NCBI GenBank assembly: GCA_964016885.1 | Contig: OZ024743.1 | Location: 213,466,001-213,530,000, forward strand | Direction of reading: 5' to 3' | Origin: Eledone cirrhosa | Lineage: Eukaryota | Length of the DNA: 64,000 nucleotides | Shown here: piece after piece, positions 1-64,000 of the stretch | Numbering within the stretch: position 1 is the first letter of the stretch | Layout: each line of letters begins with the position of its first letter | Notes under the pieces: generated by a model | The model's database searches: none | Seen by the model: the letters and a program-made list of their open reading frames with translations, nothing else | What the model was told of the DNA's origin: nothing | Position numbers and translations under genes: made by a program

Positions 1-1092
1 TTTCCATTTCCTCACAATATACTGGTGTTGTATAGTTTCTTAGAAGTTTTCATTATATTTCTGCTGTCTCAAGGAAAATATTTGGTAACCTTTGTATTTC
101 GGAACGTTTAATTCATTTCTATTGTAATAACAGACAAAGCAATTGTTATTCAGCATTTATCGTTATATATATATATATATGTTTGTATAGTGAGTGATTT
201 GATGACATATCTTGATGATGTTATGTACAGATATCGTACAAGTGTTTCTGAAAAGACATTTATTGAAATAGGTAATCCAAATAGACAATGAAACCTTTGA
301 ACATTTTCAGAAGATTTCGAATGCATTCTCAACATGTTTATCAACTATTAATTGCCCTAAGACGCTACAAAATTATTTTAGTTGGATCTGAATATAAAAT
401 TGTTTCCTTCCACTTCATCGTATTCTCTCCGAGGGAGAATTCATTCCTACCTCTATTCTTTCATTTAACTCTTATCCTTCTTTGCTATTTCTTTGTGTTT
501 GGACCTGGTGTATTTATGTGTGTATAAGAGAGAATGAGTGTAAAAGCGGTTTCTTGTACTGACAAACACCCCTACATATTTCCTTATTTTCGTGACCCCC
601 TTCACCATTACTTTTTGCATTATTGATAATCCTCCGTATTGCTCTCGTTGTCTCTTTCTCTTTCCTGCTTTCTCTTTCTCATTATCTCTCCCTCGCTCAC
701 TCCTACTATCCCCCTGTCTCTCTCACTTTCTCTGTCGCTATCACTACTCGATGAAAGTCTATTTTTAACAAACTCGAAACGTATATCTAAAGCGGAACTG
801 CTAATGATTACATTGCAATTGTTTTGCTAGCTACGGAATACATACTACACTATTAAATGGAATATAAATGGAAATACTCAGTTGCTCGGACGATCCACCA
901 TGTTTGTAAAATCATCATCCCTTCAGGCGAAAGATAGAGAAGAAAATGTGAAGCAGTACAAGATTTGTGAAAGGGGGAATCATTGCGACAGAAGAGAAGG
1001 CGAAATCCTTGTGGGTTGAACAAGGACGTGGGTAATAACTGCTAAGGTATTGATAAGATTTGAGAATAGATAATTAGGGTCAATTCGGAAAC

Positions 1093-1244
<152 letters not shown>

Positions 1245-1753
1245 TGATTGAACCATTCCATAGCCACGATTGCCATTGAAATATGTATCCCATCTGCGGT
1301 AATAAAGCATTTTTAAACATCCACACCCACCTCTGCACTTTCCTTAATCTATAAATACTTAGTCACTGACCAACAAATCATATTTGAAAGAAAAATACAT
1401 GACGTTGAGTGTTTATTTCAAATAGCATCATTTTTCACTGATTAGTGTATCGCATATGCAACCTCGATTATGCAGCATATTTACTGTAAGTTTATATATA
1501 TATATATATTTGTTTTGCGAGGTTTTTGATATGAAATCGTGTGTCGAAACAAATATTGTTATACTTGGGGAGGATCATATTGTTGTAATAATATTGCCAG
1601 AATTAATAACAGAATACACTCACTGTTTGGTTGGTTTTCGCTTCTGTATCTTTTATATCAGTTAATTTATTCGGTCCTCACTGTTTACCATTAACTGACA
1701 ACGGTCAAAAATACAGATATAATATAGACACAAACACATATATATATAGTCTA

Positions 1754-1794
1754 ACAAAGTTCTTTCGTTGCACATCTGAAACATCGTCAGTGGT
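1754..1794 (-). ncRNA. Degenerate minimal hammerhead ribozyme motif
   Basis: Minus strand reads cca-CTGACGA-tGTT(tcagatgtgc)AAC-GAAA-gaac-TT-tg, next to a TA run. Stem I is weak. Confidence 0.35.
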
Positions 1795-2169
1795 GCTATT
1801 ATGTTCCTCCTGTTGTATTGTATATCTACGCCATCTTTATTTAATGTTTATTTATTTATTTATTTATTTATTTATTTTGTCTTCTTCTCTGCGCATGCGT
1901 TTGCGCGTGTGTATAGTGTTTGGTGTGTGTTCGCGTTTGGGTGACTGTGTTTTGGTATTGTATTCTATCTTAGTTTACTAGTGTGTGTTTATATGTGTTT
2001 GTTGTTATTGTGCTTGTGTATATATATATTTATTTACTTATATTTCTCTTAAGTCAGTATTGTTTGTTTGGGTGTTGTTATTCCATTCATTTTTCTGTTT
2101 AGCTTCGGCCTTCTAAGTTCTATTTCACTTGCCTCTCTGATTTGCCTATCTGCTGGGTCATTTCTATGT

Positions 2170-3290
2170 TTAGATATATATACTTCCTGGTGCCTCCGCT
2201 ATTAGCATCGATGACAGCCTCAGTACGGAGTCTGAATCAGATAATATTCATCTACTTTGGACATTGTGCCTTCAGAAATGTTGTAGTGTTATTGGAGTGT
2301 GTATTAACTTCCCTCTCGACTACGCTCACATAACGGATTCAGGTCTGGATAGATAGGAGGCTATATGTTTGGAGTGGCGAGACCATGGAGATTGTAACTC
2401 AAATTTTTCTTTCGCTTTGGCTTTCACAGTCTTGTTGGTTAGTGTACGGTCTGTATTGCTTACGCTCTCTATTCAGTGACAAACAACCCTCTCCAACGCC
2501 TTCTTATTGTCAACAGCCTTGACCCTTAAGACCTAAGGAAAGACGTGTGGCGTGATAACAGCACACTCGCTGCTCACGCACAATTCTTCCGATAGTGCAG
2601 CTTGAAACCTTCAGTTCCTTAGAAATGACGCTAATTGATTTTCTGGGTTTTTTGTTAATAATATTGCACACCTTTCGTATAAATCTGGGTTTTCTGATGA
2701 TATTAGGATATATTAGGATATATTGAAGGTTTGGCCAGTGCTGTAGAATTCCCATCAATGGCTTACAGTTCTTTACTAACTAAGTCAAGAAAAAAGTGCA
2801 ACTCTCAGAAAGCGAGCAATCTCTAAATCACGATATATATATATATATGATAGATACTTAGATAGATTGATAGATATATAGGTACATATATTGATAGATA
2901 GTTAGATGCATACAAGATGGCTGCACTAACCCCCCCCCCCATATATACCAATAATTTACGGTTCTGCGATCGAATATGACTTTTTAGCCCAGCCAATGAT
3001 CTAAACTGTCTTGCACGGAGTTGGCAACCATGATAAAAACATTCACTGGCTATGGTTGGTCTTCATGTACTTTTTCATGGCGTTTGAGTCCTCATGATGA
3101 TCTACACTCTTTTCCACATGCTTGATAGGTATGATGAGTAGCATCTCCGACAGCAGCCTGGTAGTCAACCACTGGTCTCACTTTATGACTGCGAAGGTGA
3201 ATTTTGAATCCAGTTTTGCTGAGGCAGAGTCTTGCACAGACGCTGCATGTCAGCGCCATAGGAGGACCTTTGCTGTTTGTTGAACACAGA
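2170..3290 (-). mobile_element. Decayed Tc1/mariner-like transposase fragments
   Basis: HTH-like peptide KKPRKSISVISKELKVSSCTIGRIVRE (2510-2758 ORF) and a QDSA-like motif near 3230. Many stops. Confidence 0.45.
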
Positions 3291-4954
3291 CCTTGTTTAC
3301 GTAGAATTTAAAGTTAATGACATTCGTAAAAATATTGATCCCGAATATAAGTCGACCATCTATTTTTTGGTCATATATTCCTCGGTTTATATTCGAGTAT
3401 ATACAGTAATTAAATGGTGCAATGGTTTTTCTGGTGCTTTATTCAGTTTGGCACTCTCTCATACTAGAGTATTCAAATATTGAAATGCAATAGTAATGCA
3501 ATATTGTAATCTATTATACTATAATAACAACTGCAATAAAAATGTTAATGCATTAACAGAAGTTTATAAAATGATTCCTGGATTGCTGTAAGAAAGTCAT
3601 TATTGTTGTTTATAACAAATACATTCACTGATCAATTAAACACATGCAAACAAGAAAAAAGTCAGATCCAAGCAAATAGTCTTCTCATGTGTGCATCAGT
3701 GACTTATGAACTATCCTTCTGGTTTGTGTATGATATATACCACTAAAACACGTGAAATGATAACCGTTAATAACATAATAGCAAATGGATTGTATAAGTA
3801 GTTATTATGAATGCAAAGATCCATTACTATTTGATATAACAATAATGGCTAAAGGTTAAATCGGAAACAAAACAACGATAAGAAATCTGGTGAGAGACCG
3901 CATAGATTATAAGAAAGTCTATATTCGACCTCAAGCTTGAGAATCTAGATATTTACAATTTACATCTATAAAGTCAAAATAAAATGACCTCCATTTTTAT
4001 GTATCATCCCAACTGAAATAACAACACGGAATACGAGTTAAAAAAAAAGCATGATCTGATAGAACTAAAAGTGAAATATTTCTCTTAAAGAGGCACACTT
4101 AGAAAATAATAATACATTGGATATTGTGGATATGGAAGCGCTGTCCCAAAGACAGATTCATCCCGCCTTTAACATAAACATTCTTGATCACGCTTGACAA
4201 GGGAGTGCACAGCAATAATTAACAATACAGGATTGGAAAAATATATACCAACATATATTTGAAACGTTGTATATTCTAATATATTTTTTCGTTTCCATTG
4301 TTGGTCAGCATTCTGAAATTTTCTCAGGAGAAGCGTATAGAGGGAACTTTAAATACACCAAACTAAAATGCTTGCTGTAATATATAGGGGTCTTAACATT
4401 ATATTTTGGTAGAAAGATTATTTAGAATTTTGGCTGATTTAACAGCTATTCTGACGTTGAGCTTTCACATTATTTTTAAGAATTTCAAATACACTCATGC
4501 TTCGTCTCGATTTTTTTTATTATTTAGAATGTTATATATTTTTTCGAGCTTGCAAGACACATATTGTTCACATGCTGTAGTACAACATTTAACTGGCAAC
4601 TGTACCAGAGTCATGGACACAACACATACAATATCAAAGAACTCAACTAAATGACTGGAGAAAAATACTTACCACCCGAATAATTTGTCACTTATATAAA
4701 ATTATGGCGATAGAAATCTCAAAAGAATAGAAATCTTCTAATTTACACCATATCGTTGATCGTAGAAAGACCTAAGAAGTGAGATCTATGCATAAAATTA
4801 TGGAACATAAGTGAAAAAAATAAATAATAGTTACATATTTACAAACTACAGTTTCTACCTCATATACCTTTCGCATAAATCTGAACAATATTGATGCATT
4901 TCAAAATTCCTAATACTACATTTAGAATACATATTAAGAATAATTTAAATCGGA

Positions 4955-5260
4955 AGATCATGCTACTTCTCGGAATTGAGAGATCACAGATCCGATACTA
5001 TAAGTATGTGGTTAGAATGTCTCAGGAAAGAATAGCTGGCCAGAATTTACGGGCAAAACGACCCGACAGGAGACCCAGGGGTAGACCCGAGCAAGATGGT
5101 TGGATGACATCCATAATCTCGGCTGGTCTCGCTCGAGGATCCAGCCGAATTAGTTGGAGACGGTTGCTTCCGACAGGACCCACTAGAAGAACTCTGCCCC
5201 TACGACCCTCTCAGGAAGAAGAAGAAGAAGAAGAAGAAGAAGAAGAAGAAGAAGAAGAAC
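4955..5260 (+). mobile_element. RTE-clade LINE 3' fragment with (GAA)n tail
   Basis: LLLGIERSQIRYYKYVVRMSQERI...RRPRGRP matches the RTE C-terminus and is followed by a (GAA)n run at 5215-5259. Confidence 0.75.
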
Positions 5261-5765
5261 ACAAAAATAAGGCAGCTCATGTATTTAGTTTTCGATTGAG
5301 AGGAAAAATACAAATATTTGAATTCAAGACGACAAAACGACATAAAACATTTAGTCGGGTGTGCTACTTTTCTTAAAGTATCATGAACTGTATAAAAAAC
5401 TCTTTGAAAAGTATAAGAGAGCACATATGCTATGCAACGTCACTTGAGAGAAGTGAAATTTAGACTTGCACAAAGACAACCCAATTATGATACTGTGTAT
5501 GAGAAGGTTTATTTTTCTATTCAGCTTGAAAAACAATAATACACTTTTACACATATATCAATATAATGTGGTGATGTGGCAGATTTGTTGGAACGATGTT
5601 TGCGGTATTTTTCTAGCTCTCAGTGCTCTGAATTAGAACACCGCTGAAGTCTTTTGATGTCGATTAATAAAGTATCTTTTCAAAGCTGAGGTCGATTATT
5701 CGTCTATATCTCTTCCTCACTACTTTGTTTCTCCTTACATATATACATACAAAAACATAGTCTCA

Positions 5766-5902
<137 letters not shown>

Positions 5903-7229
5903 GTGTATGTGTGTTATTATGCCTGTGTGTGCGTAAGGTTTCACTTTATACTCATATATTCAATAGACACACATACAATTATATCCTTCTCCAAAACGCC
6001 CAAAGCATTTGCAAAACATCCGCAATTTGTAGGGAAGAGAAGTCATGATATACAGCTTTCTCCAGTTCATCAAAATACGAATAGATTTGGTCCTTGGACA
6101 ATATGAATGCAATGTAGAGGACTAATATAAGGAGGCACAGAAACCAGGTGATTATGTAAATCCAATGGAAGAGTATCTTCTAATCACAAACAGTTACATC
6201 GTATTCGATAGGTACTCATTCTGATTTCATCTATCCAACACTGTGGACAAATCGAGGTTATGATAGATGGCGCATGCATAAGTTACTACAGTAGGATAGA
6301 ACATAGAACCATGTGAAAGCAAAGTGGAATATCAAATGCACGACTATGCTTACGTTTGTAAAAGGAAAGCCTCCTGAAAAAGATATATGAGGAGAAGAGA
6401 TATTGGGAAAGATGACGAGAATGATAAACAGAATTTAGTTTTAAAAATTAATAAGTACAGTTATGTAAATACAAAATAAAGAACCTGCTTTAAAAACAAA
6501 AGACTTCATTATTGGAGAAAAAATTCCAATATCTATTATTTTTGCCAATATCCAATATTTCTATAGATAATTCTTTGTCACAAATAATATAGGATATAAG
6601 TTTATCTACGATGAGAAAGTGCAGTGGAATTTAGCAGAAACGATTTTAAGAAAATTATTCAGAACTATGCGGCCAAATACACACACACATATGCAGAGAG
6701 AGAGAGAGAGAGAGAGTCATATATATACACACATCCAGACACACACACATACATACTCACACAGCAAGACACACACACATACACACATGCACGCACACAT
6801 AGATAATCACACAGTCAGACACCCGACCATATCACACACATACACGCGGACACAAAGAATGCCAATTTTAGATGCAGAAATTTAGAAAATTAAATAAGAG
6901 AATTGATCAATGATGCTATAAGAAATAGAGTCGCTGCTGTTGTTGTTTTAATCGCAGCCCAATCCTGGTGGAGGAAAGGCACTAGTTTATTTTTTCAAAA
7001 CTTGTAATAACCTAGAACCAGGCTTATTGCCTGCATTCTATAAACTATTGTTAAGCAACACAGGAGAAGAAGTGGGGTTGATAAATCTCTTAAACATAGT
7101 GGCAAGATCCCCTATACCGCGCCCTCCCATCTCAATATAGTCTTAGAAATACGAACGATGGTATGGCCATAAATATCATAAATATGTTTGGTCAAACCGA
7201 CCTAGGGTTAAACAGCAACATCTATGTAT

Positions 7230-7433
7230 TTAAGCTAGTACTTGGTCCTCCGACCCGTTAGATATATCAGTCAAATATCCCACCAAACACACCCTATCAT
7301 CATAAACAAGAAAGTGATATTGGGCAATATAATCCTTGGTATAAAAAGACTGGATTGCGGTGACTGGGACGTATTTGATCAGGACTAAAGAGCAATATTT
7401 AGGTCTAGCACCTTGAGGTAATCCGTCATGCAT
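7230..7433 (-). mobile_element. Very decayed non-LTR reverse transcriptase fragment
   Basis: GLPQG...LVYDD spacing resembles the RT GVPQG...YADD motifs. Confidence 0.35.
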
Positions 7434-10400
7434 CGTTAAAAAGCTCTGTCGTGCATCGTAAATTTTAATGAAAGTGTTGATTAAATGAAGAACATTAGTG
7501 AAAGGGTAAAACTAGAAGAGAGCCAGTGATAATGTGTACAAGACAACCCCTATTTAAATGTTTTCTTTCTTTCATTTCAGAACCATCAGATCAACAAAAG
7601 ACCGCTGGTGACGTCCTTGGCAAGTGCTATGTGCTTGATAAGGAAATTTCTCAGGAAAATACGCAGGTGTCTTCCTGTTACCTTCATTCGGGTTCTTTTT
7701 ACAAGACTCTATATTGTTGGCTGGATACTTGTAATTTCGCTACACATACCTGGGCATTCTGAAAGTTAAGAGCTAAAACGAATGCCACAGAGCATTGTAT
7801 CAAACGCTTTAATAATCCCAACGATACACAGTCTTGAGCTCGTACCTTATTTTATCAATTCCGGAAGGACGCTAGTAGTAATAGAACTAAGAATGTAAAG
7901 TACCGGAACAAATACATCAAACCTATTTCACTCACAATGCAACGATTCTCCCAATTCACCATTTTCTCCGAAAATTCTCTCATCAATTTGAGGCTTCATC
8001 ACCAAGAAACTCTTCCATATAAGCACACAATAGATATATATTCATATAAACAACTTAATATAATGCGTTCGTGTATCTCAAGCCAGGAATTAGATTAACA
8101 TAGTCTGAAGAAGGATTATAAAATCCGAAAACTCTCACTATCAAGTGAACAATACTAACCCAGCGACAAGGCCCGTAGACTGTAGCCACGTGAGCGTTCA
8201 CGGCAAATAAACTACCAATTATACTGACACTAATTCTAATCCTAATTTTAACTCTAACCCTAATTTTATATCTCACATACACAACATTCTACATCTTTCT
8301 ACACCTCTACCCTCACCTAAATGAACAACAAAACACAAAACCTATACCGTTTTTAAACAGGTTTCATCTCGTTTATTGCATTTCATATCATTCTAGATTC
8401 TCCCTCTTCACTTCCTATTGCTTAGGTTTCTTATCTTGCCCTGAACAGCAGGCACTACGGAAAAACTACACGTTCTACTTTACAAATAAATGCATGTTTA
8501 CCAATACAGCGTTTCCACCTATTGTGTTTTGTTGAAGAGACACTTAGTTTTCTCGGGCGCATGAATAATGTTGCAGTGTTACTTCTCTTAGATTAGATCG
8601 TCGATGTATTTTCACAGTGCATATTGGAACAAAAGTGAAGCATTGAATAAGTAGTGAAAAGGGTATTTTATCACTTTCATGCGCTTCTTTCCCGCAAGAA
8701 ATATGACCATTTTTATCATACTAAATGTATATCCCTCTTTCCAGAATTTGTCTATCTTCCTGCTTGCAATATGCAATTTAGTCTCAAGTTTTATATTCCC
8801 GACATCATCACATGGCATATCTTTGGACTGTAGAGCGGGGATTCCCGAGTCAGCACGTACATCGTATGAAGAGGTCCACCTTTCCTATTTGTCTTCTCTA
8901 GAAGCTAGACCACATCCATTTCAGATGTAATAAGGACTTTTGTGTCAATTCCATCTTTATTCAATGATAGCACAGGCTGGCCACTGATGAGTGACAACAA
9001 TGATTAGGATTTTGCTTATGTGGATGTTTGCTGTTATTTTCCTTGTTGCCAACTTTGACAGAAGAACATTTGAGTGTTCTTCTCTCTATATTATCTATGT
9101 GTGCTCTATAATAAATCTTAAATTTCTTGCTATGCGACACATAGCGAGGGAGCATCTGATATGCGTTCCCTGGAGAGTTTGTTTTTGCAAGTTCGCCCGA
9201 CTGAAAAATGACGCCATCTAAAGTTAAATAGTGAGTCCTAACCTTGCATAATGTACGACTAGGCTTCCTTTAATATTTGGAAACAAGGTAAGGGAGATAT
9301 AGTAAAGCCTTCTACTTTTGGGTTGCTTAACTAGGAATCTAAAGTTTTAAGTCACCGCTTTTGTGGGAGATGTTTCTGAATATGAAATATTTTCCCCACC
9401 CCAACTACTTACAAATAATCCTTTTAAAGTAGACCCATGTTCTTCGTCATTTTACTTGAATAACCACTTTTCCTGAAAATATTTATATAATTTCCTCATT
9501 GTTATATTTCATTACGTTTCCTATTTACTGTTGCTTAGCGTTGATACCTTTGTTACTGAATTCTAGGATTGTGTAGACCTATAATCAAAGTTAACCCAAC
9601 CATGACATTGCAGTCCATTATTATTCAAGGAACTACATCGTATAATATTTCCTTTTAATTTTCAGTTTTAAGTTGGATTTGATGGAGATGTGTTTACTAT
9701 TTCTAGCTTAGCGTATCCCCCATTGAATCCTTGCCGTGATCGTGTTTCTGTTGACATTATTTTCCCATGTATGTTTTTTTATTTATCATATTTTAACATT
9801 TATCGGAATTATTAATACTAATGTTATTGTTGTTTTGTAACTGCGTTAAATATTATCAATACATAAAATGTTTTATTTTATTTTCATTCTACTCTGAATG
9901 GAGAAATTCGCTAGTACTATTTTGGGAAATATTTCCCTTCGTTATATTGAAAAGATATTATTTCGTGAAGGAAGAAAAGAAATAACAAATAACTAATTTC
10001 TTCTCCTGAATACGAATATATATCACAATTCAACTATCTTCCTTTTCCTTGATGTAAGAACAATGAAATATACGGAAGAATCTAGCATGCTTTAGAGAGA
10101 AAAAGATAGAGTAAACAAATCATATATGAACGACTGTAATACGTCTTAAAACGGTGACGACTAATAATAATAATAATAATGATGATGATGATGATGATAA
10201 TGATAATGATAATGATTTCTTTATTAACCACAAGGGTTTACATAAAGTAGACATTAAGGATAGTGCAGGAAATACAGGACGGTACAAATGGGCATTTCTG
10301 CGTGTAAAAAACAAAAACAGAGGATGTAACAAAAAAATAACAATGAAAAATTCCCCAATAGGGGGGAGACTTCGGAGGGACATTTGTGTAGAAAGCCCAG

Positions 10401-10463
10401 TAAAAGGCCACAGTGACCCAGACCACCAAGGCAAGTGCCCTCTCCCAATTTTCCACCTTTAAT

Positions 10464-13400
10464 TTACAGATACGTACTCAGAGTAGGCCCATTCTCTCGG
10501 GCCATTCTTGCTTCTCTCACCCAAAATGCTGGGAAGAGAGCACTTCCCTCTCTACTCTGATTTTCCTTTTCAAATGAAATTTGAAAAAGTCAATTAGGGC
10601 ATCACCGAAGAGGTAAGTGCTCGTCTTCAGCCCTTTCAAACGTGTCCACCATACTATCTCTTTCGCCATAGCCACCAGACAGATAAAAACTGCCTGCCCT
10701 TCCTGGCTAAAGGAAGAGGGCGGGGCAATCCTCGTGATGGACTCAGATGATAGCCGGATCCGTCCTACACGCGACAGCAGGTGTTCGACATAAACCCAAA
10801 AGTCAGCAATTTTCGGACACTGGACGAGTGCGTGCAGAACGGTTTCGTCGCCCTTCGCGCATCTCGGACATGCCCGGCTGACGGCACCTCCATGCCTGTA
10901 GAGTTTCTCCCGAACTGGCAAGGCTCCCCGGTAGCACTGTCAGGCCAGAGATTTCTGGAAGTTGTCCATAGGTCCCGGCCCGAAAGTTCTTCCGAAGAGA
11001 TTGGCTAGTTGATTTCCGTCGACGCCTAAAGTTTCCCCAAGTACGTCGTCGCTCTTCCCCTCCACTAATCCTCTATAGAACGCCGACGTGGAGTTTCCAC
11101 CGATCACATTGCCCGATTGGTCGAGGGCTGTGAGCGCCTGAAGACATTCCTATCTCCAGGCGCTCCCTCTCGGTCTTCGTTTGACCCAGGACTCCAGCTC
11201 CGTCAAGGAAACGAGCTGGGGAAACACGTGTCTCGCAAACGGCGACCACACCTGATCACCGTCGAGGAAGAGGTGGAGATGTCGTAGCCTGAGCGCGTGC
11301 CTGCGCATCATCAACCACGGCATGCCCAGCCCTCCACGTAGCGGGTGTTGACAACAGATGGACCCCCTGACCATCGGAGCACGTCCCTTCCACAAGAAGC
11401 GAAAGAGCAAACGCTCTAGCGCAGTCAGGCGAGGCTTAGGACAAGGTTCAACGGTCAGGCGGTAGCAGATGACAGACGCGATGTACGCGTTAGCCACCTC
11501 CGTTCGACCTTTCAGGTATAGCTTCCTCTCCGCCCATTTCTGGGTGAGAGAAGCCGCCCTGCTCGTCACCTCGTCCCAGTTTTTGTCCGTCTGGAGGTCC
11601 GGACCGAACCAGACCCCTAGCAATTTAACCGGTCCGTCCGTCAAGCGTCCGACGACGCTGTTGGACGGCATGGACCTGCCCCTCCAGGTGCCGAGCTGCA
11701 TGCCCACTGACCTTTCCTGGTTGATCATTGCTCCTGTCACCGCTTCGTATTCTCTTAGTGTAGTGCCGATCGCCTCGATGTGTTTGGCGTTCGACACCAC
11801 GACGGTGACATCGTCCGCATATGCTGACACGGATCTTCCGCATCCTAGTTCGCGCGGGACGCCCCTCAACGTCTCCAGTTTGTGCAGTAAAGGCTCGAGA
11901 GTCAATATGTACAAGAGGGACGAGAGGGGACAACCTTGGCGGACCGAGCGCATGATGTTAAACGGTTCCGAAAGGTGACCGTTGACTCTCACTACAGAGC
12001 AGATGTCGCTGTGTATGGCAGCGATCCAGCCTCTGAAGACGAGCCCAAAGCCAGCCGCCCTCAGCACTGCCTCTAGGTAACGATGGTCGACCACATCGAA
12101 AGCTTTCGACTGATCTAAATTGATCAAAGACCCACCCGTGCCAGGTACCCTAGCTACCCTCTCTACGATGTATGGCATGAGGTGGAGGTTGTCGTGGAGT
12201 GATCTGTCGGGAATGGCGCATGTCTGCGCCTCTCCCACCAGACTACTAACGATAAGCGCCAACCTCTATGCTAGCACCTTTGCCAAAATCTTGAACTCTG
12301 TGTTTAGCAGAGTTATGGGCCTGAAATTATGTATGTTATCCCCCTTGCTCGGATCTTTTCTCAGCAGTGCCACCGCTCCTCGGCTCACAGAGCTGGGAAT
12401 TCTCCCGTTCTGTTGCCAGTTGCAGAAGACGTCCGCCAAGAGGCATCCGAACAAGTCTGGAATCTGTACGTAAATTTCATAGGGCAGACCATCGAAACCA
12501 GGCGATTTACCCCTTGTGCAGCCAGTCATTGCCTCCCGTACTTCAGCGGCTGTTATCGGCTTTTCGCAAAACTCCGCCTCAGTGGCCGAGAGCCGCGTCA
12601 GTCCGTCGAGGTAGACACTAAAGTCCATCCCTCGACCCGGCCGCCGCTGCCCCCGAACAGCTGAGCGAAGTGTCGCTGAAAAGCTTCACACATTTGCCCG
12701 TGTAGCATGCGTCCGTCGTGGTCCACCAAAGACCGGATCGCGGCTTTGTTGCCACGACGCGCCTCTGCCACTCGGGCCCATTGAACGGCTTTCGTCCCCT
12801 CGTGTCTGAGAGCACGCACCATAGCTCTCACAACGCAGCCTTCGTGCTTTGTATTGAAGAATTGGTCAAGGGCCAATTTCGCCGCAAGCACGTCGGTCGC
12901 GATGCCTTTGCTAAGCACCTCGTCTAATTTTCTAACTAGTTCTCCCTCTGCTCTATTTTTCTCTATTGCTAAAGCCTTACTAAACCTAATGGATTCTATT
13001 CTAATCGCTCTTTTCAGAGCAAACCACTACTTGTTGACGATAGCCCCCGTCAATGCCCGCTTAACTAGTTCGCTAATCTGGTCTCTGTAGGCCTTGTGCG
13101 TCTATGAAGCCTATCTAAGTCAAGCACACAGATCACGAATTTGTGGTCCGTGTAGCTGACTACCTTGAATTGTGGACAGCCTATGCTAAACCTATCTATT
13201 TCCCTACAAAATACTCTATCTAGATATGATCTCGTTGACCCCATGCGATTTGTCCAAGTCCACATTGGCACATTCGGGAAATCCAATCGGTAACTGTCTG
13301 ACAGTTCAAAACGCCTGAGCAGGTTGGTGAGGCTCTTGCACCCTCCACCCCTATCCGCTAATCCCACACAGTCCCAGCGTGCATCTAAGATCCCATTCCA

Positions 13401-13823
13401 GTCGCGCACTAACACTAAAGAGCGGGACGTTCCAAGAAAGGTCTCCAGACGCCGGAAGAAATCAGGCAGCCCTGCTCCTGTTGCGGCATAGACGGCCACT
13501 AGCCTGAAAGCTTGCCCGTCTCCGCTGGTCACGTCCAGCACCACCAACTTACCCTCTGGGTCCAGGAAGATGGCCCGTATGGCGAGATCCAAACCTCTCT
13601 GAAAAATCACAGCAACTCCTCCCCCCGATCCAGGACGGCTGGGAGATGCTTACACATCGTAGCCGCCGAAGATCGGTGCGAAGGCCCGTGCTTCGGAGAT
13701 TCTGGTCTCGCTGATGGCCACTACATCTATGTTTTGTGACCTGAGGTCGTTGAGCAGATAACCCTGCTTCCATGACGACCCCAAGCCACGCGCATTTATG
13801 CTGCCTATTCTGAGTGAGGTCAT
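10464..13823 (-). pseudogene. ORF2 of copy 1: APE endonuclease + reverse transcriptase + C-terminal Zn motif
   Basis: Motifs SINARGL, AISET, SYLDRVF, YTDH, GKSPG.DGLP, NFRPITLLNTEFKILAKVLA, LDQSKAFD, VRQGCPLS, AYADD, CPRC...ETVLHALVQC. In-frame stops, frameshifts and a ~41-bp deletion near 13097. Confidence 0.93.
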
Positions 13824-13856
13824 GTTTAAAATAGTGGAAAAGATGGGAAAGACCAC

Positions 13857-15600
13857 TTACCGTACTTTTCGTAGAGGAAGGATGGTTTCTCCATCCCTTT
13901 TCACTTGATCGTCTGGTGAAGGGACCGTTGAATCGTCCCTTCGGCTGGTCGTCGGCTCTTCTATGAGTATGTCCGAATATACTCTCCCGTTGAGAGTCCC
14001 TCCTAGGTTTCTGAAATCACCAACTGCGTTGGGGAATTTCGTTTTAATGTTTGTGTATTGTTTCTGTGCTATTTTTACCAGTCTTATGTTCGTTGGCGTC
14101 TTGATTGGTGCTGGTATTATGTAGTCGTGCTGTGAAATGTCTGTGTGTTCAATTATGTAAGTCATTAGTTTCTTGTTGTGTGTATTTATTGCCGTGCATT
14201 TGTTTTTCTGGGGGTCGGGTATGGGTCTGCTATTTTCTTGTCGTTGTTGCTGGGTGTGTGTGTTTTGTTGTTGTGTTTGCGATGTTGGTGCTTGTGGTGG
14301 TGGTGTTGAAGGTGTTGTTGTTGTTGGCGGTGGGGTTGTCGCCGGTGGTGATGGTGGTGCTAGTGTGGGTGGTGATGGTGTTGGTGGTGTTGCTGCTGTG
14401 AGTCTCTTTGCAGTAGCCTTTACCCTTTTTTCATTTCTTTCCTCCCTTTTCGAAGGCGTCAATGCGCTGCTTCTGCGTGTGTGCCTTCTTACGACCTTTT
14501 GCAATCCCTCTCCCACCTCACACTCCATGTCTGATTCTGTGAGGTCGGGGAGGGGTACCAGCTCCACTCTTTCACTTGTTGTTGTTGGTGATGTTTGCAG
14601 TGGAGTCTCTGTTGCAGCTGCATTTGGTATTACTGTTGTTGTTGTTAATACTTCCACTGCTGCTACTTTTCTTGATTTCCGTGGTGTGGATATGGGTGCC
14701 ACGGACCTATCGTTCCTGGCTGCCGCTTGTCCTGTTGCTGGTAGCCGTGGAGCCGGTTTCGGAAGGAGGGGGGTTTTCTCCTTTCTCAGGGTCTTCTCAT
14801 TGCAGAAGGCTCTGAGGTGAGTCTTCGATCCAAAGCGAAAGCATTTCGGGCGTTTGCCCTCAACACTTATGGGCAGTTGAGTGCCGTTATCGAAGTCTAT
14901 CACATCTGGGATAGCTTCGATGCACTCCTGGTTGGTTTGGATTAACATCTCAATGGAGGTGCCGACCCAATCTTCTCTTACTTTTTTCTGTACTTGCAGT
15001 ACAGTTGTTTTGTCCTCGATTCCGACGAGGACAGACGCGGCCAGCCAAGAAAGGGCCATCCCGGGGGGGGGGGGGGACGTGGGTCAGTTTGACCCTCACA
15101 ATTTTTTGCCCGCAGTAGTAGGGGGCACCAACACCATTTCATCGCTCCTTAGGGTCACTAAGGATTGAGCCTTTGCCTCCTGGGGTGTGGCAAAAAGCAC
15201 GTCTACGGTGGCATATTTCTTGCCTCGGGTGATATGCATTTTCCGCTGCCACACAGACCCTAAGGCTTTTTTGTATTTGACCCTCTGTGGCTATATCAAC
15301 ACTACGGGATTTTGTGCTTACTGTACGGTACGTGACCGTACAGTGCTGTTGGGTTTCGAAAAGTTTTTCGGCTGCCTTGCAGATTGCTCGGTGTCCGGTT
15401 TTCGTCACCATCTTTTTCGCTTCCTCTAATTCCTCATTTGTTATGAAGATGGTTTCCAGGTTCTTTGCGATACCTGCAAACGAGATTGGTTTTTCTTTCT
15501 TGTTGTTGTTGTCGTCAGAGCTGCTGTTACTTTTGTTGTTGCTGCTGGTACTACGACTGCCGCCACCGCTGTTGCTGTGGTTGTTGTTGCTGGTGCTGCT

Positions 15601-15631
<31 letters not shown>

Positions 15632-16023
15632 TTGGTGTTGTTTATGCTGCTGCTGATGATGTTGCGGCTGCTACTATTGTTTTCCTTGTCACTGTTGCTG
15701 CTGTTGCTGTTATTACGGCTGCTACTGCTATTATTCATGACGTCAGACGAATGAAATGGCTTTCCGTATTTACCGCACACATTATTCGTCGTTGTCGTCG
15801 TCGTGGAGAAATGTTCCTCGGTTTGCACGTGCTCGAGGAAACTATCAGAAACTATATTTTTCTTTTTCTTTACTGGCGTCGCTTGCGAAAGAGAAGGGAG
15901 GGAGAGAGACACATTTAGAGAAGGGAGGAAGAGAGACAATCTTCTCTCTGATGTAGTGACGATTGAGGAAGAAGAAGACGGAATGAGTGGGAGTGACTTG
16001 TGAAAATTCTTTTTTGTAGCCAT
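13857..16023 (-). pseudogene. ORF1 of copy 1: gag-like nucleic-acid-binding protein
   Basis: N/S-rich N-terminus, knuckle KCFRFGSKTHLRAFC (second C mutated), P/T-rich linker. Frameshifts at homopolymers near 15270 and 15070. Confidence 0.85.
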
Positions 16024-16238
16024 GTTTTTTTTGGGTTTAAAATGAATATTGGGCACAAAACCCCAATAATCGGTTATTTAACCCCGAAGGGCCAAATAAC
16101 GGACAGAAAGACCCCTCTCACGAGGAGGAGGGTGTTTTTATCTACAATTTGGTTAAAGTTTTAAACAATTTACAATTGTTATAGCGGTTAAAAATTACAG
16201 TACCTTACAGAGCCGAGCCTCCCTCAACCATGGCATTC

Positions 16239-16284
<46 letters not shown>

Positions 16285-18131
16285 GTGCATCTAATGTAAA
16301 ATATATATAATGACATTTAAAGGAAGTTTATTTATTTTGCAAAATTTAAAATGGGATTTATAAAAAAAAAACTATTTTATTTCTTTCCTCTCGTAAATTT
16401 ATGTATCGCAATCTTTTAATTGCATTGTCGGAGTTTGTACAAAAGGGAAGAAGGAAAAATAAAATAATAAAATAAAAGATAGAAATAAAGAATTTTAAGA
16501 ATTTGTTCTCTTATCTTTGTTAAAGCTGGATTTTAAATCTACTAAAATTAGGCAAAATACACTCTAAAGTAATGTCCTCGACATTTTGAGTTTCTTGTGA
16601 GCTAAAATTATAGATAAAATAAAATAACAATTCAGATTTACATCCTGTAGAATTTTGAAAAGATATTCACAAAGAAAATCTCCTTCAGATTTTCCATTTA
16701 TAATGAGCACCGTTATCACATTAACACAAATAATGAAAAAGAGCCTTGCTTTTCTTACAATTATTAAAATGCATTTCAAAACTTTCATATTCTAGTTTGC
16801 TTTTGTATTTAGTGAAATTTCACTGCATTCAAAACTATTTATTCTGAGCCCTACATAAATTCTGAAATTTTAGAGTTGGTAAGTGGATAAATTATCAAAC
16901 TATCTCTTCATGAGTTAAAATCCGCTACTGAAGTATTATTATGTTGCTCGGTAGAACACATCAGTCTATATTTAACTCATCAAGCTTTCGTCAAATCAAT
17001 CTAGTTTAGCCCCAAATTATATTTCATATTTCGTCCTGTTTTCTCCTGCCATGGGATTCAAACTGTAGTTTTGAGTACGGGGTAACAATTTCACAATTGA
17101 CTCGCCCTGCACAGATTCTTCACCAATAAGTTCATATCATGGTTTTTTAAGACGCTTTCGCATAATCCTTTAGCATCTTCCACATCTGGTGTTTCTGCGA
17201 TAGGGAAAACAGCCGTGCAACAATGGTAATAATGTCAAATATTTAAGAATGTTATTAAAGAATGCATCTTATTCAAATGTCTTGATCAATCCCAAATTTG
17301 ATGTTGAAATTAATTAAACCCACAACCAAAATTGTTTGGGACAAATTCATATCACACCTGCCCTTTTGAATTATCTCCCAGAATAACAATAATAAAAATA
17401 AGAATTAAAATTCAGATATTTAAAAAATTAAAGAAAAATATGCGCCAAAATTAGAAAGGAAATAAAAACAATAAGAAGAAAGAAGTGGCATTAATTTCAT
17501 TGTGAATTCCTTACCATTTCTGTTACATAATGTGAAAACATATTTGACCTAAGGTTAAGCAAATGTTTAAAGATAAAAGGAAAAACTAATTAATTTCTAA
17601 ATTCAAGGTTCTTATTTAAATGTGATTTTACACAAGAGATTAATGTTTTTATCATTAACTATTATAATCTCGATTTAAAGTGCTACACAAATTACAATTA
17701 GAGTTCTACACAAATTACAACCTTCATCCATGGGAACTTAAAGCCTGGTGGTGCCGTATGTCCACCGTTGGGGATTTTAAACCTGGCAGAGACTATCCCT
17801 CACCATTCCTGAAAAAGAGAGAGCGATAGAAACAGAGGGAGCATCGATCTCAGTACTGGAATGGTACTTTATTTATCAATCTCAAAATGTTGAAAGGCAA
17901 GATTTAAACTTAGAGCGCAAAGAGCCAACATGAATAAAGTAAATCATTTTATTTGTTATAACGACTCTATTACTTCGCCTCTTAAAATACATCCTATTAT
18001 ATTGAAACAGGAAATACACTTTGGCTAATGCAGTCCTAGGTACGCAGTGAGTGAAAAGATGGGATGGTCTGATTTGGAACGCCATGTAGCATAGGTCATG
18101 TTCAATCGGGTTTGACCTGGTGCTAAACAAT

Positions 18132-18310
18132 AATTGTTTCTACTTTAGGCACAAGGCCAGCAATTATCCAGTGCATTACTGGTACTTTATTTTATCGACC
18201 CCGTAAGGATGAAAGGCAAAGTCAACCTCGGCGGGATTTGAACTCAGATCGTAAAGGGACGTAACTATGCTGGAAAGCATGGCGTCCGACCCTCTACCGA
18301 TACTGCCAAT
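18132..18310 (-). mobile_element. tRNA-derived SINE
   Basis: A-box TGGCAGTATCGG, B-box GAGTTCAAATCC, core GCCTTTCATCCTTACGGGGTCGATAAAATAAAGTACCAG, tail GGCCTTGTGCC...AGTAGAAAC. Multiple copies in the window. Confidence 0.88.
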
Positions 18311-19244
18311 AACAATAATAACTACCAATATCTGATATAAATAAAGTTTTTGTGCCTATGTGTGTGAACGTATTTCTATTCTATTTCGTTTTCCGTATCA
18401 TATATTTCACTTTTTTCTCTAACGCGTGATTCTATTACTTTTTTCGTTTTTCATGTAACTCATTTCGTTTTTCATAATACCAGTACCGCATACCTCGAAA
18501 TAATAACTTGACAAAAATAAAAAAAAGCAAAATTATAGAACAACAACAACGACCATGACGACAAAACTTTTCTTTATTGTGGCTAGTAATCATTGATAAC
18601 ATTATTGGACCCCACCGCTTCAGTAGTTTCTGAGACACCAAAGCGGACACTAAAGCTATCAATTGAGCAAACAACCTGGAAAAAAGGAGGCACCTATTCT
18701 TTGTGTGAGTGTGTATGCATCCGTCTATGTAAATGTGTTTGTGTGTTTGTGAATATGTGTGTGTGTGTGTGCGTGCGTTTATGTGTGTCTGTGTGTTTTT
18801 GGATATGTTCAATGCAAAGGAATGATGGTAGTGGTACACTTTGAACGTAGAAAGTGATTAATGATGCAATGAAAAAAGGAAACTGAATGAATAGAAATAA
18901 GAAGACTATCGCCAGAATGGAACAAAGAAGCAAAAGGAATAAAAAGAGTGAATAAATTGAGAAGAGACTCTATAAAGAAAGAATAAAGACTGATAAAACA
19001 AAAGTAAGAAAGGAATATATAATAAAAAAATAACAAAATTAAAATGAATGTAATAAAGAAAAAAGAGAAATAAAGTGAAAATAAATAGAGGGGAAATGAC
19101 AGAAATTGGAGAGAAAAATGATGGCTTATTATTGCTATTTTCAAAAGTTCTCTGAATATTCCGCAACATCTATTTTTCTTCATAAACGTGAAAAGAAAGA
19201 GAGTAACTTTTTTAGAGATTGCTAGATTAAACTAGCTGGAATTG

Positions 19245-19247
<3 letters not shown>

Positions 19248-19291
<44 letters not shown>

Positions 19292-19302
19292 GAGAGAGAG
19301 AG
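19248..19302. repeat. (GA)n microsatellite
   Basis: Direct reading of the sequence. Confidence 0.95.
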
Positions 19303-20429
19303 ATATGAATATATAGAAAGAGAGGGGAAATTATAGAGAGTAAAATATATAGTGAAGTAAAAGATGTAAGATATTGGAAATAGGATTATGTGATAAAGTA
19401 TTTAAAGTGTTGGCTGGAAAGAAAGTGGCAATTGTCTCACACCATAGAAGATTAACAACAATAAATTGACATGTGCCTCCCGTCTACTTAATTTGGCCAG
19501 CCAAAACTGTTATCCGCTAATGTATACTTTAGATTAACGCCACTACTGGTTCAAATAGTTGTGATGGAATGTAGAACTACATGTATAAATGTAGTCAGTT
19601 GAGTTTGCAGAGCGCCTATATCGTATCGTTGATAGGAGTGTGCTCCTGCTTTGTCAGTATTAGATTTGATTACTAGTTTTTACGTTATCATCTCTAAAGA
19701 GAGCACGTGATATATTTTCAATCGTAGTATTGTGATTTAGACTTTCTTTGATTTCACCAGCTTGAGTACGTTCAGAACCACACATACTGTCTCACGTAGA
19801 CTGCTTCCACATCTGCTGATCTACACAATAAGTCATAACAGTGGTGAGGGTTTTTGTAATTAGTGAAAGAGAAGACTCATTTAACCATGTGTGTGCACTA
19901 GAATGAATGTATATTCTAACACAATGTAATGAGCCAAGAAATTTTAATTATCTCAAATTTACCCAGCGTAAAGAGAAAAATACAATTTTAATAACTAAGT
20001 CTGATCAAGAATGGTACGGGAGACAACAATAGAAATTAGATAACTTAAGATTAATTAAATGTATAATTCAGTGGGCCGTGAGCTAGATATACAACAGTAT
20101 AGTGGCATCACTACTGAAGCGTAGTCACGCTGGGAATACAAAATGACTAGAGATAATGTAGGATTAAAGTGAGGAACACTGAGTGACGTGAAAACTTAAA
20201 GTAATTACTGGGAGAAAATACAAGAGAATATATATAGGAATATATCTATAGACTTGTCTCCAAACAAATTTGACATTAAAATACATGAGTGGAAAATACG
20301 AATTTTACAAAAACAATAGAAAAAAATACGATTTCGATTTAATTGGGTTCTATCTAGCTTCTGCATCTCACTCCACGTAGATCCAGACATATGTTCTCAT
20401 ATAGATTTAATATTTATACCTGGAGCAAC

Positions 20430-21180
20430 TCTCTGAACTCCGAGGTATCAAGAAATGTTACTCGAGAGACTCTTCAGAAGAACCCAACTTCTTGCACTTA
20501 ATTCAACCTCATGGTTTACATCATTCGTGAACCGGCCCCTAGACACTTGAACCCCTCCACCTGTTTCAGTCGAACTCTATTCACATGTAGAGGGCACTGC
20601 GCAGACTTTCTTGAGATGACGAGTGTCTTAGTCTTCCAGCACTGATTTTAATTCCAGCCATGCAGCACCCGGCATCAAACCAATCCAGTGCATCTCAATC
20701 ACCTGACGTGTTAATTAATACCGTGTTTTTTGAAAATCCCAGACAACTGACCCTACATCTGCCAGTCGTAATATCACTTCCATCTCGGCTGCGTATATCA
20801 ATTCTGTTCATGAAAACAATGAACAGGAGAGGTGACAGTATGCATCCTTGGCCTTTTCCGATTCTCACATTGAATGTCAAAGTGATGTAGGGAGATTGTC
20901 TAGTTCAAGCTAGCTGATGAAAAGTGTGGTTTTCATTCGGAGGTAGCACAGCTGACCAAATATTTACATCGCAGCAAGTATTTGAACATTTGTGGGAGTA
21001 TTGCCAAAGGGTGTATTCTTGCTTTGTAGATCCCGAAAATGCACATGACCGCGTTCCACGGGACTTGCTGTTTTTCAGGAATAGGAGCCTATGACAAGTT
21101 TCTTTAAATCCTGAAATCTGTTTACGAAGGCCCGAATATTTGTGTTGGAGTAAATGGTGTTAAATCGATACCATCCCCAC
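20430..21180. mobile_element. RTE-clade LINE RT fragment with internal inversion
   Basis: Minus strand 20430-20880 gives FNVRIGKGQGCILSPLLFIVFM. Plus strand 20890-21180 gives the preceding RT segment (STADQIF...FVDPENAHDRVPRDLL...VNGVKS). Confidence 0.7.
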
Positions 21181-21628
21181 TGACAATTTATCAGTAAACC
21201 TGGGGCTACAGTAGAAGACATTTATCGAAGTTGCCGCCCGGAAATAAAGCGAAATTTGGGGTGATACAATCATGTATGTGGCGACATGCGGCATGAAAAT
21301 GTTAGAGCCCATCCATTGCATTACACTATATTATTACGTCACTAATTTTAGGAACTTCTACCACATAGTGGTGTGTTACTTGGAAATAAATATATACATT
21401 TGTTTTAAAGACATGGGTAAGAGTTGACTCTATGAACATATATATATATATATGATAGCTATGCAGGTATGCACGAGCATACGCCGTTTTGAGTACCCAA
21501 GTTTCCATTCACATTTATTTTAACTTCAGATTAATGTTACTGCTTTCTGAGCAACTACGCAAGCTCTTTCAAAATAGAACTCCCCATCTAAACCTTAGAT
21601 TATATACATTGCATTATATTATATATTG

Positions 21629-21818
21629 GGCGATGGATTGGCAGTATCGGTAGAGGGTCGGACGACATGCTTTGACGCGTAGAGTTATGGCCCTTGCTAT
21701 TCTGAGTTCAAAGCCCGCCGAGGTTAACTTTGCCTTTCATCCTTACGGGGTCGATAAAATAAAGTACCAGTAATACACAGGGTAATTGCTGGCCTTGTGC
21801 CAAAAGTAGAAACAATTA
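21629..21818 (+). mobile_element. tRNA-derived SINE with TSD
   Basis: Same family as 18132. Flanking duplication ATTATATTATATAT. Confidence 0.9.
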
Positions 21819-22132
21819 TATTATATATCACATATATCATATATCTTTATAATTCTTGCACTCCACAACTTCCCCATCCCATTTCTTAACCTACATACCT
21901 TAAGAAACCACAGACCTGAAGACTTGGTGTAACTCCTTTACACTAAGCATTAAGTTTTGAAAATCTCAATACCGGAAATAATTGCTATTCTTGCTGTTTA
22001 CAGAGTCCAAAGCTGAAACTAACGTGGCTGGCGATACATGTTGCTGCTAGGATGCACAGCAGCTGTCTATATCATTAACTGATCAATCTCTTAAACTACT
22101 ACGTCTATAAATTTCGACTAAAACCCTATATA

Positions 22133-22318
22133 TAATTGTTTCTACATTTGGCACAAGGCCAGCACTTATCCGAGTGCATTACTGGTGCTTTATTTTATCG
22201 ACCCCCTAAGAATGAAAGGCAAAGTTAACTTAGGCGGGATTTAAAATCAGACCGTAAGGGCCGTAACTCTATGCTGCAAAACATGACGTCCGACCCTTCA
22301 CCGATACTACCAATCCAC
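22133..22318 (-). mobile_element. tRNA-derived SINE
   Basis: Same family. Tail-to-tail with the 21629 copy. Confidence 0.87.
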
Positions 22319-22373
22319 AATCCTATATATAGAACGACACACATTCTCTCTCTCTCTATATATATATATATCT

Positions 22374-22483
<110 letters not shown>

Positions 22484-23664
22484 ACACACACACGTATAAA
22501 TATCACGTCACTTCCTTATCGCTCACAAAATAAATGACCAACAATAGTATATTCGGTTTTACTGACAGGAAATTAGACATTAACGATTAGTGGCTCTGGC
22601 ATAATTATCTTGTCATTGTTTCAATCCTTTTAAACATATTGTGATATAGTTTTAATACTAAAACAACAAAAATCATCTTGTTCAAATTTACACTACTTGT
22701 TGCGTACTGCAACAAATAAACACTCCTTTCTGGTAGAATTCATTGAATTAAGATTTGCGTTATTGATCTTCCATAAATGTTGAATAGGTCTGATATTTGG
22801 ATAACGTCCAGACCCAAAACAACATCTCAATTTCATGATCTAAAAAAAAAAAAAGATGTATATTTGATTCTTCTGGCAGAAAATGCGAGGACATTATTAT
22901 GTTGGAATGTTGCCATTATGGAATGAAATATATTATTGTCTACACGGAAGACGCACTTGTAAATATATTCTTAAGATATACAGCGACAATTTCATTGGAG
23001 AAAATGAATGAGAAAACGTCTTGAATGGGTGAAAGATAACTATATTTTCACTGTATCACTTCTTAATCATTTTGTTGTGACATGTGAGCAAAGGTATTCC
23101 CTGTCTAGACATGAACTATCTAGGATTACATTTCACAATATATCCATCTTTACACTGGTGGCAAGTAAGGTAAACAAGCGTTTTCTGGTATTTCAAGCAA
23201 ATCTAAAGACTAGCTAGTAAGTTTTGATAATCTATGATAATCTATTTTATATAAGTATATAATATATTGATAGAAAGAGAAAATGGGGACTTTCAGTCGA
23301 AGGAAATATTTCATATGTTCATTATCTTTTATGTTTGACTTAATGTTTTACAATTTTAAAGAGATCTGTAAATTATTAGTGTATTTAAATTTCCCGAGTT
23401 TATATGTCATATGCAAAGGAGTGTATATAATTTATATAATCTGCAATACAAAAATGCCACAAAAGCTTACAGTGCTTACACATTTCGGTAAAATACGATG
23501 TTAAAAAGAAACGAATATATAAACATCCAGTGGGTGAGATTTCCGAATGTATCATGATTATCTAAATATAAGGTCTATTAATTTGAATTTATTAATATCT
23601 TTTAAGTTGTCAAGTTGTATGTGGATGATTGATTGCATAAACAATATTATATATATATATATCT

Positions 23665-24495
23665 CGTTTGTCCGCTAATGAGCAGATATTCGACGAACAT
23701 GCGCCTCATTACAACCAGGCTCTCGAGCGGAGTGGTTTCCGGGAGGAAATATCCTTCTATCCAGCTTCCCTTAGCGGAACCAGCAGGCGACACCACCGCT
23801 CACGCAACGTAACGTGGTTCAATCCTCCCCACAATGCCAAGGTGGCAACACCTATCGGGAAAATCTTCTTTAGGCTCCTCGAAACACATTTTCCACCATA
23901 ACACCGCTATCACAACATAATAAACAAAAACACTATCAAGCTATCCTACAGCACCACACCTAACTTCGCACAAAACATCGTCTCCTCAAACAACAAAAAA
24001 CTCAACCTCTATGGAAGAAACAACCTAGAAATTAGTGGAGAGCCGACCAGGAACTGTAAGTGCCCTGATAGATCTACCTGCCCCCTCAACAACAGATGCC
24101 GAGAACGTAACGTGATCTACCAGTGCAACGTGAGGACGGACACCTCCAACAAAGCTTATATAGGATTAACCGCTTATGACTTTAAGACCCGGCTCTACCA
24201 ACACTGACATACGTTCGGAAACCCGGTCCGGCGACATGCCACCACACTTTCGGGCCATATCTGGAACCACCAAGATAATAATATAACTTACCATCTTACT
24301 TGGAGCTTACTTTTCAGAGCCAACTCTTACACGGGAAGACGCCGTCCCTGTAACTTATGCTCGAAGGAAACATTACAAATGCTGTTTACGAAGGATCAAC
24401 TCCTAAACAAAAATGACGAACTGGTAACTGCATGCAAACACAGATTGCGGAAGACTTACCTCGCCCTCAAACATCCTAACGATCCGGGTGGGTAG
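23665..24495 (+). pseudogene. Penelope-like RT thumb/linker + GIY-YIG endonuclease
   Basis: One frame with two stops: WFNPP...IGKIFFRLLETHFPP*H...NKNTIKLSYS...CKC...CPLNNRC..NVIYQC...AYIGLT...FKTRLYQH*...CNLC...LLNKNDELVTACKH. Confidence 0.9.
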
Positions 24496-25279
24496 ACTAT
24501 GGCTGAAACACTCCACTTGCCGAATAAGATAGGGAAAACCCCTACTTATATAGGTAGATGTACCTCTTTCTTTTTCCTCTATGTTTTTTCTTTCCCTTTG
24601 TCTCCTATCACTTCTTTCCACCACCGAATTTCTTCCTCGTTCGTTTCTTTGTGTTTTCTTCCCCTTTCGCCTACCCCGAGGCAGCCCATCGGGCGTATTT
24701 AGCCTCAGTACCCCCACCCCAGTAACTTACAGATAGCATTCGCCGATTACGCTATACTAACTATTTATAGCAGCTGTGATAGACTCCAGAGATGTGGTAT
24801 TCATTTTTAATTCTAAATTTTCAATAATTCTCGTCTAGCAACTCATTCTATAGCTTAGGCCGAAATACAGCACCAACTAAATACAGCAGCTGTGTTAGAC
24901 TCTTAGTTTTATTTCACTTCTCACTTTCCAATCTTACATTCTGATACATCTTTCTCTCATTTTTTATTACATTCTCTTTTATTATATTTTTTCATTGTCC
25001 CCTAGTCGCATTTGATTTACTATTTCTATAACGTCCCTCCTACACTTTCTAAATAAAACCTTTTTTCGCCAACCTCCACTGGCCTACTTTCATACACATT
25101 CCTTAGAATTTGCCGTGTAGATTTCACCTTCTACGCTTGACCGGCTCTATCCACTCCAATATCGTTCTACAGACAAGTTCAACCATCCCCACCTCGCACA
25201 CACTGCCATGATAGACTTTTCTGTGTCTGCTACACATTTTGACCAATCCTCTTGACTACTACAATGTTCCCATATAAGT

Positions 25280-25379
25280 ACCTCTTGAAAAGTTCGGCTA
25301 TTTATTTACCAGGCTAAAAAAAACTCTTACATTAGTCCAGAAATAGCCGTCGAAACGGCTTGAGCTCTGCCGACGGGGT
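25280..25379 (+). ncRNA. Type I hammerhead ribozyme motif, U3:A8 variant (cleavage triplet mutated in this copy)
   Basis: ACCTC-TTGAAAA-GTTCGGCTATTT...AAATAGCCGTC-GAAA-CGGC(ttgagctct)GCCG-AC-GGGGT. Sibling copies at 36741 and ~37100 have GTC. Confidence 0.7.
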
Positions 25380-25390
25380 CAATCATTTTC

Positions 25391-25460
<70 letters not shown>

Positions 25461-25466
<6 letters not shown>

Positions 25467-25865
25467 ATAAATGTAAGCTATCGCCGTATTTTGACTAAAG
25501 AAATTAAAGAAATTATTTAGACTGATAGTGGGGTTAAGAACCCTCGGAGAAATGGAAAAAGATGAGTATTGACGTACATGGGAGTCGAACCCACATCTTT
25601 GATTATCCAGACCACTGTGCTACCATTTACACCAACACATCACATTTAGGTGATGTGTTGGTGTAAATGGTAGCACAGTGGTCTGGATAACCAAAGATGT
25701 GGGTTCGACTCCCATGTACGTCAATACTCATCTTTTTCCATTTCTCCGAGGGTTCTTAACCCCACTATCAGGCTAAATAATTTCTTTAATTTCTTTAGTC
25801 AAAATACGGCGATAGCTTACATTTATAATAATTTCAAACCCGCTCGCTGTTTCGAAAAATATTCT

Positions 25866-25868
<3 letters not shown>
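25461..25868. repeat. Fold-back element: 183-bp arms (25461-25643 / 25650-25832) plus 36-nt tail, in (TA)n
   Basis: The arms are reverse complements with 2 mismatches around a 6-nt loop ATTTAG. Confidence 0.95.
25652..25723 (+). tRNA. tRNA-like cloverleaf (anticodon GGA; likely SINE head or pseudo-tRNA); inverted copy at 25570-25641
   Basis: GATGTGT TG GTGT-AAATGGTA-GCAC A GTGGT-CTGGATA-ACCAA AGAT GTGGG-TTCGACT-CCCAT GTACGTC A. 72 nt with A/B boxes. Three G-U pairs in the acceptor stem, and the short variable loop is atypical for Ser. Confidence 0.6.
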
Positions 25869-25900
<32 letters not shown>

Positions 25901-26135
25901 ATATTTAGAAACACACAGATACATGCGAACACACACATATATATGAATGCATCCACATCCAACCGTGAGTCAATGGTGCCAACCCTACCGATGTTGCTCA
26001 ATGAATGACTGGGACAGACCAATCCGGTTGAACCAGACTGAACCAGTATCAGAGTTAAAAATACATTATGAAGAGAGAAGGAACATTTAGATATAATTAG
26101 TAATAAAATGTATCATACCTAAACTGCTCCTAGAT

Positions 26136-26225
26136 TCCTCGACTACGTAGTTTCGTGGCATAAACAAAAACAGTACATCATAAAGATATAGAGCCTTTGC
26201 GAGGTCTGCCGACTTATCAAGAGGA
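26136..26225 (-). ncRNA. Type I hammerhead motif, U3:A8 variant
   Basis: TCCTC-TTGATAA-GTcGGCA...TGCCAC-GAAA-CTACGTAG-TC-GAGGA. Confidence 0.78.
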
Positions 26226-26727
26226 TTCCTCATTTTATAGCTTCAAGAACGCGTCTACACGACGTGAGAAAGAATCCCAAAAGGCGGAGGGGGAGATAGT
26301 CACGCGATATAACGGTCGAGAAACAGAGCTAAGCCTCCTATAACCTCGAAGAAAATACCACGGAGGCGGAGGGGGTATTTATATCGAAGCCGTAGAAGAG
26401 GTGGTAAAGGAGGCGAGAAGTATGAGTAATGGCAGCTTTCCAGCAGTCACTACACTTCATAGATTACTCGACCAGGGGGAGTTATGAACAATATATTTAG
26501 AAACACACAGATACATGCGGACACACACATATACATGAATGCATCCACATCCAACCGTGAGTCAATGGTGCCAACCCTACCGATGTTGCTCAATGAATGA
26601 CTGGGGCAGACCAATCCGGTTGAACCAGACTGAACCAGTATCAGAGTTAAAAATACATTATGAAGAGAGAAGGAACATTTAGATATAATTAGTAATAAAA
26701 TGTATCATACCTAAACTGCTCCTAGAT

Positions 26728-26817
26728 TCCTCGACTACGTAGTTTCGTGGCATAAACAAAAACAGTACATCATAAAGATATAGAGCCTTTGCGAGGTCTG
26801 CCGACTTATCAAGAGGA
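26728..26817 (-). ncRNA. Type I hammerhead motif, U3:A8 variant (tandem copy)
   Basis: Identical motif 592 nt from the first. Confidence 0.78.
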
Positions 26818-27093
26818 TACCTCATTTTATAGCTTCAAGAAAGCGTCTACACGACGTGAGAAAGAATCCCAAAAGGCGGAGGGGGAGAATTACTCATACT
26901 TCTCGCCTCCTTTACCACCTCTTCTACGGCTTCGATATAAATACCCCCTCCGCCTCCGTGGTATTTTCTTCGAGGTTATAGGAGGCTTAGCTCTGTTTCT
27001 CGACCGTTATATCGCGTGACTATCTCCCCCTCCGCCTTTTGGGATTCTTTCTCACGTCGTGTAGACGCGTTCTTGAAGCTATAAAATGAGGTA

Positions 27094-27183
27094 TCCTCTT
27101 GATAAGTCGGCAGACCTCGCAAAGGCTCTATATCTTTATGAGGTACTGTTTTTGTTTATGCCACGAAACTACGTAGTCGAGGA
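27094..27183 (+). ncRNA. Type I hammerhead motif, U3:A8 variant (inverted copy)
   Basis: tcctc 27094-98, TTGATAA 27099-105, GAAA 27165-68, CTACGTAG, TC, gagga 27179-83. Confidence 0.78.
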
Positions 27184-27255
27184 ATCTAGGAGCAGTTTAG
27201 GTATGATACATTTTATTACTAATTATATCTAAATGTTCCTTCTCTCTTCATAATG

Positions 27256-27289
<34 letters not shown>

Positions 27290-27643
27290 AGTGAATGAAA
27301 CTGTTATGTTCTCGACAGCTTCATCGACAACTACGATATCCCACCACCTTATGCGTCACAATTCTAATACCTCAATTTGTATTCCAAGTCTCTAATAATT
27401 TGTCGAGAATCCTTTGTATTTCTATTATATATTTTCTTTCCAAATCTCCGTTGACTTAGCAATCAAAAATTTATGTCGAGTAAAAAAATATACTTTACCC
27501 TTGGAGCGGTGTTTCATTATTGCAATAATTGCTTGGGAACACGAGTTATGTCTCCGAGCACATCTGCAAATTTCCAGCCATTTGCTTTATCTAGAAGATC
27601 GGATCAGGTTTGGTCTTTTATTTGCTATCTTTTCTGCATTATT

Positions 27644-27835
27644 GTGGTGGATTGGCAGAATCGGTAGAGCGTTGGACACCGTGCTTTGTAGCATAGATTT
27701 ATGGCCCTTTACGTTCTGAGTTCAAATCCCGCCGAGGTTAACTTTGCCTTTCATCCTTGCGGGATAGATAACATAAAGTACCAGTAATGCACGGAGGTAT
27801 TTGCTGGCCTTGTGCCAAAACTAGAATCAATTATT
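27644..27835 (+). mobile_element. tRNA-derived SINE
   Basis: Same family as 18132. A partial copy is also at 28274-28410. Confidence 0.87.
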
Positions 27836-28895
27836 ATATACCAGTCTTCCACGCTAGCTTTGATACTGAACTGTTCTAAAGAGATGGAATGCGGTTTATA
27901 AAACAGATGCGTGTTTTGCTTTTTTACGCTATGTGTCCCGCATTTGATCTTAAGTTTCTAAATGAATTCATATTATATTAAACTTATTCAGTTTAACATT
28001 TATATACTGGTGCAGCAGCCACAAAACAGGACATCATTTTGTTGCTTATACATTTAAAGCACATAAAACAATACATGCAAGAAAACTAGATTGAAAATTA
28101 TTAATTTATCACGGTCACCTCTTTTATAGAATTCCACAAAAATATAGGGATTAACAAAGAAAACGTTAATATTTATATATGAAACATGATAATTAACAGT
28201 GATATAGTACATGTCAATTAAACTATGAACGTTGGCTGAAATTGACTGTTAAGCTATTATACATTCGCCAACGAGGCGACGAATTGGCAGAGTCGGTAGA
28301 GCATCAGATAGAATACTTTGCAGTATTCGTTCCGATACCCTGCTTTCTGTTCAAATCCCGCCGAGGTCAACATTGCTTTTCTTCCCTTTAAGGGTGACGA
28401 ATAGTACTACTGGTGGGTCGACGTTTCCTCTATATCTATTTCTCATTTCTATTCACCTTCTCTCTATCCTTCTCTGGAAGAAATCTGCTGTATTCAGACC
28501 TGGATAGTAGAATGCCCCGCCATCTTTCAAAATGGACTAGAAACGTTGTATGTCAATATAGCGTCCCTACAGCACACCCAGGAGTTACGGATCCATACAT
28601 AGATACAGACATATTCACCAAAGACGATCACATTGACAACTTTATTCCTATGAAACGTCGTTGCTTACGAGTGAACGCCACAACGAAACGTTAATATTGT
28701 TATTTCACTTAGATGATGTGAACAAAAAGGACTTGAAACATTAATGGGCTTCGGAATACTGTTGTCTGAATAATTAAGTATAAGGAATTAATTTAGAAAT
28801 AGGACAATGTCCCTTATAGAACATTAAAATCGAGCAACCCGTCGAATTATCAACATACACACAAAAACGCACGCATACACATACATACGCATACA

Positions 28896-28966
<71 letters not shown>

Positions 28967-29240
28967 AAAATTAAGATAAATCAAAGTGAATTTAATCTAG
29001 ATCAAAATTATGGGTGTCATGCCAGAAAGGCATACGCCATATCACCCGTAAAATAAGCTCCAAGATTCTAATGAATATGTCCGAGCATTTTATAACAACT
29101 AGAAATTGATTAACATATAAATAAACATATGAAACAATCACAGGGGATAATGTTTACAGTGTGTAAGCACACATAGCTAGGTAGGTAACTAAATAAAGTT
29201 AACTAGAACTTCAAAAATAGATACCTTATAATATGATTAA

Positions 29241-29335
29241 TCTTCCCTGTATATATTCCATTAAAGAAATATATTTCACCAACTAATCGAAAGGTAAACC
29301 ACGGAGGCCGATACTTGGATTTTCAACAAGGAAGA
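29241..29335 (-). ncRNA. Type I hammerhead motif, U3:A8 variant
   Basis: Reverse-complement copy of 29554-29648. Confidence 0.78.
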
Positions 29336-29553
29336 AGTCCAGCCATCTGTGTTTACGCATTAAGTTCAAATCAGCGACTGGCCAGTAACACGTGCTGTAT
29401 CTACAAAAATACACACATCATACCAGCTTCGTCCCAGTGGCGTGAATAGGGTTATCGACAACTAGAAACAGCAGTCAAGTCCTTTCAACAGAGTTAGCTC
29501 TATCAGGCCAGTCGCTGATTTGAACTTAATGCGTAAACACAGATGGCTGGACT

Positions 29554-29648
29554 TCTTCCTTGTTGAAAATCCAAGTATCGGCCTCCGTGGTTTACCTTTC
29601 GATTAATTGGTGAAATATATTTCTTTAATGGAATATATACAGGGAAGA
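29554..29648 (+). ncRNA. Type I hammerhead motif, U3:A8 variant
   Basis: TCTTCCTTG-TTGAAAA-tCCAA...TTGGt-GAAA-TATATTTC(tttaat)GGAATATA-TA-CAGGGAAGA. 9-bp stem I, 8-bp stem III, AUA cleavage triplet. Confidence 0.8.
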
Positions 29649-29798
29649 TTAATCATATTATAAGGTATCTATTTTTGAAGTTCTAGTTAACTTTATTTAG
29701 TTACCTACCTAGCTATGTGTGCTTACACACTTGTAAAAATTATCCCCTGTGATTGTTTCAAATGTTTATTTATTTATATGTTAATCAATTTCTAATTG

Positions 29799-29874
<76 letters not shown>

Positions 29875-29878
<4 letters not shown>

Positions 29879-30056
29879 AAAGAGCCAGGACTCCGACGGC
29901 TGTGCTATGGCCGTTTCGACAGCTAGATCCGAACAGTTCGGATCTAGCTGTCGAAACGGCCGGATCTCTTTTCCTATTACCCGGTGTTCTACCCTAAGTA
30001 TTGAGTACTCTGGTGCGTTATAGTCCACCTGGTTTCTTACCACACTTTCTTTGATT
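29875..30056 (+). mobile_element. Short fold-back Penelope-like 3' terminus (variant subfamily) in (TA)n
   Basis: Hairpin GGCCGTTTCGACAGCTAGATCCGAAC-A-GTTCGGATCTAGCTGTCGAAACGGCC plus tail CCCTAAGTATTGAGTACTCTGGTGCGTTAT, shared with 36657 and 37001. Confidence 0.8.
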
Positions 30057-30211
30057 TATATATATATACACATGCACATACACGCACTCAAAATATATAA
30101 ATGGATCAAATGTATGCATGTATATATATATATATACATACATACATTTGATGCATTTATATGTTTTGTGTGTGTGTGTATACACACACACACACACATA
30201 TATATATATAG

Positions 30212-30242
<31 letters not shown>

Positions 30243-31589
30243 AATTTATTTATATAATGAGTGAGTGTAAATACCATTTGACGTGACGCTGTCAATATTC
30301 ATGAAAGGATAAATATTTCCAGTTTTTCATCATCGAATATTATTTCGGATTAATTCTCATCGCCTGGCTTGAACCTGACCAGTTTTTGACCTCACATCTA
30401 TGGTTAGGCCTCAATGAAATTCACTACCGACTTGCGACTTGTCACTTAAACAATCCAACTACGATAATATTTTTATTAAGACTCCTGTCTACCGAGATAT
30501 TATTCCCAAATATCTTCCTATCTGTCATTCTCCTCTCACGATTGCCATTTTTTTTCTTATGGATGCCAGATACTTATTTTTCTGTTTCAATAATGATAAA
30601 GCTGTCAAATATTTTCTTTTCCTGACTAGAAGATGAAAATAAAACCACAATAAGCAAACAAATATACGGATATTATAAAAAAATGAACTAAATATACAAA
30701 AATTAAAACAGGTCTTCGTCAAGTTTGTTTCTAATTTCAAGGCATACATTTTCATATTTCTTTTCTAATAAATCAATACTGTCAATTCTAATAACTTATA
30801 AATTTATATATCGCTTTTATTAACATATCCTATTGAAACAAGTAGAAAATGTAGCTTCTATTTTATAATATAATATTGTATGTTATACAACCACACAGAC
30901 ACATATATATGTACACATACATACATATATGTGTGTGCCTTTATGTATATGCATGTGTGTATGTGTGTGTGTCGGTGTGCATGAACAAGGATCCGAATGG
31001 GGATTATGGTGATATAAAAAGAAGGCCAATACAAGCTAATATTCTCGCAATCGAATGCCTATAATATATGCGGTCTTATCGCGCATGAAAAACATGACAA
31101 TATAATGCGCAGCTGAAAAACTGGGGTATGCTAGATCAAGTCATATGGACTGCTTTCATGAAAATGATGTCCAGTTTCGGAGATTCTTCTGTGGAAACCG
31201 CAATCTTCAGCGTACATATGTATGTGTGTATCCATAATTCCTGATGGAGACAGGGGCATACAGAATTTCCTGGGTATTTAAAACCTGGCGGTGCTCATCA
31301 CCTCTTCAGATCTGAACAAAATCGATTCCTTCCGAAGAAACAGAAATAATGTGATAGAGAGGAGGTAAGAAAGAGACAGAGAAAGAATAGGCTCGAGTAG
31401 TGGGCTGGTACAGTTTTACTGATCTCGGCGTGATTTGAACTAAAAGGCAGAACAAATACTGCAAAATATTATATCCAACAGTTTAGCAACTCTGTCAATT
31501 CTAGTGTATATTTCTACAGGGGAACAGCTATCAACCGAGTAACGAAATTTAACACTAGCTCACTACGAGAATAGAAATTCTTACTTACA

Positions 31590-32400
31590 GATATCACTCA
31601 GACACGTCTTCCAATGGATTCTATCACAAACATCAATCTCCAAACAATCCGTATGGATATCCAAGGGAGACCAACTGAGTTTATGGATGCTATTCAACCT
31701 TCTCACACATGGCCTATCTCTGCGTCACCTGTCGTCTGACTTTACTTGTAAAATCTGTTCAGTGATTTTTTCTTTAGACGTCTTCACCACATGCCCTACC
31801 CGTGGCAGGTCTTCGAGAAATCGTGTGAGTATTGCCAAGAGATGTATTTTTGTTTTGTCGAGCTGGAAATGACACAACCGCTTTCCATGTGGCATATTGT
31901 AGAAGGTTGTGCAAGTGAATGCGATCAACAGACAACATTTTGTTACCTTGATGATCCCATAGCCGTTTAATAATTGTATTCGTATGATTGGTGCTAAATC
32001 CAACCCATTCAATATGAGTTCTTATCGCCTAGGGTGCACGTTGTCACATGTCTTGTTTATAAACTTCAAGAACAAGATTGATATGCGCAGCCGCATTCGA
32101 GGTGGTATCAAAATCGGTAGGTGTAAGATTAGTCCGTTGAGACATGCAGACGGAATGGTGCTATTTAACCCTTTGGAAGGGTATCTCCGACATACACTGG
32201 ATAATATTGCTTCCAAGTGATGTACGGCAGTAATAAAATAAGCGCTGTGATGACTGAGACATTAGTCCTCCCGAGAAAGCCTACACAGTACGAGTTGCCT
32301 GTGAGTGGAATGACACCGAAGCAGCCACCGAAGTTCTAGTGTCTCGGGTCCGTTTTCTTGAGTGATGGAAAACAGGTGACTGAATGAAATGCAAGTATAA
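31590..32400 (+). mobile_element. Decayed RTE-clade LINE RT fragment
   Basis: GAKSNPFNMSSYRLGCTLSHVLF...ISPLRHADGMVL, homologous to the 20430-21180 fragment. Confidence 0.65.
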
Positions 32401-33314
32401 GGACCGTATGCATAAATTACTTGTTCATATTTATTTAGCAGCGATTTGCGTATAAATATTTTCCCTTGTAACCAGTCGATGTATATGCATGTGTGAGTAT
32501 GTGTGTTTTTTCTGCTTGAAATTTGGCGTCTAAGTAATCTTATTGCGTAACGACATAAGCTACGAAGTTATTTTGCTTATCTGTCGTTCTATTCCCTAGC
32601 CAGACACCTTCTCTCTTCCTACATACATTCTATTTTCGATTAATAATATCTTTACTAAACCTGAGTTAGAATTCTAGAATTCAACAAATCTAAGCAACTA
32701 TCTCCATTCTATTTCATCTCTACCCACATATTATTCACTATGTCATTAACGCCCACAAGTAACCAGCTTTAAGCATTTATCCTGTCTCAGTGCTGAATCC
32801 AATATTCGTCCCTGGTAATCTTGCCGTTAAATGAAAATGTGTTTCCTTTTGGCTTATATATTCATATTCATCATAAACAGACAGTAGAAAATGGGTTGTA
32901 TATCTTTCCCATAGGGAATTAACACAATGAAGTAGCTTCTACAAGTTCATTCGACCTACTAGAAATAGCAGGGAAATCTTGTTTCAATAACATTTTTCCG
33001 TCTAAAAAGAAATGACGCAATGGATAATTGAATATAAGATACACTATACATAGACAAGCAAAGCAACTAAGATGCCTTTAATCTTAGGTCTGATTTGAGT
33101 CTTAGCAACGATGATGACAAAAATATTACTAACAAACGCATAATTCTTTTTGAAAAAAAAACAAACAAACAAAAAATTATGAATCTTTAGTTGAGATCTT
33201 TGTTGAAGCAGAATTCCAGTAGTTCTCATTCTATAGTCTGTTATTTAGTGTGAAGAATCTGAAAAAAAATCGATATCAAGATATAAAGATTAAAACATGT
33301 AAAAATCAGAAAAA

Positions 33315-33345
<31 letters not shown>

Positions 33346-35053
33346 GGAAACAGAAAAATGTTTCAACCCAAACTTATGTAATGCAACTGCAGATAAAAAG
33401 CATAAACATTTCTCTTTAGAAAGTAGAATATATTTCCATAAAAGCTAAATGTATTTTTCACAGATGACTATTTTGTATATTCATATTGGTCCATAGCATA
33501 TGTATTGCTATTGATGCTGACAGGCTGAAAGGGAAGTTAGAGAATTAGCCATATATCCAGATGAACACATTAATTTGATATACTTTTGTTCAGAATATAA
33601 TACTGTATTATAATATAACAGCAGGTTTTCAGGAGATTTGTAAGTATTTTTAGATTGAGTTATTTTCGAGTGTTGAGAGATGTAGCTGAATCTTCCAGCC
33701 AGGTCAAATTCTATGAAAAAATTGAAATGCTATCATACTATTTATAGATTCTATTCCCAAATTATTAATGGATGCTGTAGTCTGTTAAGATAGCACCTTT
33801 TCTTGTATTTGAATCATTTCGAACCCTTTTATCTATTCTTATTTTAGATTTTATAATTTATCGATAAAAGTTTGAACATTAGGTGAAGCTGTCAATACCT
33901 CAGGTTATAGAATTATGAATGAAACGTTGATTCCAGTGAATGTATTTAATAGAATCATATCGCCTACATTGCTATGCAACCGTACATCACTTGAGTTAGA
34001 GAAATCAATTCCGTATGTTATATTTAAACTTGAAGATAATTGAGAATATTTCTCATACTAATCGTTTCTTTTTATTTTAATGCTATTATTGCTTTGGTAG
34101 GCGAAAAGGGATCTGCCTATGGTCCCTGCAGGCTCTCCTGGAATTGCGCAGATTACACAACTTGTTATATGTAAAATTATTACTGCTTAAGTGAACGTCA
34201 TTCACGAGAACATAGTAATTAATATATCGATGAAGATAACAAATACCATCTTTTATTACACCCACCACTCTAGAAAAAAGAAAAAAACTTGAGCCAACGG
34301 GGGTACCTCTATATTTTCCTGTAATCCGCGAGAATTAGCAGCCCTATACATTTCAAATTACGCAGTGCCATTTATAAAAAGAACACACAAGATAATGTTC
34401 GTGATATGGAATTTCTGGAAACACAAGGGAGTATAGCTACAGCCTGGAATACTATTGATCATAGGCATACCTGCTGAGAGCTGAGTCTGGTTTAAATAAG
34501 GAAAAGCAAACTAAAATAATATGAATAAAAAATCCACAACGTCGACAATACCATTAGAATATGTAATAGGAAAATATGAAGCACAGTAGTGTTTCTCGAA
34601 AATAAGAAAATAAACAGAAGGTACAATGAAGGTAATAATAACAATCTATACTTCGTTAATATATACAAACTAATTTTTATGAAAAGCAGAGAGATAAAGA
34701 CTTTTCTGAAAGGTAGAGCATGGGATATAAAAAAGGAGGGTTTTCAGAGGTAATGGAATTCACAAAAAAAAAAAAAATCTTATATATACTTTAAAAGAAA
34801 TGGTTTGAATTGTTTAAGCTTTTCCGTGAATATAGAAAGTAGGGACCCCATTTGGTCACCATAAAGAGAGATGAGGAGGGCGAGAGAGATGGAGGGGATG
34901 GCAGTGAGAGTTCGGCCCTTCCATGTTCGGACCATATCCTTGTGATTGAGTTCATTATTTATACAGAAAATCTACACACTGGTATCCGTCTATCTAGCTA
35001 TCAAAGAAAGTAGATTGACGTCTGAACTAGTACTTTTTTAATAAATCTAATAA

Positions 35054-35238
35054 GTGTTTCTACTTTTGGAACAAGGCCAGCAATTATCCCAGTGTATTAC
35101 TGGTACTTTATTTTATCGACCCGGTAAGGATGAAAGCAAAGTTAACCTTGGCGGGATTTGAACTCAGTCCGTAAAGGGACGTAACTGTGCTGCAAAGCAT
35201 GGCGTCCCACTCTCTACAGATACTGCCAATCCACCGCC
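35054..35238 (-). mobile_element. tRNA-derived SINE with 17-bp TSD
   Basis: TTTAATAAATCTAATAA at 35037-35053 and 35239-35255. Confidence 0.92.
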
Positions 35239-35626
35239 TTTAATAAATCTAATAACGTTATTTCAATAGATTCATACTATTTCATTATATTTATCTCTCT
35301 ATTCTTTGAAATGTAGTGTAGTGTAAAATATTTAATCTTTATAGCAATCATTAAATACTACAAGCAATTTTATATCAGATATGTTCCTTTCAATTATATT
35401 TTTTTCTCCATGTAAGATTACAATGAGGAAACAATGATAATAAATTCTTAAAAACAAATCAAGTGAGTAATTGTGGGACACATTTGTGAAGTTTTCTCAT
35501 ATGTCACCGTAGCCAAAACATTTATAGCATATAATGCATATAAATATACATATTTATAAACATACATTCATATACCTAAGTATATATATATATATAGTTA
35601 TGTAATAAACAACATAAGATAATTAT

Positions 35627-35707
35627 TTCATTTACCAGTGGTTTCTTGAAGACAGATGTTGAGTCTGAATGAATATGTTGAGTCTGATGTTGAGTCGTCA
35701 GAATGAA
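35627..35707 (-). ncRNA. Hammerhead-like motif (C3:G8 core, disturbed stem II); mutated copy at 36263-36330 (+)
   Basis: TTCATT-CTGACGA-...-GAAA-CCACTGG-TA-AATGAA. The plus copy has core CTGCCGA. Confidence 0.55.
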
Positions 35708-36003
35708 TACAAAACATGGTGTTTTTATTAAATATGTATTTGAAAACAAAATTTGGGAAATATCAAAGTGAGGCTGAAAAAAAACGGGCGAAAAGGAAAT
35801 AGGGGAAAAAAATATAAAAAATATATATATAAAAATATAAATATCCAGAACGTAAACATACACACACTCAACTAGGCGCATATACTAAATACAACTTATG
35901 CGGCTTCATATGCAAATGAGATTAATCACCTCATTTACACAACGAGAAAAGTGTATTTTCTCGCCTGTCTTCTAGTCCAGCAGTCGCAAGCGGTGGGAGG
36001 GAG

Positions 36004-36043
36004 CGTCCTGACGAAGGCCAGTTAAGCCTGAAATGCATAGACG
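36004..36043 (+). ncRNA. Minimal type I hammerhead ribozyme (canonical core)
   Basis: CGTC-CTGACGA-AGGC(CAGTTAA)GCCT-GAAA-TGCA-TA-GACG, with palindromic stem III ATGCAT. Confidence 0.85.
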
Positions 36044-36424
36044 GACACCAGAGGACGTTAGCCCCTCGGTGTTTGCATAGCTAGGGCTTCCTAAAACCAT
36101 ATATCCTTGGAGATACGAAATATTTATTTTATGATATATATATATATTTTTTTATATTTTTTCACCCTATTTCCTTTTCGCCGGTTTTTTTCAGCCTCAC
36201 TTTCATATTTCCTAAATTTTGTCTTCATAATCCATATTTAATAAAAACACCATGTTTTATTATTCATTCTGCCGACAGCCAACTGAAGACAGACACAACA
36301 CCTGTGTTCAAGAAACCACTGGTAAATTAAATAATTATCTTATGTTGTTTATTACATAACTAATAAGCTCTGTAGCCTACATAGAGCACTCTTTTTTCCT
36401 GTACCTTTCTGACGGAAATACTTC

Positions 36425-36476
<52 letters not shown>

Positions 36477-36480
<4 letters not shown>

Positions 36481-36624
36481 TAAAATAACAGATTAAAGTT
36501 TAAGCAAAGAATCGCAATTAATCTGTTATTTTAATAAATATTTGCTCTACGGTTCTTATATATTTGATATATATTTATCCTTATCGAGCCCTCTTTGGAT
36601 TTTAGTCTTCAAATTTATTATTAT

Positions 36625-36628
<4 letters not shown>
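36477..36628. repeat. Small fold-back element (20-bp arms TTATTAAAATAACAGATTAA) plus tail, in (TA)n
   Basis: Arms at 36477-36496 and ~36519-36538, flanked by TA runs. Confidence 0.7.
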
Positions 36629-36656
<28 letters not shown>

Positions 36657-36658
<2 letters not shown>

Positions 36659-36843
36659 GAAAATGTTTAACCCCAACGGCAGAGCTCAAGCCGTGTCGAC
36701 GGCTATTTCTGAAATAGCCGTCGAAACGGCTTGAGCTCTGCCGTCGGGGTTAAACATTTTCCTATTACCCACTCTACTACCCTAAGTATTGAGTACTCTG
36801 GTGCGTTATGGTCCATCTGGTTCCTTACCACAATTCCTTCGTT
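36657..36843 (+). mobile_element. Short fold-back Penelope-like 3' terminus in (TA)n
   Basis: Hairpin 36657-36763 centred at 36710. The arm matches the 3' end of the GIY-YIG element (25340-25392). Confidence 0.88.
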
Positions 36844-37000
36844 ATATATATGTGTGTGTGTGAATATATATATATATTCCATCATGTTATGAGCGAAAAT
36901 AAATTTTGTTTATATATATAAAGAGAGAGAGAGAGAGAGTTGTAGAGAGAAAGAGGGCGAGAGCAGGGGATGGGAGTGAGATTTAGTATATATATATATA

Positions 37001-37199
37001 TAACAAAGGAATTGTGGTAAGGGATCAGATGGACCATAACGCACCAGAGTACTCAATACTTAGGGTAGTAGAGTGAGAAATAGGAAAAAGTATGACCCCG
37101 ACGACAGAGCTCAAGCCGTTTCGACGGCTATTTCTGGACTCGACGGCTATATCTGGACGTCGAAACGGTTTGAGCTCTGCCCTCGGGGTCATACTTTTT

Positions 37200-37203
<4 letters not shown>
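37001..37203 (-). mobile_element. Short fold-back Penelope-like 3' terminus in (TA)n
   Basis: Reverse-oriented sibling of 36657, with a duplicated CGACGGCTAT.TCTGGAC at the hairpin centre. Confidence 0.88.
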
Positions 37204-37234
<31 letters not shown>

Positions 37235-37857
37235 TAATCCATATATGTTTTAAATATATAGGTATATGTTAGTGCCGATTAAAACATTACCTTTTAAGAA
37301 CGGACACGCATTCTAAATTTAAATGTTTATTATTGCAATACATTTAAACTGACTGATAAATTTCGCCTTGTATGTGGCTCCTTCAACATGTTTGTCAGGG
37401 ATGATATTTGGAAATTTATTGACAAATATATTTCGAAGTGGGACATATGTACTAAGTAACTATGACATTTACAACTAACGATTTCGTAGTGGAAACTATG
37501 GGAAAATATAAAGCTTTGCTATCTAGATTGAGTGTTAATTAGGTGCTATTTGTGGAAGAAATATAACTAAAAGCGACAGAAGGATACATATGTGTAGCAT
37601 ACTTTTAGTAATGATCGAAGTTAGATAAGGACCAATTTTGGTAATAGTAATTAACGTACGTTTATACAATATTTTTACTGTTAGTCGATAATGTGGTTTT
37701 GCATTTTTTTTAAAATTCAAATATAATTACGCGTAGATATCTGAGTTTAGACGAAACAAGTGATTTAGTGAATCAAGTAATTGTGATTGGTTAATGTTAT
37801 TTCTAAGGTTTGAATTGGTGAGGGAAAGTTGTTTTCTTTCCTTGAACATGTATCTAT

Positions 37858-38945
37858 TGTACAATCCAGGGTCCTCCTGCCATCCAGGGTCCTCCTGCCA
37901 TCCAGGGCCACACCAAGCCTCTTTATCCAGCAGGATTTAACACTGAGTCAGAAACTGCTGGGCAGGAAAATCTCCACTCTGTCTCAACGTCCCCAGCTTG
38001 CTCAGAGAATTCTCTGAATTTGGATGCAAAAGTATCTGCACACATAGTCCTGACTTTCTTATCCACCAACGCTTCCCTCTTTATCCTGTAGGTCGCCTCG
38101 GAACTGTCGGTTTTGTGGGATTCGTTTGCTTTAAGTAGTCTCAAGTTGCAGATAATTAGATGGTGATCAGTTGATAACTCAACCCTTCTCTTAACACGAA
38201 CATCCAGCATAGAATCGAAGAGATCAGCGACAATAACAAAATCAATTATTGATCTCTGTCCCTGATTCCAATTATACCATATTTATTGATGTATCTATGC
38301 TGGAAGAAGGTGTTCATATTAGAGAGTCCATTGCTAGAACAGATGCCTAATAAGGTCTGTACATTCGTATTTAGAGCGGGGGTCGCCATTCCTTCCAATC
38401 ACTCCTTTCCATGTCAGATGGCCTGTGCCGACATGTGCATTGAAGTCTCCCATCAGGATATATGATTCAGTCTTAACTACATCATCTATCTTTCAGCTTA
38501 TGCTTAAAAAAAGAGCGCCATACTAAATCGTCATGCTTTAAGTAGAGGGGTCGGTTCGAGAAATATATTGCAGCCACTATTTCATGCCGCAAAAATTGGT
38601 GATAGGCCTGCGACCTGTCCTGGGTGGCGTGGAATGGATGCAAAAATATTGCGTATCCCGAGACCCCAAACCGGGAGTAAAGCTTAAGTTTTGGAACCTA
38701 TAACAGCACAACCGTTACATGTAAGGAGCAGGAACTAGTAGAAGAGACTAGATGCTACCGGTTCGATATAATCGGGATTTCCTCAAGAAAGTTCCGTGGC
38801 TCTGTTACTGTAGATTTGGATGGAGGATGGAAATTCCAATATTCAGACGTGGTGCCAGAAATGGCTGCACAGCCTGGAGTAGGGATTCTCACAAGCCCCC
38901 GGCTGTCAGAATGTGTTATGAACTGGATCCCATTCGGAGGGAGGA
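37858..38945. mobile_element. RTE-clade LINE APE-domain fragments in opposite orientations
   Basis: Minus: ILMGDFNAHVG...LDVRVKRRVELSTDHHLIICNLRL. Plus 38680-38945: N-terminal APE part (GVGILTSPRLSECVMNWIP). Confidence 0.7.
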
Positions 38946-40089
38946 AAGAATTATAATATATGAAATATATGGATACTGTTACTATGTTTGGAAGCATATT
39001 CTTAATATAAGATGTTAAATTTTTTATTATATTCAATAGTATATTATTTGATACTACTAAGAGCCTTTAGCTTATTTGAATGACGATAAATGATAAAGTC
39101 AAAATGCTTCTTGATACTTTCGAAAAATGATATTTTGGCTTCGAGCTATAAGATATATTTACACTTATATTTATGTGGGGAGTGATATTAATTTTGTATT
39201 AAACGTATGCGAAATAAATATATTTTTAGTCAGCATACCAAGTAATGAGTAATGAGTTTTTAAAAAGTCTAAGCCTGTCTCAAGATATCAGGCCGGTGGT
39301 TATCCCAGTTAAGCGCCTGAAGCTACAATATTTCAGCTGCTAGACACGGGAAGCTATCTATACTCTGTAGTACTCAATTTATAGCGAAATTGATTGGGAC
39401 CATTTCTAAGTTTATCACCTTCACCGTTGACAAGTTACCTGTTAAAAGCATTTCGGATAATTGTTCAAGGGCATACTTATTTACTGATGACGATTTCACT
39501 CCTTGTTTCATATAATTTTATGTCCTACGTATTTCTTATAACCATATTTTCTCGACTGATGCACCATATTTTTCCTAAATTTCGAATACATTCAAACGAA
39601 CTTTATTCTATTCTTGTGGGTTTCTTGTTATTACCTCGCAATCTTTTCCTGGTTGTTTGAAATACCTTCGGGTTTCATTTTACCATTCCTTTTTCTGGAA
39701 TTCCTATAGTTATTTCCTACAGTTATTTCCTTATAGATGTGACTGAATATAGTTCTCATTATGTAATATGTTATCATGTTGGAACACAATATTTCAAGAT
39801 TATGCCAAACAAATTTTCCATTTCCATGATGCTATTTTACTGCCTAGTTATTGTCTGTTACATTTGTAGATTCTACAAATTGAATTTCCTTGTATTTATA
39901 TTATACATCTCGTTTGTATAATTTTTCGTTTTAAGAAATTGGTTATCTAACTACAGAAACCTAATGTAAACATTATGTACTTTCATATTTCTGGTAGTTT
40001 CAAACTTATATTTTATAGAAATATCACTGTTTTGAACCACATCTTATGTTGTTCTTTATTAGCATCATTTTTCATTAATGGAATTTTCC

Positions 40090-40090
<1 letters not shown>

Positions 40091-40139
<49 letters not shown>

Positions 40140-40182
40140 TTATCTATGTCTATCTATCTAGCTATCAATTTATCTATCTATC
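40091..40182. repeat. (TCTA)n tetranucleotide repeat
   Basis: Direct reading of the sequence. Confidence 0.93.
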
Positions 40183-40204
40183 AAACAACCTAACTCCCCC
40201 TCTC

Positions 40205-40235
<31 letters not shown>

Positions 40236-40271
40236 ATATATACATATATAAACCTATATATATGTGTATGT

Positions 40272-40334
<63 letters not shown>

Positions 40335-40335
40335 T

Positions 40336-40368
<33 letters not shown>

Positions 40369-41049
40369 AACACACAAATATATAAATATATATATCTTTC
40401 TTATAGAAAGATAGAAAGGAAAGGCTGTTTTCTATACATCAATAGATATATCTACATATTTCTTAGTCAATCTATCCATATATCTATATTTTATAAATGT
40501 ATTCATCTGAACCTATTTTTATTCCGGAGCACTCAATTACCCTTGAGAATACTTCTAATTAATTGGAGTATCTAAAATAGATAATTGACCTTGTATAAAC
40601 TTTAGATAAAGAGCTGCAAATATTCGGTCAGCTGAAACTACGTGCCTATATGTATATCAAATAAGTATATGTACATATCAGTGTATGGTGTGTATGCTGT
40701 GTATAAATGTGGCTTGTACACATACAGACACAGACACATATATAAAGATGCAGGGACACTATAAGCGAAAGTTATGTTATAAAAAATGTGTTTATATGGA
40801 ACTTAACTTCGGATGTTTGTATAAGTATACACACACACACACATTCATTCTGTCAAACCTTATATATATATATATAAGGTTTCACAGAATGAATGATTTT
40901 ATAATTATTTCATTAAATATAACCGGGTTCGATAGGTATGAAAATCTTATTAAATATTATATGTTAAATATGAAATATAAAATAAAATATTTCTCCTGCA
41001 TTCTGTGAGCAGTTGGAATATATGTGAGTTTTCTGTCAAAGTTTCTCGT

Positions 41050-41085
<36 letters not shown>

Positions 41086-41096
41086 GAAGAAGAATG

Positions 41097-44000
41097 TTTT
41101 CTTTATTAACCACAAGGGTTTACATAAAGTAGACATTAAAGACAGTACAGGACAATACAGGACGGTACAAATGGGCATTTCTGCGTGTAAAAAAACAGAG
41201 GATGTAATAAAATAACAAAGAAAAATTCCTCACAAGGGGGGAGACTTCTGAGGGATATTTGTGGAGAAAGCCCATTAAAAGACCACAGTGACCCTGACCA
41301 CCAGGGTAAGTGCCCTCTCTCAGTTTTCCACCTTTAATTTACAGACACATACTCAGAGTAGGCCCATTCACTCGGGCCATACTTGCTTCTCTCACCCATC
41401 TTTCAACAAAATGCTGGGAAGAGAGCACTTCCCTCTCTACCCTGATTTTCCTTTTCAAATGAAATTTGAAAAAGTTAAGCAGGGCATCATCGAAGAGGTA
41501 AGTGCTCGTCTTCAGCCCTTTCAAACGTGTCCACCATACTATCTCTTTTGTCATGGCCACCAGACAGATAAAAACTGCCTGCCCTTCCCAGCTAGAGGAA
41601 GAGAGCGGAGCATTCCTCACGATGGACTCAGCTGATAGCCGGATCCGTCGTACACGTGACAGCAGGTGTTCGACATAAACCCACAAGTCATCAATGCTCG
41701 GACACTGGACGAGTGCGTGCAGGACGGTTTCGTCGCCCTGCGCGGATCTCGGACATGCCCGGCTGACGGCACCTCCATGCCTGTAGAGTTTATCCCGAAC
41801 TGGCAAGGCTCCCCGGTAGCACTGCCAGGCCAGGGATTTCTGGAAGTTGTCCATAGGCCCCGGCCCGAAAGTCCGTCCGAATAGATTGGCTAGTTGATTT
41901 TCGTCGACGCCTAGAGTTTTTCCAAGTACGTCGTCGCTCTTCCCCTCCACTAATCCTCTATAGAACGCCAAGGTGGAGTTTCCACCGATCACATTGCCCG
42001 ATTGGTCGAGGGTTTTGAGCGCCTGAAGACATTCCAGTCTCCAGGCGCTCCCTCTCGGTCTTCGCTTGACCCAGGACTGCAGCTCCGTCAAGGAAACGAG
42101 CTGGGGAATACGTGTCTAGCAAACCGTGACCACACCTGATCACCGTCGAGGAAGAGGTGGAGATGTCGTAGCCTGAGCGCGTGTCTGCGCATCATCAGCC
42201 ACGGCATGCCCAGCTCTCCACGTAGCGGGTGTTGACAGCAGAATGACCGCCTGACCATCGGAGCGCGTCCCTTCCACAAAAAGCGAAAGAGCAAACGTCC
42301 AGCGCAGTCAGGCGGGGCTTAGGACAAGGTACGACGGTCAGGCGGTAGCAGATGACACACGCGATGTACGCGTTAGCCACCTCCACTCGACCTTTCAGGG
42401 ATAGCTTTCTCTCCGCCCATTTCTGGGTGAGAGAAGCCACCCTGCTCGTCACTTCGTCCCAGTTTTTGTCAGTCTGGAGGTCCGGACCGAACCAGACCCC
42501 GAGCAATTTAACCGGTCCGTCCGTCCAGCGCTCGACGGCACTGTTGGACGGCATGGACCTGCCTCTCCAGGTGCCGAGCTGCAGGCCCACTGACTTTCCT
42601 GGTTGATCATTGCTCCTGTCACCGCTTCGTATTCTCTTAGTGTAGTGCCGATCGCCTCGATGTGTTTGGCGTTCGACACCACTACGGTGACATCGTCCGC
42701 ATATGCTGACACGGATATTCCGCATCCTAGTTCGCGCGGGACACCTCTCAACGTCTCCAGTTTGTGCAGTAAGGGCTCGAGAGTCAATACGTACAAGAGG
42801 GACGAGAGGGGACATCCTTGGCGGACCGAGCGCATTATGTTGAACGGTTCAGAAAGGTGACCGTTCACTCTCACCACAAGCAGATGTCGCTGTGCATAGC
42901 AGCGATCCAGCCTCTGAAGACGGGCCCAAAGCCAGCCGCCCTCAGGACTGCCGCTAGGTAACGATGGTCGACCCTATCGAAAGCTTTCGACTGATCTAAA
43001 TTGATCAAGGACCCACCGGTGCCAGGTTCCCTAGCTACCCTCTCTACGATGTATCGCATGAGGTGGAGGTTGTCGTGGATGGATCTGTCGGGAATGGCGC
43101 ATGTCTGCGCCTCTCCCACCAGACCACCAACGACAAGCGCCAACCTCTTTGCTAGCACCTTGGCCAAAATCTTAAACTCTGTGTTTAGCAGAGTTATGGG
43201 CCGGAAATTTTCTATCTTATCCCCCTTGTTCGGATCCTTTCTCAGCAGTGCCACCGCTCCTCGGCTCACAGAACTGGGAATTCTCCCGTTCTGTTGCCAG
43301 TTGCAGTAGACGTCCGCCAAGAGGCCTCCGAACAAGTCTGGCATCTGTACGTAAAGTTCATAGGGCAGACCATCCAAACCAGGCGATTTACCCCTTGTGC
43401 AGCCAGTCATTGCCTCCCGTACTTCAGCGGCTGTTATCGGCTTTTTGCAGCACTCCGCCTCAGTGGCCGAGTGCCGCGGCAGTCCGTCGAGGTAGACACT
43501 AAAGTCCATCCCTCGACCCGGCCCACCGCTGTGCCCCCGAACAGCTGAGCGAAGTGTCGCTGAAAAGCTTCACACATTTGCCCGGGATCGTGTAGCATGC
43601 GCCCGTCGTGGTCCACCAAAGACCGGATCGTGGCTCTGTTGCCACGACGCGCCTCCGCCACTCGGGCCCATTGAACGGCTTTCGTCCCCTCGTGTCTGAG
43701 AGCACGCACCCTAGCTCTGACAACGCAGCCTTCGTGCTTTGCATTGAAGAATTGGTCAAGGGCCAATTTCGCCGCAAGCACGTCGGTCGCGAGGCCTTTG
43801 CTAAGCGCCTCGTCTAATTTTCTAACTAGTTCTCCCTCTGCTCTATTTTTCTCTATTGCTAAAGCCTTACTAAACCTAATGGATTCTATTCTAATCGCTC
43901 TTTTCAGAGCAAACCACCACTTGTTGTTGACGATGGCCCCCGTCAACGCCCGCTTAACTAGTTCGCTAATCCGGTCTCTGTAGGCCTTGCGCGCTGGTAA

Positions 44001-46667
44001 GGACGCGTTTAGCTTCCAGTAGCCGGATCCTCGTCTATGAAGTCTATCTAAGTCAAGCACACAGATCACGAATTTGTGGTCCGTGTAGCTGACTATCTTG
44101 AATTGTGGACAGCCTATGCTAAACCTATCTATTTCCCTACAAAATACTCTATCTAGCTATGATCTGGATGACCCTATGCTATTTGTCCAAGTCCACATTG
44201 GCACATTCGGGAAATCCAATCGGTACCTGTCAGACAGTTCAAAACGCCTGAGCAGGTTGGTGAGGCTCTTGCACCCTCCACCCCTATTCGCTAATCCCAC
44301 ACAGTCCCAGCGTGCATCTAAGATCCCGTTCCAGTCGCCCACTAACACTAAAGAGCGGGACGTTCCAAGAAAGGTCTCCAGACGCCGGAAGAAATCAGGC
44401 CGCCCTGCTCCTGTCGGGGCATAGACGGCCACTAACCTGAAAGCTTGCCCGTCTCCACTGGTCACGTCCAGCACCACCAACATACCCTCTGGATCCAGGA
44501 AGATGGCCCGTATAGCGAGATCCAAACCTCTACGAAAAAGCACAGCAACTCCCCCCCCCCCCGATCCAGGACGGCTGGGTGATGCGTACACATCGTAGCC
44601 GCCGAAGATCGGTGCGAAGGCCCGTGCTTCGAAGATTCTGGTCTCGCTGATGGCCACTACATCTATGTTTAGTGACCTGACGTCGTTGAGTAGGTGACCC
44701 TGCTTCCATGACGACCCCAAGCCACGCGCATTTATGCTGCCTATTCTGAGTAAGGTCATCTTTAAAATGGAGTGGAAAAGATGGGAAAGACCACTTACCG
44801 TACTTTTCGTAGAGGAAGGATGGTTTTTCCATCCCTTTTCACTTGATCGTCTGGTGAAGGGACCGTTGAATCGTCCCTTCGGCTGGTCGTCGGCTCTTCT
44901 ATGAGTATGTCCGAATATACTCTCCGGTTGAGAGTCCCCCCTAGGTCTATGAAATCACCAACTGCGTTGGGGCATTTCGTTTTAATGTTTGTTTATTGTT
45001 TCTGTGCTATTTTTACCAGTCTTATGTTCGTTGGCGTTTTGATTGGTGCTGGTATTATGTAGTCGTGCTGTGAAATGTCTGTATGTTCAATTATGTAAGT
45101 CATTAGTTTCTTGTTGTGTGTATTTATTGCCGTGCATTTGTTTTTCTGGGGGTGAGGTATGGTTCTGCTATTTTCTGGTCGTTGTTGCTGGGTGTGTGTG
45201 TTTTGTTGTTGTGTTTGTGATGTTGGTGCTTGTGGTGGTGGTGTTGAAGGTGTTGTTGTTGTTGGCGGTGGGGTTGTTGCCGGTGTTGATGGTGGTGCTA
45301 GTGTGGGTGGTGATGGTGTTGGTGGTGCGAAAGCATTTCGGGCGTTTGCCCTCAACATTTATGGGCATTTGAGTGCCGTTATCGAAGTCTAACACATCCA
45401 GGATAGCTTCGATGCACTCCTGGTTGGTTTGGATTAACATCTCAACGGAGGTGCCGACCCAATCTTTTCTTACTTTTTTCTGTACTTGCAGTACAGTTGT
45501 TTTGTCCTCGATTCCGACGAGGACAGTCGCGGCTAGCCAAGAAGGGGCCATCCGGGGGGGGGGGGGACGTGGGTCAGTTTGACACTCACAATTTTTTGCC
45601 CGCAGTAGGAGGGGGCACCAACACCATTTCCTCGCTCCTTAGGGTCACTAAGGATTGAGCCTTTGCCTCCTGGGGTGTGGCAAAAAGCACGTCTATGGTG
45701 GCATATTTCTTGCCTCGGGTGATATGCGTTTTCCGCTGCCACACAGACCCTAAGGCTTTTTGTGGCTCTTTCAACCCGACGGGATTTTGTGCTTACTGTA
45801 CGGTACGTGACCGTACAGTGCTGTTGAGTTTCGAAAAATGTTTCGGCTGCCTTGCAGATTGCTTCGCTTCTTGTAATTCCTCATTTGTTATGACGATGGT
45901 TTCCAGGTTCTTTGCGATACCTGCAAACGAGATTGGTTTTTCTTTGCTGCTGTTGTTGTTGTTGTTGATGCCGTCAGAGCTGCTGTTACTTTTGTTTTTG
46001 CTGCAGGTAATACGACTACTGCCGCCACCGCTGTTGCTGTGGTTGTTGTTGTTGTTGTTGCTGCTGCTGCTAATGCTGTTGTTGTTTATGCTGCTGCTGA
46101 TGCTGTTGCGGCTGCTACTGTTGTTTTCCTTCTCACTGTTACTGCTTCTGCTGCTGTTATTACGGCTGCTACTGCTATTATTCATGACGTCAGACGAATG
46201 AAATGGGTTTTCGTATTTCCCGCACACCTTTTTCGTCGTTGTTGTCGTCGTGGAGAAATGTTCCTTGATTTGCACGTGATTTTGTAAACTATTTTTCTTT
46301 ACTAGCGTCGCTTGCGAAAGAGAAGGGAGCGAGTGAGACACATTTAGAGAAGGGAGGGAGAGAGACAACCTTCTCTCTGCTGTAGTGACGATTCAGGAAG
46401 AAGAAAACGGAATGAGTGGGAGTGACTTGTGAAAATTCTTTTTCGTAGCCATGTTTTTTTTTGGTTTAAAATAAATACTGGGCACAAAACCCCAATAATC
46501 GGTTATTTAAACCCGAAGGGCAAAATATGGGACAGAAAGACCCTTCTCACGAGGATGAGGGTGTTTTTGTCTATAGTTTGGTTAAAGTTTTAAACAATTT
46601 ACAATTGTTATAGCGGTCGACATTTACAATACCTTACAGAGCCGAACCTCCGTCAACCATGGCATTC
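41097..46667 (-). mobile_element. Tx1/L1-type retrotransposon copy 2 (same family as copy 1) in (AAT)n
   Basis: Same 5' terminus GAATGCCATGGTTGA and same 3' UTR as copy 1. ORF2 at 41339-44759. ORF1 at 44795-46452 has a ~440-bp deletion at 45327. Confidence 0.93.
41339..44759 (-). pseudogene. ORF2 of copy 2 (APE-RT), frameshifted
   Basis: MTLLRIGSINARGL, VYAP, VGDWN, GYWKLN, FRPITLLN, AYADD, FQKSLAWQCYRGALPV. Confidence 0.93.
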
Positions 46668-46691
46668 AATAATAATAATAATAATAATAAT

Positions 46692-47146
46692 TTACCACAT
46701 TCTGAGAAGTGGGATTTTAGGATACAGACGGACAAGAAACTGGAACACAATAGACGTGACCTGGTGGTTTTGGACAAAGAAAAAAGATCGTGCCTGATTG
46801 TGGATGTGGCCTGCCCATTCGACACGAGAGTGGAAGAGAAGGAGAGGGAGAAAATTAACCGATACCAGGACTTAAAGTGGGAGGTAAAAATGATTTGGAA
46901 CTGCCATGAAGTCAAAGTGGTTCTGATTGTCATAGGCGCTCTAGGTACTATCTCAAAAGGTTTCCAGGGATGGTTAATGAAAATTGGCCCCGCCACGCTT
47001 TTTGGAACGCTTCAAAAGGCATGCTTGCTGGGAACAGCAAGAACCCTCCGATACGTCCTGAATATCTGAGGCTGCAGGTAGTGGCTTGATATTCATTTCA
47101 ACAAACTTTCCAGTTAACTAACATCAATGACTGAAACTCAAAGAAC
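46692..47146 (+). mobile_element. R4/Dong-type RLE non-LTR element, 3' fragment A, ending in (TAA)n
   Basis: WDFRIQTDKKLEHNRRDLVV...IVDVACPFD...EKINRYQDL...IVIGALG...LQKACLLGTARTLR; stop at 47069. Confidence 0.88.
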
Positions 47147-47198
<52 letters not shown>

Positions 47199-47200
<2 letters not shown>

Positions 47201-47865
47201 CCATATAATTTCAATGTGCAGTCCTATAGCTCCAACCGAATACCTAAACAGGCATGACAGAGCTGCACAATACATACATTGGATAATGTGTAAGCATTTC
47301 GACCTGCCCTATCAAAAGAATTGGTGGGAGCATCAACCACCTCCCATACTTGAAAAAGATCACATCTCAATCTTGTGGAACTTTAGCATCCAGACAGACC
47401 GAAAAATAGATGCAAATAGACCTGATATAATATTGAAGGACTTTAAAAAGAGGGTATGCCTGCTAATTGATATGTCTGTTCCAATAGACAAGAATGTATC
47501 TATAAAAACAGTTGAAAAATTGAGCAAGTATAAGGACCTGGAGATAGAAATTGGAAAAATGTGGAAATTGAGAACTAAAACAATACCAGTGGTTGTAGGC
47601 GCTCTGGGAATGATACCTAAGGGGTCTAATGATTACTTATCGCAAATCCCAGGAAACCCGCGTATAGGAGAAATACAAAAGATAGTACTAATGGGAACTG
47701 CCCATATACTAAGGAAGATTCTGTCAATATAACTCTAAACACTAAAGATGCATGTGTGAGTATGTATGTTCTTTCTTGAACATGGCGGACCCTGTTGTCT
47801 CTTGAGGTCACTGGTTGTGACTTGGTGATAACTCGTATGAACATAAATCAAGATAAATGCAACTG
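47199..47865 (+). mobile_element. R4/Dong-type RLE non-LTR element, 3' fragment B, ending in (TAA)n
   Basis: HIISMC...YLNRHD...WNFSIQTDRKIDANRPDII...IDMSVP...EKLSKYKDL...VVVGALG...MGTAHILRK; stop at 47732. Confidence 0.9.
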
Positions 47866-47888
47866 TAATAATAATAATAATAATAATG

Positions 47889-50800
47889 ATTTCTTTATTG
47901 GCCACAAGAGCTGACATCAAGAAAAACATCACAGACGGAACAGGACGGTACGATGTGGGCTTTGTGCGTGTAAATATTTTTATTATTTATATAATAAAAG
48001 AAAAAAAGACATAAAACATATATATATATATAAACAATAAAATGAAAATTTAAACAATGAAAAATTCCCCAATAGGGGAGAAACCTCCGAGGGTTACTCG
48101 TGGCGAAAACAAACAAAAGACCACGGCCACCCTGACTACCAGGGCAAGCGCCCTCTCTCAATTTTTCCATCTCTCAAACTACAGACGTATATTCAAAGTG
48201 TTCCCGTTCACTCGGACCATTCTCGCTACATTCACCCCCCTTTCAACTAACTTGCTAGAAAGCAGCACTTGCCTCTCCACCCTGATTTTCCTCTTCAAGT
48301 GAAACTTGAAAAAGTTAATTAGGGATTCGCCGAAGAAGAAAGTGTTTGTCTTTAATCCTTTTAACCTTGTCCACCACACAATCTCTTTTGCCATGGCCAC
48401 CACCAAGCAGATGAAAACCGCCTGCCCTTCCTCCTCAAAGGAAGACGGCGAGACCATCTGCACAATGGACTCAGTCGACAACCGGATCAGTCCCACACGT
48501 GACAGCAACTGATCGACATAGCTCCACAAGTCAGTAATGCTCGGGCACTGAACGAGTGCGTGCACAACGGTTTCGTCGCTATGCGCGCATCTCGTACAGG
48601 CTCGGCTGACGGTACTTCCGTGCCTGTAGAGCTTATCTCGAACCGGCAGCACTCCCCGGTAGCACTGCCAGGCCAGGGATTTTTGGAAGTTATCCATAGG
48701 CCCCGGGCTGAAAGTTCTCCGGAAGAGAGCAAACAGCTGATCTTCTTCGACGCCCAGCATCTCTCCGAGAATGTCGTCGCTCTACCTCTCCACTAGTCCT
48801 CTATAGAACGCCGAGGTGGATGTTCCAGCGATACTGGTGCCCACTTGGGAGAGGGAAGTGAGTGCCTGGAGATATTCCAGTTTCCAAGCGCTATCCCTCG
48901 GTCTTTTTCTGACCCAGGACTGCAGCTCCGTCAAGGAGACGAGCTGTGGGAAAATGTGCCTGGAGAACGGCAACCACACCCGTTCACCATCAAGGAAGCA
49001 CCAGAGATCTCGCAGCCTCAGCGCATGTTTGCGCATCATCAGCCATGGCATGCCCAGTCCTCCACGCAACGGGTGTTGACAGTAGATGGATCCTCAGACC
49101 ATGGGAGCGCGTCCCTTCCACAAAAAGCGGAAGAGGAGGCGCTCCATTTTGGTGAGAGTTGGGCTGGAGAAAGGGACGACGGTGAGGCGGTAGCAGATGA
49201 CGGATGCGATGTACGCATTCGCTACATCCGCGCGGCCTTTCAGGGACAGCTTCCTCTCAGCCCATTTCTGGGTGAGGGAGGCCACCCTGCTCGTCACCTC
49301 GTTCCAGTTTTTCTCCATCTGGAGGTCCGGTCCGAACCAGACCCCGAGCAATTTAACCGGTCCGTCCGTCCAACGCTCCACGACGCTGTCGGACGGCATG
49401 GACTTGCCTCTCCAGGTGCCTAGCTGCAAGCCCACCGACTTTTCTTGGTTTATCTTTGCTCTTGTCACCGCTTCGTATTCCTTGAGAGCGGTGCCGAGCA
49501 TCTGGACGTGTCTGGTGCTCGACACCACCACGGTGACGTCGTCAGCGTAAGCCGACTCGGATTTCCCGCATCCTAGTTCGCGTGGGACGCCCCTCATCGC
49601 CCCCAGTTTGTGCAGTAACGGCTTGAGAGCCAATACGTACAAGAGGGACGAGAGGGGACAACCTTGGCGGATTGAACGCATGATGCTGAACGGCCGCGAC
49701 AGGTGACCGTTCACCCTCACAACTGAGCAGATGTCTCTGTACATTGCTGCGATCCAACGCCTGAAAACGGACCCGAAACCGGCTGCCTCGAAGACCGCCG
49801 CCAGGTACCGATGGTCGACCCTATCGAATGCTGTGGATTAATACAAGTTGATCAGGGCCCCACCCTTGCCATGTTCCTTAACCACCCTCTCTATGATGTA
49901 TCGCATGAGGTGGAGGTTATCGTGTTTGGATCTGTCCGGAATGGCGCATGTCTGCGGCTCTCAGACCAGACCCTTGACGACAAGCGCCAACCTCGTTGCT
50001 GACACCTTGGCCAAAATCTTGAACTCTGCGTTTAACAGGGTTATGGGCCTGAAATTATCAATAACATCCCCATTGTTCGGGTCTTTTCTCAGCAGCACCA
50101 CTGCTCCCCGGCTCATAAAACTGGGAATGCTCCCGTTCTGCTGCCAGTTGCAGTAGACGTCTGCAAGAGGTCACCGAACAAGTCTGGCATAAAAGCATAA
50201 ACTCGTAGCGCAGACCATCTAAACCTGGCGATTTACCTCTTGTGCAGTTAGCCATCGCTTCCCGTATTTCACCGGCTGTTATTGGCTTTTCGCAACACTG
50301 TGCTGCGGTCGTCGAGAGCCCAGGCAGTCCGAGGAGGTATGCACTGAAGTCCATGTTCCGATCCGGGCCGCGCTGCTCCCGAACAGTTCAGCAAAGTGCT
50401 GCTGAAAAGCTTCACACATCCGCTCGGGTTCGAGCATCACGCACCCGTTTTGGTCAGACAAAGACCGAATTGTGGCTTTATTGCCACGTCGAGCCTCTGC
50501 CACCCGGGCCCATTGGACGGCTTTTGTCCCCTCGTGTTTTAGAGCACGCGCTCTAGCTCTGACAACGCAGCCTTCGTGTTTTGCGTTGAAGAATTGGTCG
50601 AGTGTCAATCTCGCCGCAAAAACGTCGGTTGCGATGCCTGTCCTAAACGCTTCTTCTAGCTTTCTGACTAGCTCTCCCTCTACTCTATTTTCCTCTATCA
50701 CTACTCCTTTACTAAACCTAATCGACTCTACTTTAATTGCCCTTTTCAGGGCGAACCACCACCTGTTGTTGACGTCCGCTCCCGTCAACGCCCGCTTAAG

Positions 50801-53800
50801 TAATACGCTAATCCGATCTCTGTAGGCCTTGCGCGCCGGGAAAGACGCGTTAAGCTTCCAGTAACCAGGCTCTTGTCTATGAAATCTGTCTATGTCGATC
50901 TCACAGATCACAAATTTGTGGTTTGTGTAGTCGACCATTTTAAATTGTGGACAACTTATACTAGCCTTATCTAGTTCCCTGCAGAATACCCTATCTAGAT
51001 ACGATCTGGATGACCCGATGCGGTTTGTCCATGTCCACATTGGCACATTCGGGTGATCCAGTCGATACCTGTAAGACAGTTCAAAACGTCTGAGCAGGTT
51101 GGTGAGGCTCTTGCACCCTCCTCCCCTATCCACTAGCCCCACACGATCCCAGCGTGCATCCAAGATACCGTTCCAGTCGCCCACTAACACTAAAGAGCGG
51201 GACGCTCCAAGAAAGGTCTCTAGACGTCTGAAGAAATCTGGCCGTCCTGCCCCTGTTGGGGCGTAGACGGCTACTAGCCTGAAAGCATTGCCTTCGCTGC
51301 CGGTCACGTCCAGCACCACCGACTTACCTTCTTGGTCCAGGAAGATGGCCCGCATCGCGAGATCCAAGCCTCTCCGAAAAAGGACGGCAACCCCTCCCCC
51401 CGATCCTGGACGGCTGGGAGATGCGTATACATCGTAGCCGCCGAAGATCGGTGCGAAGGCCCGTGCCTCGGAGATTCTGGTTTCACTGATGGCCACCACA
51501 TATATGTTTAGTGACCTGAGTTCATTGAGCAGGTGACCCTGCTTCCAATATGACCCAGGCCACGTGCATTTATACTGCCTATTCTGAGTACAGCCATGTT
51601 GGATGAGAAACGGCGCAAATGAGAAAGGGTCACTTACCTTGTTCGTGTGGTGAAGGGACAGTAGAACCGTCCCTTTCGCTGGTCATGGGTGTTTCCAAGA
51701 GGATGTCAGTGTATATCCTCTTGGTAACCGTCCCTCTGACGCTCTGAAGTGGCCAACTGCGTTGGGGAATTTTTGTTTTAAAGGTTTGTATTGTTCTATT
51801 GAGATTTCGATGATGCTTATGTTTGTCGGGAGAGTTCTTGGTATTGGTGGGGTGTAGTAGCTTTTTTTCCGTGATGTCTGTGTGCTGCTTTATATATTTT
51901 ATGAGTTCTTTTTTTGCTATGTTTATGGCTGTGTACTTTTTTGGGGGGAGGGGTGATTTTGTTGCCGTTTTCTCCTTGTTGCTGTTTGGTGTGTGTGTCT
52001 TGTTGTTTGCGTTGTTGGTGTTTGTGGTGGTGTTGCTGCAAGTTTCCTTGCTGACTTTACCTCTCTTTGTATGCCTTCGCTTTTGGAGGGTGAATCTAAG
52101 GGTTTTTTATTGTTTTTTGTTTTTTTGTGGCAGACTGTTTGCCACGTCACTCCCGCCTCAAACTCCATGTCGGATTCTGTGGCGTCTGGGAGGGGTATCT
52201 GCTCCACGGCTGTTGGTGGTGGTAGTGGAGCCCTCTTCGGCAATTTTGTTGCTGGTGTAGCTATTTCAAATGTAGCTATTGGTGTTGCCGCTACTGATGA
52301 TGCTGCTTTAGTTATCCGTGGCCTTGGTACGGGTGCTACGGACGTTGCCCTCCTACTCACCGTGGAAGGGGCTTCTTGGTTTGTTCCCTGTCCTATTCTT
52401 GGTAGCAGCGGACCAGCTATTGGAAGGAGAGGGGCCCTCTTCGGTGTCTCTTCGGGCAAAAGGCCCTGAGGTGACCCTTCGACCCACAGAGATAACATTT
52501 TGGCCGTCTTCCGTCTACACTTAGAGGGAGTTGGAGTCCTTCCTCGAAGTCTATGATATCGGGGATAGCCTCGATACATTCCTGGTCAGTTTGTATAAGC
52601 ATTTGCATGCCTATACCTGATCAGTTCTCTCTCCCTATTTTTTCTACTTGCAGCATGGTCGCCCTGTTCTCAATTCCAGCAAGGACAGACGCAGCCAGCC
52701 AAGGTATGGGCACGTCGGGTGAGACCTGGGTCACTTTACCCTCACAATTTTCTGCCCGCGGTAGGAGGGCACCAAGACTAACTCCTCACTCTTTAGGGTT
52801 TCCAAAGAGTGAGACTTTGCTTCCTGGGGTGGTGGCGAAAAGTACGTCTACTGTGGCGTACTTTCTGCCTCGGGTGATGTGGGTTTTGCGTGCCAGACGC
52901 ACCCCAATGCCTTTTGGATTTGAGCCTCCGTGGCTCTCTCCACTCGATGTGAGATTTTGCTTACGGAGCGGTAAGTCACCGTCCGTAGCTGCTGGTCCTT
53001 GAAAAAATCGGGTGGAGGTTTCAGGGAAACTCTATTTGCGCTTCTTGTCACCATGGCCCTTGCGACTGCCATCTCCTCCTCTGTGACTCGATATTTCGGG
53101 CGAAACCTGCAAAAGAAATGGTCCCTTTTTCAGCAGCACCACTATTGCTGCCGCTACTGGTCTTACTGGTGGTGCTGAGGTCGCTATTACAGGTATCGGT
53201 GTTATTGTTGTTCTTTTCGCTGGTACAGTTGTTGGTGTTGTTTTCGTTGATACTGTTGCTGCTGTTACTGTTATTGTGGCTGTTGTTATTATTGTTGTTT
53301 TTGTTGATACTGTTCCTACTATTATTGTTGTTGTGGCTGTTGTTATTGTCATTGTTATTGTCGTTCTCGACCTTACCGCTGTTATTTTTGTTATTGTTGT
53401 TCTCGACCTTACCGCTGTTATTTTTGTTATTGTCGTTCTCGACTTTACCGCTGTTATTTTTGGTGTTGTTGTTGGTGATGTTGTTGGTGTTATTGTTGGT
53501 GTTGTTTGTGTTAGAAATATTTGGTAATTTTAAATCTGTAACAATCTTTTTTCGTTTGTAATATTTTCGTTTATATTTACCTCCGCTGGAACGCTGTCTT
53601 GTTGATATGCTGATAAAGTCTCCATCTCTCTGTGTTGTCTGACAGCGCTCTCTCTCTTTGTGTTATGCATGTTGACATTTTTCAAAAAAAATATTTTTAC
53701 ACAAATACGAATACGACACCCCGTAAAGGGGTGCCGTATTATTTACTAGTGAACCCCTGTATCAGATGGGTCTCTTCTTCTAAACTTTTATCAAATTTAA

Positions 53801-53887
53801 AACTTGAATAAAAGGCTTAGAACGGTTAAAAAAGAGGTAAAACGTTGAAAAAGACTGGTGGCGATAAGAAACGTGGCTTCACCAGCA
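47889..53887 (-). mobile_element. Tx1/L1-type retrotransposon copy 3 (diverged subfamily) in (AAT)n
   Basis: ORF2 at 48179-51597. ORF1 at ~51630-53678 with knuckle CYLCGSKGHLRAFC. Distinct 5' and 3' UTRs. AAT runs on both sides. Confidence 0.92.
48179..51597 (-). pseudogene. ORF2 of copy 3 (APE-RT), frameshifted
   Basis: VAISET, VYAP, SYLDRVF, GYWKLN, IRQGCPLS, AYADD, CTRC...ETVVHALVQC. Confidence 0.92.
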
Positions 53888-53892
53888 ACAAC

Positions 53893-53949
<57 letters not shown>

Positions 53950-53952
<3 letters not shown>

Positions 53953-54139
53953 TGTTTCTACTTTTGGCACAAGGCCAGCAATTACCCAGTACATTACTGG
54001 TACTTTATTTTATCGACCCCGTAACGATGAAAGGCAAAGTTAACCTCGGCGGGATTTGAACTCAGAATGGCAGGGGCCGAAACTCTATGCATCAAAGCAT
54101 GGCGACCGACGCTCTACCGATACTGCCTATCCACCGCCC
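53950..54139 (-). mobile_element. tRNA-derived SINE inserted in (AAT)n
   Basis: Same family as 18132. AAT runs on both sides. Confidence 0.9.
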
Positions 54140-54159
54140 TTAATAATAATAATAATAAT

Positions 54160-57100
54160 TCTTTCTTTATTAACCATAAGGGTTTACATAAAGGAGACAT
54201 TAAGGACAGTACAGGACAATACAGGACGGTACAAATGGGCATTTCTGATGTGTAAAAAAACAAAAAAACAGAGGATGTAACAAAAAAATAACAATGAAAA
54301 AATTCCCCAATAGGGGGGAGACTTCCGAGGGACATTTGTGGAGAAAGCCCATTAAAAGCCAGAGTGACCCTGACCACCAGGGCAAGTGCCCTCTCCCAGT
54401 TTTCCACCTTTAATTTACAGACACATACTCAGAGTAGGCCCATTCACTCGGGCCATACTTGCTTCCTCACCCATCTTTCAACAAAATGTTGGGAAGAGAG
54501 CACTTCCCTCTCTACCCTGATTTTTCTTTTCAAATGAATTTGAAAAAGTTAATAAGGGCATCACCGAAGAGGTAAGTGTTCGTCTTCAGCCCTTTCAAAT
54601 GTGTCCACCATACTATCTCTTTCGCCACGGCCACCAGACAGATAAAAACTGCCTGCCCTTCCCGGCTAAAGGAAGAGGGCGGCGCAATCCTCACGATGGA
54701 CTCAGCTGATAGCTGGATCCATCCTACACGTGACAGCTGGTGTTCGACATAAACCCACAAGTCATCAATGCTCGGACACTGGACGAGTGCGTGCAGGACG
54801 GTTTCGTCGCCCTACGCGCATCTCGGACATGCCCGGCTGACGGCACCTCCATGCTTTTAGAGTTTATCCCGAACTGGCAAAGCTCCTCGGTAGCACTGCC
54901 AGGCCAGGGATTTATGGAAGTTGTACATAGGCCCCAGCCCGAAAGTTCTTCCGAAGAGATTGGCTAGTTGATTTTTGTCGACGCCTAGAGATTCTCCAAG
55001 TACGTCGTCGCTCTTCCCCTTCACTAATCCTCTATAGAACGCCAAGGTGGAGTTTCTACCGATCACATTGCCCGATTGGTCGAGGGCTGTGAGCGCCTGA
55101 AGACAGTCCAGTCTCCAAGCGCTCCCTCTCAGTCTTCGCTTGACCCAGGACTTCAGCTCCGTCAAGGAGACGAGCTGGGGAAAGACGCGTCTAGCAAACG
55201 GCGACCACACCTGATCACCGTCGAGGAAGAGGTGGAGATGTCGTAGCCTGAGCGCGTGTCTGCGCATCATCAGCCACGGCATGCCCAGCCCTCCACATAG
55301 CGGGTGTTGACAGCAGATGGACCGCCTGACCATCGGAGCGCGTCCCTTCCACAAAAAGCGAAAGAGCAAACGCTCCAGCGCAGTCAGTCGGAGCTTAGTA
55401 CAAGATACGACGGTCAGGCGGTAGTAGATGACGGACGCGATGTACGCATTAGCCACCTCCGCTCGACCTTTCAGGGATAGCTTCCTCTCCGCCCATTTCT
55501 GGGTGAGAGAAGCCACCCTGCTCGTCACTGTCCCAGTTTTTGTCCGTCTGGAGGTCCGGACCGAACCAGACCCCTAGCAATTTAACCGGTCCGTCCGTCC
55601 AGCGCTCGACAACACTGTTGGACGGCATGGACCTGACTCTACAGGTGCCGAGCTGCAGGCCCACTGACTTTTCCTGGTGATCATTGCTCCTGTCACCGCT
55701 TCATATTCTCTTAGTGTAGTGCCGATCGCCTCGATGTGTTTGGTATTCGACACCACTACGGTGACATCGTCCGCATATGCTGACACGGATCTTCTGGATC
55801 CTAGTTCGCGCGGGACCCCCCTCAACGTCTCCAGTTTGTGCAGTAAGGGTTCGAGAGTCAATACGTACAAGAGGGACCAGAGGGGACATCCTTGGCGGAT
55901 CGAGCGCATGATGTTAAACGGTTCCGAAAGGTGACCGTTCACTCTCACAACAGAGCAGATGTCGCTGTGCATGGCAGCGATCCAGCCTCTGAAGACGGGC
56001 CCAAAGCCAGCTTCCTTCAGGACTGCTGCTAGGTAACGATGGTCGACCCTATCGAAAGCTTTCGACTGATCTACATTGATCAAGTACTCACCCGTGCCAG
56101 GTTCCCTAGCTTCCCTCTCTACGATGTATCGCATGAGGTGGAGGTTGTCGTGGATGGATCTGTTGGGAATGGCGCACGTCTGCGCCTCTCCCACCAGACC
56201 ACCAATGACAAGCGCCAACCTCTTTGCTAGCACCTTGGCCAAAATCTTGAACTCTGTGTCTAGCAGAGTTATGGGCCTGAATTTATCTATGTTATCCACC
56301 TTGTTCGGATCCTTTCTCAGCAGCGCCACAGCTCCTCAGCTCACAGAGCTTGGAATTCTCCCGTTCTGTTGCCAGTTGCAGTAGACGTCCGCCAAGAGGC
56401 ATACGAACAAGTCTGGCATCTGTACGTAAAGTTCATAGGGCAGACCATCGAAACGAGGCGATGTACCCCTTGTGCAGCCAGTCATTGCCTCCCGTACTTC
56501 AGCGGCTGTTATAGGCTTTTCGCAACACTTCGCCTCAGTGGCCGAGAGTCGCAGCAGTCCGTCAAGGTAGACACTAAAGTCCATCCCTCGATCCGGCCCT
56601 CCGCTGCCCCCGAACAGCTGGGCGAAGTGTCGCTGGAAAGCTTCACACATTTTCCCGGGATCGAGTAGCATGCGCCCTACGTGGTCCACCAACGATTGGA
56701 TCTAGGCTTTGTTGCCACGACGCGCCTCCGCCACTCGGGCCCATTGAACGGCTTTCGTCCCCTCGTGTCTGAGAGCACGCACCCTAGCTCTGACAACGCA
56801 GCCTTCGTGCTTTGAATTGAAGACAGTTCAATACGCTTTGAATTCAGACAGTTCAAAACGCCTGAGCAGGTTGGTGAGGCTCTTGCACCCTCCACCCCTC
56901 TCCGCTAATCCCACACAGTCCCAGCGTGCATCTAAGATCCCGTTCCAGTCACCCACTAACACTAAAAGCGGGACCTTCCAAAAAAAGGTCTCCAGACGCC
57001 GGAAGAAATCAGGCCGCTCTGCTCCTGTTGGGGCATAGAGGGCCACTAGCCTGAAAGCTTGCCCGTCTCCGCTGGTCACGTCCAGCACCACCAACTTACC

Positions 57101-59607
57101 TTCTGGGTCCAGGAAGATGGCGCGTATGGCGAGATCCAAGCCTTTCCGAAAAAGCACAGCAACTCCACCTCCCGATCCAGGACGGCTGGGAGATGCGTAC
57201 ACATCGTAGCCGCCGAAGATCGGTGCGAAGGCCCGTACTTCGGAGATTCTGGTCTCGCTGATGGCCACTTCATCTATGTTTAGTTACCTGAGTTCGTTGA
57301 GCAGGTGGCCCTGCTTCTATGACGACCCCAAGCCACGCGCATTTATGCTGCCTATTCTGAGTGAGGTCATGTTGAAATGGAGTGGAAAAGATGGGAAAGA
57401 CCACTTACCTTACTTCTCGTAGAGGAAGGATGGTTTCTCCATCCTTTTCACTGCTTGTGGCCTCCTCAGGAAGGATGTCATTATATATCCTCCTGGAGAG
57501 TGCTTGTCGGAAGTCTCCGATGTCTTTGGGGAATTTTTGTTTTAGTGTCGTGTACGTTTTCTGTGTGATGCGAGTGATTTGTACGTGTGGAGGTGGTGTG
57601 ATCTTTTGGGTTGTTGTGTAGTCTTTTTCTGTGATGCTGGTGTTGTGTTGGATGTAGTGTAATAATTGGTTGTTGTTCAAATTTAATGCTGTTTAGTGTG
57701 TATCGTTTTGGTTGTTTTGTTTTGTTTGCGTTTGTTGTGGATTTGTTTCTGTTTCGCTTTTTGGTGACTTTTGTGGTGTTGGTGATGGTGGTGTTGGGGT
57801 TAATGATGGTGATGGTGTTGGTGTTTGTGGTGATGGGGTTGGTGATGCTGGTGTGGATGGTGGCATAGCTGTCTTAACTTTTTTGTTTGATAGTTTATTT
57901 GTTTCCCTCTGTATTTTGTTTTTGGAGGGGGAAGGAAGAGGATTTTTTTTCTTTTTTGGTTTCTTTTTCTTTTTTTCATTTTTCCTGATACCGTTTCCCA
58001 CTCCTCGTCGTCACAGTCTGTCTCCAGTTGCGATAGGTCGGGGAGTGGAAAATCCTCCACTAGGCGTTGGTTTTGGTTGTGGCGTTGTGGATGGTGTAGG
58101 CGTTGGTGCTAGTTCTGGCGCGTCGGGTGGTGGTGGTGTTGGTTTTGCTACTGTTGCTGGGGTTGTTGCTGTTACAGTTGCTTCTGTTGTTGCTGTTACA
58201 GTTGTTGCAGCCATTTCTGTTGCTGATGGTGTTGATGGTTGAGTCACTGGTGTGGGTAAGAGAAGTGGCCTCAACCTTTTAGCCTGATGGCAGAAAACTC
58301 TTAGGTGGGTTCCTTCACCACAAACGACACACCTAGGCCTTCTGCCATCGATCATTACGGTGACGTGGCTGCCGTCAGTGAGGTCTATTACCTCTGGGAT
58401 CTCCTCAATGCTTTTTTGGTCCGCTTGGATCAGGAGCTCCATCCCAGATCCGAACCAGTTCTCCTGCTTTTCTTTCGCTATTTTGATTATCCTGGTGTTT
58501 GCTTCGATGCCGGCGAGGACGGCAGCTATTAGCCAGGGAATTTCGATGGCCGGTGGAACGTGGGTCACCCTGATCTTCACGAGTCTCTGGCCACAATAGC
58601 TTGGGACGAGTGTGAAGTCGTCACTTCTTAATGGGGCCATGGAGTTTTATCTGGCCTCATGTGGTGTTTCAAAGAACACGTCCACGGTTCCATATTTTTG
58701 CCCACGTCTGATGTTGTTTTTTTTGCCCACACATGTCCCAAAGCTTTCTGGATTTGGGATTCGGATGCCCGTTCCACTCGGCGTGATTTTATGTTAATCG
58801 TCCGATAAGACACGATGCATAGGCGCCGATGCTCCATTTTATTAGGTGGGGTGGGGCAGTGGGTGGTGGGGGTGGGGGTGGTGCGGTGAGGCTGACCCTG
58901 TACCCATCTTTCTTTACCATTCTCTTGGCTTCATTTAATTCCTCCTGAGTTACCTCGATTGTTTCGCATTTCTTGGCTGCTTTGTCAAACGACACATTTG
59001 CGGTGGTGTTGATGTTTTTGTTGTTATTCTCATTGTTGTTGTTGCTGTTGTTGTTATTGTTATTTTTAGTTTCAGTTGTGGTGGTGGTGGCGTCAGTGGT
59101 GTTCGGTGTGGAAGAGTCGATTCTGGGTGAATCCATTTCGATGTCACGAGATAATAATTTATTTTTTTCTTTTGTTTCTGTTGTCGCTGTGGTGATGGTG
59201 GGGGTGGCGGATTTTACACCTGCAGTTTTTGGTAATGGCGCGAAATGAATGTCTGCATGAGACAAATTTAAATTATTGCTACTGCTTATATTTTTAGTGT
59301 TGGCAAACGTAGTAATATTTACAATGGTGGTGTTGGTGTGAGGTGTTAGTTTGTGAGTAAGGCTGTCAGCCTGGTGTGGCTGTGAGTCGTCCATGATTTT
59401 TCAAAGAAATTCTTTGTTTGATAATTATAAAAGTTTAAATTTTGGGCTCAAGGCCCCAATCGTTTTGAGTGTCCTTTTTCGAGAGCAATATATGTGAACT
59501 TATAAACACTTAACAACAACAATTTTCCATAAATGGCAATTTGAAACAACTAAAAACAACAAACCTTTGCGGAGCTCACGATAATACGATTTCCTACGTA
59601 GGTCGCC
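54160..59607 (-). mobile_element. Tx1/L1-type retrotransposon copy 4 (ORF2 of copy 1/2 type, different ORF1 and 5' UTR) in (AAT)n
   Basis: ORF2 at 54415-57370 with a ~480-bp deletion at ~56820. ORF1 at 57405-59394 with knuckle CVVCGEGTHLRVFC. Confidence 0.92.
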
Positions 59608-59628
59608 AATAATAATAATAATAATAAT

Positions 59629-60157
59629 GACTTTGTAGGCATGTCCACGTATGTTAGACACATGGAATTCAAAAAGGTACTCAGGATTGTTGTTGGCAAG
59701 ATGGTTAATAATTTTATGGGTGTTTACTAAGTCAGTTGCCAGATGTCGCTGCATCAATGAATCCATGCGCAGGGAAGCAAGGCCTTCAGAGTATGGTAGA
59801 TGTCTGATGGACGGTATTCGCTTGGTTGCACGTCTCTGAACAGTTTCCATGAGGTCAATGTTCTGAGGAAGATAGGGGTGATTGGCGATGCAAATTCTAA
59901 GTGTGGCCACACCATAGCTATATACAGCTTTAAATAGATAGCTGGTGTGCGGCTGACAAAGGTCTTGCTGAGTGATGCTAAGACACCCTCGGCCTTCTTG
60001 ACAATTTTAGAGACTGCTGACAGTAATGATCAGGTCATGTTCACAAGAAGACTTCTTGATATTAGTGTTGTGGAGGGAGTATATGGACGCTGGGCTTTTA
60101 CTCCTAAAATGCATGGTGGTACACTTGTCCTCAGCCATCTTGAGCAGCCAGTCCGTG
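59629..60157 (-). mobile_element. CR1-clade LINE 3' coding fragment
   Basis: PYLPQNIDLMETVQRRATKRIPSIRHLPYSEGL...DLVNTHKII...RGHAYK. Confidence 0.82.
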
Positions 60158-60160
60158 ATA

Positions 60161-60690
60161 TATACTGTATGCTTAATTAAAAACCTTTTGAAGACCTTTC
60201 CCTATTGTTTTAAAGCAGTGACTATGTCACTTACTTCTTTTTTTCAACAAACAAAGGGAGATAAGCTGACAGATCTCTGTTTCATACTGTTGGTAATCAC
60301 CAGAGCTTAACACTCGCCTTTGTCTTTTGAAAATTATAAATGTTGGATTCTTATAGAATTCCAGTAATAATCAGGAACTGATTATACAGAGCGATTGCCG
60401 GTACAGCAAAAATTGAAAATTAGAATTGGTGCTCTATAAGAATCCATTAATTATAATTTTCAACAGACAAAGGCGAGTGCTAAGCTCTGATGATTACCAA
60501 CAGTATGAAACAGAGATCTGTCAGCTTATTTCCCTTTGTTTGTTGAAAAAAGAAGTAAGTGACATAGTCACTACTTTAAAACAATAGCGCAAGGTCTTCA
60601 AAATGTTTTTAATTAAGCATACAGTATATTGCCAAATATACTATATATACATTCATGTATACATCGCTATTTCAGAGCACCAATTCTAAT
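60161..60690. mobile_element. Fold-back non-coding element: ~195-bp arms (60161-60357 / 60433-60628)
   Basis: Reverse-complement arms with scattered mismatches. An extra inverted piece at 60674-60690 matches 60419-60435. Short TA flanks. Confidence 0.88.
60481..60528 (+). ncRNA. Type I hammerhead ribozyme motif (canonical core); core-mutated inverted copy at 60262-60309
   Basis: TAAGCT-CTGATGA-tTAC(caaca)GTAt-GAAA-CAGA(ga)TCTG-TC-AGCTTA. The inverted copy has CTGGTGA. Confidence 0.82.
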
Positions 60691-61440
60691 ATATATATAT
60701 TTTATTCTTTATCATTAACATTACTATAAAAAATAATTATTATACTTTTTTATACAATGTCCTCAAATTAAATATAGGTTAGGGCCTCAGCGGGTGAAAG
60801 TCGACCCTACAATCATACTTCATCGAGACATACTTCTTAAACGCAGTATGACCGATTGGTTAAAAAATTCGCTTAGTAATCGTGGCATCTTCGGTAAATA
60901 CCATTTACCATAGTCCCAGATCAATCCAAGCCATGGGAACGAAACTGGATAGATTCAATTGTTTGAAATCCTATTAACTGGATTTCCAATCTTGTTATAC
61001 AGTGCACCACGTTCATTCAGCCGAAAATAATGAGCTGTCCATGTATCACACTTTTCTGATATTGAATCTACCTGAGAATTAGATTAAGGGTACACGTGTC
61101 TGTAGAATACTCAACCATTTACTTTGTGATACCAGATGGACTGTACATATAAATGTGAATCATGTTGAATCTCCCTGAGAATTACATTATGGTTACACGT
61201 GTCTGTGGAATACTTAGCCACTTAGACGTTAATTTCCAGAGCAAGCTGTTCCATTATTCTCCTTCGAACAATTGGAAATCTCATCGTCGAAACCGACAGA
61301 GGTCTCTACTCCATCCACAACGCCCATCCCCACAACCCTATACGCCCACCCTACACCCCATTCCCACAACCCTACAACCCCATCATACACACCATCCCCA
61401 CAAAATTAGTTTTTATTCTAACGTCCCTCAATAATTCACG

Positions 61441-61957
61441 TACTCTCAGGTCATGAATAAACTTCCTCCGTCACGCTTATTAATTTTTTAGACATTTTCC
61501 AACCCGCACTTTTTTATTCCACCCCCACCCTCCTCGCTTATTAAATTTTGCTACTCCAGCTCCGGCAAAATTTTATTGTAAGGGATTCATATTGATACAG
61601 CAGCTGGAGAATCTAATAATGGTTTCTTATATAGGCACAAGGCCAGCAATTTTGGGGGAGAGGAATGTCGATTGAATAGACCCCAGTGCGAAGCTGGTAC
61701 TTTATTTTATCGACCTCGTAAAGATGAAAGGCAAAGTTAACCTCGGCGAGATTTGAACTCAGATCGTAAAGGGCCGTAACTCTATGCTGGGAGAATCTAA
61801 TAATAATTTTATTTTACATTAAAAAACATATTACAAAAAAAGAACATTACAAGAAATCCCATATTTATGAACGCAAACTATCCCGCCTATAAGAGTTTAA
61901 GCAAATATCCAATCACTGCTTGTTCCAACCCCGCCTATTATTTGGGACACGAGAGTA
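61441..61957. mobile_element. Non-autonomous TIR element (Tc1/mariner-pogo type) with nested SINE
   Basis: Imperfect TIRs TACTCTCAGGTCATGAATAA / TTATTTGGGACACGAGAGTA with terminal TA. Confidence 0.5.
61621..61790 (-). mobile_element. 5'-truncated SINE with TSD GAGAATCTAATAAT
   Basis: SINE core and tail present. Duplication at 61607-61620 and 61791-61804. Confidence 0.85.
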
Positions 61958-61959
61958 CT

Positions 61960-62490
61960 ACCAACTCTCCTCCTCTCTATGTCTATCACACAAAACTCTC
62001 TTTTAATAACCCTCTCTATATCTACTACCACCAAATTTCCCCCTCTCTATATCTACTACATGGAACTCTCTTCGAATGCCCCTCTCTATATCAATTAACA
62101 CCAAACTCTCACCCTCTCTATATCAATTATCCCAAAACTCTCCCCCGCTCTATATCTACTATGCAACACTCTCTCTCATTCCTTCTCACTCTATCCATCA
62201 CTACAAAACTCTCCCCCTCTCTAGATGAATGAAAACCTATCTCTATCAATTCTCTCACTGTAGTCATTTACACCAAACTTTCCTCCACTCTACATAAACC
62301 ATACAACACTGTCTCCCAATCCCCTTCTCTATGTCAATTAACAACAAACTCTCCCTCTCTTTATATCTATTAGAGGTAACTCTCTTCCAATACCACTCTC
62401 TATGTCAATTAAGACCAAACTTTCCTCCTCTCTATATCTATATGCACGGAAATCTCTTCCAATCCCCTTTTCTATATCAATTACCACTTG
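61960..62490. repeat. Degenerate ~32-35-bp minisatellite (CTCTCTATATCTACTACACCAAACTCTCCCC-like)
   Basis: Recurrent CTCTCTATATC[AT]A..ACACCAAACTCTC units. Confidence 0.75.
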
Positions 62491-62673
62491 ATATAGACGT
62501 GAATTACTTTGCTCCGGACTTTTACGGATTATTGTCAAAAAAACTGAGTTCATTGCTCAATTTAATAGCATTGTTTAGTTTAACCCCTTGCCTAGGCCGT
62601 CAGACGTTGAGTCAACAAATTTTCGCCCCTCTCTGGGGCGAAATTTTCATTTTCATCTCAAAACTGTGTAGAC

Positions 62674-64000
62674 TTGGTGGCAATGGATGCCATTTCCACC
62701 TCGCACACTGTCGTGAGTGCTACGCCCACTAGGAAAAGTGGTGGATGGAAGGTAGGAGTACAAAGCTTGCAGCCTTCCCCCCTCGCATTATCGAAAAACG
62801 TTGAAAATATTGAAACCACGAAACCAAACCCGGTAAATAATACCAGCACCAACAACAAGAACAATGACAATAACACCACAACCAACAACTGCAACAATAG
62901 CAACACCAAGGAAAACATGAACAATATTACCAACAGTGACAGCAACAAAAAAGACAACAACACCAAAACAACATTCGCACAGACTGTAAAAAAAAACGAA
63001 CTATACACGCCAATAGACATAACAAATGCTAAACAACTATTACAAGACGCAAAACAATTCGTGACTTTTGGTAAAAACCGTGATTTTAGCATCAATTCTC
63101 CACAGGAATTACGAAGAGAGGCTGTCCTGAAAACTGGTTTTCAGGACAATATCGAACGAAACAAGAAAACCAGCTCAATTATCACAAAATGAAATTATGC
63201 TGGTTCTAAAAGATGCAATGAAGGACTTAACCTTCATACAAAAAGGCAAACTGTTTGGTAGCATTTCGGTGCTAATGAACAACCAGTCAACAGCACAGAA
63301 GTACACGGTATCACCCATTGTGTCCTCCCGCTTCACCTTTTTCCCCACATACAGGGGGAAAAGGACACAAAGAATAAAAATAATGAGTATCACACCAAAT
63401 GTAAATATTTGGTGGATACTATGTGGAATCATTGACTTTGACGAAGACAAGATAATTTCAATAGGAAAGTCCTCCGGAGGTGTATTTGGTGGGACCAGCG
63501 TAGAAGTTCTGGTGCAAATGATCCCAGAACGAATAGCGAATATCCCACAACGCGTGCCTCTAGACGGGCTAACTTATATAAACATTTCAGTGGAGGGAAG
63601 GCGGCCGTCATGTTACCACTGCTTAAGTAGGGGTCACCTGAGGGCTGCCTGTCCTCAATTAACGAGTAAAAAAAAAAGGCTCTTCTGCCAACCCCGAACA
63701 CAACAACACAACCACCACCACCACAACAACAACAACAACCACAACAACACGGAAAAATAACAACACAAAACACTGTTCCACCCAACCCCTCCCCACCTAA
63801 AACAAATACAAAAGCAACCACAACAAAACCCCAAAACATACCCCTCCCCAACAACACGGAAGAGGACTCCGTATCAACGTCACCCAGTGACGACGAGGGA
63901 GAATCCTTTCAACAGTTGAAAAAAAGGCACCACATTAACAAAAATGCCACAAACACACAACCACCAGCACAAACAGAACAAACATCACAAATAAAAACCC
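62674..64000 (+). pseudogene. ORF1 of a fifth, more divergent Tx1/L1-type element (runs off the window)
   Basis: N-rich N-terminus, TFAQTVKK (cf. ISFAGIAK), ISVEGRRPSCYHCLSRGHLRAAC knuckle, P/T-rich linker. Frameshift near 63190. Confidence 0.8.

Follow-up and report, generated by a model that had tools for sequence, protein, structure and literature searches.

Natural hammerhead ribozymes that carry the core variants U3-A8 and U10.1-U11.1 have been described as scattered examples, and U3:A8 is reported to be active in vitro (Perreault et al., 2011, PMC3088659, citing Przybilski 2007). With a changed descriptor, about 1,300 U3-A8 hammerheads were recovered from Penelope-like elements (PLEs) in Schistosoma (Cervera and de la Pena, 2014, PMC4209133). 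In the pseudo-LTRs of the Schistosoma mansoni PLE Cercyon, these motifs are type I, have a long helix II and are missed by the canonical descriptor, and copies lie on opposite strands 100-700 bp apart (PMC4209133). A full pairwise scan of a type III hammerhead, as reported, found the 3:8 pair rescued by the G:C swap only, and therefore U3:A8 can be weak (Roberts 2023).

Other mobile elements bear on the sequences described here. The Hydra clade of PLEs, which carry a C-terminal endonuclease (EN+), is characterized by RWK, DKT, a CxCx5C linker, CxxC and CxH, (TA)n targets and a 3′ hammerhead, and by the absence of CCHH and GxKF/Y (Craig et al., 2021, PMC8557442). Metazoan non-LTR retrozymes are non-coding tandem units of 150-450 bp with one type I hammerhead each, and a link between retrozymes and PLEs has been proposed (Cervera and de la Pena, 2020, PMC7229834; Li, Clavereau and Pollet, 2026, bioRxiv 10.64898/2026.07.22.740005). 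In the Anolis Poseidon element PAc, mismatches at 3:8 abolish the PLE hammerhead, which needs protein, but do not abolish insertion in vitro (Frangieh et al., 2024, PMC11167929).

The window, as we call the whole stretch analysed, comprises 64,000 nt of Eledone cirrhosa DNA (contig OZ024743.1, positions 213,466,001 to 213,530,000). It contains hammerhead motifs of three element families, termed A, B and C. Their U3:A8 cores are not new, being preceded by those of Perreault et al. (2011) and Cervera and de la Pena (2014), and the U3:A8 population in itself is a confirmation of published work. What is new is a sister family with C3:G8, which makes the exchange of this pair a derived state in family A, together with a ladder of 1,473 copies with the core CTGAGAA.

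Results

Hammerhead motifs in the window

The motifs and their predicted cut sites are as follows.

25280-25379, plus strand: hammerhead A, type I; core TTGAAAA (U3:A8) at 25285; predicted cut after 25374
26136-26225, minus strand: hammerhead B; core TTGATAA at 26220; predicted cut at 26141
26728-26817, minus strand: hammerhead B; core TTGATAA at 26812; predicted cut at 26733
27094-27183, plus strand: hammerhead B; core TTGATAA at 27099; predicted cut after 27178
29241-29335, minus strand: hammerhead C; core TTGAAAA at 29326; predicted cut at 29250
29554-29648, plus strand: hammerhead C; core TTGAAAA at 29563; predicted cut after 29639

All six motifs are present with the TTGAAAA and TTGATAA cores that the initial annotation gave them, and the cut sites it predicted after 27178 (B) and 29639 (C) are correct. 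Its positions mark motif edges and not the cores, and three of the motifs are on the minus strand. The six motifs represent three insertion events, and families A, B and C are without detectable common sequence, as had been proposed (best cross-family blastn E ~0.5). A strict descriptor in which positions 3, 7 and 8 were left free matched five of the motifs, every one U3:A8; the sixth, the window copy of A, was recovered only when position 16.1 was relaxed, and it too has U3:A8. In 100 local dinucleotide shuffles of the window, the descriptor produced one match in total and none with U3:A8. An Rfam scan of the window reported no hammerhead among 70 matches with E up to 5.

The motifs have the type I architecture of three helices around a core, with helix I open. 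The residues U4 G5 A6, A9, G12 A13 A14, A15.1-U16.1 and H17 are present in B, C and family A, and are incomplete in the window copy of A. The claim of complete type I folds fails for this copy, which has GAC for GUC (A16.1). Among 31 A copies examined, A16.1 is private to it; the other 30 have U16.1, and the family triplet is GUC. The A copy in the window is probably no longer active.

Hammerhead A has a stem III of 4-5 bp with a loop of 9 nt. The helix III region of the B motif at 27094-27183 is a 10-nt palindrome of the dimer type. Hammerhead C has 9 bp each in stems I and III, an AUA triplet at the cut site, and U10.1-U11.1 in place of the G10.1-C11.1 that A and B keep. Stem II spans 60, 59 and 42 nt in A, B and C, which is long, as first described, but lengths of 46-61 nt also occur in 5 of 35 canonical-core hammerheads in a genome sample. 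Folds constrained to the hammerhead lie above the minimum energy by 1.1 kcal/mol for C, 3.9 kcal/mol for B and 15 kcal/mol for the window copy of A. The six motifs are real hammerhead folds, for which self-cleavage is predicted.

The elements that carry the hammerheads

The remaining features of the three families are listed below.

23659-24495, plus strand: family A ORF remnant, 5′-truncated, Hydra-clade PLE; RT thumb, CxCx5C linker, GIY-YIG endonuclease
24496-25392, plus strand: family A 3′ untranslated region/pseudo-LTR, common to other genomic copies
25393-25462: (TA)n at the end of family A, from TRF
25898-26888, minus strand: long arm of family B; a non-coding monomer of 591 nt repeated head to tail, 1.7 units
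26889-27258, plus strand: family B short 5′-truncated inverted arm, ending in (TA)n 80 nt past the cut site
28948-29502, minus strand: long arm of family C; a single non-coding unit of 571 nt, ending in (TA)n 28891-28964
29506-29803, plus strand: family C short inverted arm, ending in (TA)n 29800-29874

The elements had been described as PLE-related, which is borne out for A by its RT-GIY-YIG frame and for B and C by their PLE-type ends. The A remnant begins inside a (TA)n run, contains two in-frame stops, and is 83% identical over 278 aa to the 710-aa open frame of another copy. The latter is a single ORF in which RT motifs are followed by a C-terminal VIY...YIG (GIY-YIG), with RWR at 27, DKT at 109, CxCx5C at 564, CNLC at 662 and CKH at 690; it has one Cys inside GIY-YIG, no CCHH and no GxKF/Y. 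Atlas neighbours of the protein carry HTH_animal, GIY-YIG and RVT_1, and searches of Pfam (remnant frames and two long PLE frames) and of PDB sequences provided nothing useful. Assignment of A as a Neptune-type PLE was dropped, as the frame has no CX2-5CxxC and no CCHH. At the DNA level, family A has (TA)n targets, a 3′ region of ~0.8-1.2 kb with a 3′ hammerhead, tandem or inverted truncated copies, and a one-sided tail. By all Hydra protein marks, family A is classified as a Hydra-clade PLE, with RWR at the site of RWK (Craig et al., 2021). The hammerheads differ: all 26 Hydra-clade rows of File S2 of that study have CTGANGA and a short helix II, and A has U3:A8 or C3/A8. Its targets and tail, like its PLE hammerhead, also resemble those of PAc, an element with AT-rich targets and a one-sided tail whose core is the canonical C3:G8 (Frangieh et al., 2024).

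Families B (43% GC) and C (34% GC) are non-coding tandem units with one type I hammerhead per unit, their longest ATG frames being 75 and 38 aa. The 591-nt period of B occurs four times in another locus (L243), and C has a period of 570-574 nt in seven loci. Both insertions have an inverted, 5′-truncated two-armed layout with two different 3′ ends, and the extended 3′ end of the long B arm lies in (TA)n 25869-25904. Among the loci examined, no autonomous partner for B or C was found; PLE frames beside them were rejected as partners, since (TA)n lies between. Mobilization of B and C by Penelope-like enzymes is likely. They resemble retrozymes in being tandem units of this kind, but their lengths fall outside the retrozyme range, and they differ in their U3:A8 core and inverted two-armed (TA)n insertions.

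U3:A8 as a family state

Exact-pattern searches of the genome gave 4,844 matches for the A superfamily, 6,845 for B and 954 for C, with zero matches to reversed-pattern controls for each. Among the matches listed, the B core is TTGATAA in 99 of 100, C has U3 in all 100 and A8 in 94, and the A superfamily has A8 in all 100 with any of the four letters at position 7. U3:A8 is therefore the state of families A, B and C and not decay of individual copies, in agreement with the initial annotation.

Within a 999-kb genome sample, 10 of 48 type I hammerheads are U3:A8, 3 are C3:A8 and none is U3:G8. Thus, a CTGANGA search would, as anticipated, miss about a fifth of the type I hammerheads in this genome (by extrapolation, with wide limits, roughly 30,000 of 144,000 motifs). 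The U3:A8 pair also occurs in further unrelated families, E (locus L105) and F (loci L116/L123). That the double change is present in each of three families is correct, but three independent origins cannot be read from it because a canonical sister is available for A only. For B, an exact pattern for a canonical-core relative (spacer 30-60) gave 0 matches, a search that more diverged relatives could escape.

History of the core in family A

An older sister family of A, termed O, has the core CTGATGA, with C3 in 29 and G8 in 28 of 32 copies. O and A agree in stems I and III and in the tail, and stem II has a compensatory change; the O hammerhead has U10.1-U11.1, as does C, a variant that is common in the hammerheads of Craig et al. 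(2021). Because the older sister keeps C3:G8, the swap to U3:A8 is derived in A, and the proposal of an exchanged pair is upheld there with a direction.

The further claim that positions 3 and 8 always change together does not hold, as C3 is combined with A8 in 1,689 of the 4,844 matches to the A superfamily. Exact matches to CTGAGAA, in which C3 is set against A8, number 1,473 among the A copies. All of these have five C's, which indicates substitution and rules out an origin of CCCCTGA by deletion of a T. Among the C3:A8 matches listed, 94 of 100 have G7, as does each of the 11 C3 sequences in the tree; in the U3 sequences this position can be A, C, G or T.

Trees of A were built from best matches and pattern matches, mostly on contig C1, of which 31 of 43 rows were kept. 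A first tree (394 columns near the hammerhead) omitted one C3 background and is superseded by ORF trees. In the latter, the CTGAGAA copies form a ladder of successive subfamilies within which a U3:A8 clade is nested (support 100/100), and monophyly of C3 is rejected (AU p 8.6e-6). The C3 ladder has a U3/G7 copy as its sister, and further change at G7 follows only upon the return of U3. The root is weak (support 62-78, outgroup branch 0.39), so that, rather than the order U3 to C3 to U3, position 3 could have gone from C to U twice independently. In the 31 copies, positions 4, 5, 6, 9, 10.1, 13, 14, 15.1 and 16.2 are invariant, while position 7 changes four times on the tree and the loops change too; the remaining core letters are fixed in the C3 copies as well. 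Only 9 C3:G8 copies exist in the family A context, so no amplified CTGAGGA step is seen.

Given the ladder and the re-emergence of U3:A8, strict covariation fails inside A. Family A appears, from these trees, to have kept transposing through a mismatched 3:8 core, with the remaining core letters unchanged. The more than 1,400 copies with a mismatched core suggest that little cutting, or none at all, is likely needed for such elements to spread.

Discussion

We consider it probable that these are type I hammerheads with inherited U3:A8 cores in the 3′ repeats of a Hydra-clade PLE (A) and of two PLE-mobilized tandem elements (B and C), that they cut slowly, and that cutting is helpful to spread but not required. 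Read-through transcripts of tandem copies would be cut after GUC or AUA to yield unit-length RNA, with the palindromic helix III letting B act as a double hammerhead, and with A and C acting as monomers. This RNA, possibly circularized, would be copied into nicked (TA)n by the PLE RT-endonuclease. The A lineage would have passed from C3:G8 in the older sister to U3:A8, then through several C3/G7/A8 master elements, and back to U3:A8, under weak selection that keeps the core yet tolerates a poor 3:8 pair.

Three other readings were weighed. That the motifs arose by chance or through decay of canonical hammerheads has next to no probability: although the window copy of A is defective, Rfam reports nothing, and part of the core is base-paired in the minimum-energy folds of A and B, the shuffles gave no U3:A8 match and the core is common to thousands of copies, so that this reading is refuted by the family counts. 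It is also very unlikely that the hammerheads are inactive passengers, with U3:A8 and C3:A8 as neutral changes in a master element and with a fold that persists for some different function, for instance binding the PLE protein or placing the start of reverse transcription. Such a view would fit the amplification of A with a mismatched core, the spread of Naiads without canonical hammerheads, and the report that insertion in vitro went on unhindered when the hammerhead was mutated and that the cut site was not the end of any read (Frangieh et al., 2024, PMC11167929). Set against it are the catalytic-core letters, which do not vary among A subfamilies as position 7 and loops do, the recurrence of U3:A8 in unrelated families E and F in a genome where the sampled single changes are few or absent, and the dimer-type palindrome and exact tandem units that B retains.

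The CTGAGAA copies could themselves hold a working core, with cleavage under strong selection throughout. G7 would pair with C3 in a shifted register, position 7 being dropped and an extra A following A9, much as an extra nucleotide between 9 and 10.1 is common and conserved in PLE hammerheads, and G7 would be a stepping stone from C3:G8 to U3:A8. The near-constant G7 of C3:A8 copies, the place of the U3/G7 sister and the loss of G7 only after the return of U3 would be expected from this, as would the fixed remainder of the core. G7 may nevertheless be mere inheritance, because the copies are one lineage, and by branch lengths an unchanged position 7 along the ladder is not unlikely (about 1 in 5, a rough estimate). 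In the reported scan, moreover, no double mutant except the G:C swap rescued G8 (Roberts 2023), and the scarcity of C3:G8 copies provides no amplified CTGAGGA step. We therefore hold this explanation to be unlikely, and it is only tentatively that we raise the idea of amplified CUGAGAA (at least 1,473 copies) bridging two U3:A8 lineages as an active register-shifted hammerhead with G7 replacing G8. If true, a viable single-step route would connect C3:G8 with U3:A8, contrary to what mutant scans in the laboratory predict. In the published text that our literature search on C3-A8 covered, no CUGAGAA family is reported, though supplementary data of three of these studies (Cervera 2014; Perreault 2011; Roberts 2023) and some other hammerhead papers may bear on the point.

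Among known systems, Cercyon is a close parallel. Its motifs are minimal and without helix III, whereas A and C have a full helix III and helix II arms of 42-60 nt; copy numbers are higher here, and the text on Cercyon mentions no C3/A8 subfamily (PMC4209133). Both core variants seen here appear in Perreault et al. (2011, PMC3088659), where, as described, they are not high-copy families of animal retroelements.

To these precedents family A adds natural alleles (a CTGATGA sister, TTGANAA and CTGAGAA) on nearly one scaffold and with a known history. With this allele series, whether PLEs need hammerhead cleavage to spread becomes directly testable. Either a retroelement made more than 1,400 copies with a crippled ribozyme, or CUGAGAA is an unrecognized active core. 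The former would give in vivo support to the in vitro result reported for PAc (Frangieh et al., 2024, PMC11167929).

Hammerhead motifs and their elements in the window

The six hammerhead motifs listed in the initial annotation are present in the window sequence. They belong to three element families, A (one motif, 25280-25379), B (three) and C (two), which had been described as unrelated and between which no shared sequence was detected. A descriptor that left core positions 3, 7 and 8 free recovered all three B motifs and, after 2x3 loops were allowed, both C motifs; it returned no other motif in the whole 64-kb window. One match, with a core other than U3:A8, was obtained from 100 local dinucleotide shuffles. 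The description of the folds as complete does not hold for A, whose motif matched only with U16.1 relaxed (GAC in the window copy); this copy is the sole one lacking U16.1 among 31 family copies examined. Cleavage is predicted after 27178 and 29639, as originally placed. In the C motif, U10.1-U11.1 stands in place of G-C, and the triplet is AUA. Stem II, which had been called unusually long, spans 60 nt in A, 59 nt in B and 42 nt in C, but spans of 46-61 nt also occur in 5 of 35 motifs with the canonical core in the genome sample described below.

The window copy of family A lies between (TA)n runs at 23659 and 25393. It contains a broken RT-thumb/GIY-YIG frame; over 278 aa, this frame shares 83% identity with the 710-aa open frame of a second copy. 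The 710-aa protein bears the marks of the Hydra clade of Penelope-like elements (PLEs), namely RWR, DKT, the CxCx5C linker, a single Cys within GIY-YIG, CxxC and CxH. Very short doubled-back 3' fragments of A and of an A relative, consisting of a one-sided ~100-nt tail and the 3' half of the hammerhead alone, are located at 29875-30060 and 36656-37200.

The units of B (591 nt) and C (571 nt) lack a coding frame, and no autonomous partner was tied to either among the loci examined. Both occur head to tail, and in the window each forms a head-to-head pair of a long arm and a 5'-truncated arm, with two differing 3' ends, set in (TA)n; this is the layout already described for PLE insertions. The helix III region of B is a 10-nt palindrome that a single copy cannot fold. 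Pairing between two copies, computed at -12.9 kcal/mol, corresponds to the double-hammerhead design (PMC4209133). In a diverged C subfamily at another locus (L247, ~73% identity), the TTGAAAA core, the U-U and the first pairs of stem II are all retained.

Other elements in the window are as follows:
10578-13600, 41463-44530, 48306-51370 and 54537-57143: a segment of several kilobases in four diverged copies, near which Thr/Pro-rich trinucleotide tracts lie; probably a tandem gene family
25461-25868: tRNA-Ser(GGA)-headed element in (TA)n, a head-to-head inverted pair with 183-nt arms and a one-sided 36-nt tail, with truncated inverted or tandem copies at loci L018, L121, L163 and L209; it resembles a SINE that PLE enzymes mobilised
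60160-60629: inverted repeat, degenerate and lacking TA ends; possibly a MITE

Core letters and frequency across the genome

Exact patterns with positions 3, 7 and 8 free were run on the 3.0-Gb animal assembly containing the window. The numbers of matches were 4,844 (A), 6,845 (B) and 954 (C), and each reversed control gave none. Among the matches listed (100 per family), the B core is TTGATAA in 99 and TTGATGA in one, C has U3 in 100 and A8 in 94, and A has A8 in 100 and C3 in 31. All four letters occur at position 7 among the A matches listed, and the core register is thus fixed. Direct genome counts for A gave 1,689 matches with C3 and A8, 1,473 copies with five C's followed by TGAGAA, and just nine copies with C3:G8, leaving by subtraction at most ~3,100 U3:A8 matches; G7 is present in 94 of 100 C3/A8 copies among the matches listed. 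Chance matches and decay are excluded as the origin of the motifs. The proposal of covariation rather than decay is therefore upheld as regards decay, but positions 3 and 8 are uncoupled in the 1,689 C3/A8 matches of A.

Sampling 14 contigs in 100 stretches of 10 kb at even spacing (999 kb in all) yielded 48 type I motifs above the descriptor threshold, below which weak minimal motifs fall: 35 C3:G8, 10 U3:A8 (one a doubtful single), three C3:A8 and no U3:G8. Controls gave one match over five shuffles and none when reversed. Extrapolation suggests ~144,000 type I motifs genome-wide (93,000-198,000), including 30,000 U3:A8 motifs (9,000-54,000). This density, ~48 per Mb or on the order of 140,000 per genome, is similar to the 120,000 of axolotl. 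Within the sample, a fourth U3:A8 family forms an inverted pair with a short stem II (L105:6411-6600 and 7000-7230). A fifth U3:A8 motif (TTGAGAA, 5-bp stem II, palindromic stem III, an extra C preceding the core) lies behind PLE frame or GIY-YIG remnants at L116 and L123. PLE families at L030 and L186 carry a hammerhead-like TTGANGG, possibly U3 with G8 and G9.

The proposed population of variant ribozymes is already published: natural U3-A8 hammerheads were reported in 2011 (Perreault, PMC3088659), and a 2014 report (PMC4209133) gives ~1,300 matches to U3-A8 in PLE repeats, obtained via a changed descriptor.

History of the core in family A

An older sister family, O, has stems I and III and the tail in common with A, and its protein is 39-64% identical over the surviving pieces. 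The O core is CTGATGA (C3 in 29 of 32 copies, G8 in 28 of 32), with an A-U in stem II where A has G-C. CTGANGA is likewise the core in 26/26 Hydra-clade rows of File S2 (Craig 2021, PMC8557442). Together, the two comparisons show U3:A8 to be the derived state within A.

A tree was built with the hammerhead excluded from the 31 of 43 A copies with ORF DNA that retained at least 560 of 1,030 columns. On it, position 3 must have changed twice and position 7 four times. The C3 copies, 11 in number and all with G7, branch as a ladder lying between an older and a younger U3 group; the latter nests inside the ladder (support 100/100), and grouping all C3 copies in one clade is rejected (AU p 8.6e-6). 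Rooting with O places the root among the older U3 copies, with weak support (62-78). Whichever root is used, the sequences suggest that masters with C3 opposite A8 went on transposing and that one lineage then regained U3. The remaining core letters of the C3 copies are constant except for single-copy changes, in contrast to shared changes in 95 of 244 third-codon columns. A literature search that was incomplete for key papers found neither a published amplified C3/G7/A8 family nor published U3:A8 in the Hydra clade.

Possible function of the hammerheads

Judged from sequence, the motifs appear to be real but slow hammerheads, and they probably help PLE spread enough to be conserved while being dispensable in some rounds. 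The hammerheads would process read-through RNA of PLE repeats; cleavage would be useful, so that the core is conserved, yet would not be required in every round. Support comes from U3:A8, said to be active in vitro (PMC3088659), from the weakness of PLE hammerheads in the literature, and from PAc, the Anolis Poseidon PLE, in which single 3:8 mismatches reportedly abolish cleavage while insertion continues (Frangieh 2024, PMC11167929). The same source states that cleavage by the PAc hammerhead requires the protein. A full pairwise scan of another hammerhead counts against this reading, as rescue there is reported by G:C swap only (Roberts 2023).

CUGAGAA might instead be functional through a shifted register that uses G7. 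The order of states on the A tree fits such a shift, but only one lineage records it, and we consider it unlikely. Still less probable is a non-catalytic role for the hammerhead fold. The elements belong to known kinds, and the one worthwhile addition is the mismatched intermediate in family A.

Follow-up and report, generated by a model that had tools for sequence, protein, structure and literature searches.

Short hairpin copies of a Hydra-clade Penelope-like family in Eledone cirrhosa are joined at one site within a predicted hammerhead

Short copies of a Penelope-like family assigned here to the Hydra clade consist of two arms that copy the same short stretch, one from the tail end and the other from the internal terminus, and that meet head to head at a hotspot with its upstream limit, A25334/G25335, in loop II of a predicted hammerhead. 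This breakpoint hotspot of the family is described below from copies in the window (the whole 64,000-nt stretch of Eledone cirrhosa DNA that was analysed) and from public sequencing runs. The short copies are best explained as insertions of a Hydra-clade Penelope-like retrotransposon that were aborted. The origin of inverted pLTRs in Penelope-like elements and the role of their hammerheads are called open questions in the accessible text of PMC3846280 and PMC8557442, and junctions stacked against a single base provide a genome-scale means to choose between self-priming and twin priming.

The window holds four copies of the family, all in (TA)n; three of them (A, B and C) are short hairpins, and positions in these are given below as equivalents of the longer copy D.

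36657-36843, plus strand: copy A, short hairpin-plus-tail insertion in (TA)n
36657-36710, minus strand: tail-less inverted arm of A, from the internal terminus (at the end of CATTTTCC) to the 25339 equivalent
36711-36763, plus strand: tail-bearing arm of A, beginning at the 25340 equivalent
36764-36843, plus strand: tail of A, ~80 nt, on one arm only
37001-37204, minus strand: copy B, second insertion, opposite to A in orientation and with different subfamily variants
37001-37140, minus strand: tail and long arm of B, ending exactly at the A of AGTCC (25334 equivalent)
37141-37158, minus strand: 18-nt duplication at the junction of B, a copy of 37122-37139 (stop and restart without inversion)
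37158-37204, plus strand: short tail-less arm of B, starting only at the 25348-25349 equivalent
29875-30056, plus strand: copy C, divergent subfamily, with tail-less arm 29875-29934, centre A 29935 (start of AGTTC) and tail ~29975-30056
23663-25392, plus strand: copy D, 5'-truncated Hydra-clade Penelope-like element in (TA)n, with no tail and no inversion

The arms of copy A (36657-36709 and 36711-36763) match at 51 of 53 positions around a 1-nt centre and are followed by the 80-nt tail. The tail common to A, B and C is 85-89% identical, in agreement with the initial annotation, which described three short copies made of a common tail plus a hairpin. Its statement that these copies lack the TTGANAA core is likewise borne out, since both the core and the 5' strand of stem II are absent from A, B and C alike, and the sequence that it saw ending the GIY-YIG element at 25340-25392 is indeed the end of D; the tail-less arms start from this internal terminus as well. 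Retention of GAAA, stem III, GTC and the 3' strand of stem I holds for the tail-bearing arm of A, which is the 3' half of the hammerhead beginning with the 3' strand of stem II, but not for the tailed arm of C, in which an 18-nt alignment gap (an internal deletion) removes GTC together with the stem I strand and the 3' side of stem III, all of which are retained in the tail-less arm only. A clean fold-back describes A but not B, the centre of which comprises 31 unpaired nt with the 18-nt duplication included; the centre of C is 1 nt.

The arms are grouped by copy at three diagnostic sites, a count read from the arm alignment: both arms of A carry TTAAACATTTT and both arms of B carry TCATACTTTTT, and no site groups the tailed arms with one another. 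The arms of C are alike (26/26) and differ widely from those of A and B. The three axes lie within 17 nt of a 600-nt range, for which the chance among the window copies is ~0.002. Because all copies sit in (TA)n, a target-site duplication is unreadable. Copies A and B are separate insertions into a single microsatellite-rich region; their tails face each other at a distance of 157 nt, and the two form a larger 152-nt inverted pair. Very short hairpin copies are easily mislabelled as MITEs or microRNA precursors. The tailed arms by themselves fold no better than shuffled sequences (z 0.41, -0.43 and -0.96), an Rfam search gave a microRNA-family match below threshold on A and on C, and the one-sided tail and the retroelement-terminus sequence of A, B and C are not those of a MITE; what they do display is the inverted 5'-truncated pLTR with one-sided tail of EN+ Penelope-like elements.

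The family assignment relies on copy D and on its protein homologs.

23668-24495, plus strand: broken ORF remnant of D with two internal stops, covering the RT thumb, a CxCX5C linker and a GIY-YIG-type endonuclease

Among 505 candidates, 13 longer proteins match the 275-aa remnant, 11 of them spanning 94-100% of it at 35-40% identity. D is truncated and lacks the RT core; the arrangement of RT and GIY-YIG endonuclease in one ORF is seen through its homologs, with a YRDD RT upstream of the same endonuclease in all nine that were aligned (of the 13). A Pfam search with D and four homologs returned no match. The linker reads CKCPDRSTC in the remnant (P0001), with cysteines invariant in the homolog alignment, and the endonuclease of D lacks the CCHH, having one Cys between the GIY- and YIG-like motifs, and contains CNLC..E..N..CKH. 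Of the RT motifs of the Hydra clade, RWK and DKT, the full-length homologs have RWR/RWK and DKT/DKS, in a region missing from D. The (TA)n insertion preference holds for all four window copies. As characterized in the accessible text of PMC8557442, the Hydra clade has the CxCX5C linker, no CCHH, CxxC and CxH around conserved E and N, and (TA)n targets. Judged by the linker, the missing CCHH, the flanking CxxC/CxH and the (TA)n target, A-D are thus assigned on sequence features to a Hydra-clade Penelope-like family. Exact-pattern scans for the family found nothing in metagenome, prokaryote genome or viral contigs.

The site of the junctions lies within a ribozyme-like motif near the end of D.

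25280-25379, plus strand: complete hammerhead-like motif of type I, in which the core is the U3-A8 variant (TTGANAA), loop II is long and loop III is palindromic

With the core held open, D 25280-25379 forms three stems in the predicted fold. The 9-bp main helix of stem II pairs 25295-25303 with 25341-25349 (constrained fold), the long loop between them contains a small inner helix, and 25332-25340 is predicted as short inner helix plus bulge. In the family majority of the mapped public data stem I is paired (25283 is C in 98% of depth) and the core is TTGANAA; at the cut site D has AC instead of TC, and T is found at 25373 in 99% of mapped depth, i.e., GTC. An Rfam search returned no hammerhead match for the D motif or elsewhere in the window. 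The U3-A8 core made D invisible to a strict hammerhead descriptor; a relaxed one found D and insert G (see below) and missed inserts F and H, which were read by eye. By its core, modeled stems I-III, NUH site and U3-A8 variant, a form described in the accessible part of PMC4209133, D 25280-25379 is a predicted type I hammerhead. The combination of U3-A8 core and long loop II occurs in three unrelated families within 5 kb (25280-25379, 27094-27183 and 29558-29644). The initial annotation placed the hairpin axis in the stem II strand, in contradiction to the axes themselves, which map to 25334-25340 in loop II; nor is the left arm the natural 5' strand of stem II (...TATTTA), being instead exactly complementary to the 3' strand together with bases of the loop (...TATTTCTGGACT).

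Inversion joints were collected from 4 of 11 listed public runs mapped on D 24792-25391 at 80% likeness. Mapped sequences comprised 8,165 contigs of run X3, 13,167 raw reads of run X9 (same species label, another study), 14 from X1 and 5 from X8.

25333-25343, both strands: inversion-joint hotspot, X3 contigs and X9 reads mapped on D

Opposite strands are joined in 38 X3 contigs, of which one has its joint at 25241/25284 and the other 37 fall into five junction types within 25333-25340, and in 53 X9 reads, all 53 within 25333-25343 with a sixth junction type added. No inversion joint was found among the sequences mapped from X1 and X8; the loose end of one X8 contig (another organism) fits the 25334/25335 junction. 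A repeatable truncation and inversion point, with breakpoints that are not uniformly distributed, had been anticipated by the initial annotation, and the concentration of joints in 11 nt supports this; the histogram it called for does have a sharp peak, but in loop II, outside the stem II helix where the peak was expected. Numbers of X3 contigs per hotspot junction type are 14, 7, 6, 5 and 5, the commonest junction being 25334/25340 (14 contigs, 18 reads). The shorter side of a joint is 21-48 nt and exceeds stem II, and the joints are therefore true inverted duplications. Joints at ~25333-25360 are visible for any subfamily, and those further upstream only for D-like subfamilies; all six types fall in 11 of the 28 visible positions (chance ~0.004). 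Exact re-parsing gives 0-1 nt of shared letters at the joints (the mapping output listed 3 once). The unpaired centres of the six types are 5, 1, 6, 1, 2 and 3 nt, with centres of 1-2 nt in 18 of the 37 hotspot contigs and of 3-6 nt in 19. Together with three others in the window the junction types number nine, and a single master, though not several, is therefore excluded; a lone master with an identical junction is also at variance with arms that share the variants of each copy.

Summed contig depth in X3 rises 62-fold at the hotspot bin, with other upward steps of at most 5.3-fold, but depth is not copy number and the step is confounded by subfamily divergence. Hotspot joints make up only ~1,170 of the 2.0 million summed depth in X3, where 105 contigs, among the loose ends listed, have loose ends before 25332 and resemble long-loop variants. 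The 53 inversion reads of X9 compare with at least 2,691 reads having mixed loose ends at 25332-25344 (agreement 0.41-0.48), so that hairpins are evident for only a minority of the copies crossing the hotspot. The depth step in X9 was set aside as evidence, this being a RAD run of mostly second mates in which fragment geometry can produce a step. Assembly artefact was ruled out by recurrence of the junctions in the raw reads of an independent study, and a splice-acceptor reading (TAG 25333-25335, CAG 25338-25340) by the finding that none of the junctions attaches an upstream exon. Deletion between the stem II repeats of a longer inverted copy would leave loop II in place, and selection for lost self-cleavage alone would be served by any break from 25292 to ~25360; both were rejected.

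The hotspot has a wall on one side only. The longer arm ends at 25333-25335 in 37 of 37 hotspot contigs and 50 of 53 reads, and the 25333 junction type reads equally as 25334/25339, so that no arm need pass A25334. Family sequence is still alignable up to 25332, i.e., beyond the wall, and copies B and C stop at the same A (AGTCC, AGTTC) although their stem II sequences differ. The partner end of the joints spreads downstream of the wall, and copy A (25339/25340) and the 25340/25343 type fall short of it. The mapped data also contain non-inverted restarts at 25334, 25336 and 25352, which together with the 18-nt duplication of B indicate that synthesis stops at the wall without fold-back. The hard upstream limit and soft downstream side suggest run-off from an RNA 5' end.

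Two promoter-like motifs lie at and before this limit.

25332-25337, plus strand: initiator-like TTAGTC, 5/6 to fly TCAKTY, in which A25334 is the upstream wall and the putative transcription start
25299-25310, plus strand: weak TATA-like TATTTATTTA, 31-35 nt upstream of 25334, 5/8 consensus positions

With A25334 taken as +1, fly/human consensus sequences (core-promoter table of PMC4581360, as far as accessible) are matched at 5/6 positions for Inr, 7/12 for MTE at +18, 5/6 for DPE at +28 and 5/8 for TATA. Of 127,840 window positions, 29 are as good on Inr, MTE and DPE and 13 on all four, counts that apply to motifs picked after the wall was seen and to MTE-like bases at +18 that are also the conserved CGAAA of the ribozyme. 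Transcription start within the pLTR is documented, in the accessible literature, for Drosophila Penelope and Chlamys-3.

The mechanism that we tentatively favor is that the pLTR promoter starts transcription inside the ribozyme, that reverse transcriptase, starting from both tail boundaries and using both strands of the target, continues to run-off at the RNA 5' end, and that the two short cDNAs are joined head to head. The RNA template would have its 5' end at the A25334/G25335 limit, most probably the Pol II start site of the pLTR, and the mRNA would carry only the 3' half of the upstream hammerhead and hence be uncut near the cap. The protein would bind near the RNA 5' end and nick both strands of the (TA)n target, and reverse transcription would start at the two tail boundaries, in the 5' pLTR of the mRNA. 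Both cDNAs would terminate by run-off at the RNA 5' end, at lengths of ~58 and ~140 nt and in the manner of retroviral strong-stop DNA. Joining of their ends through a pairing of 0-1 nt, often after the loss of a few bases from one cDNA, would then give a hairpin with a one-sided tail. We infer the start site, the twin priming and the joining step from the observed anatomy and wall. In vitro, the protein of a lizard Poseidon element cuts and extends both target strands, two internal RT start sites bound the tail, and uncleaved RNA is copied, as reported in the accessible portion of PMC11167929. Run-off of two equal cDNAs has against it that the tailed arm is the longer in all five readable window inserts (B, C, F, G and H), an excess that suits an ordered or snap-back process better; joints from the public runs do not tell which arm carries the tail.

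The same reading predicts that the capped 5' end of the RNA lies at a single base within the ribozyme and, if true, shows how a 5' ribozyme avoids destroying its own mRNA and explains why very short hairpin copies can outnumber longer ones. A broader version, in which promoter and ribozyme form one overlapping device, is possible but doubtful: a start inside loop II would split the upstream ribozyme and leave the downstream copy whole, and twin strong-stop cDNAs from the 5' pLTR of every mRNA would integrate as perfect ~55-bp hairpins in very large numbers, a major potential source of double-stranded RNA and cruciform-prone DNA whose RNA would be exactly the substrate strand of a two-part hammerhead.

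The model offered in the initial annotation, that the cDNA extends across loop II and folds back on itself by stem II complementarity, so priming the second arm, places the turn next to the observed hotspot, and the commonest junction, 25334/25340, would follow from it if a subfamily had a perfect stem II with a 6-nt loop. An intact short-loop ribozyme of this kind, appearing as a same-strand skip, was not seen among the matches listed from the 8,165 contigs and 13,167 reads. Snap-back through stem II should leave a ~35-nt spacer and ~9 nt of microhomology, whereas none of the 38 contigs and none of the 53 reads has these or retains the long loop, and junctions with loop bases in both arms are impossible by this route, which is unlikely in the extreme. 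A different turn, in which the reverse transcriptase unwinds stem II, stalls and turns on the nascent cDNA without stem II pairing, the endonuclease later trimming the second arm at the tail boundary, accounts for the longer tailed arm in the five readable window inserts and for the 3-6-nt centres of 19 of the 37 contigs. A centre of 1-2 nt, as in the other 18 contigs, is too tight for intramolecular priming in view of the minimum size of a hairpin loop; moreover, complementarity for priming is 0-1 nt, a stall is expected to leak upstream whereas the wall is sharp, and in insert F the two joined points are separated by 460 nt and show no clear microhomology. For rotifer Penelopes, PMC3846280 in its accessible text proposed self-priming at palindromes of the junction, but for the present family the stalled turn appears rather improbable.

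The wall and the missing microhomology would be explained equally well if the template 5' end came from RNA processing, a nuclease cutting either loop II or the apex of a hairpin transcript, with joining as in the favored mechanism, and the short inner helix and bulge predicted at 25332-25340 are compatible with such a cut. This leaves unexplained the initiator-like motif with its correctly spaced downstream matches, and the predicted cut site of the hammerhead-like motif itself is at 25374, 40 nt downstream of the wall; processing is regarded as a distinctly unlikely origin of the limit. It is also unlikely that a few master hairpins act as a non-autonomous family, so that the axis is inherited and not newly made each time. 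A very large excess of the 3' half, as in the 62-fold rise of summed depth, typifies a non-autonomous burst, and few junction types dominate, as the contig numbers given above indicate. Yet A and B each carry their own variants in both arms at three sites, C is a third subfamily with matched arms, and at least nine junction types would require nine masters made at one spot. Lizard-element RNA, moreover, needs sequence beyond the RT start sites (PMC11167929, accessible portion), and this is likely missing here.

Twin priming with run-off at a promoter-defined RNA 5' end, the reading preferred above, combines features of two known processes. In L1 twin priming, two cDNAs primed on opposite target strands give an inversion, the second priming being internal and variable with no duplicated arm. 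Retroviral strong-stop DNA is a short cDNA of fixed length made by run-off at the RNA 5' end; it is tRNA-primed and not integrated. The term 'strong-stop' is absent from the literature searched on this mechanism.

Inverted pLTR plus tail is the standard anatomy of Penelope in the accessible text of PMC3846280 and PMC8557442, and the self-priming reading of junction palindromes was already present in PMC3846280 (2013). The copies described here resemble EN+ Penelope-like elements of those papers in the head-to-head inverted copy, the tail at one end, the pLTR hammerhead and the palindromic junction. In the elements described there, tails are 30-40 nt, whereas here the tail is ~80 nt, the arms are only ~55 nt with no main body, and the junctions are concentrated at a single position of the ribozyme. 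No report of junctions with such a wall within a hammerhead was found in the literature searched, which was largely open access and did not extend to older Penelope reviews. Hydra-clade elements (PMC8557442) share the C-terminal endonuclease, CxCX5C linker, lack of CCHH, CxxC/CxH and (TA)n target; the Hydra ribozymes in the accessible supplement of that paper (File S2) have CTGA cores and a short loop 2, unlike the U3-A8 core and long loop II of this family. The Hydra-1_oBim ribozyme differs, and three motifs of this family were not found in the accessible part of the supplement. PAc/Poseidon of Anolis (PMC11167929, accessible portion) belongs to a different clade and is similar in having two RT start sites downstream of a hammerhead that bound the tail, an AT-rich target and copying of uncleaved RNA; the accessible text does not deal with the origin or the position of inverted junctions. 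Cercyon elements of Schistosoma show the same U3-A8 core covariation and palindromic loop 3 in the accessible part of PMC4209133; by comparison helix III is extended and loop II long in the present motif. Non-LTR retrozymes (bioRxiv 10.64898/2026.07.22.740005, accessible portion) are also short non-coding derivatives of Penelope-like elements tied to a type I hammerhead, but they are tandem units each with a complete hammerhead, whereas A, B and C are inverted and keep half a ribozyme.

Four further hairpin-plus-tail inserts in (TA)n, E, F, G and H, have spacers of 6, 460, 122 and 275 nt and unrelated, often asymmetric junctions. Whole hammerhead-like motifs are kept in the arms of F and G and in the spacer of H, so that a break at the ribozyme is specific to the family of A-D.

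25461-25868: insert E, 183-nt inverted arms (181 match), 6-nt spacer, 36-nt one-sided tail, in (TA)n
25896-27263: insert F, ~1.7 tandem units of a 592-nt monomer plus an inverted 370-nt arm, tail ~160 nt
27094-27183: hammerhead-like motif of F with TTGATAA core and long loop II, read by eye; the junction is far from the ribozyme
28966-29803: insert G, 293-nt arms, 122-nt spacer, ~125-nt tail, GGCC at both junction sides
29558-29644, plus strand, and 29331-29245, minus strand: whole TTGAAAA-core hammerhead-like motif in both arms of G
35591-36420: insert H, older hairpin (221/239 match), 275-nt spacer, one-sided tail
36004-36043: small canonical CTGACGA hammerhead-like motif in the spacer of H, read by eye

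In insert E a tRNA-Ser(GGA)-like gene forms the start of each arm, directly at the axis, and no hammerhead was found in these arms. From its sequence, insert E looks like a tRNA-headed RNA copied by Penelope-type machinery, no case of which was found in the literature searched. The position of the axis just 5' of the tRNA-Ser-like gene is as expected if the arms end at the RNA 5' end. Pol III might terminate prematurely at a T5 run that directly follows the tRNA. Insert F is retrozyme-like.

The window contains other repeats. Inverted arms of 197 nt with a 75-nt spacer and no clear tail at 60160-60629 may represent a MITE. A LINE-like element, with frames that resemble an endonuclease and an RT, is represented by several decayed minus-strand copies, 78-93% alike, at 10173-16262, 41055-46691, 48053-52995 and 54141-57544. 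A SINE-like repeat of ~190 nt is present in seven copies, 81-91% alike, at 18126-18310, 21613-21830, 22127-22331, 27646-27843, 35039-35255, 53937-54156 and 61683-61790.

Follow-up and report, generated by a model that had tools for sequence, protein, structure and literature searches.

A train of six retroelement insertions alternating with AAT runs in an octopod genome, with L1/Tx1-type and Dong-like elements on opposite strands

The window analysed here, a 64,000-nt stretch of the Eledone cirrhosa genome, contains a train of six inserts that alternate with seven pure AAT runs without any unique spacer between them (Table 1). AAT sequence in the train amounts to 225 nt in total, spread over the seven runs. 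The three L1/Tx1-type copies of the train, which belong to the APE endonuclease class, and the SINE face one way, and the two Dong-like fragments, which belong to the restriction-like endonuclease (RLE) class, face the opposite way. An earlier note on this DNA had described the order, strands and coordinates of six inserts lacking unique spacer, with Tx1 copies facing one way and RLE elements the other, and this description holds throughout on re-examination of the window. Within the window, the strand pattern is weak alone, its chance being 1 in 32 when Tx1#1, a further copy outside the train, is counted.

Table 1. Elements and AAT runs of the train, with the right-flank LINE and the separate Tx1 copy (positions in the window)
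Feature	Position	Strand	Description
(AAT)10 then (AAG)3	41055-41084, AAG to 41094		3′ tail/target side of Tx1#2; left train edge
Tx1#2	41095-46667	-	L1/Tx1-type, full-length
(AAT)8	46668-46691		Head-to-head, flanked by 5′ ends of Tx1#2 and Dong A; tail of neither
Dong A	46692-47146	+	455-nt RLE element, 5′-truncated; RLE domain and 3′ UTR
(AAT)17	47147-47197		Dong A tail and Dong B 5′ flank
Dong B	47198-47865	+	668-nt RLE element, 5′-truncated
(TAA)7	47866-47887		Tail-to-tail, joining 3′ ends of Dong B and Tx1#3
Tx1#3	47888-53892	-	Full-length; second Tx1 family
(AAT)20	53893-53952		SINE tail and Tx1#3 5′ flank
SINE	53953-54140	-	188-nt, tRNA-type
(TAA)6	54141-54158		Tx1#4 tail and SINE 5′ flank
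Tx1#4	54159-59607	-	Mosaic Tx1 copy
(AAT)7	59608-59628		Tx1#4 5′ flank; right train edge
LINE fragment, right flank	59629-60160	-	APE-RT LINE, C-terminal part of ORF2
Tx1#1 and its AAT runs	10162-16283 (element 10214-16238)	-	Outside the train; independent in-window case

The Tx1 copies comprise two ORFs, with an ORF2 architecture of the L1 group, i.e., APE, RT and a zinc-binding domain (APE, RT and zf-RVT in Pfam), and one homolog, P0126, aligns to human L1 ORF2p at 1e-72 and to R2 at 6e-29. No named Tx1 protein occurs among their homology matches; the label Tx1 is taken from the earlier note and from the general architecture of the clade. A CCHC knuckle is present in ORF1 of three of the four copies, including Tx1#3, in one case with a C-to-F change, and no knuckle match is seen in ORF1 of Tx1#2. 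Atlas leads from Tx1 ORF1 to CCHC and ZCCHC3-like clusters with scores of 0.85-0.92, and Pfam returned no match on four ORF1-region pieces. A solved structural relative of the window's own APE piece was not found, and folding the Tx1#3 endonuclease from its sequence alone gave a pLDDT of 37.7, too low to use. All three train copies are full-length but broken: in Tx1#2, ORF2 is split into at least six frame pieces and ~450 nt of ORF1 are missing; in Tx1#3, ORF2 is broken; and in Tx1#4, ~480 nt of ORF2 are missing. Tx1#2 diverges from Tx1#1 by 5.5%, and Tx1#3 is 19-20% apart from the other copies in ORF2 and 37-44% in the 5′ part. The mosaic copy Tx1#4 has an ORF2 and 3′ end lying 6-7% from Tx1#1 and Tx1#2 but a 5′ part 42-43% away, a composition that a family-level 5′ swap or local recombination could each produce.

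All four Tx1 5′ ends, representing three different 5′ sequences, lie directly on AAT runs. Tx1#1 has an AAT run on each side and unrelated host DNA outside them; inspection by eye shows no target duplication in the unique sequence around it, which places the duplication inside the repeat. With the target in the flanks of 4/4 Tx1 copies in the window, three of these in one cluster, the lineage is a candidate for target specificity, for which the text of PMC4494074 uses a target in >20% of a family's flanks as its criterion. A scan of metagenome contigs found no Tx1 relatives with flanks. A fifth Tx1-like ORF1, 29% identical to that of Tx1#4, lies at 62.6-64 kb on the + strand with no AAT run upstream.

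Dong B is up to 64% identical to RT+RLE proteins of ~1200 aa, its homologs carry PF00078, and it displays RHD, R-PD, D and K-Y motifs. Dong A displays the PD-region motifs and is assigned to a second family because its amino-acid identity to Dong B is only 41%. A search with the RLE profile A2 recovers R2 proteins (E 5e-5), so that with APE in the Tx1 copies the two endonuclease classes claimed in the earlier note are borne out. As is characteristic of Dong, the restriction-like endonuclease is C-terminal, follows a CCHC motif and belongs to a single ORF that also bears RT; the window fragments are themselves without RT and are labelled Dong by domain and target. Dong is placed among APE-type elements in the text of PMC3812793, whereas the fragments here are RLE. 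Both truncation points lie directly on AAT runs, with Dong B homology beginning at the second base past its run, and insertion into TAA in the sense direction is seen in 2/2 fragments.

Dong-B relatives from other animals show the same pattern, being biased to AAT and to one strand. The best 80 of 86 confirmed loci, all nearer Dong B than Dong A, of unknown host species and not independent, provided 46 usable 5′ junctions, or 43 after removal of 3 duplicates. AAT is found at 25 of the 43 junctions and ATT at 2 (24 AAT only, 1 both, 1 ATT only, 17 neither), against a background of 5 AAT and 0 ATT among 1144 windows. Among the same best 80 loci, the run lies ≤4 nt from the aligned start in 15/27 rows, and the 3′ end carries (AAT)≥4 in 23/45 and ATT alone in 0. 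These 80 loci include no relative closer to Dong A and no Tx1 neighbour, with another LINE fragment nearby at only 2/80, and a scan of viral contigs and genome contigs found no Dong relatives. The proposal that APE and RLE elements converge on one target with opposite strand preference is therefore strengthened on the RLE side, by these junctions together with the literature; on the APE side, the evidence is the four Tx1 copies of the window.

Among the repeats of the window, element ends are specific to AAT. Nine of the ten (AAT)≥4 runs adjoin a Tx1 or RLE end, compared with 0/35 for (AT)n, 0/7 for (AC)n and 0/6 for (AG)n over the whole window, and the 39.3 kb outside elements contain a single (AAT)≥4 run. 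A literature search on how abundant AAT is in the genomes of octopuses gave no match. One passive explanation holds that the AAT runs are simply the slipped tails of the elements themselves, piled up in an AT-rich, tolerant region. All six elements do finish in AAT/ATT repeats, four of the seven runs are the tail of some element on one side, and the SINE copies elsewhere occupy short ATTAT sites only. However, runs 16239-16283 and 46668-46691 touch 5′ ends only and hence are the tail of no present element, the Dong truncation points fall on runs both here and in the 25/43 relatives from the best 80 of 86 loci, none of the seven junctions holds unique spacer, and (AT)n, with 3.5 times more DNA than the AAT runs, is never used. 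We regard slipped tails as a very improbable account of the train.

The SINE of the train is 84-91% identical to the other SINE copies in the window; its A and B boxes, assigned by eye, are putative, and an Rfam search yielded a chance match only. Over the last 21 nt it aligns in register to the Tx1 3′ end, with 13-15 positions identical and no gaps, a level reached by 1e-3 to 5e-6 of random 21-mers. The shared signal is a small stem-loop with the loop CUUGU, situated 16 nt before the tail. This motif occurs at ten places in the window, i.e., four Tx1 ends, six SINE ends and nothing else, and simulated host DNA totalling 3 Mb contains none. Pairing in the 4-pair stem of the motif reaches 90.9%, and three pairs are changed on both sides; the shared tail of ~21 nt was noticed post hoc, and the covariation represents three lineages, not eleven. 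In 0/500 shuffles was this pairing equalled, all slid controls are lower, and RNAalifold recovers the stem unaided. Searches of prokaryote and viral contigs gave 29 matches to the motif, which were rejected as chance and used as controls: a stem of 3-4 pairs is formed at 10/10 window matches and at 0/29 of these. The motif is absent from the best 80 of 86 Dong-relative loci.

Since the SINE shares the Tx1 3′ end, it fits the role of a Tx1 passenger better than that of the separate insert in the earlier note, and on this sequence likeness it is probably not a third targeter. All six out-of-train SINE copies having a 3′ end are bounded by target duplications, seen as 6-18 nt direct repeats with ATTAT-like first letters. 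Similarity is 84-91% among SINE copies and 93-95% among Tx1#1, Tx1#2 and Tx1#4. Alternatively, a LINE of the L2, CR1, RTE or I group with a similar 3′ end might move the SINE, or the likeness might be convergent, either of which would leave the rest of the interpretation standing. The stretch in common is indeed only ~21 nt, the partners printed for mollusc SINEs are CR1 and L2 in the text of PMC4758252, and a 2012 survey, as its text has it, knew only three SINEs with L1-clade tails (PMC3472496). Yet SINE and Tx1 agree in loop, 16-nt spacing, tail unit and strand in the train, their stem is compensatory, and no such 3′ likeness extends to either Dong fragment or to a third ATT-tailed end, at position 61800. 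Another partner is doubtful, albeit with appreciable weight, and we infer that the SINE was mobilised by the Tx1 lineage.

The earlier note placed all insertions on one microsatellite, which is not borne out: the two outer flanks fail to rejoin as an intact site, implying a deletion, recombination or join somewhere. The right-flank LINE fragment, which we take to be CR1-like from its motifs, stops exactly at the AAT run, ~51 codons short and with its 3′ end missing, and the remainder is absent from the window. An apparent continuation of it past the run into Tx1#4 in tblastn was rejected, the score equalling that of shuffles (p 0.41-0.63). Smaller AAT-flanked inserts could have been united by deletion or ectopic recombination at AAT runs or Tx1 copies, so that targeting would be real but without a single pad; the cut LINE, the mosaic Tx1#4 and the internal deletions in Tx1#2 and Tx1#4 are consistent with such a history. 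Nevertheless, the Tx1#4 switch point falls at the boundary between ORF1 and ORF2, where the three families all part and where family-level 5′ swaps are known to switch, element ends are intact throughout the train, and one flanking deletion explains the cut LINE while leaving the train whole. We therefore consider joined clusters unlikely and infer that all six inserts landed at the present locus.

An assembly artefact, with contigs mis-joined at AAT runs, is still less probable. Every junction is pure simple repeat, the flanks do not rejoin, and of the words sampled from 38600-48500, the best sequencing runs contain only 0.61-0.64. On the other hand, the AAT runs of 18-60 nt are short relative to long reads, N is absent from the window, where long (TA)n arrays and 99% inverted repeats are preserved intact, neighbouring inserts always differ from one another instead of being collapsed copies, and a mis-join would still require AAT flanks on every element.

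Target-primed reverse transcription, Dong insertion on TAA and the use of a LINE 3′ tail by SINEs are established. Building on these, we think it probable that successive rounds of target-primed reverse transcription into AAT runs built up the train, with APE and RLE lineages acting on opposite strands. The Dong-like RLE lineage, comprising two families, would nick the TTA strand and write its copy, tailed with (TAA)n, in the AAT direction; the octopod L1/Tx1-type APE lineage, with three 5′ types, would nick the AAT strand and write an (ATT)n-tailed copy the opposite way, an ATT specificity that presumably applies genome-wide. Tx1 proteins would recognise the 3′ stem-loop and also copy the SINE that carries it, hence its identical orientation, and the SINE may in addition accept short ATTAT-like sites. 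Each insertion would split a run, duplicate the target and add a tail, with a gain of one run, and the neighbours of old inserts would remain targets, producing positive feedback on AAT runs. More tentatively, and with less than even confidence, an (ATT)n-specific octopod L1/Tx1 lineage with a stringent 3′ stem-loop may drive an abundant octopus tRNA-type SINE, SINE and Tx1 tails may seed and multiply AAT runs open to Dong on the opposite strand, and the three element types may share one self-regenerating niche with trains genome-wide.

Insertion of R1 or R2, whose sites are separate, fixed and in a gene, consumes the site instead of multiplying it. These elements, APE and RLE respectively, bring two endonuclease classes to 28S rRNA genes according to the text of PMC1635306, a convergence on one repeated target like that proposed here. 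Published texts describe Dong (R4 clade) of Bombyx, Anopheles and Biomphalaria in TAA repeats, with TAA upstream in the sense direction (PMC3812793, PMC1635306, PMC3774820), and Dong-R4 as abundant in Octopus vulgaris, with 92.7 Mb and 51 families (PMC13282606). The RLE elements here likewise lie in TAA repeats, with no mechanistic difference, but two Dong-like families share the runs with an APE lineage. Microsatellite-specific Tx1 elements described in the text of PMC4494074, i.e., Kibi on (TC)n, Koshi on (TTC)n and crocodilian families on (TTCC)n/(TTTC)n, are also L1-group APE elements in a simple repeat, but the target here is (ATT)n and not a pyrimidine tract; an ATT/TAA target for the Tx1 clade is unnamed in that text and in the literature searched. 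The TRAS and SART lineages of insects occupy one telomeric repeat in opposite orientation and form element arrays, as the text of PMC10088271 describes. The train works like a TRAS/SART array but is not one: both of those are R1-clade APE elements in a telomeric repeat, whereas here L1-group APE and RLE elements lie in an interstitial AAT microsatellite. SINEU is moved by the target-specific Tx1-Mar of crocodilians with a weaker target bias, in the account of PMC4494074, through a link by target and 5′ head, whereas the link here is a 3′ stem-loop between a tRNA-type SINE and an animal L1/Tx1 lineage. The maize/sorghum SINE and its stringent plant L1 combine an L1-clade tail, a fixed loop and a compensatory stem in the text of PMC3472496; compared with published stringent SINE/LINE pairs, the shared stretch is ~21 nt here and ~45-80 nt there.

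Dong on TAA, opposite-facing arrays in TRAS/SART and the repeat-targeting habit are known already. In the literature searched, we found in print neither an (ATT)n-flanked Tx1 lineage nor a SINE whose 3′ end agrees in register with that of Tx1, one loop being closed by a stem that covaries, and no partner LINE is named there for the octopus SINE; the APE/RLE pairing on AAT runs and the SINE link appear undescribed. SINEs make up 11.6% of the O. vulgaris genome, as given in the text of PMC13282606. If true genome-wide, the present reading would name a partner LINE for an octopus SINE, enlarge the small set of animal L1-group elements with stringent 3′ recognition, add (ATT)n to the Tx1 target list, offer a mechanism for local element hotspots, and present a natural pair of unrelated endonucleases on opposite strands of one repeat. 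Every ingredient has precedent, and a specialist may find the whole neat rather than startling. It makes a countable prediction, geometric as against Poisson train sizes. The 'self-extending landing pad' of the earlier note, with one train as its basis, is made plausible by a toy model, in which a train of six is 40-350 times likelier with a multiplying pad than with a fixed pad (three seed runs).

Six elements make up the train, bounded and divided by seven pure AAT runs (18-60 nt each, 225 nt in total); their plus-strand order is Tx1#2, Dong A, Dong B, Tx1#3, a 188-nt tRNA-type SINE and Tx1#4. The runs, together with APE and RLE domains, bear out the earlier description of six insertions of two endonuclease classes between AAT runs, and, save for an (AAG)3 at the train's left edge, the claimed absence of unique spacer also holds. 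Across the window, which has the composition of AT-rich animal DNA, 9/10 (AAT)≥4 runs adjoin a Tx1 or RLE end, the counts for other repeats being 0/35 for (AT)n, 0/7 for (AC)n and 0/6 for (AG)n.

Features of the train, its surroundings and other repeats (window positions)
Position	Strand	Feature	Remark
41055-59628		Train	
10214-16238	-	Tx1#1	AAT runs on both sides
10180-10213; 41085-41094		Compound microsatellites at Tx1 tails	(ATC)n and (CTT)n ahead of pure ATT run
46692-46712	+	Gap in Dong A	~18 codons missing between two tryptophan codons, close inside the 5' junction (by alignment)
59629-60160	-	LINE ORF2 fragment	APE-RT type; stops exactly at AAT run, ~51 codons early
60160-60629		Palindromic element, MITE-like	470 nt, 87% self-complementary, at LINE fragment's 5' limit
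61621-61830	-	5'-truncated SINE, second subfamily	target duplication ~15 nt
61957-62487		Degenerate CT-rich tandem region	ahead of fifth ORF1
62611-64000	+	Fifth Tx1-like ORF1	CCHC knuckle; 29% identity to Tx1#4 ORF1; no AAT run upstream
25334-25394		Hairpin element	
29875-30065		Hairpin element	
36656-36851		Hairpin element	
36994-37204		Hairpin element	
25461-27263		Inverted repeat	nested and duplicated at 25896-27258
29091-29803		Inverted repeat	
35595-36362		Inverted repeat	

All four Tx1 copies lie on the minus strand and carry APE, RT and zf-RVT domains, every copy being interrupted by frameshifts or stops. Tx1#1 and Tx1#2 are 5.5% apart and represent one family; Tx1#3 is a second family, 19-20% from the others in ORF2, and Tx1#4 has an ORF2 6-7% from Tx1#1/#2 and an unrelated 5' half (42-43%). 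Argonauta hians, an octopod, supplies the nearest named relatives of their proteins (67% and 61%), which suggests that the window too is octopod DNA; a homolog matches human L1 ORF2p far more strongly than R2. The copies appear to be L1-group elements, putatively of Tx1 type by their architecture. None of the four has lost its 5' end, and their 5' UTRs measure ~200 nt, while neither Dong copy reaches 700 nt. The compound microsatellites listed above arose at element tails.

Since all six train elements carry AAT-type tails, runs at 3' ends are little proof of targeting. At the 5' side, AAT runs directly adjoin the ends of four Tx1 copies, which fall into three 5' types, and the points at which the two Dong copies are truncated; two runs meet 5' ends only, which argues that AAT is the target and not merely the tail. 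Dong A and Dong B lie on the plus strand as short RLE fragments truncated at the 5' end; at 41% identity they represent two families. Among the best 80 of at least 86 confirmed metagenome loci of Dong relatives, which are not independent of one another and are all closer to Dong B than to Dong A, 46 usable 5' junctions (43 without three duplicates) were obtained; 24 of the 43 are on AAT, one on both, one on ATT and 17 on neither, compared with 5 AAT and 0 ATT in 1,144 background windows. At the 3' ends of the same best 80 loci, (AAT)≥4 occurs in 23/45 and ATT alone in none. This bias accords with published TAA targeting by Dong (PMC3812793, PMC1635306, PMC3774820). Convergence of APE and RLE elements on AAT, as proposed in the earlier note, is thus upheld on the RLE side by these 43 junctions and the literature; the APE side draws on the 4/4 window copies, because a scan of metagenome contigs found no loci related to them.

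On the right, the train abuts a LINE fragment that we take to be CR1-like; an apparent continuation into Tx1#4 was at chance level and was rejected. Because this LINE is cut at the run and its remainder is absent from the window, the outer flanks fail to restore one site, leaving unproven the suggestion that all runs derive from one microsatellite. The same failure would fit a join at an AAT run, either a biological one that brought clusters together, which we judge unlikely, or an assembly one, less likely still. Growth of the train by repeated insertion into AAT runs, on opposite strands for Tx1 and Dong, is the quite probable reading. In TPRT, priming takes place where the nicked DNA strand pairs with the tail of the RNA. 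A (UAA)n tail would therefore point to nicking of the TTA strand, and (AUU)n to nicking of the AAT strand; every insertion would leave an AAT run at both sides. In a toy model that draws on a single train, one lone insertion and one unoccupied run, six-insert trains are 40-350 times commoner with multiplying than with non-multiplying pads. Two Dong relatives, L025 (~5790-5890) and L051 (~780-850), lie on ATT-direction or mixed AAT/ATT runs and are therefore exceptions to the strand rule.

The SINE belongs to a family with at least six further copies or part-copies in the window. Its 3' end aligns gaplessly with that of Tx1 (five-letter loop, 16 nt, ATT tail), a likeness of 21 nt noticed post hoc across three lineages in a comparison of the window's element ends. 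The motif occurs at 10 places in the window, all Tx1 (4) or SINE (6) ends, with 0 matches in 3 Mb of simulated DNA; the search passed over one SINE end carrying a changed letter. A stem of 3-4 pairs accompanies 10/10 window matches versus 0/29 chance matches elsewhere. Stem letters vary among Tx1#1/2/4, Tx1#3 and the SINEs with pairing kept (90.9%; in three pairs both partners have changed), and RNAalifold recovered the stem unaided. Direct repeats of 6-18 nt, opening with ATTAT-like letters, accompany all six SINE copies outside the train that retain the 3' end; none was found at a seventh, distant copy. Taken on its own, the partnership is fairly likely to be real, with the SINE a passenger of Tx1, judging from these sequence features. 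It resembles plant L1-clade stringent pairs, whose hallmark is a fixed loop and compensatory stem; a survey from 2012 recorded few such pairs (PMC3472496). In crocodilians, a Tx1 has been described as driving a SINE whose target bias is the weaker of the two (PMC4494074). The second-subfamily SINE sits in the short ATT tail of an AATAAA-ended element, a small nesting outside the train.

The (ATT)n flanks of Tx1 here differ from the recorded Tx1 microsatellite targets TC, TTC and TTCC/TTTC (PMC4494074), and RLE families on (TG)n have been reported (PMC4640811). TRAS/SART likewise form arrays facing opposite ways in one repeat (PMC10088271), and R1/R2 likewise show APE/RLE convergence (PMC1635306). 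Dong-R4 and L1-Tx1 are abundant in octopods, their targets being unstated in the available portions of these reports (PMC13282606, PMC8967140, PMC9115989, PMC10294476). Searches of mostly open-access literature, including available portions of PMC4758252 and PMC3747384, revealed neither a Tx1 that targets (ATT)n nor one named as the partner of an octopus SINE. The train is a variant, not described in that literature, of microsatellite targeting already known. We propose only tentatively that an (ATT)n-specific Tx1 reading the 3' stem-loop may drive the SINE, with Dong sharing a self-regenerating AAT niche and trains genome-wide.

Elsewhere in the window, the hairpin elements listed above form a family ~200 nt in length, in which each member ends in a long hairpin and is seated immediately on (TA)n runs; two members are arranged tail to tail. 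The family is possibly (TA)n-associated, parallel to the AAT case. The long near-perfect inverted repeats have arms of 183-375 nt (98-100%) and are foldback or MITE-like.
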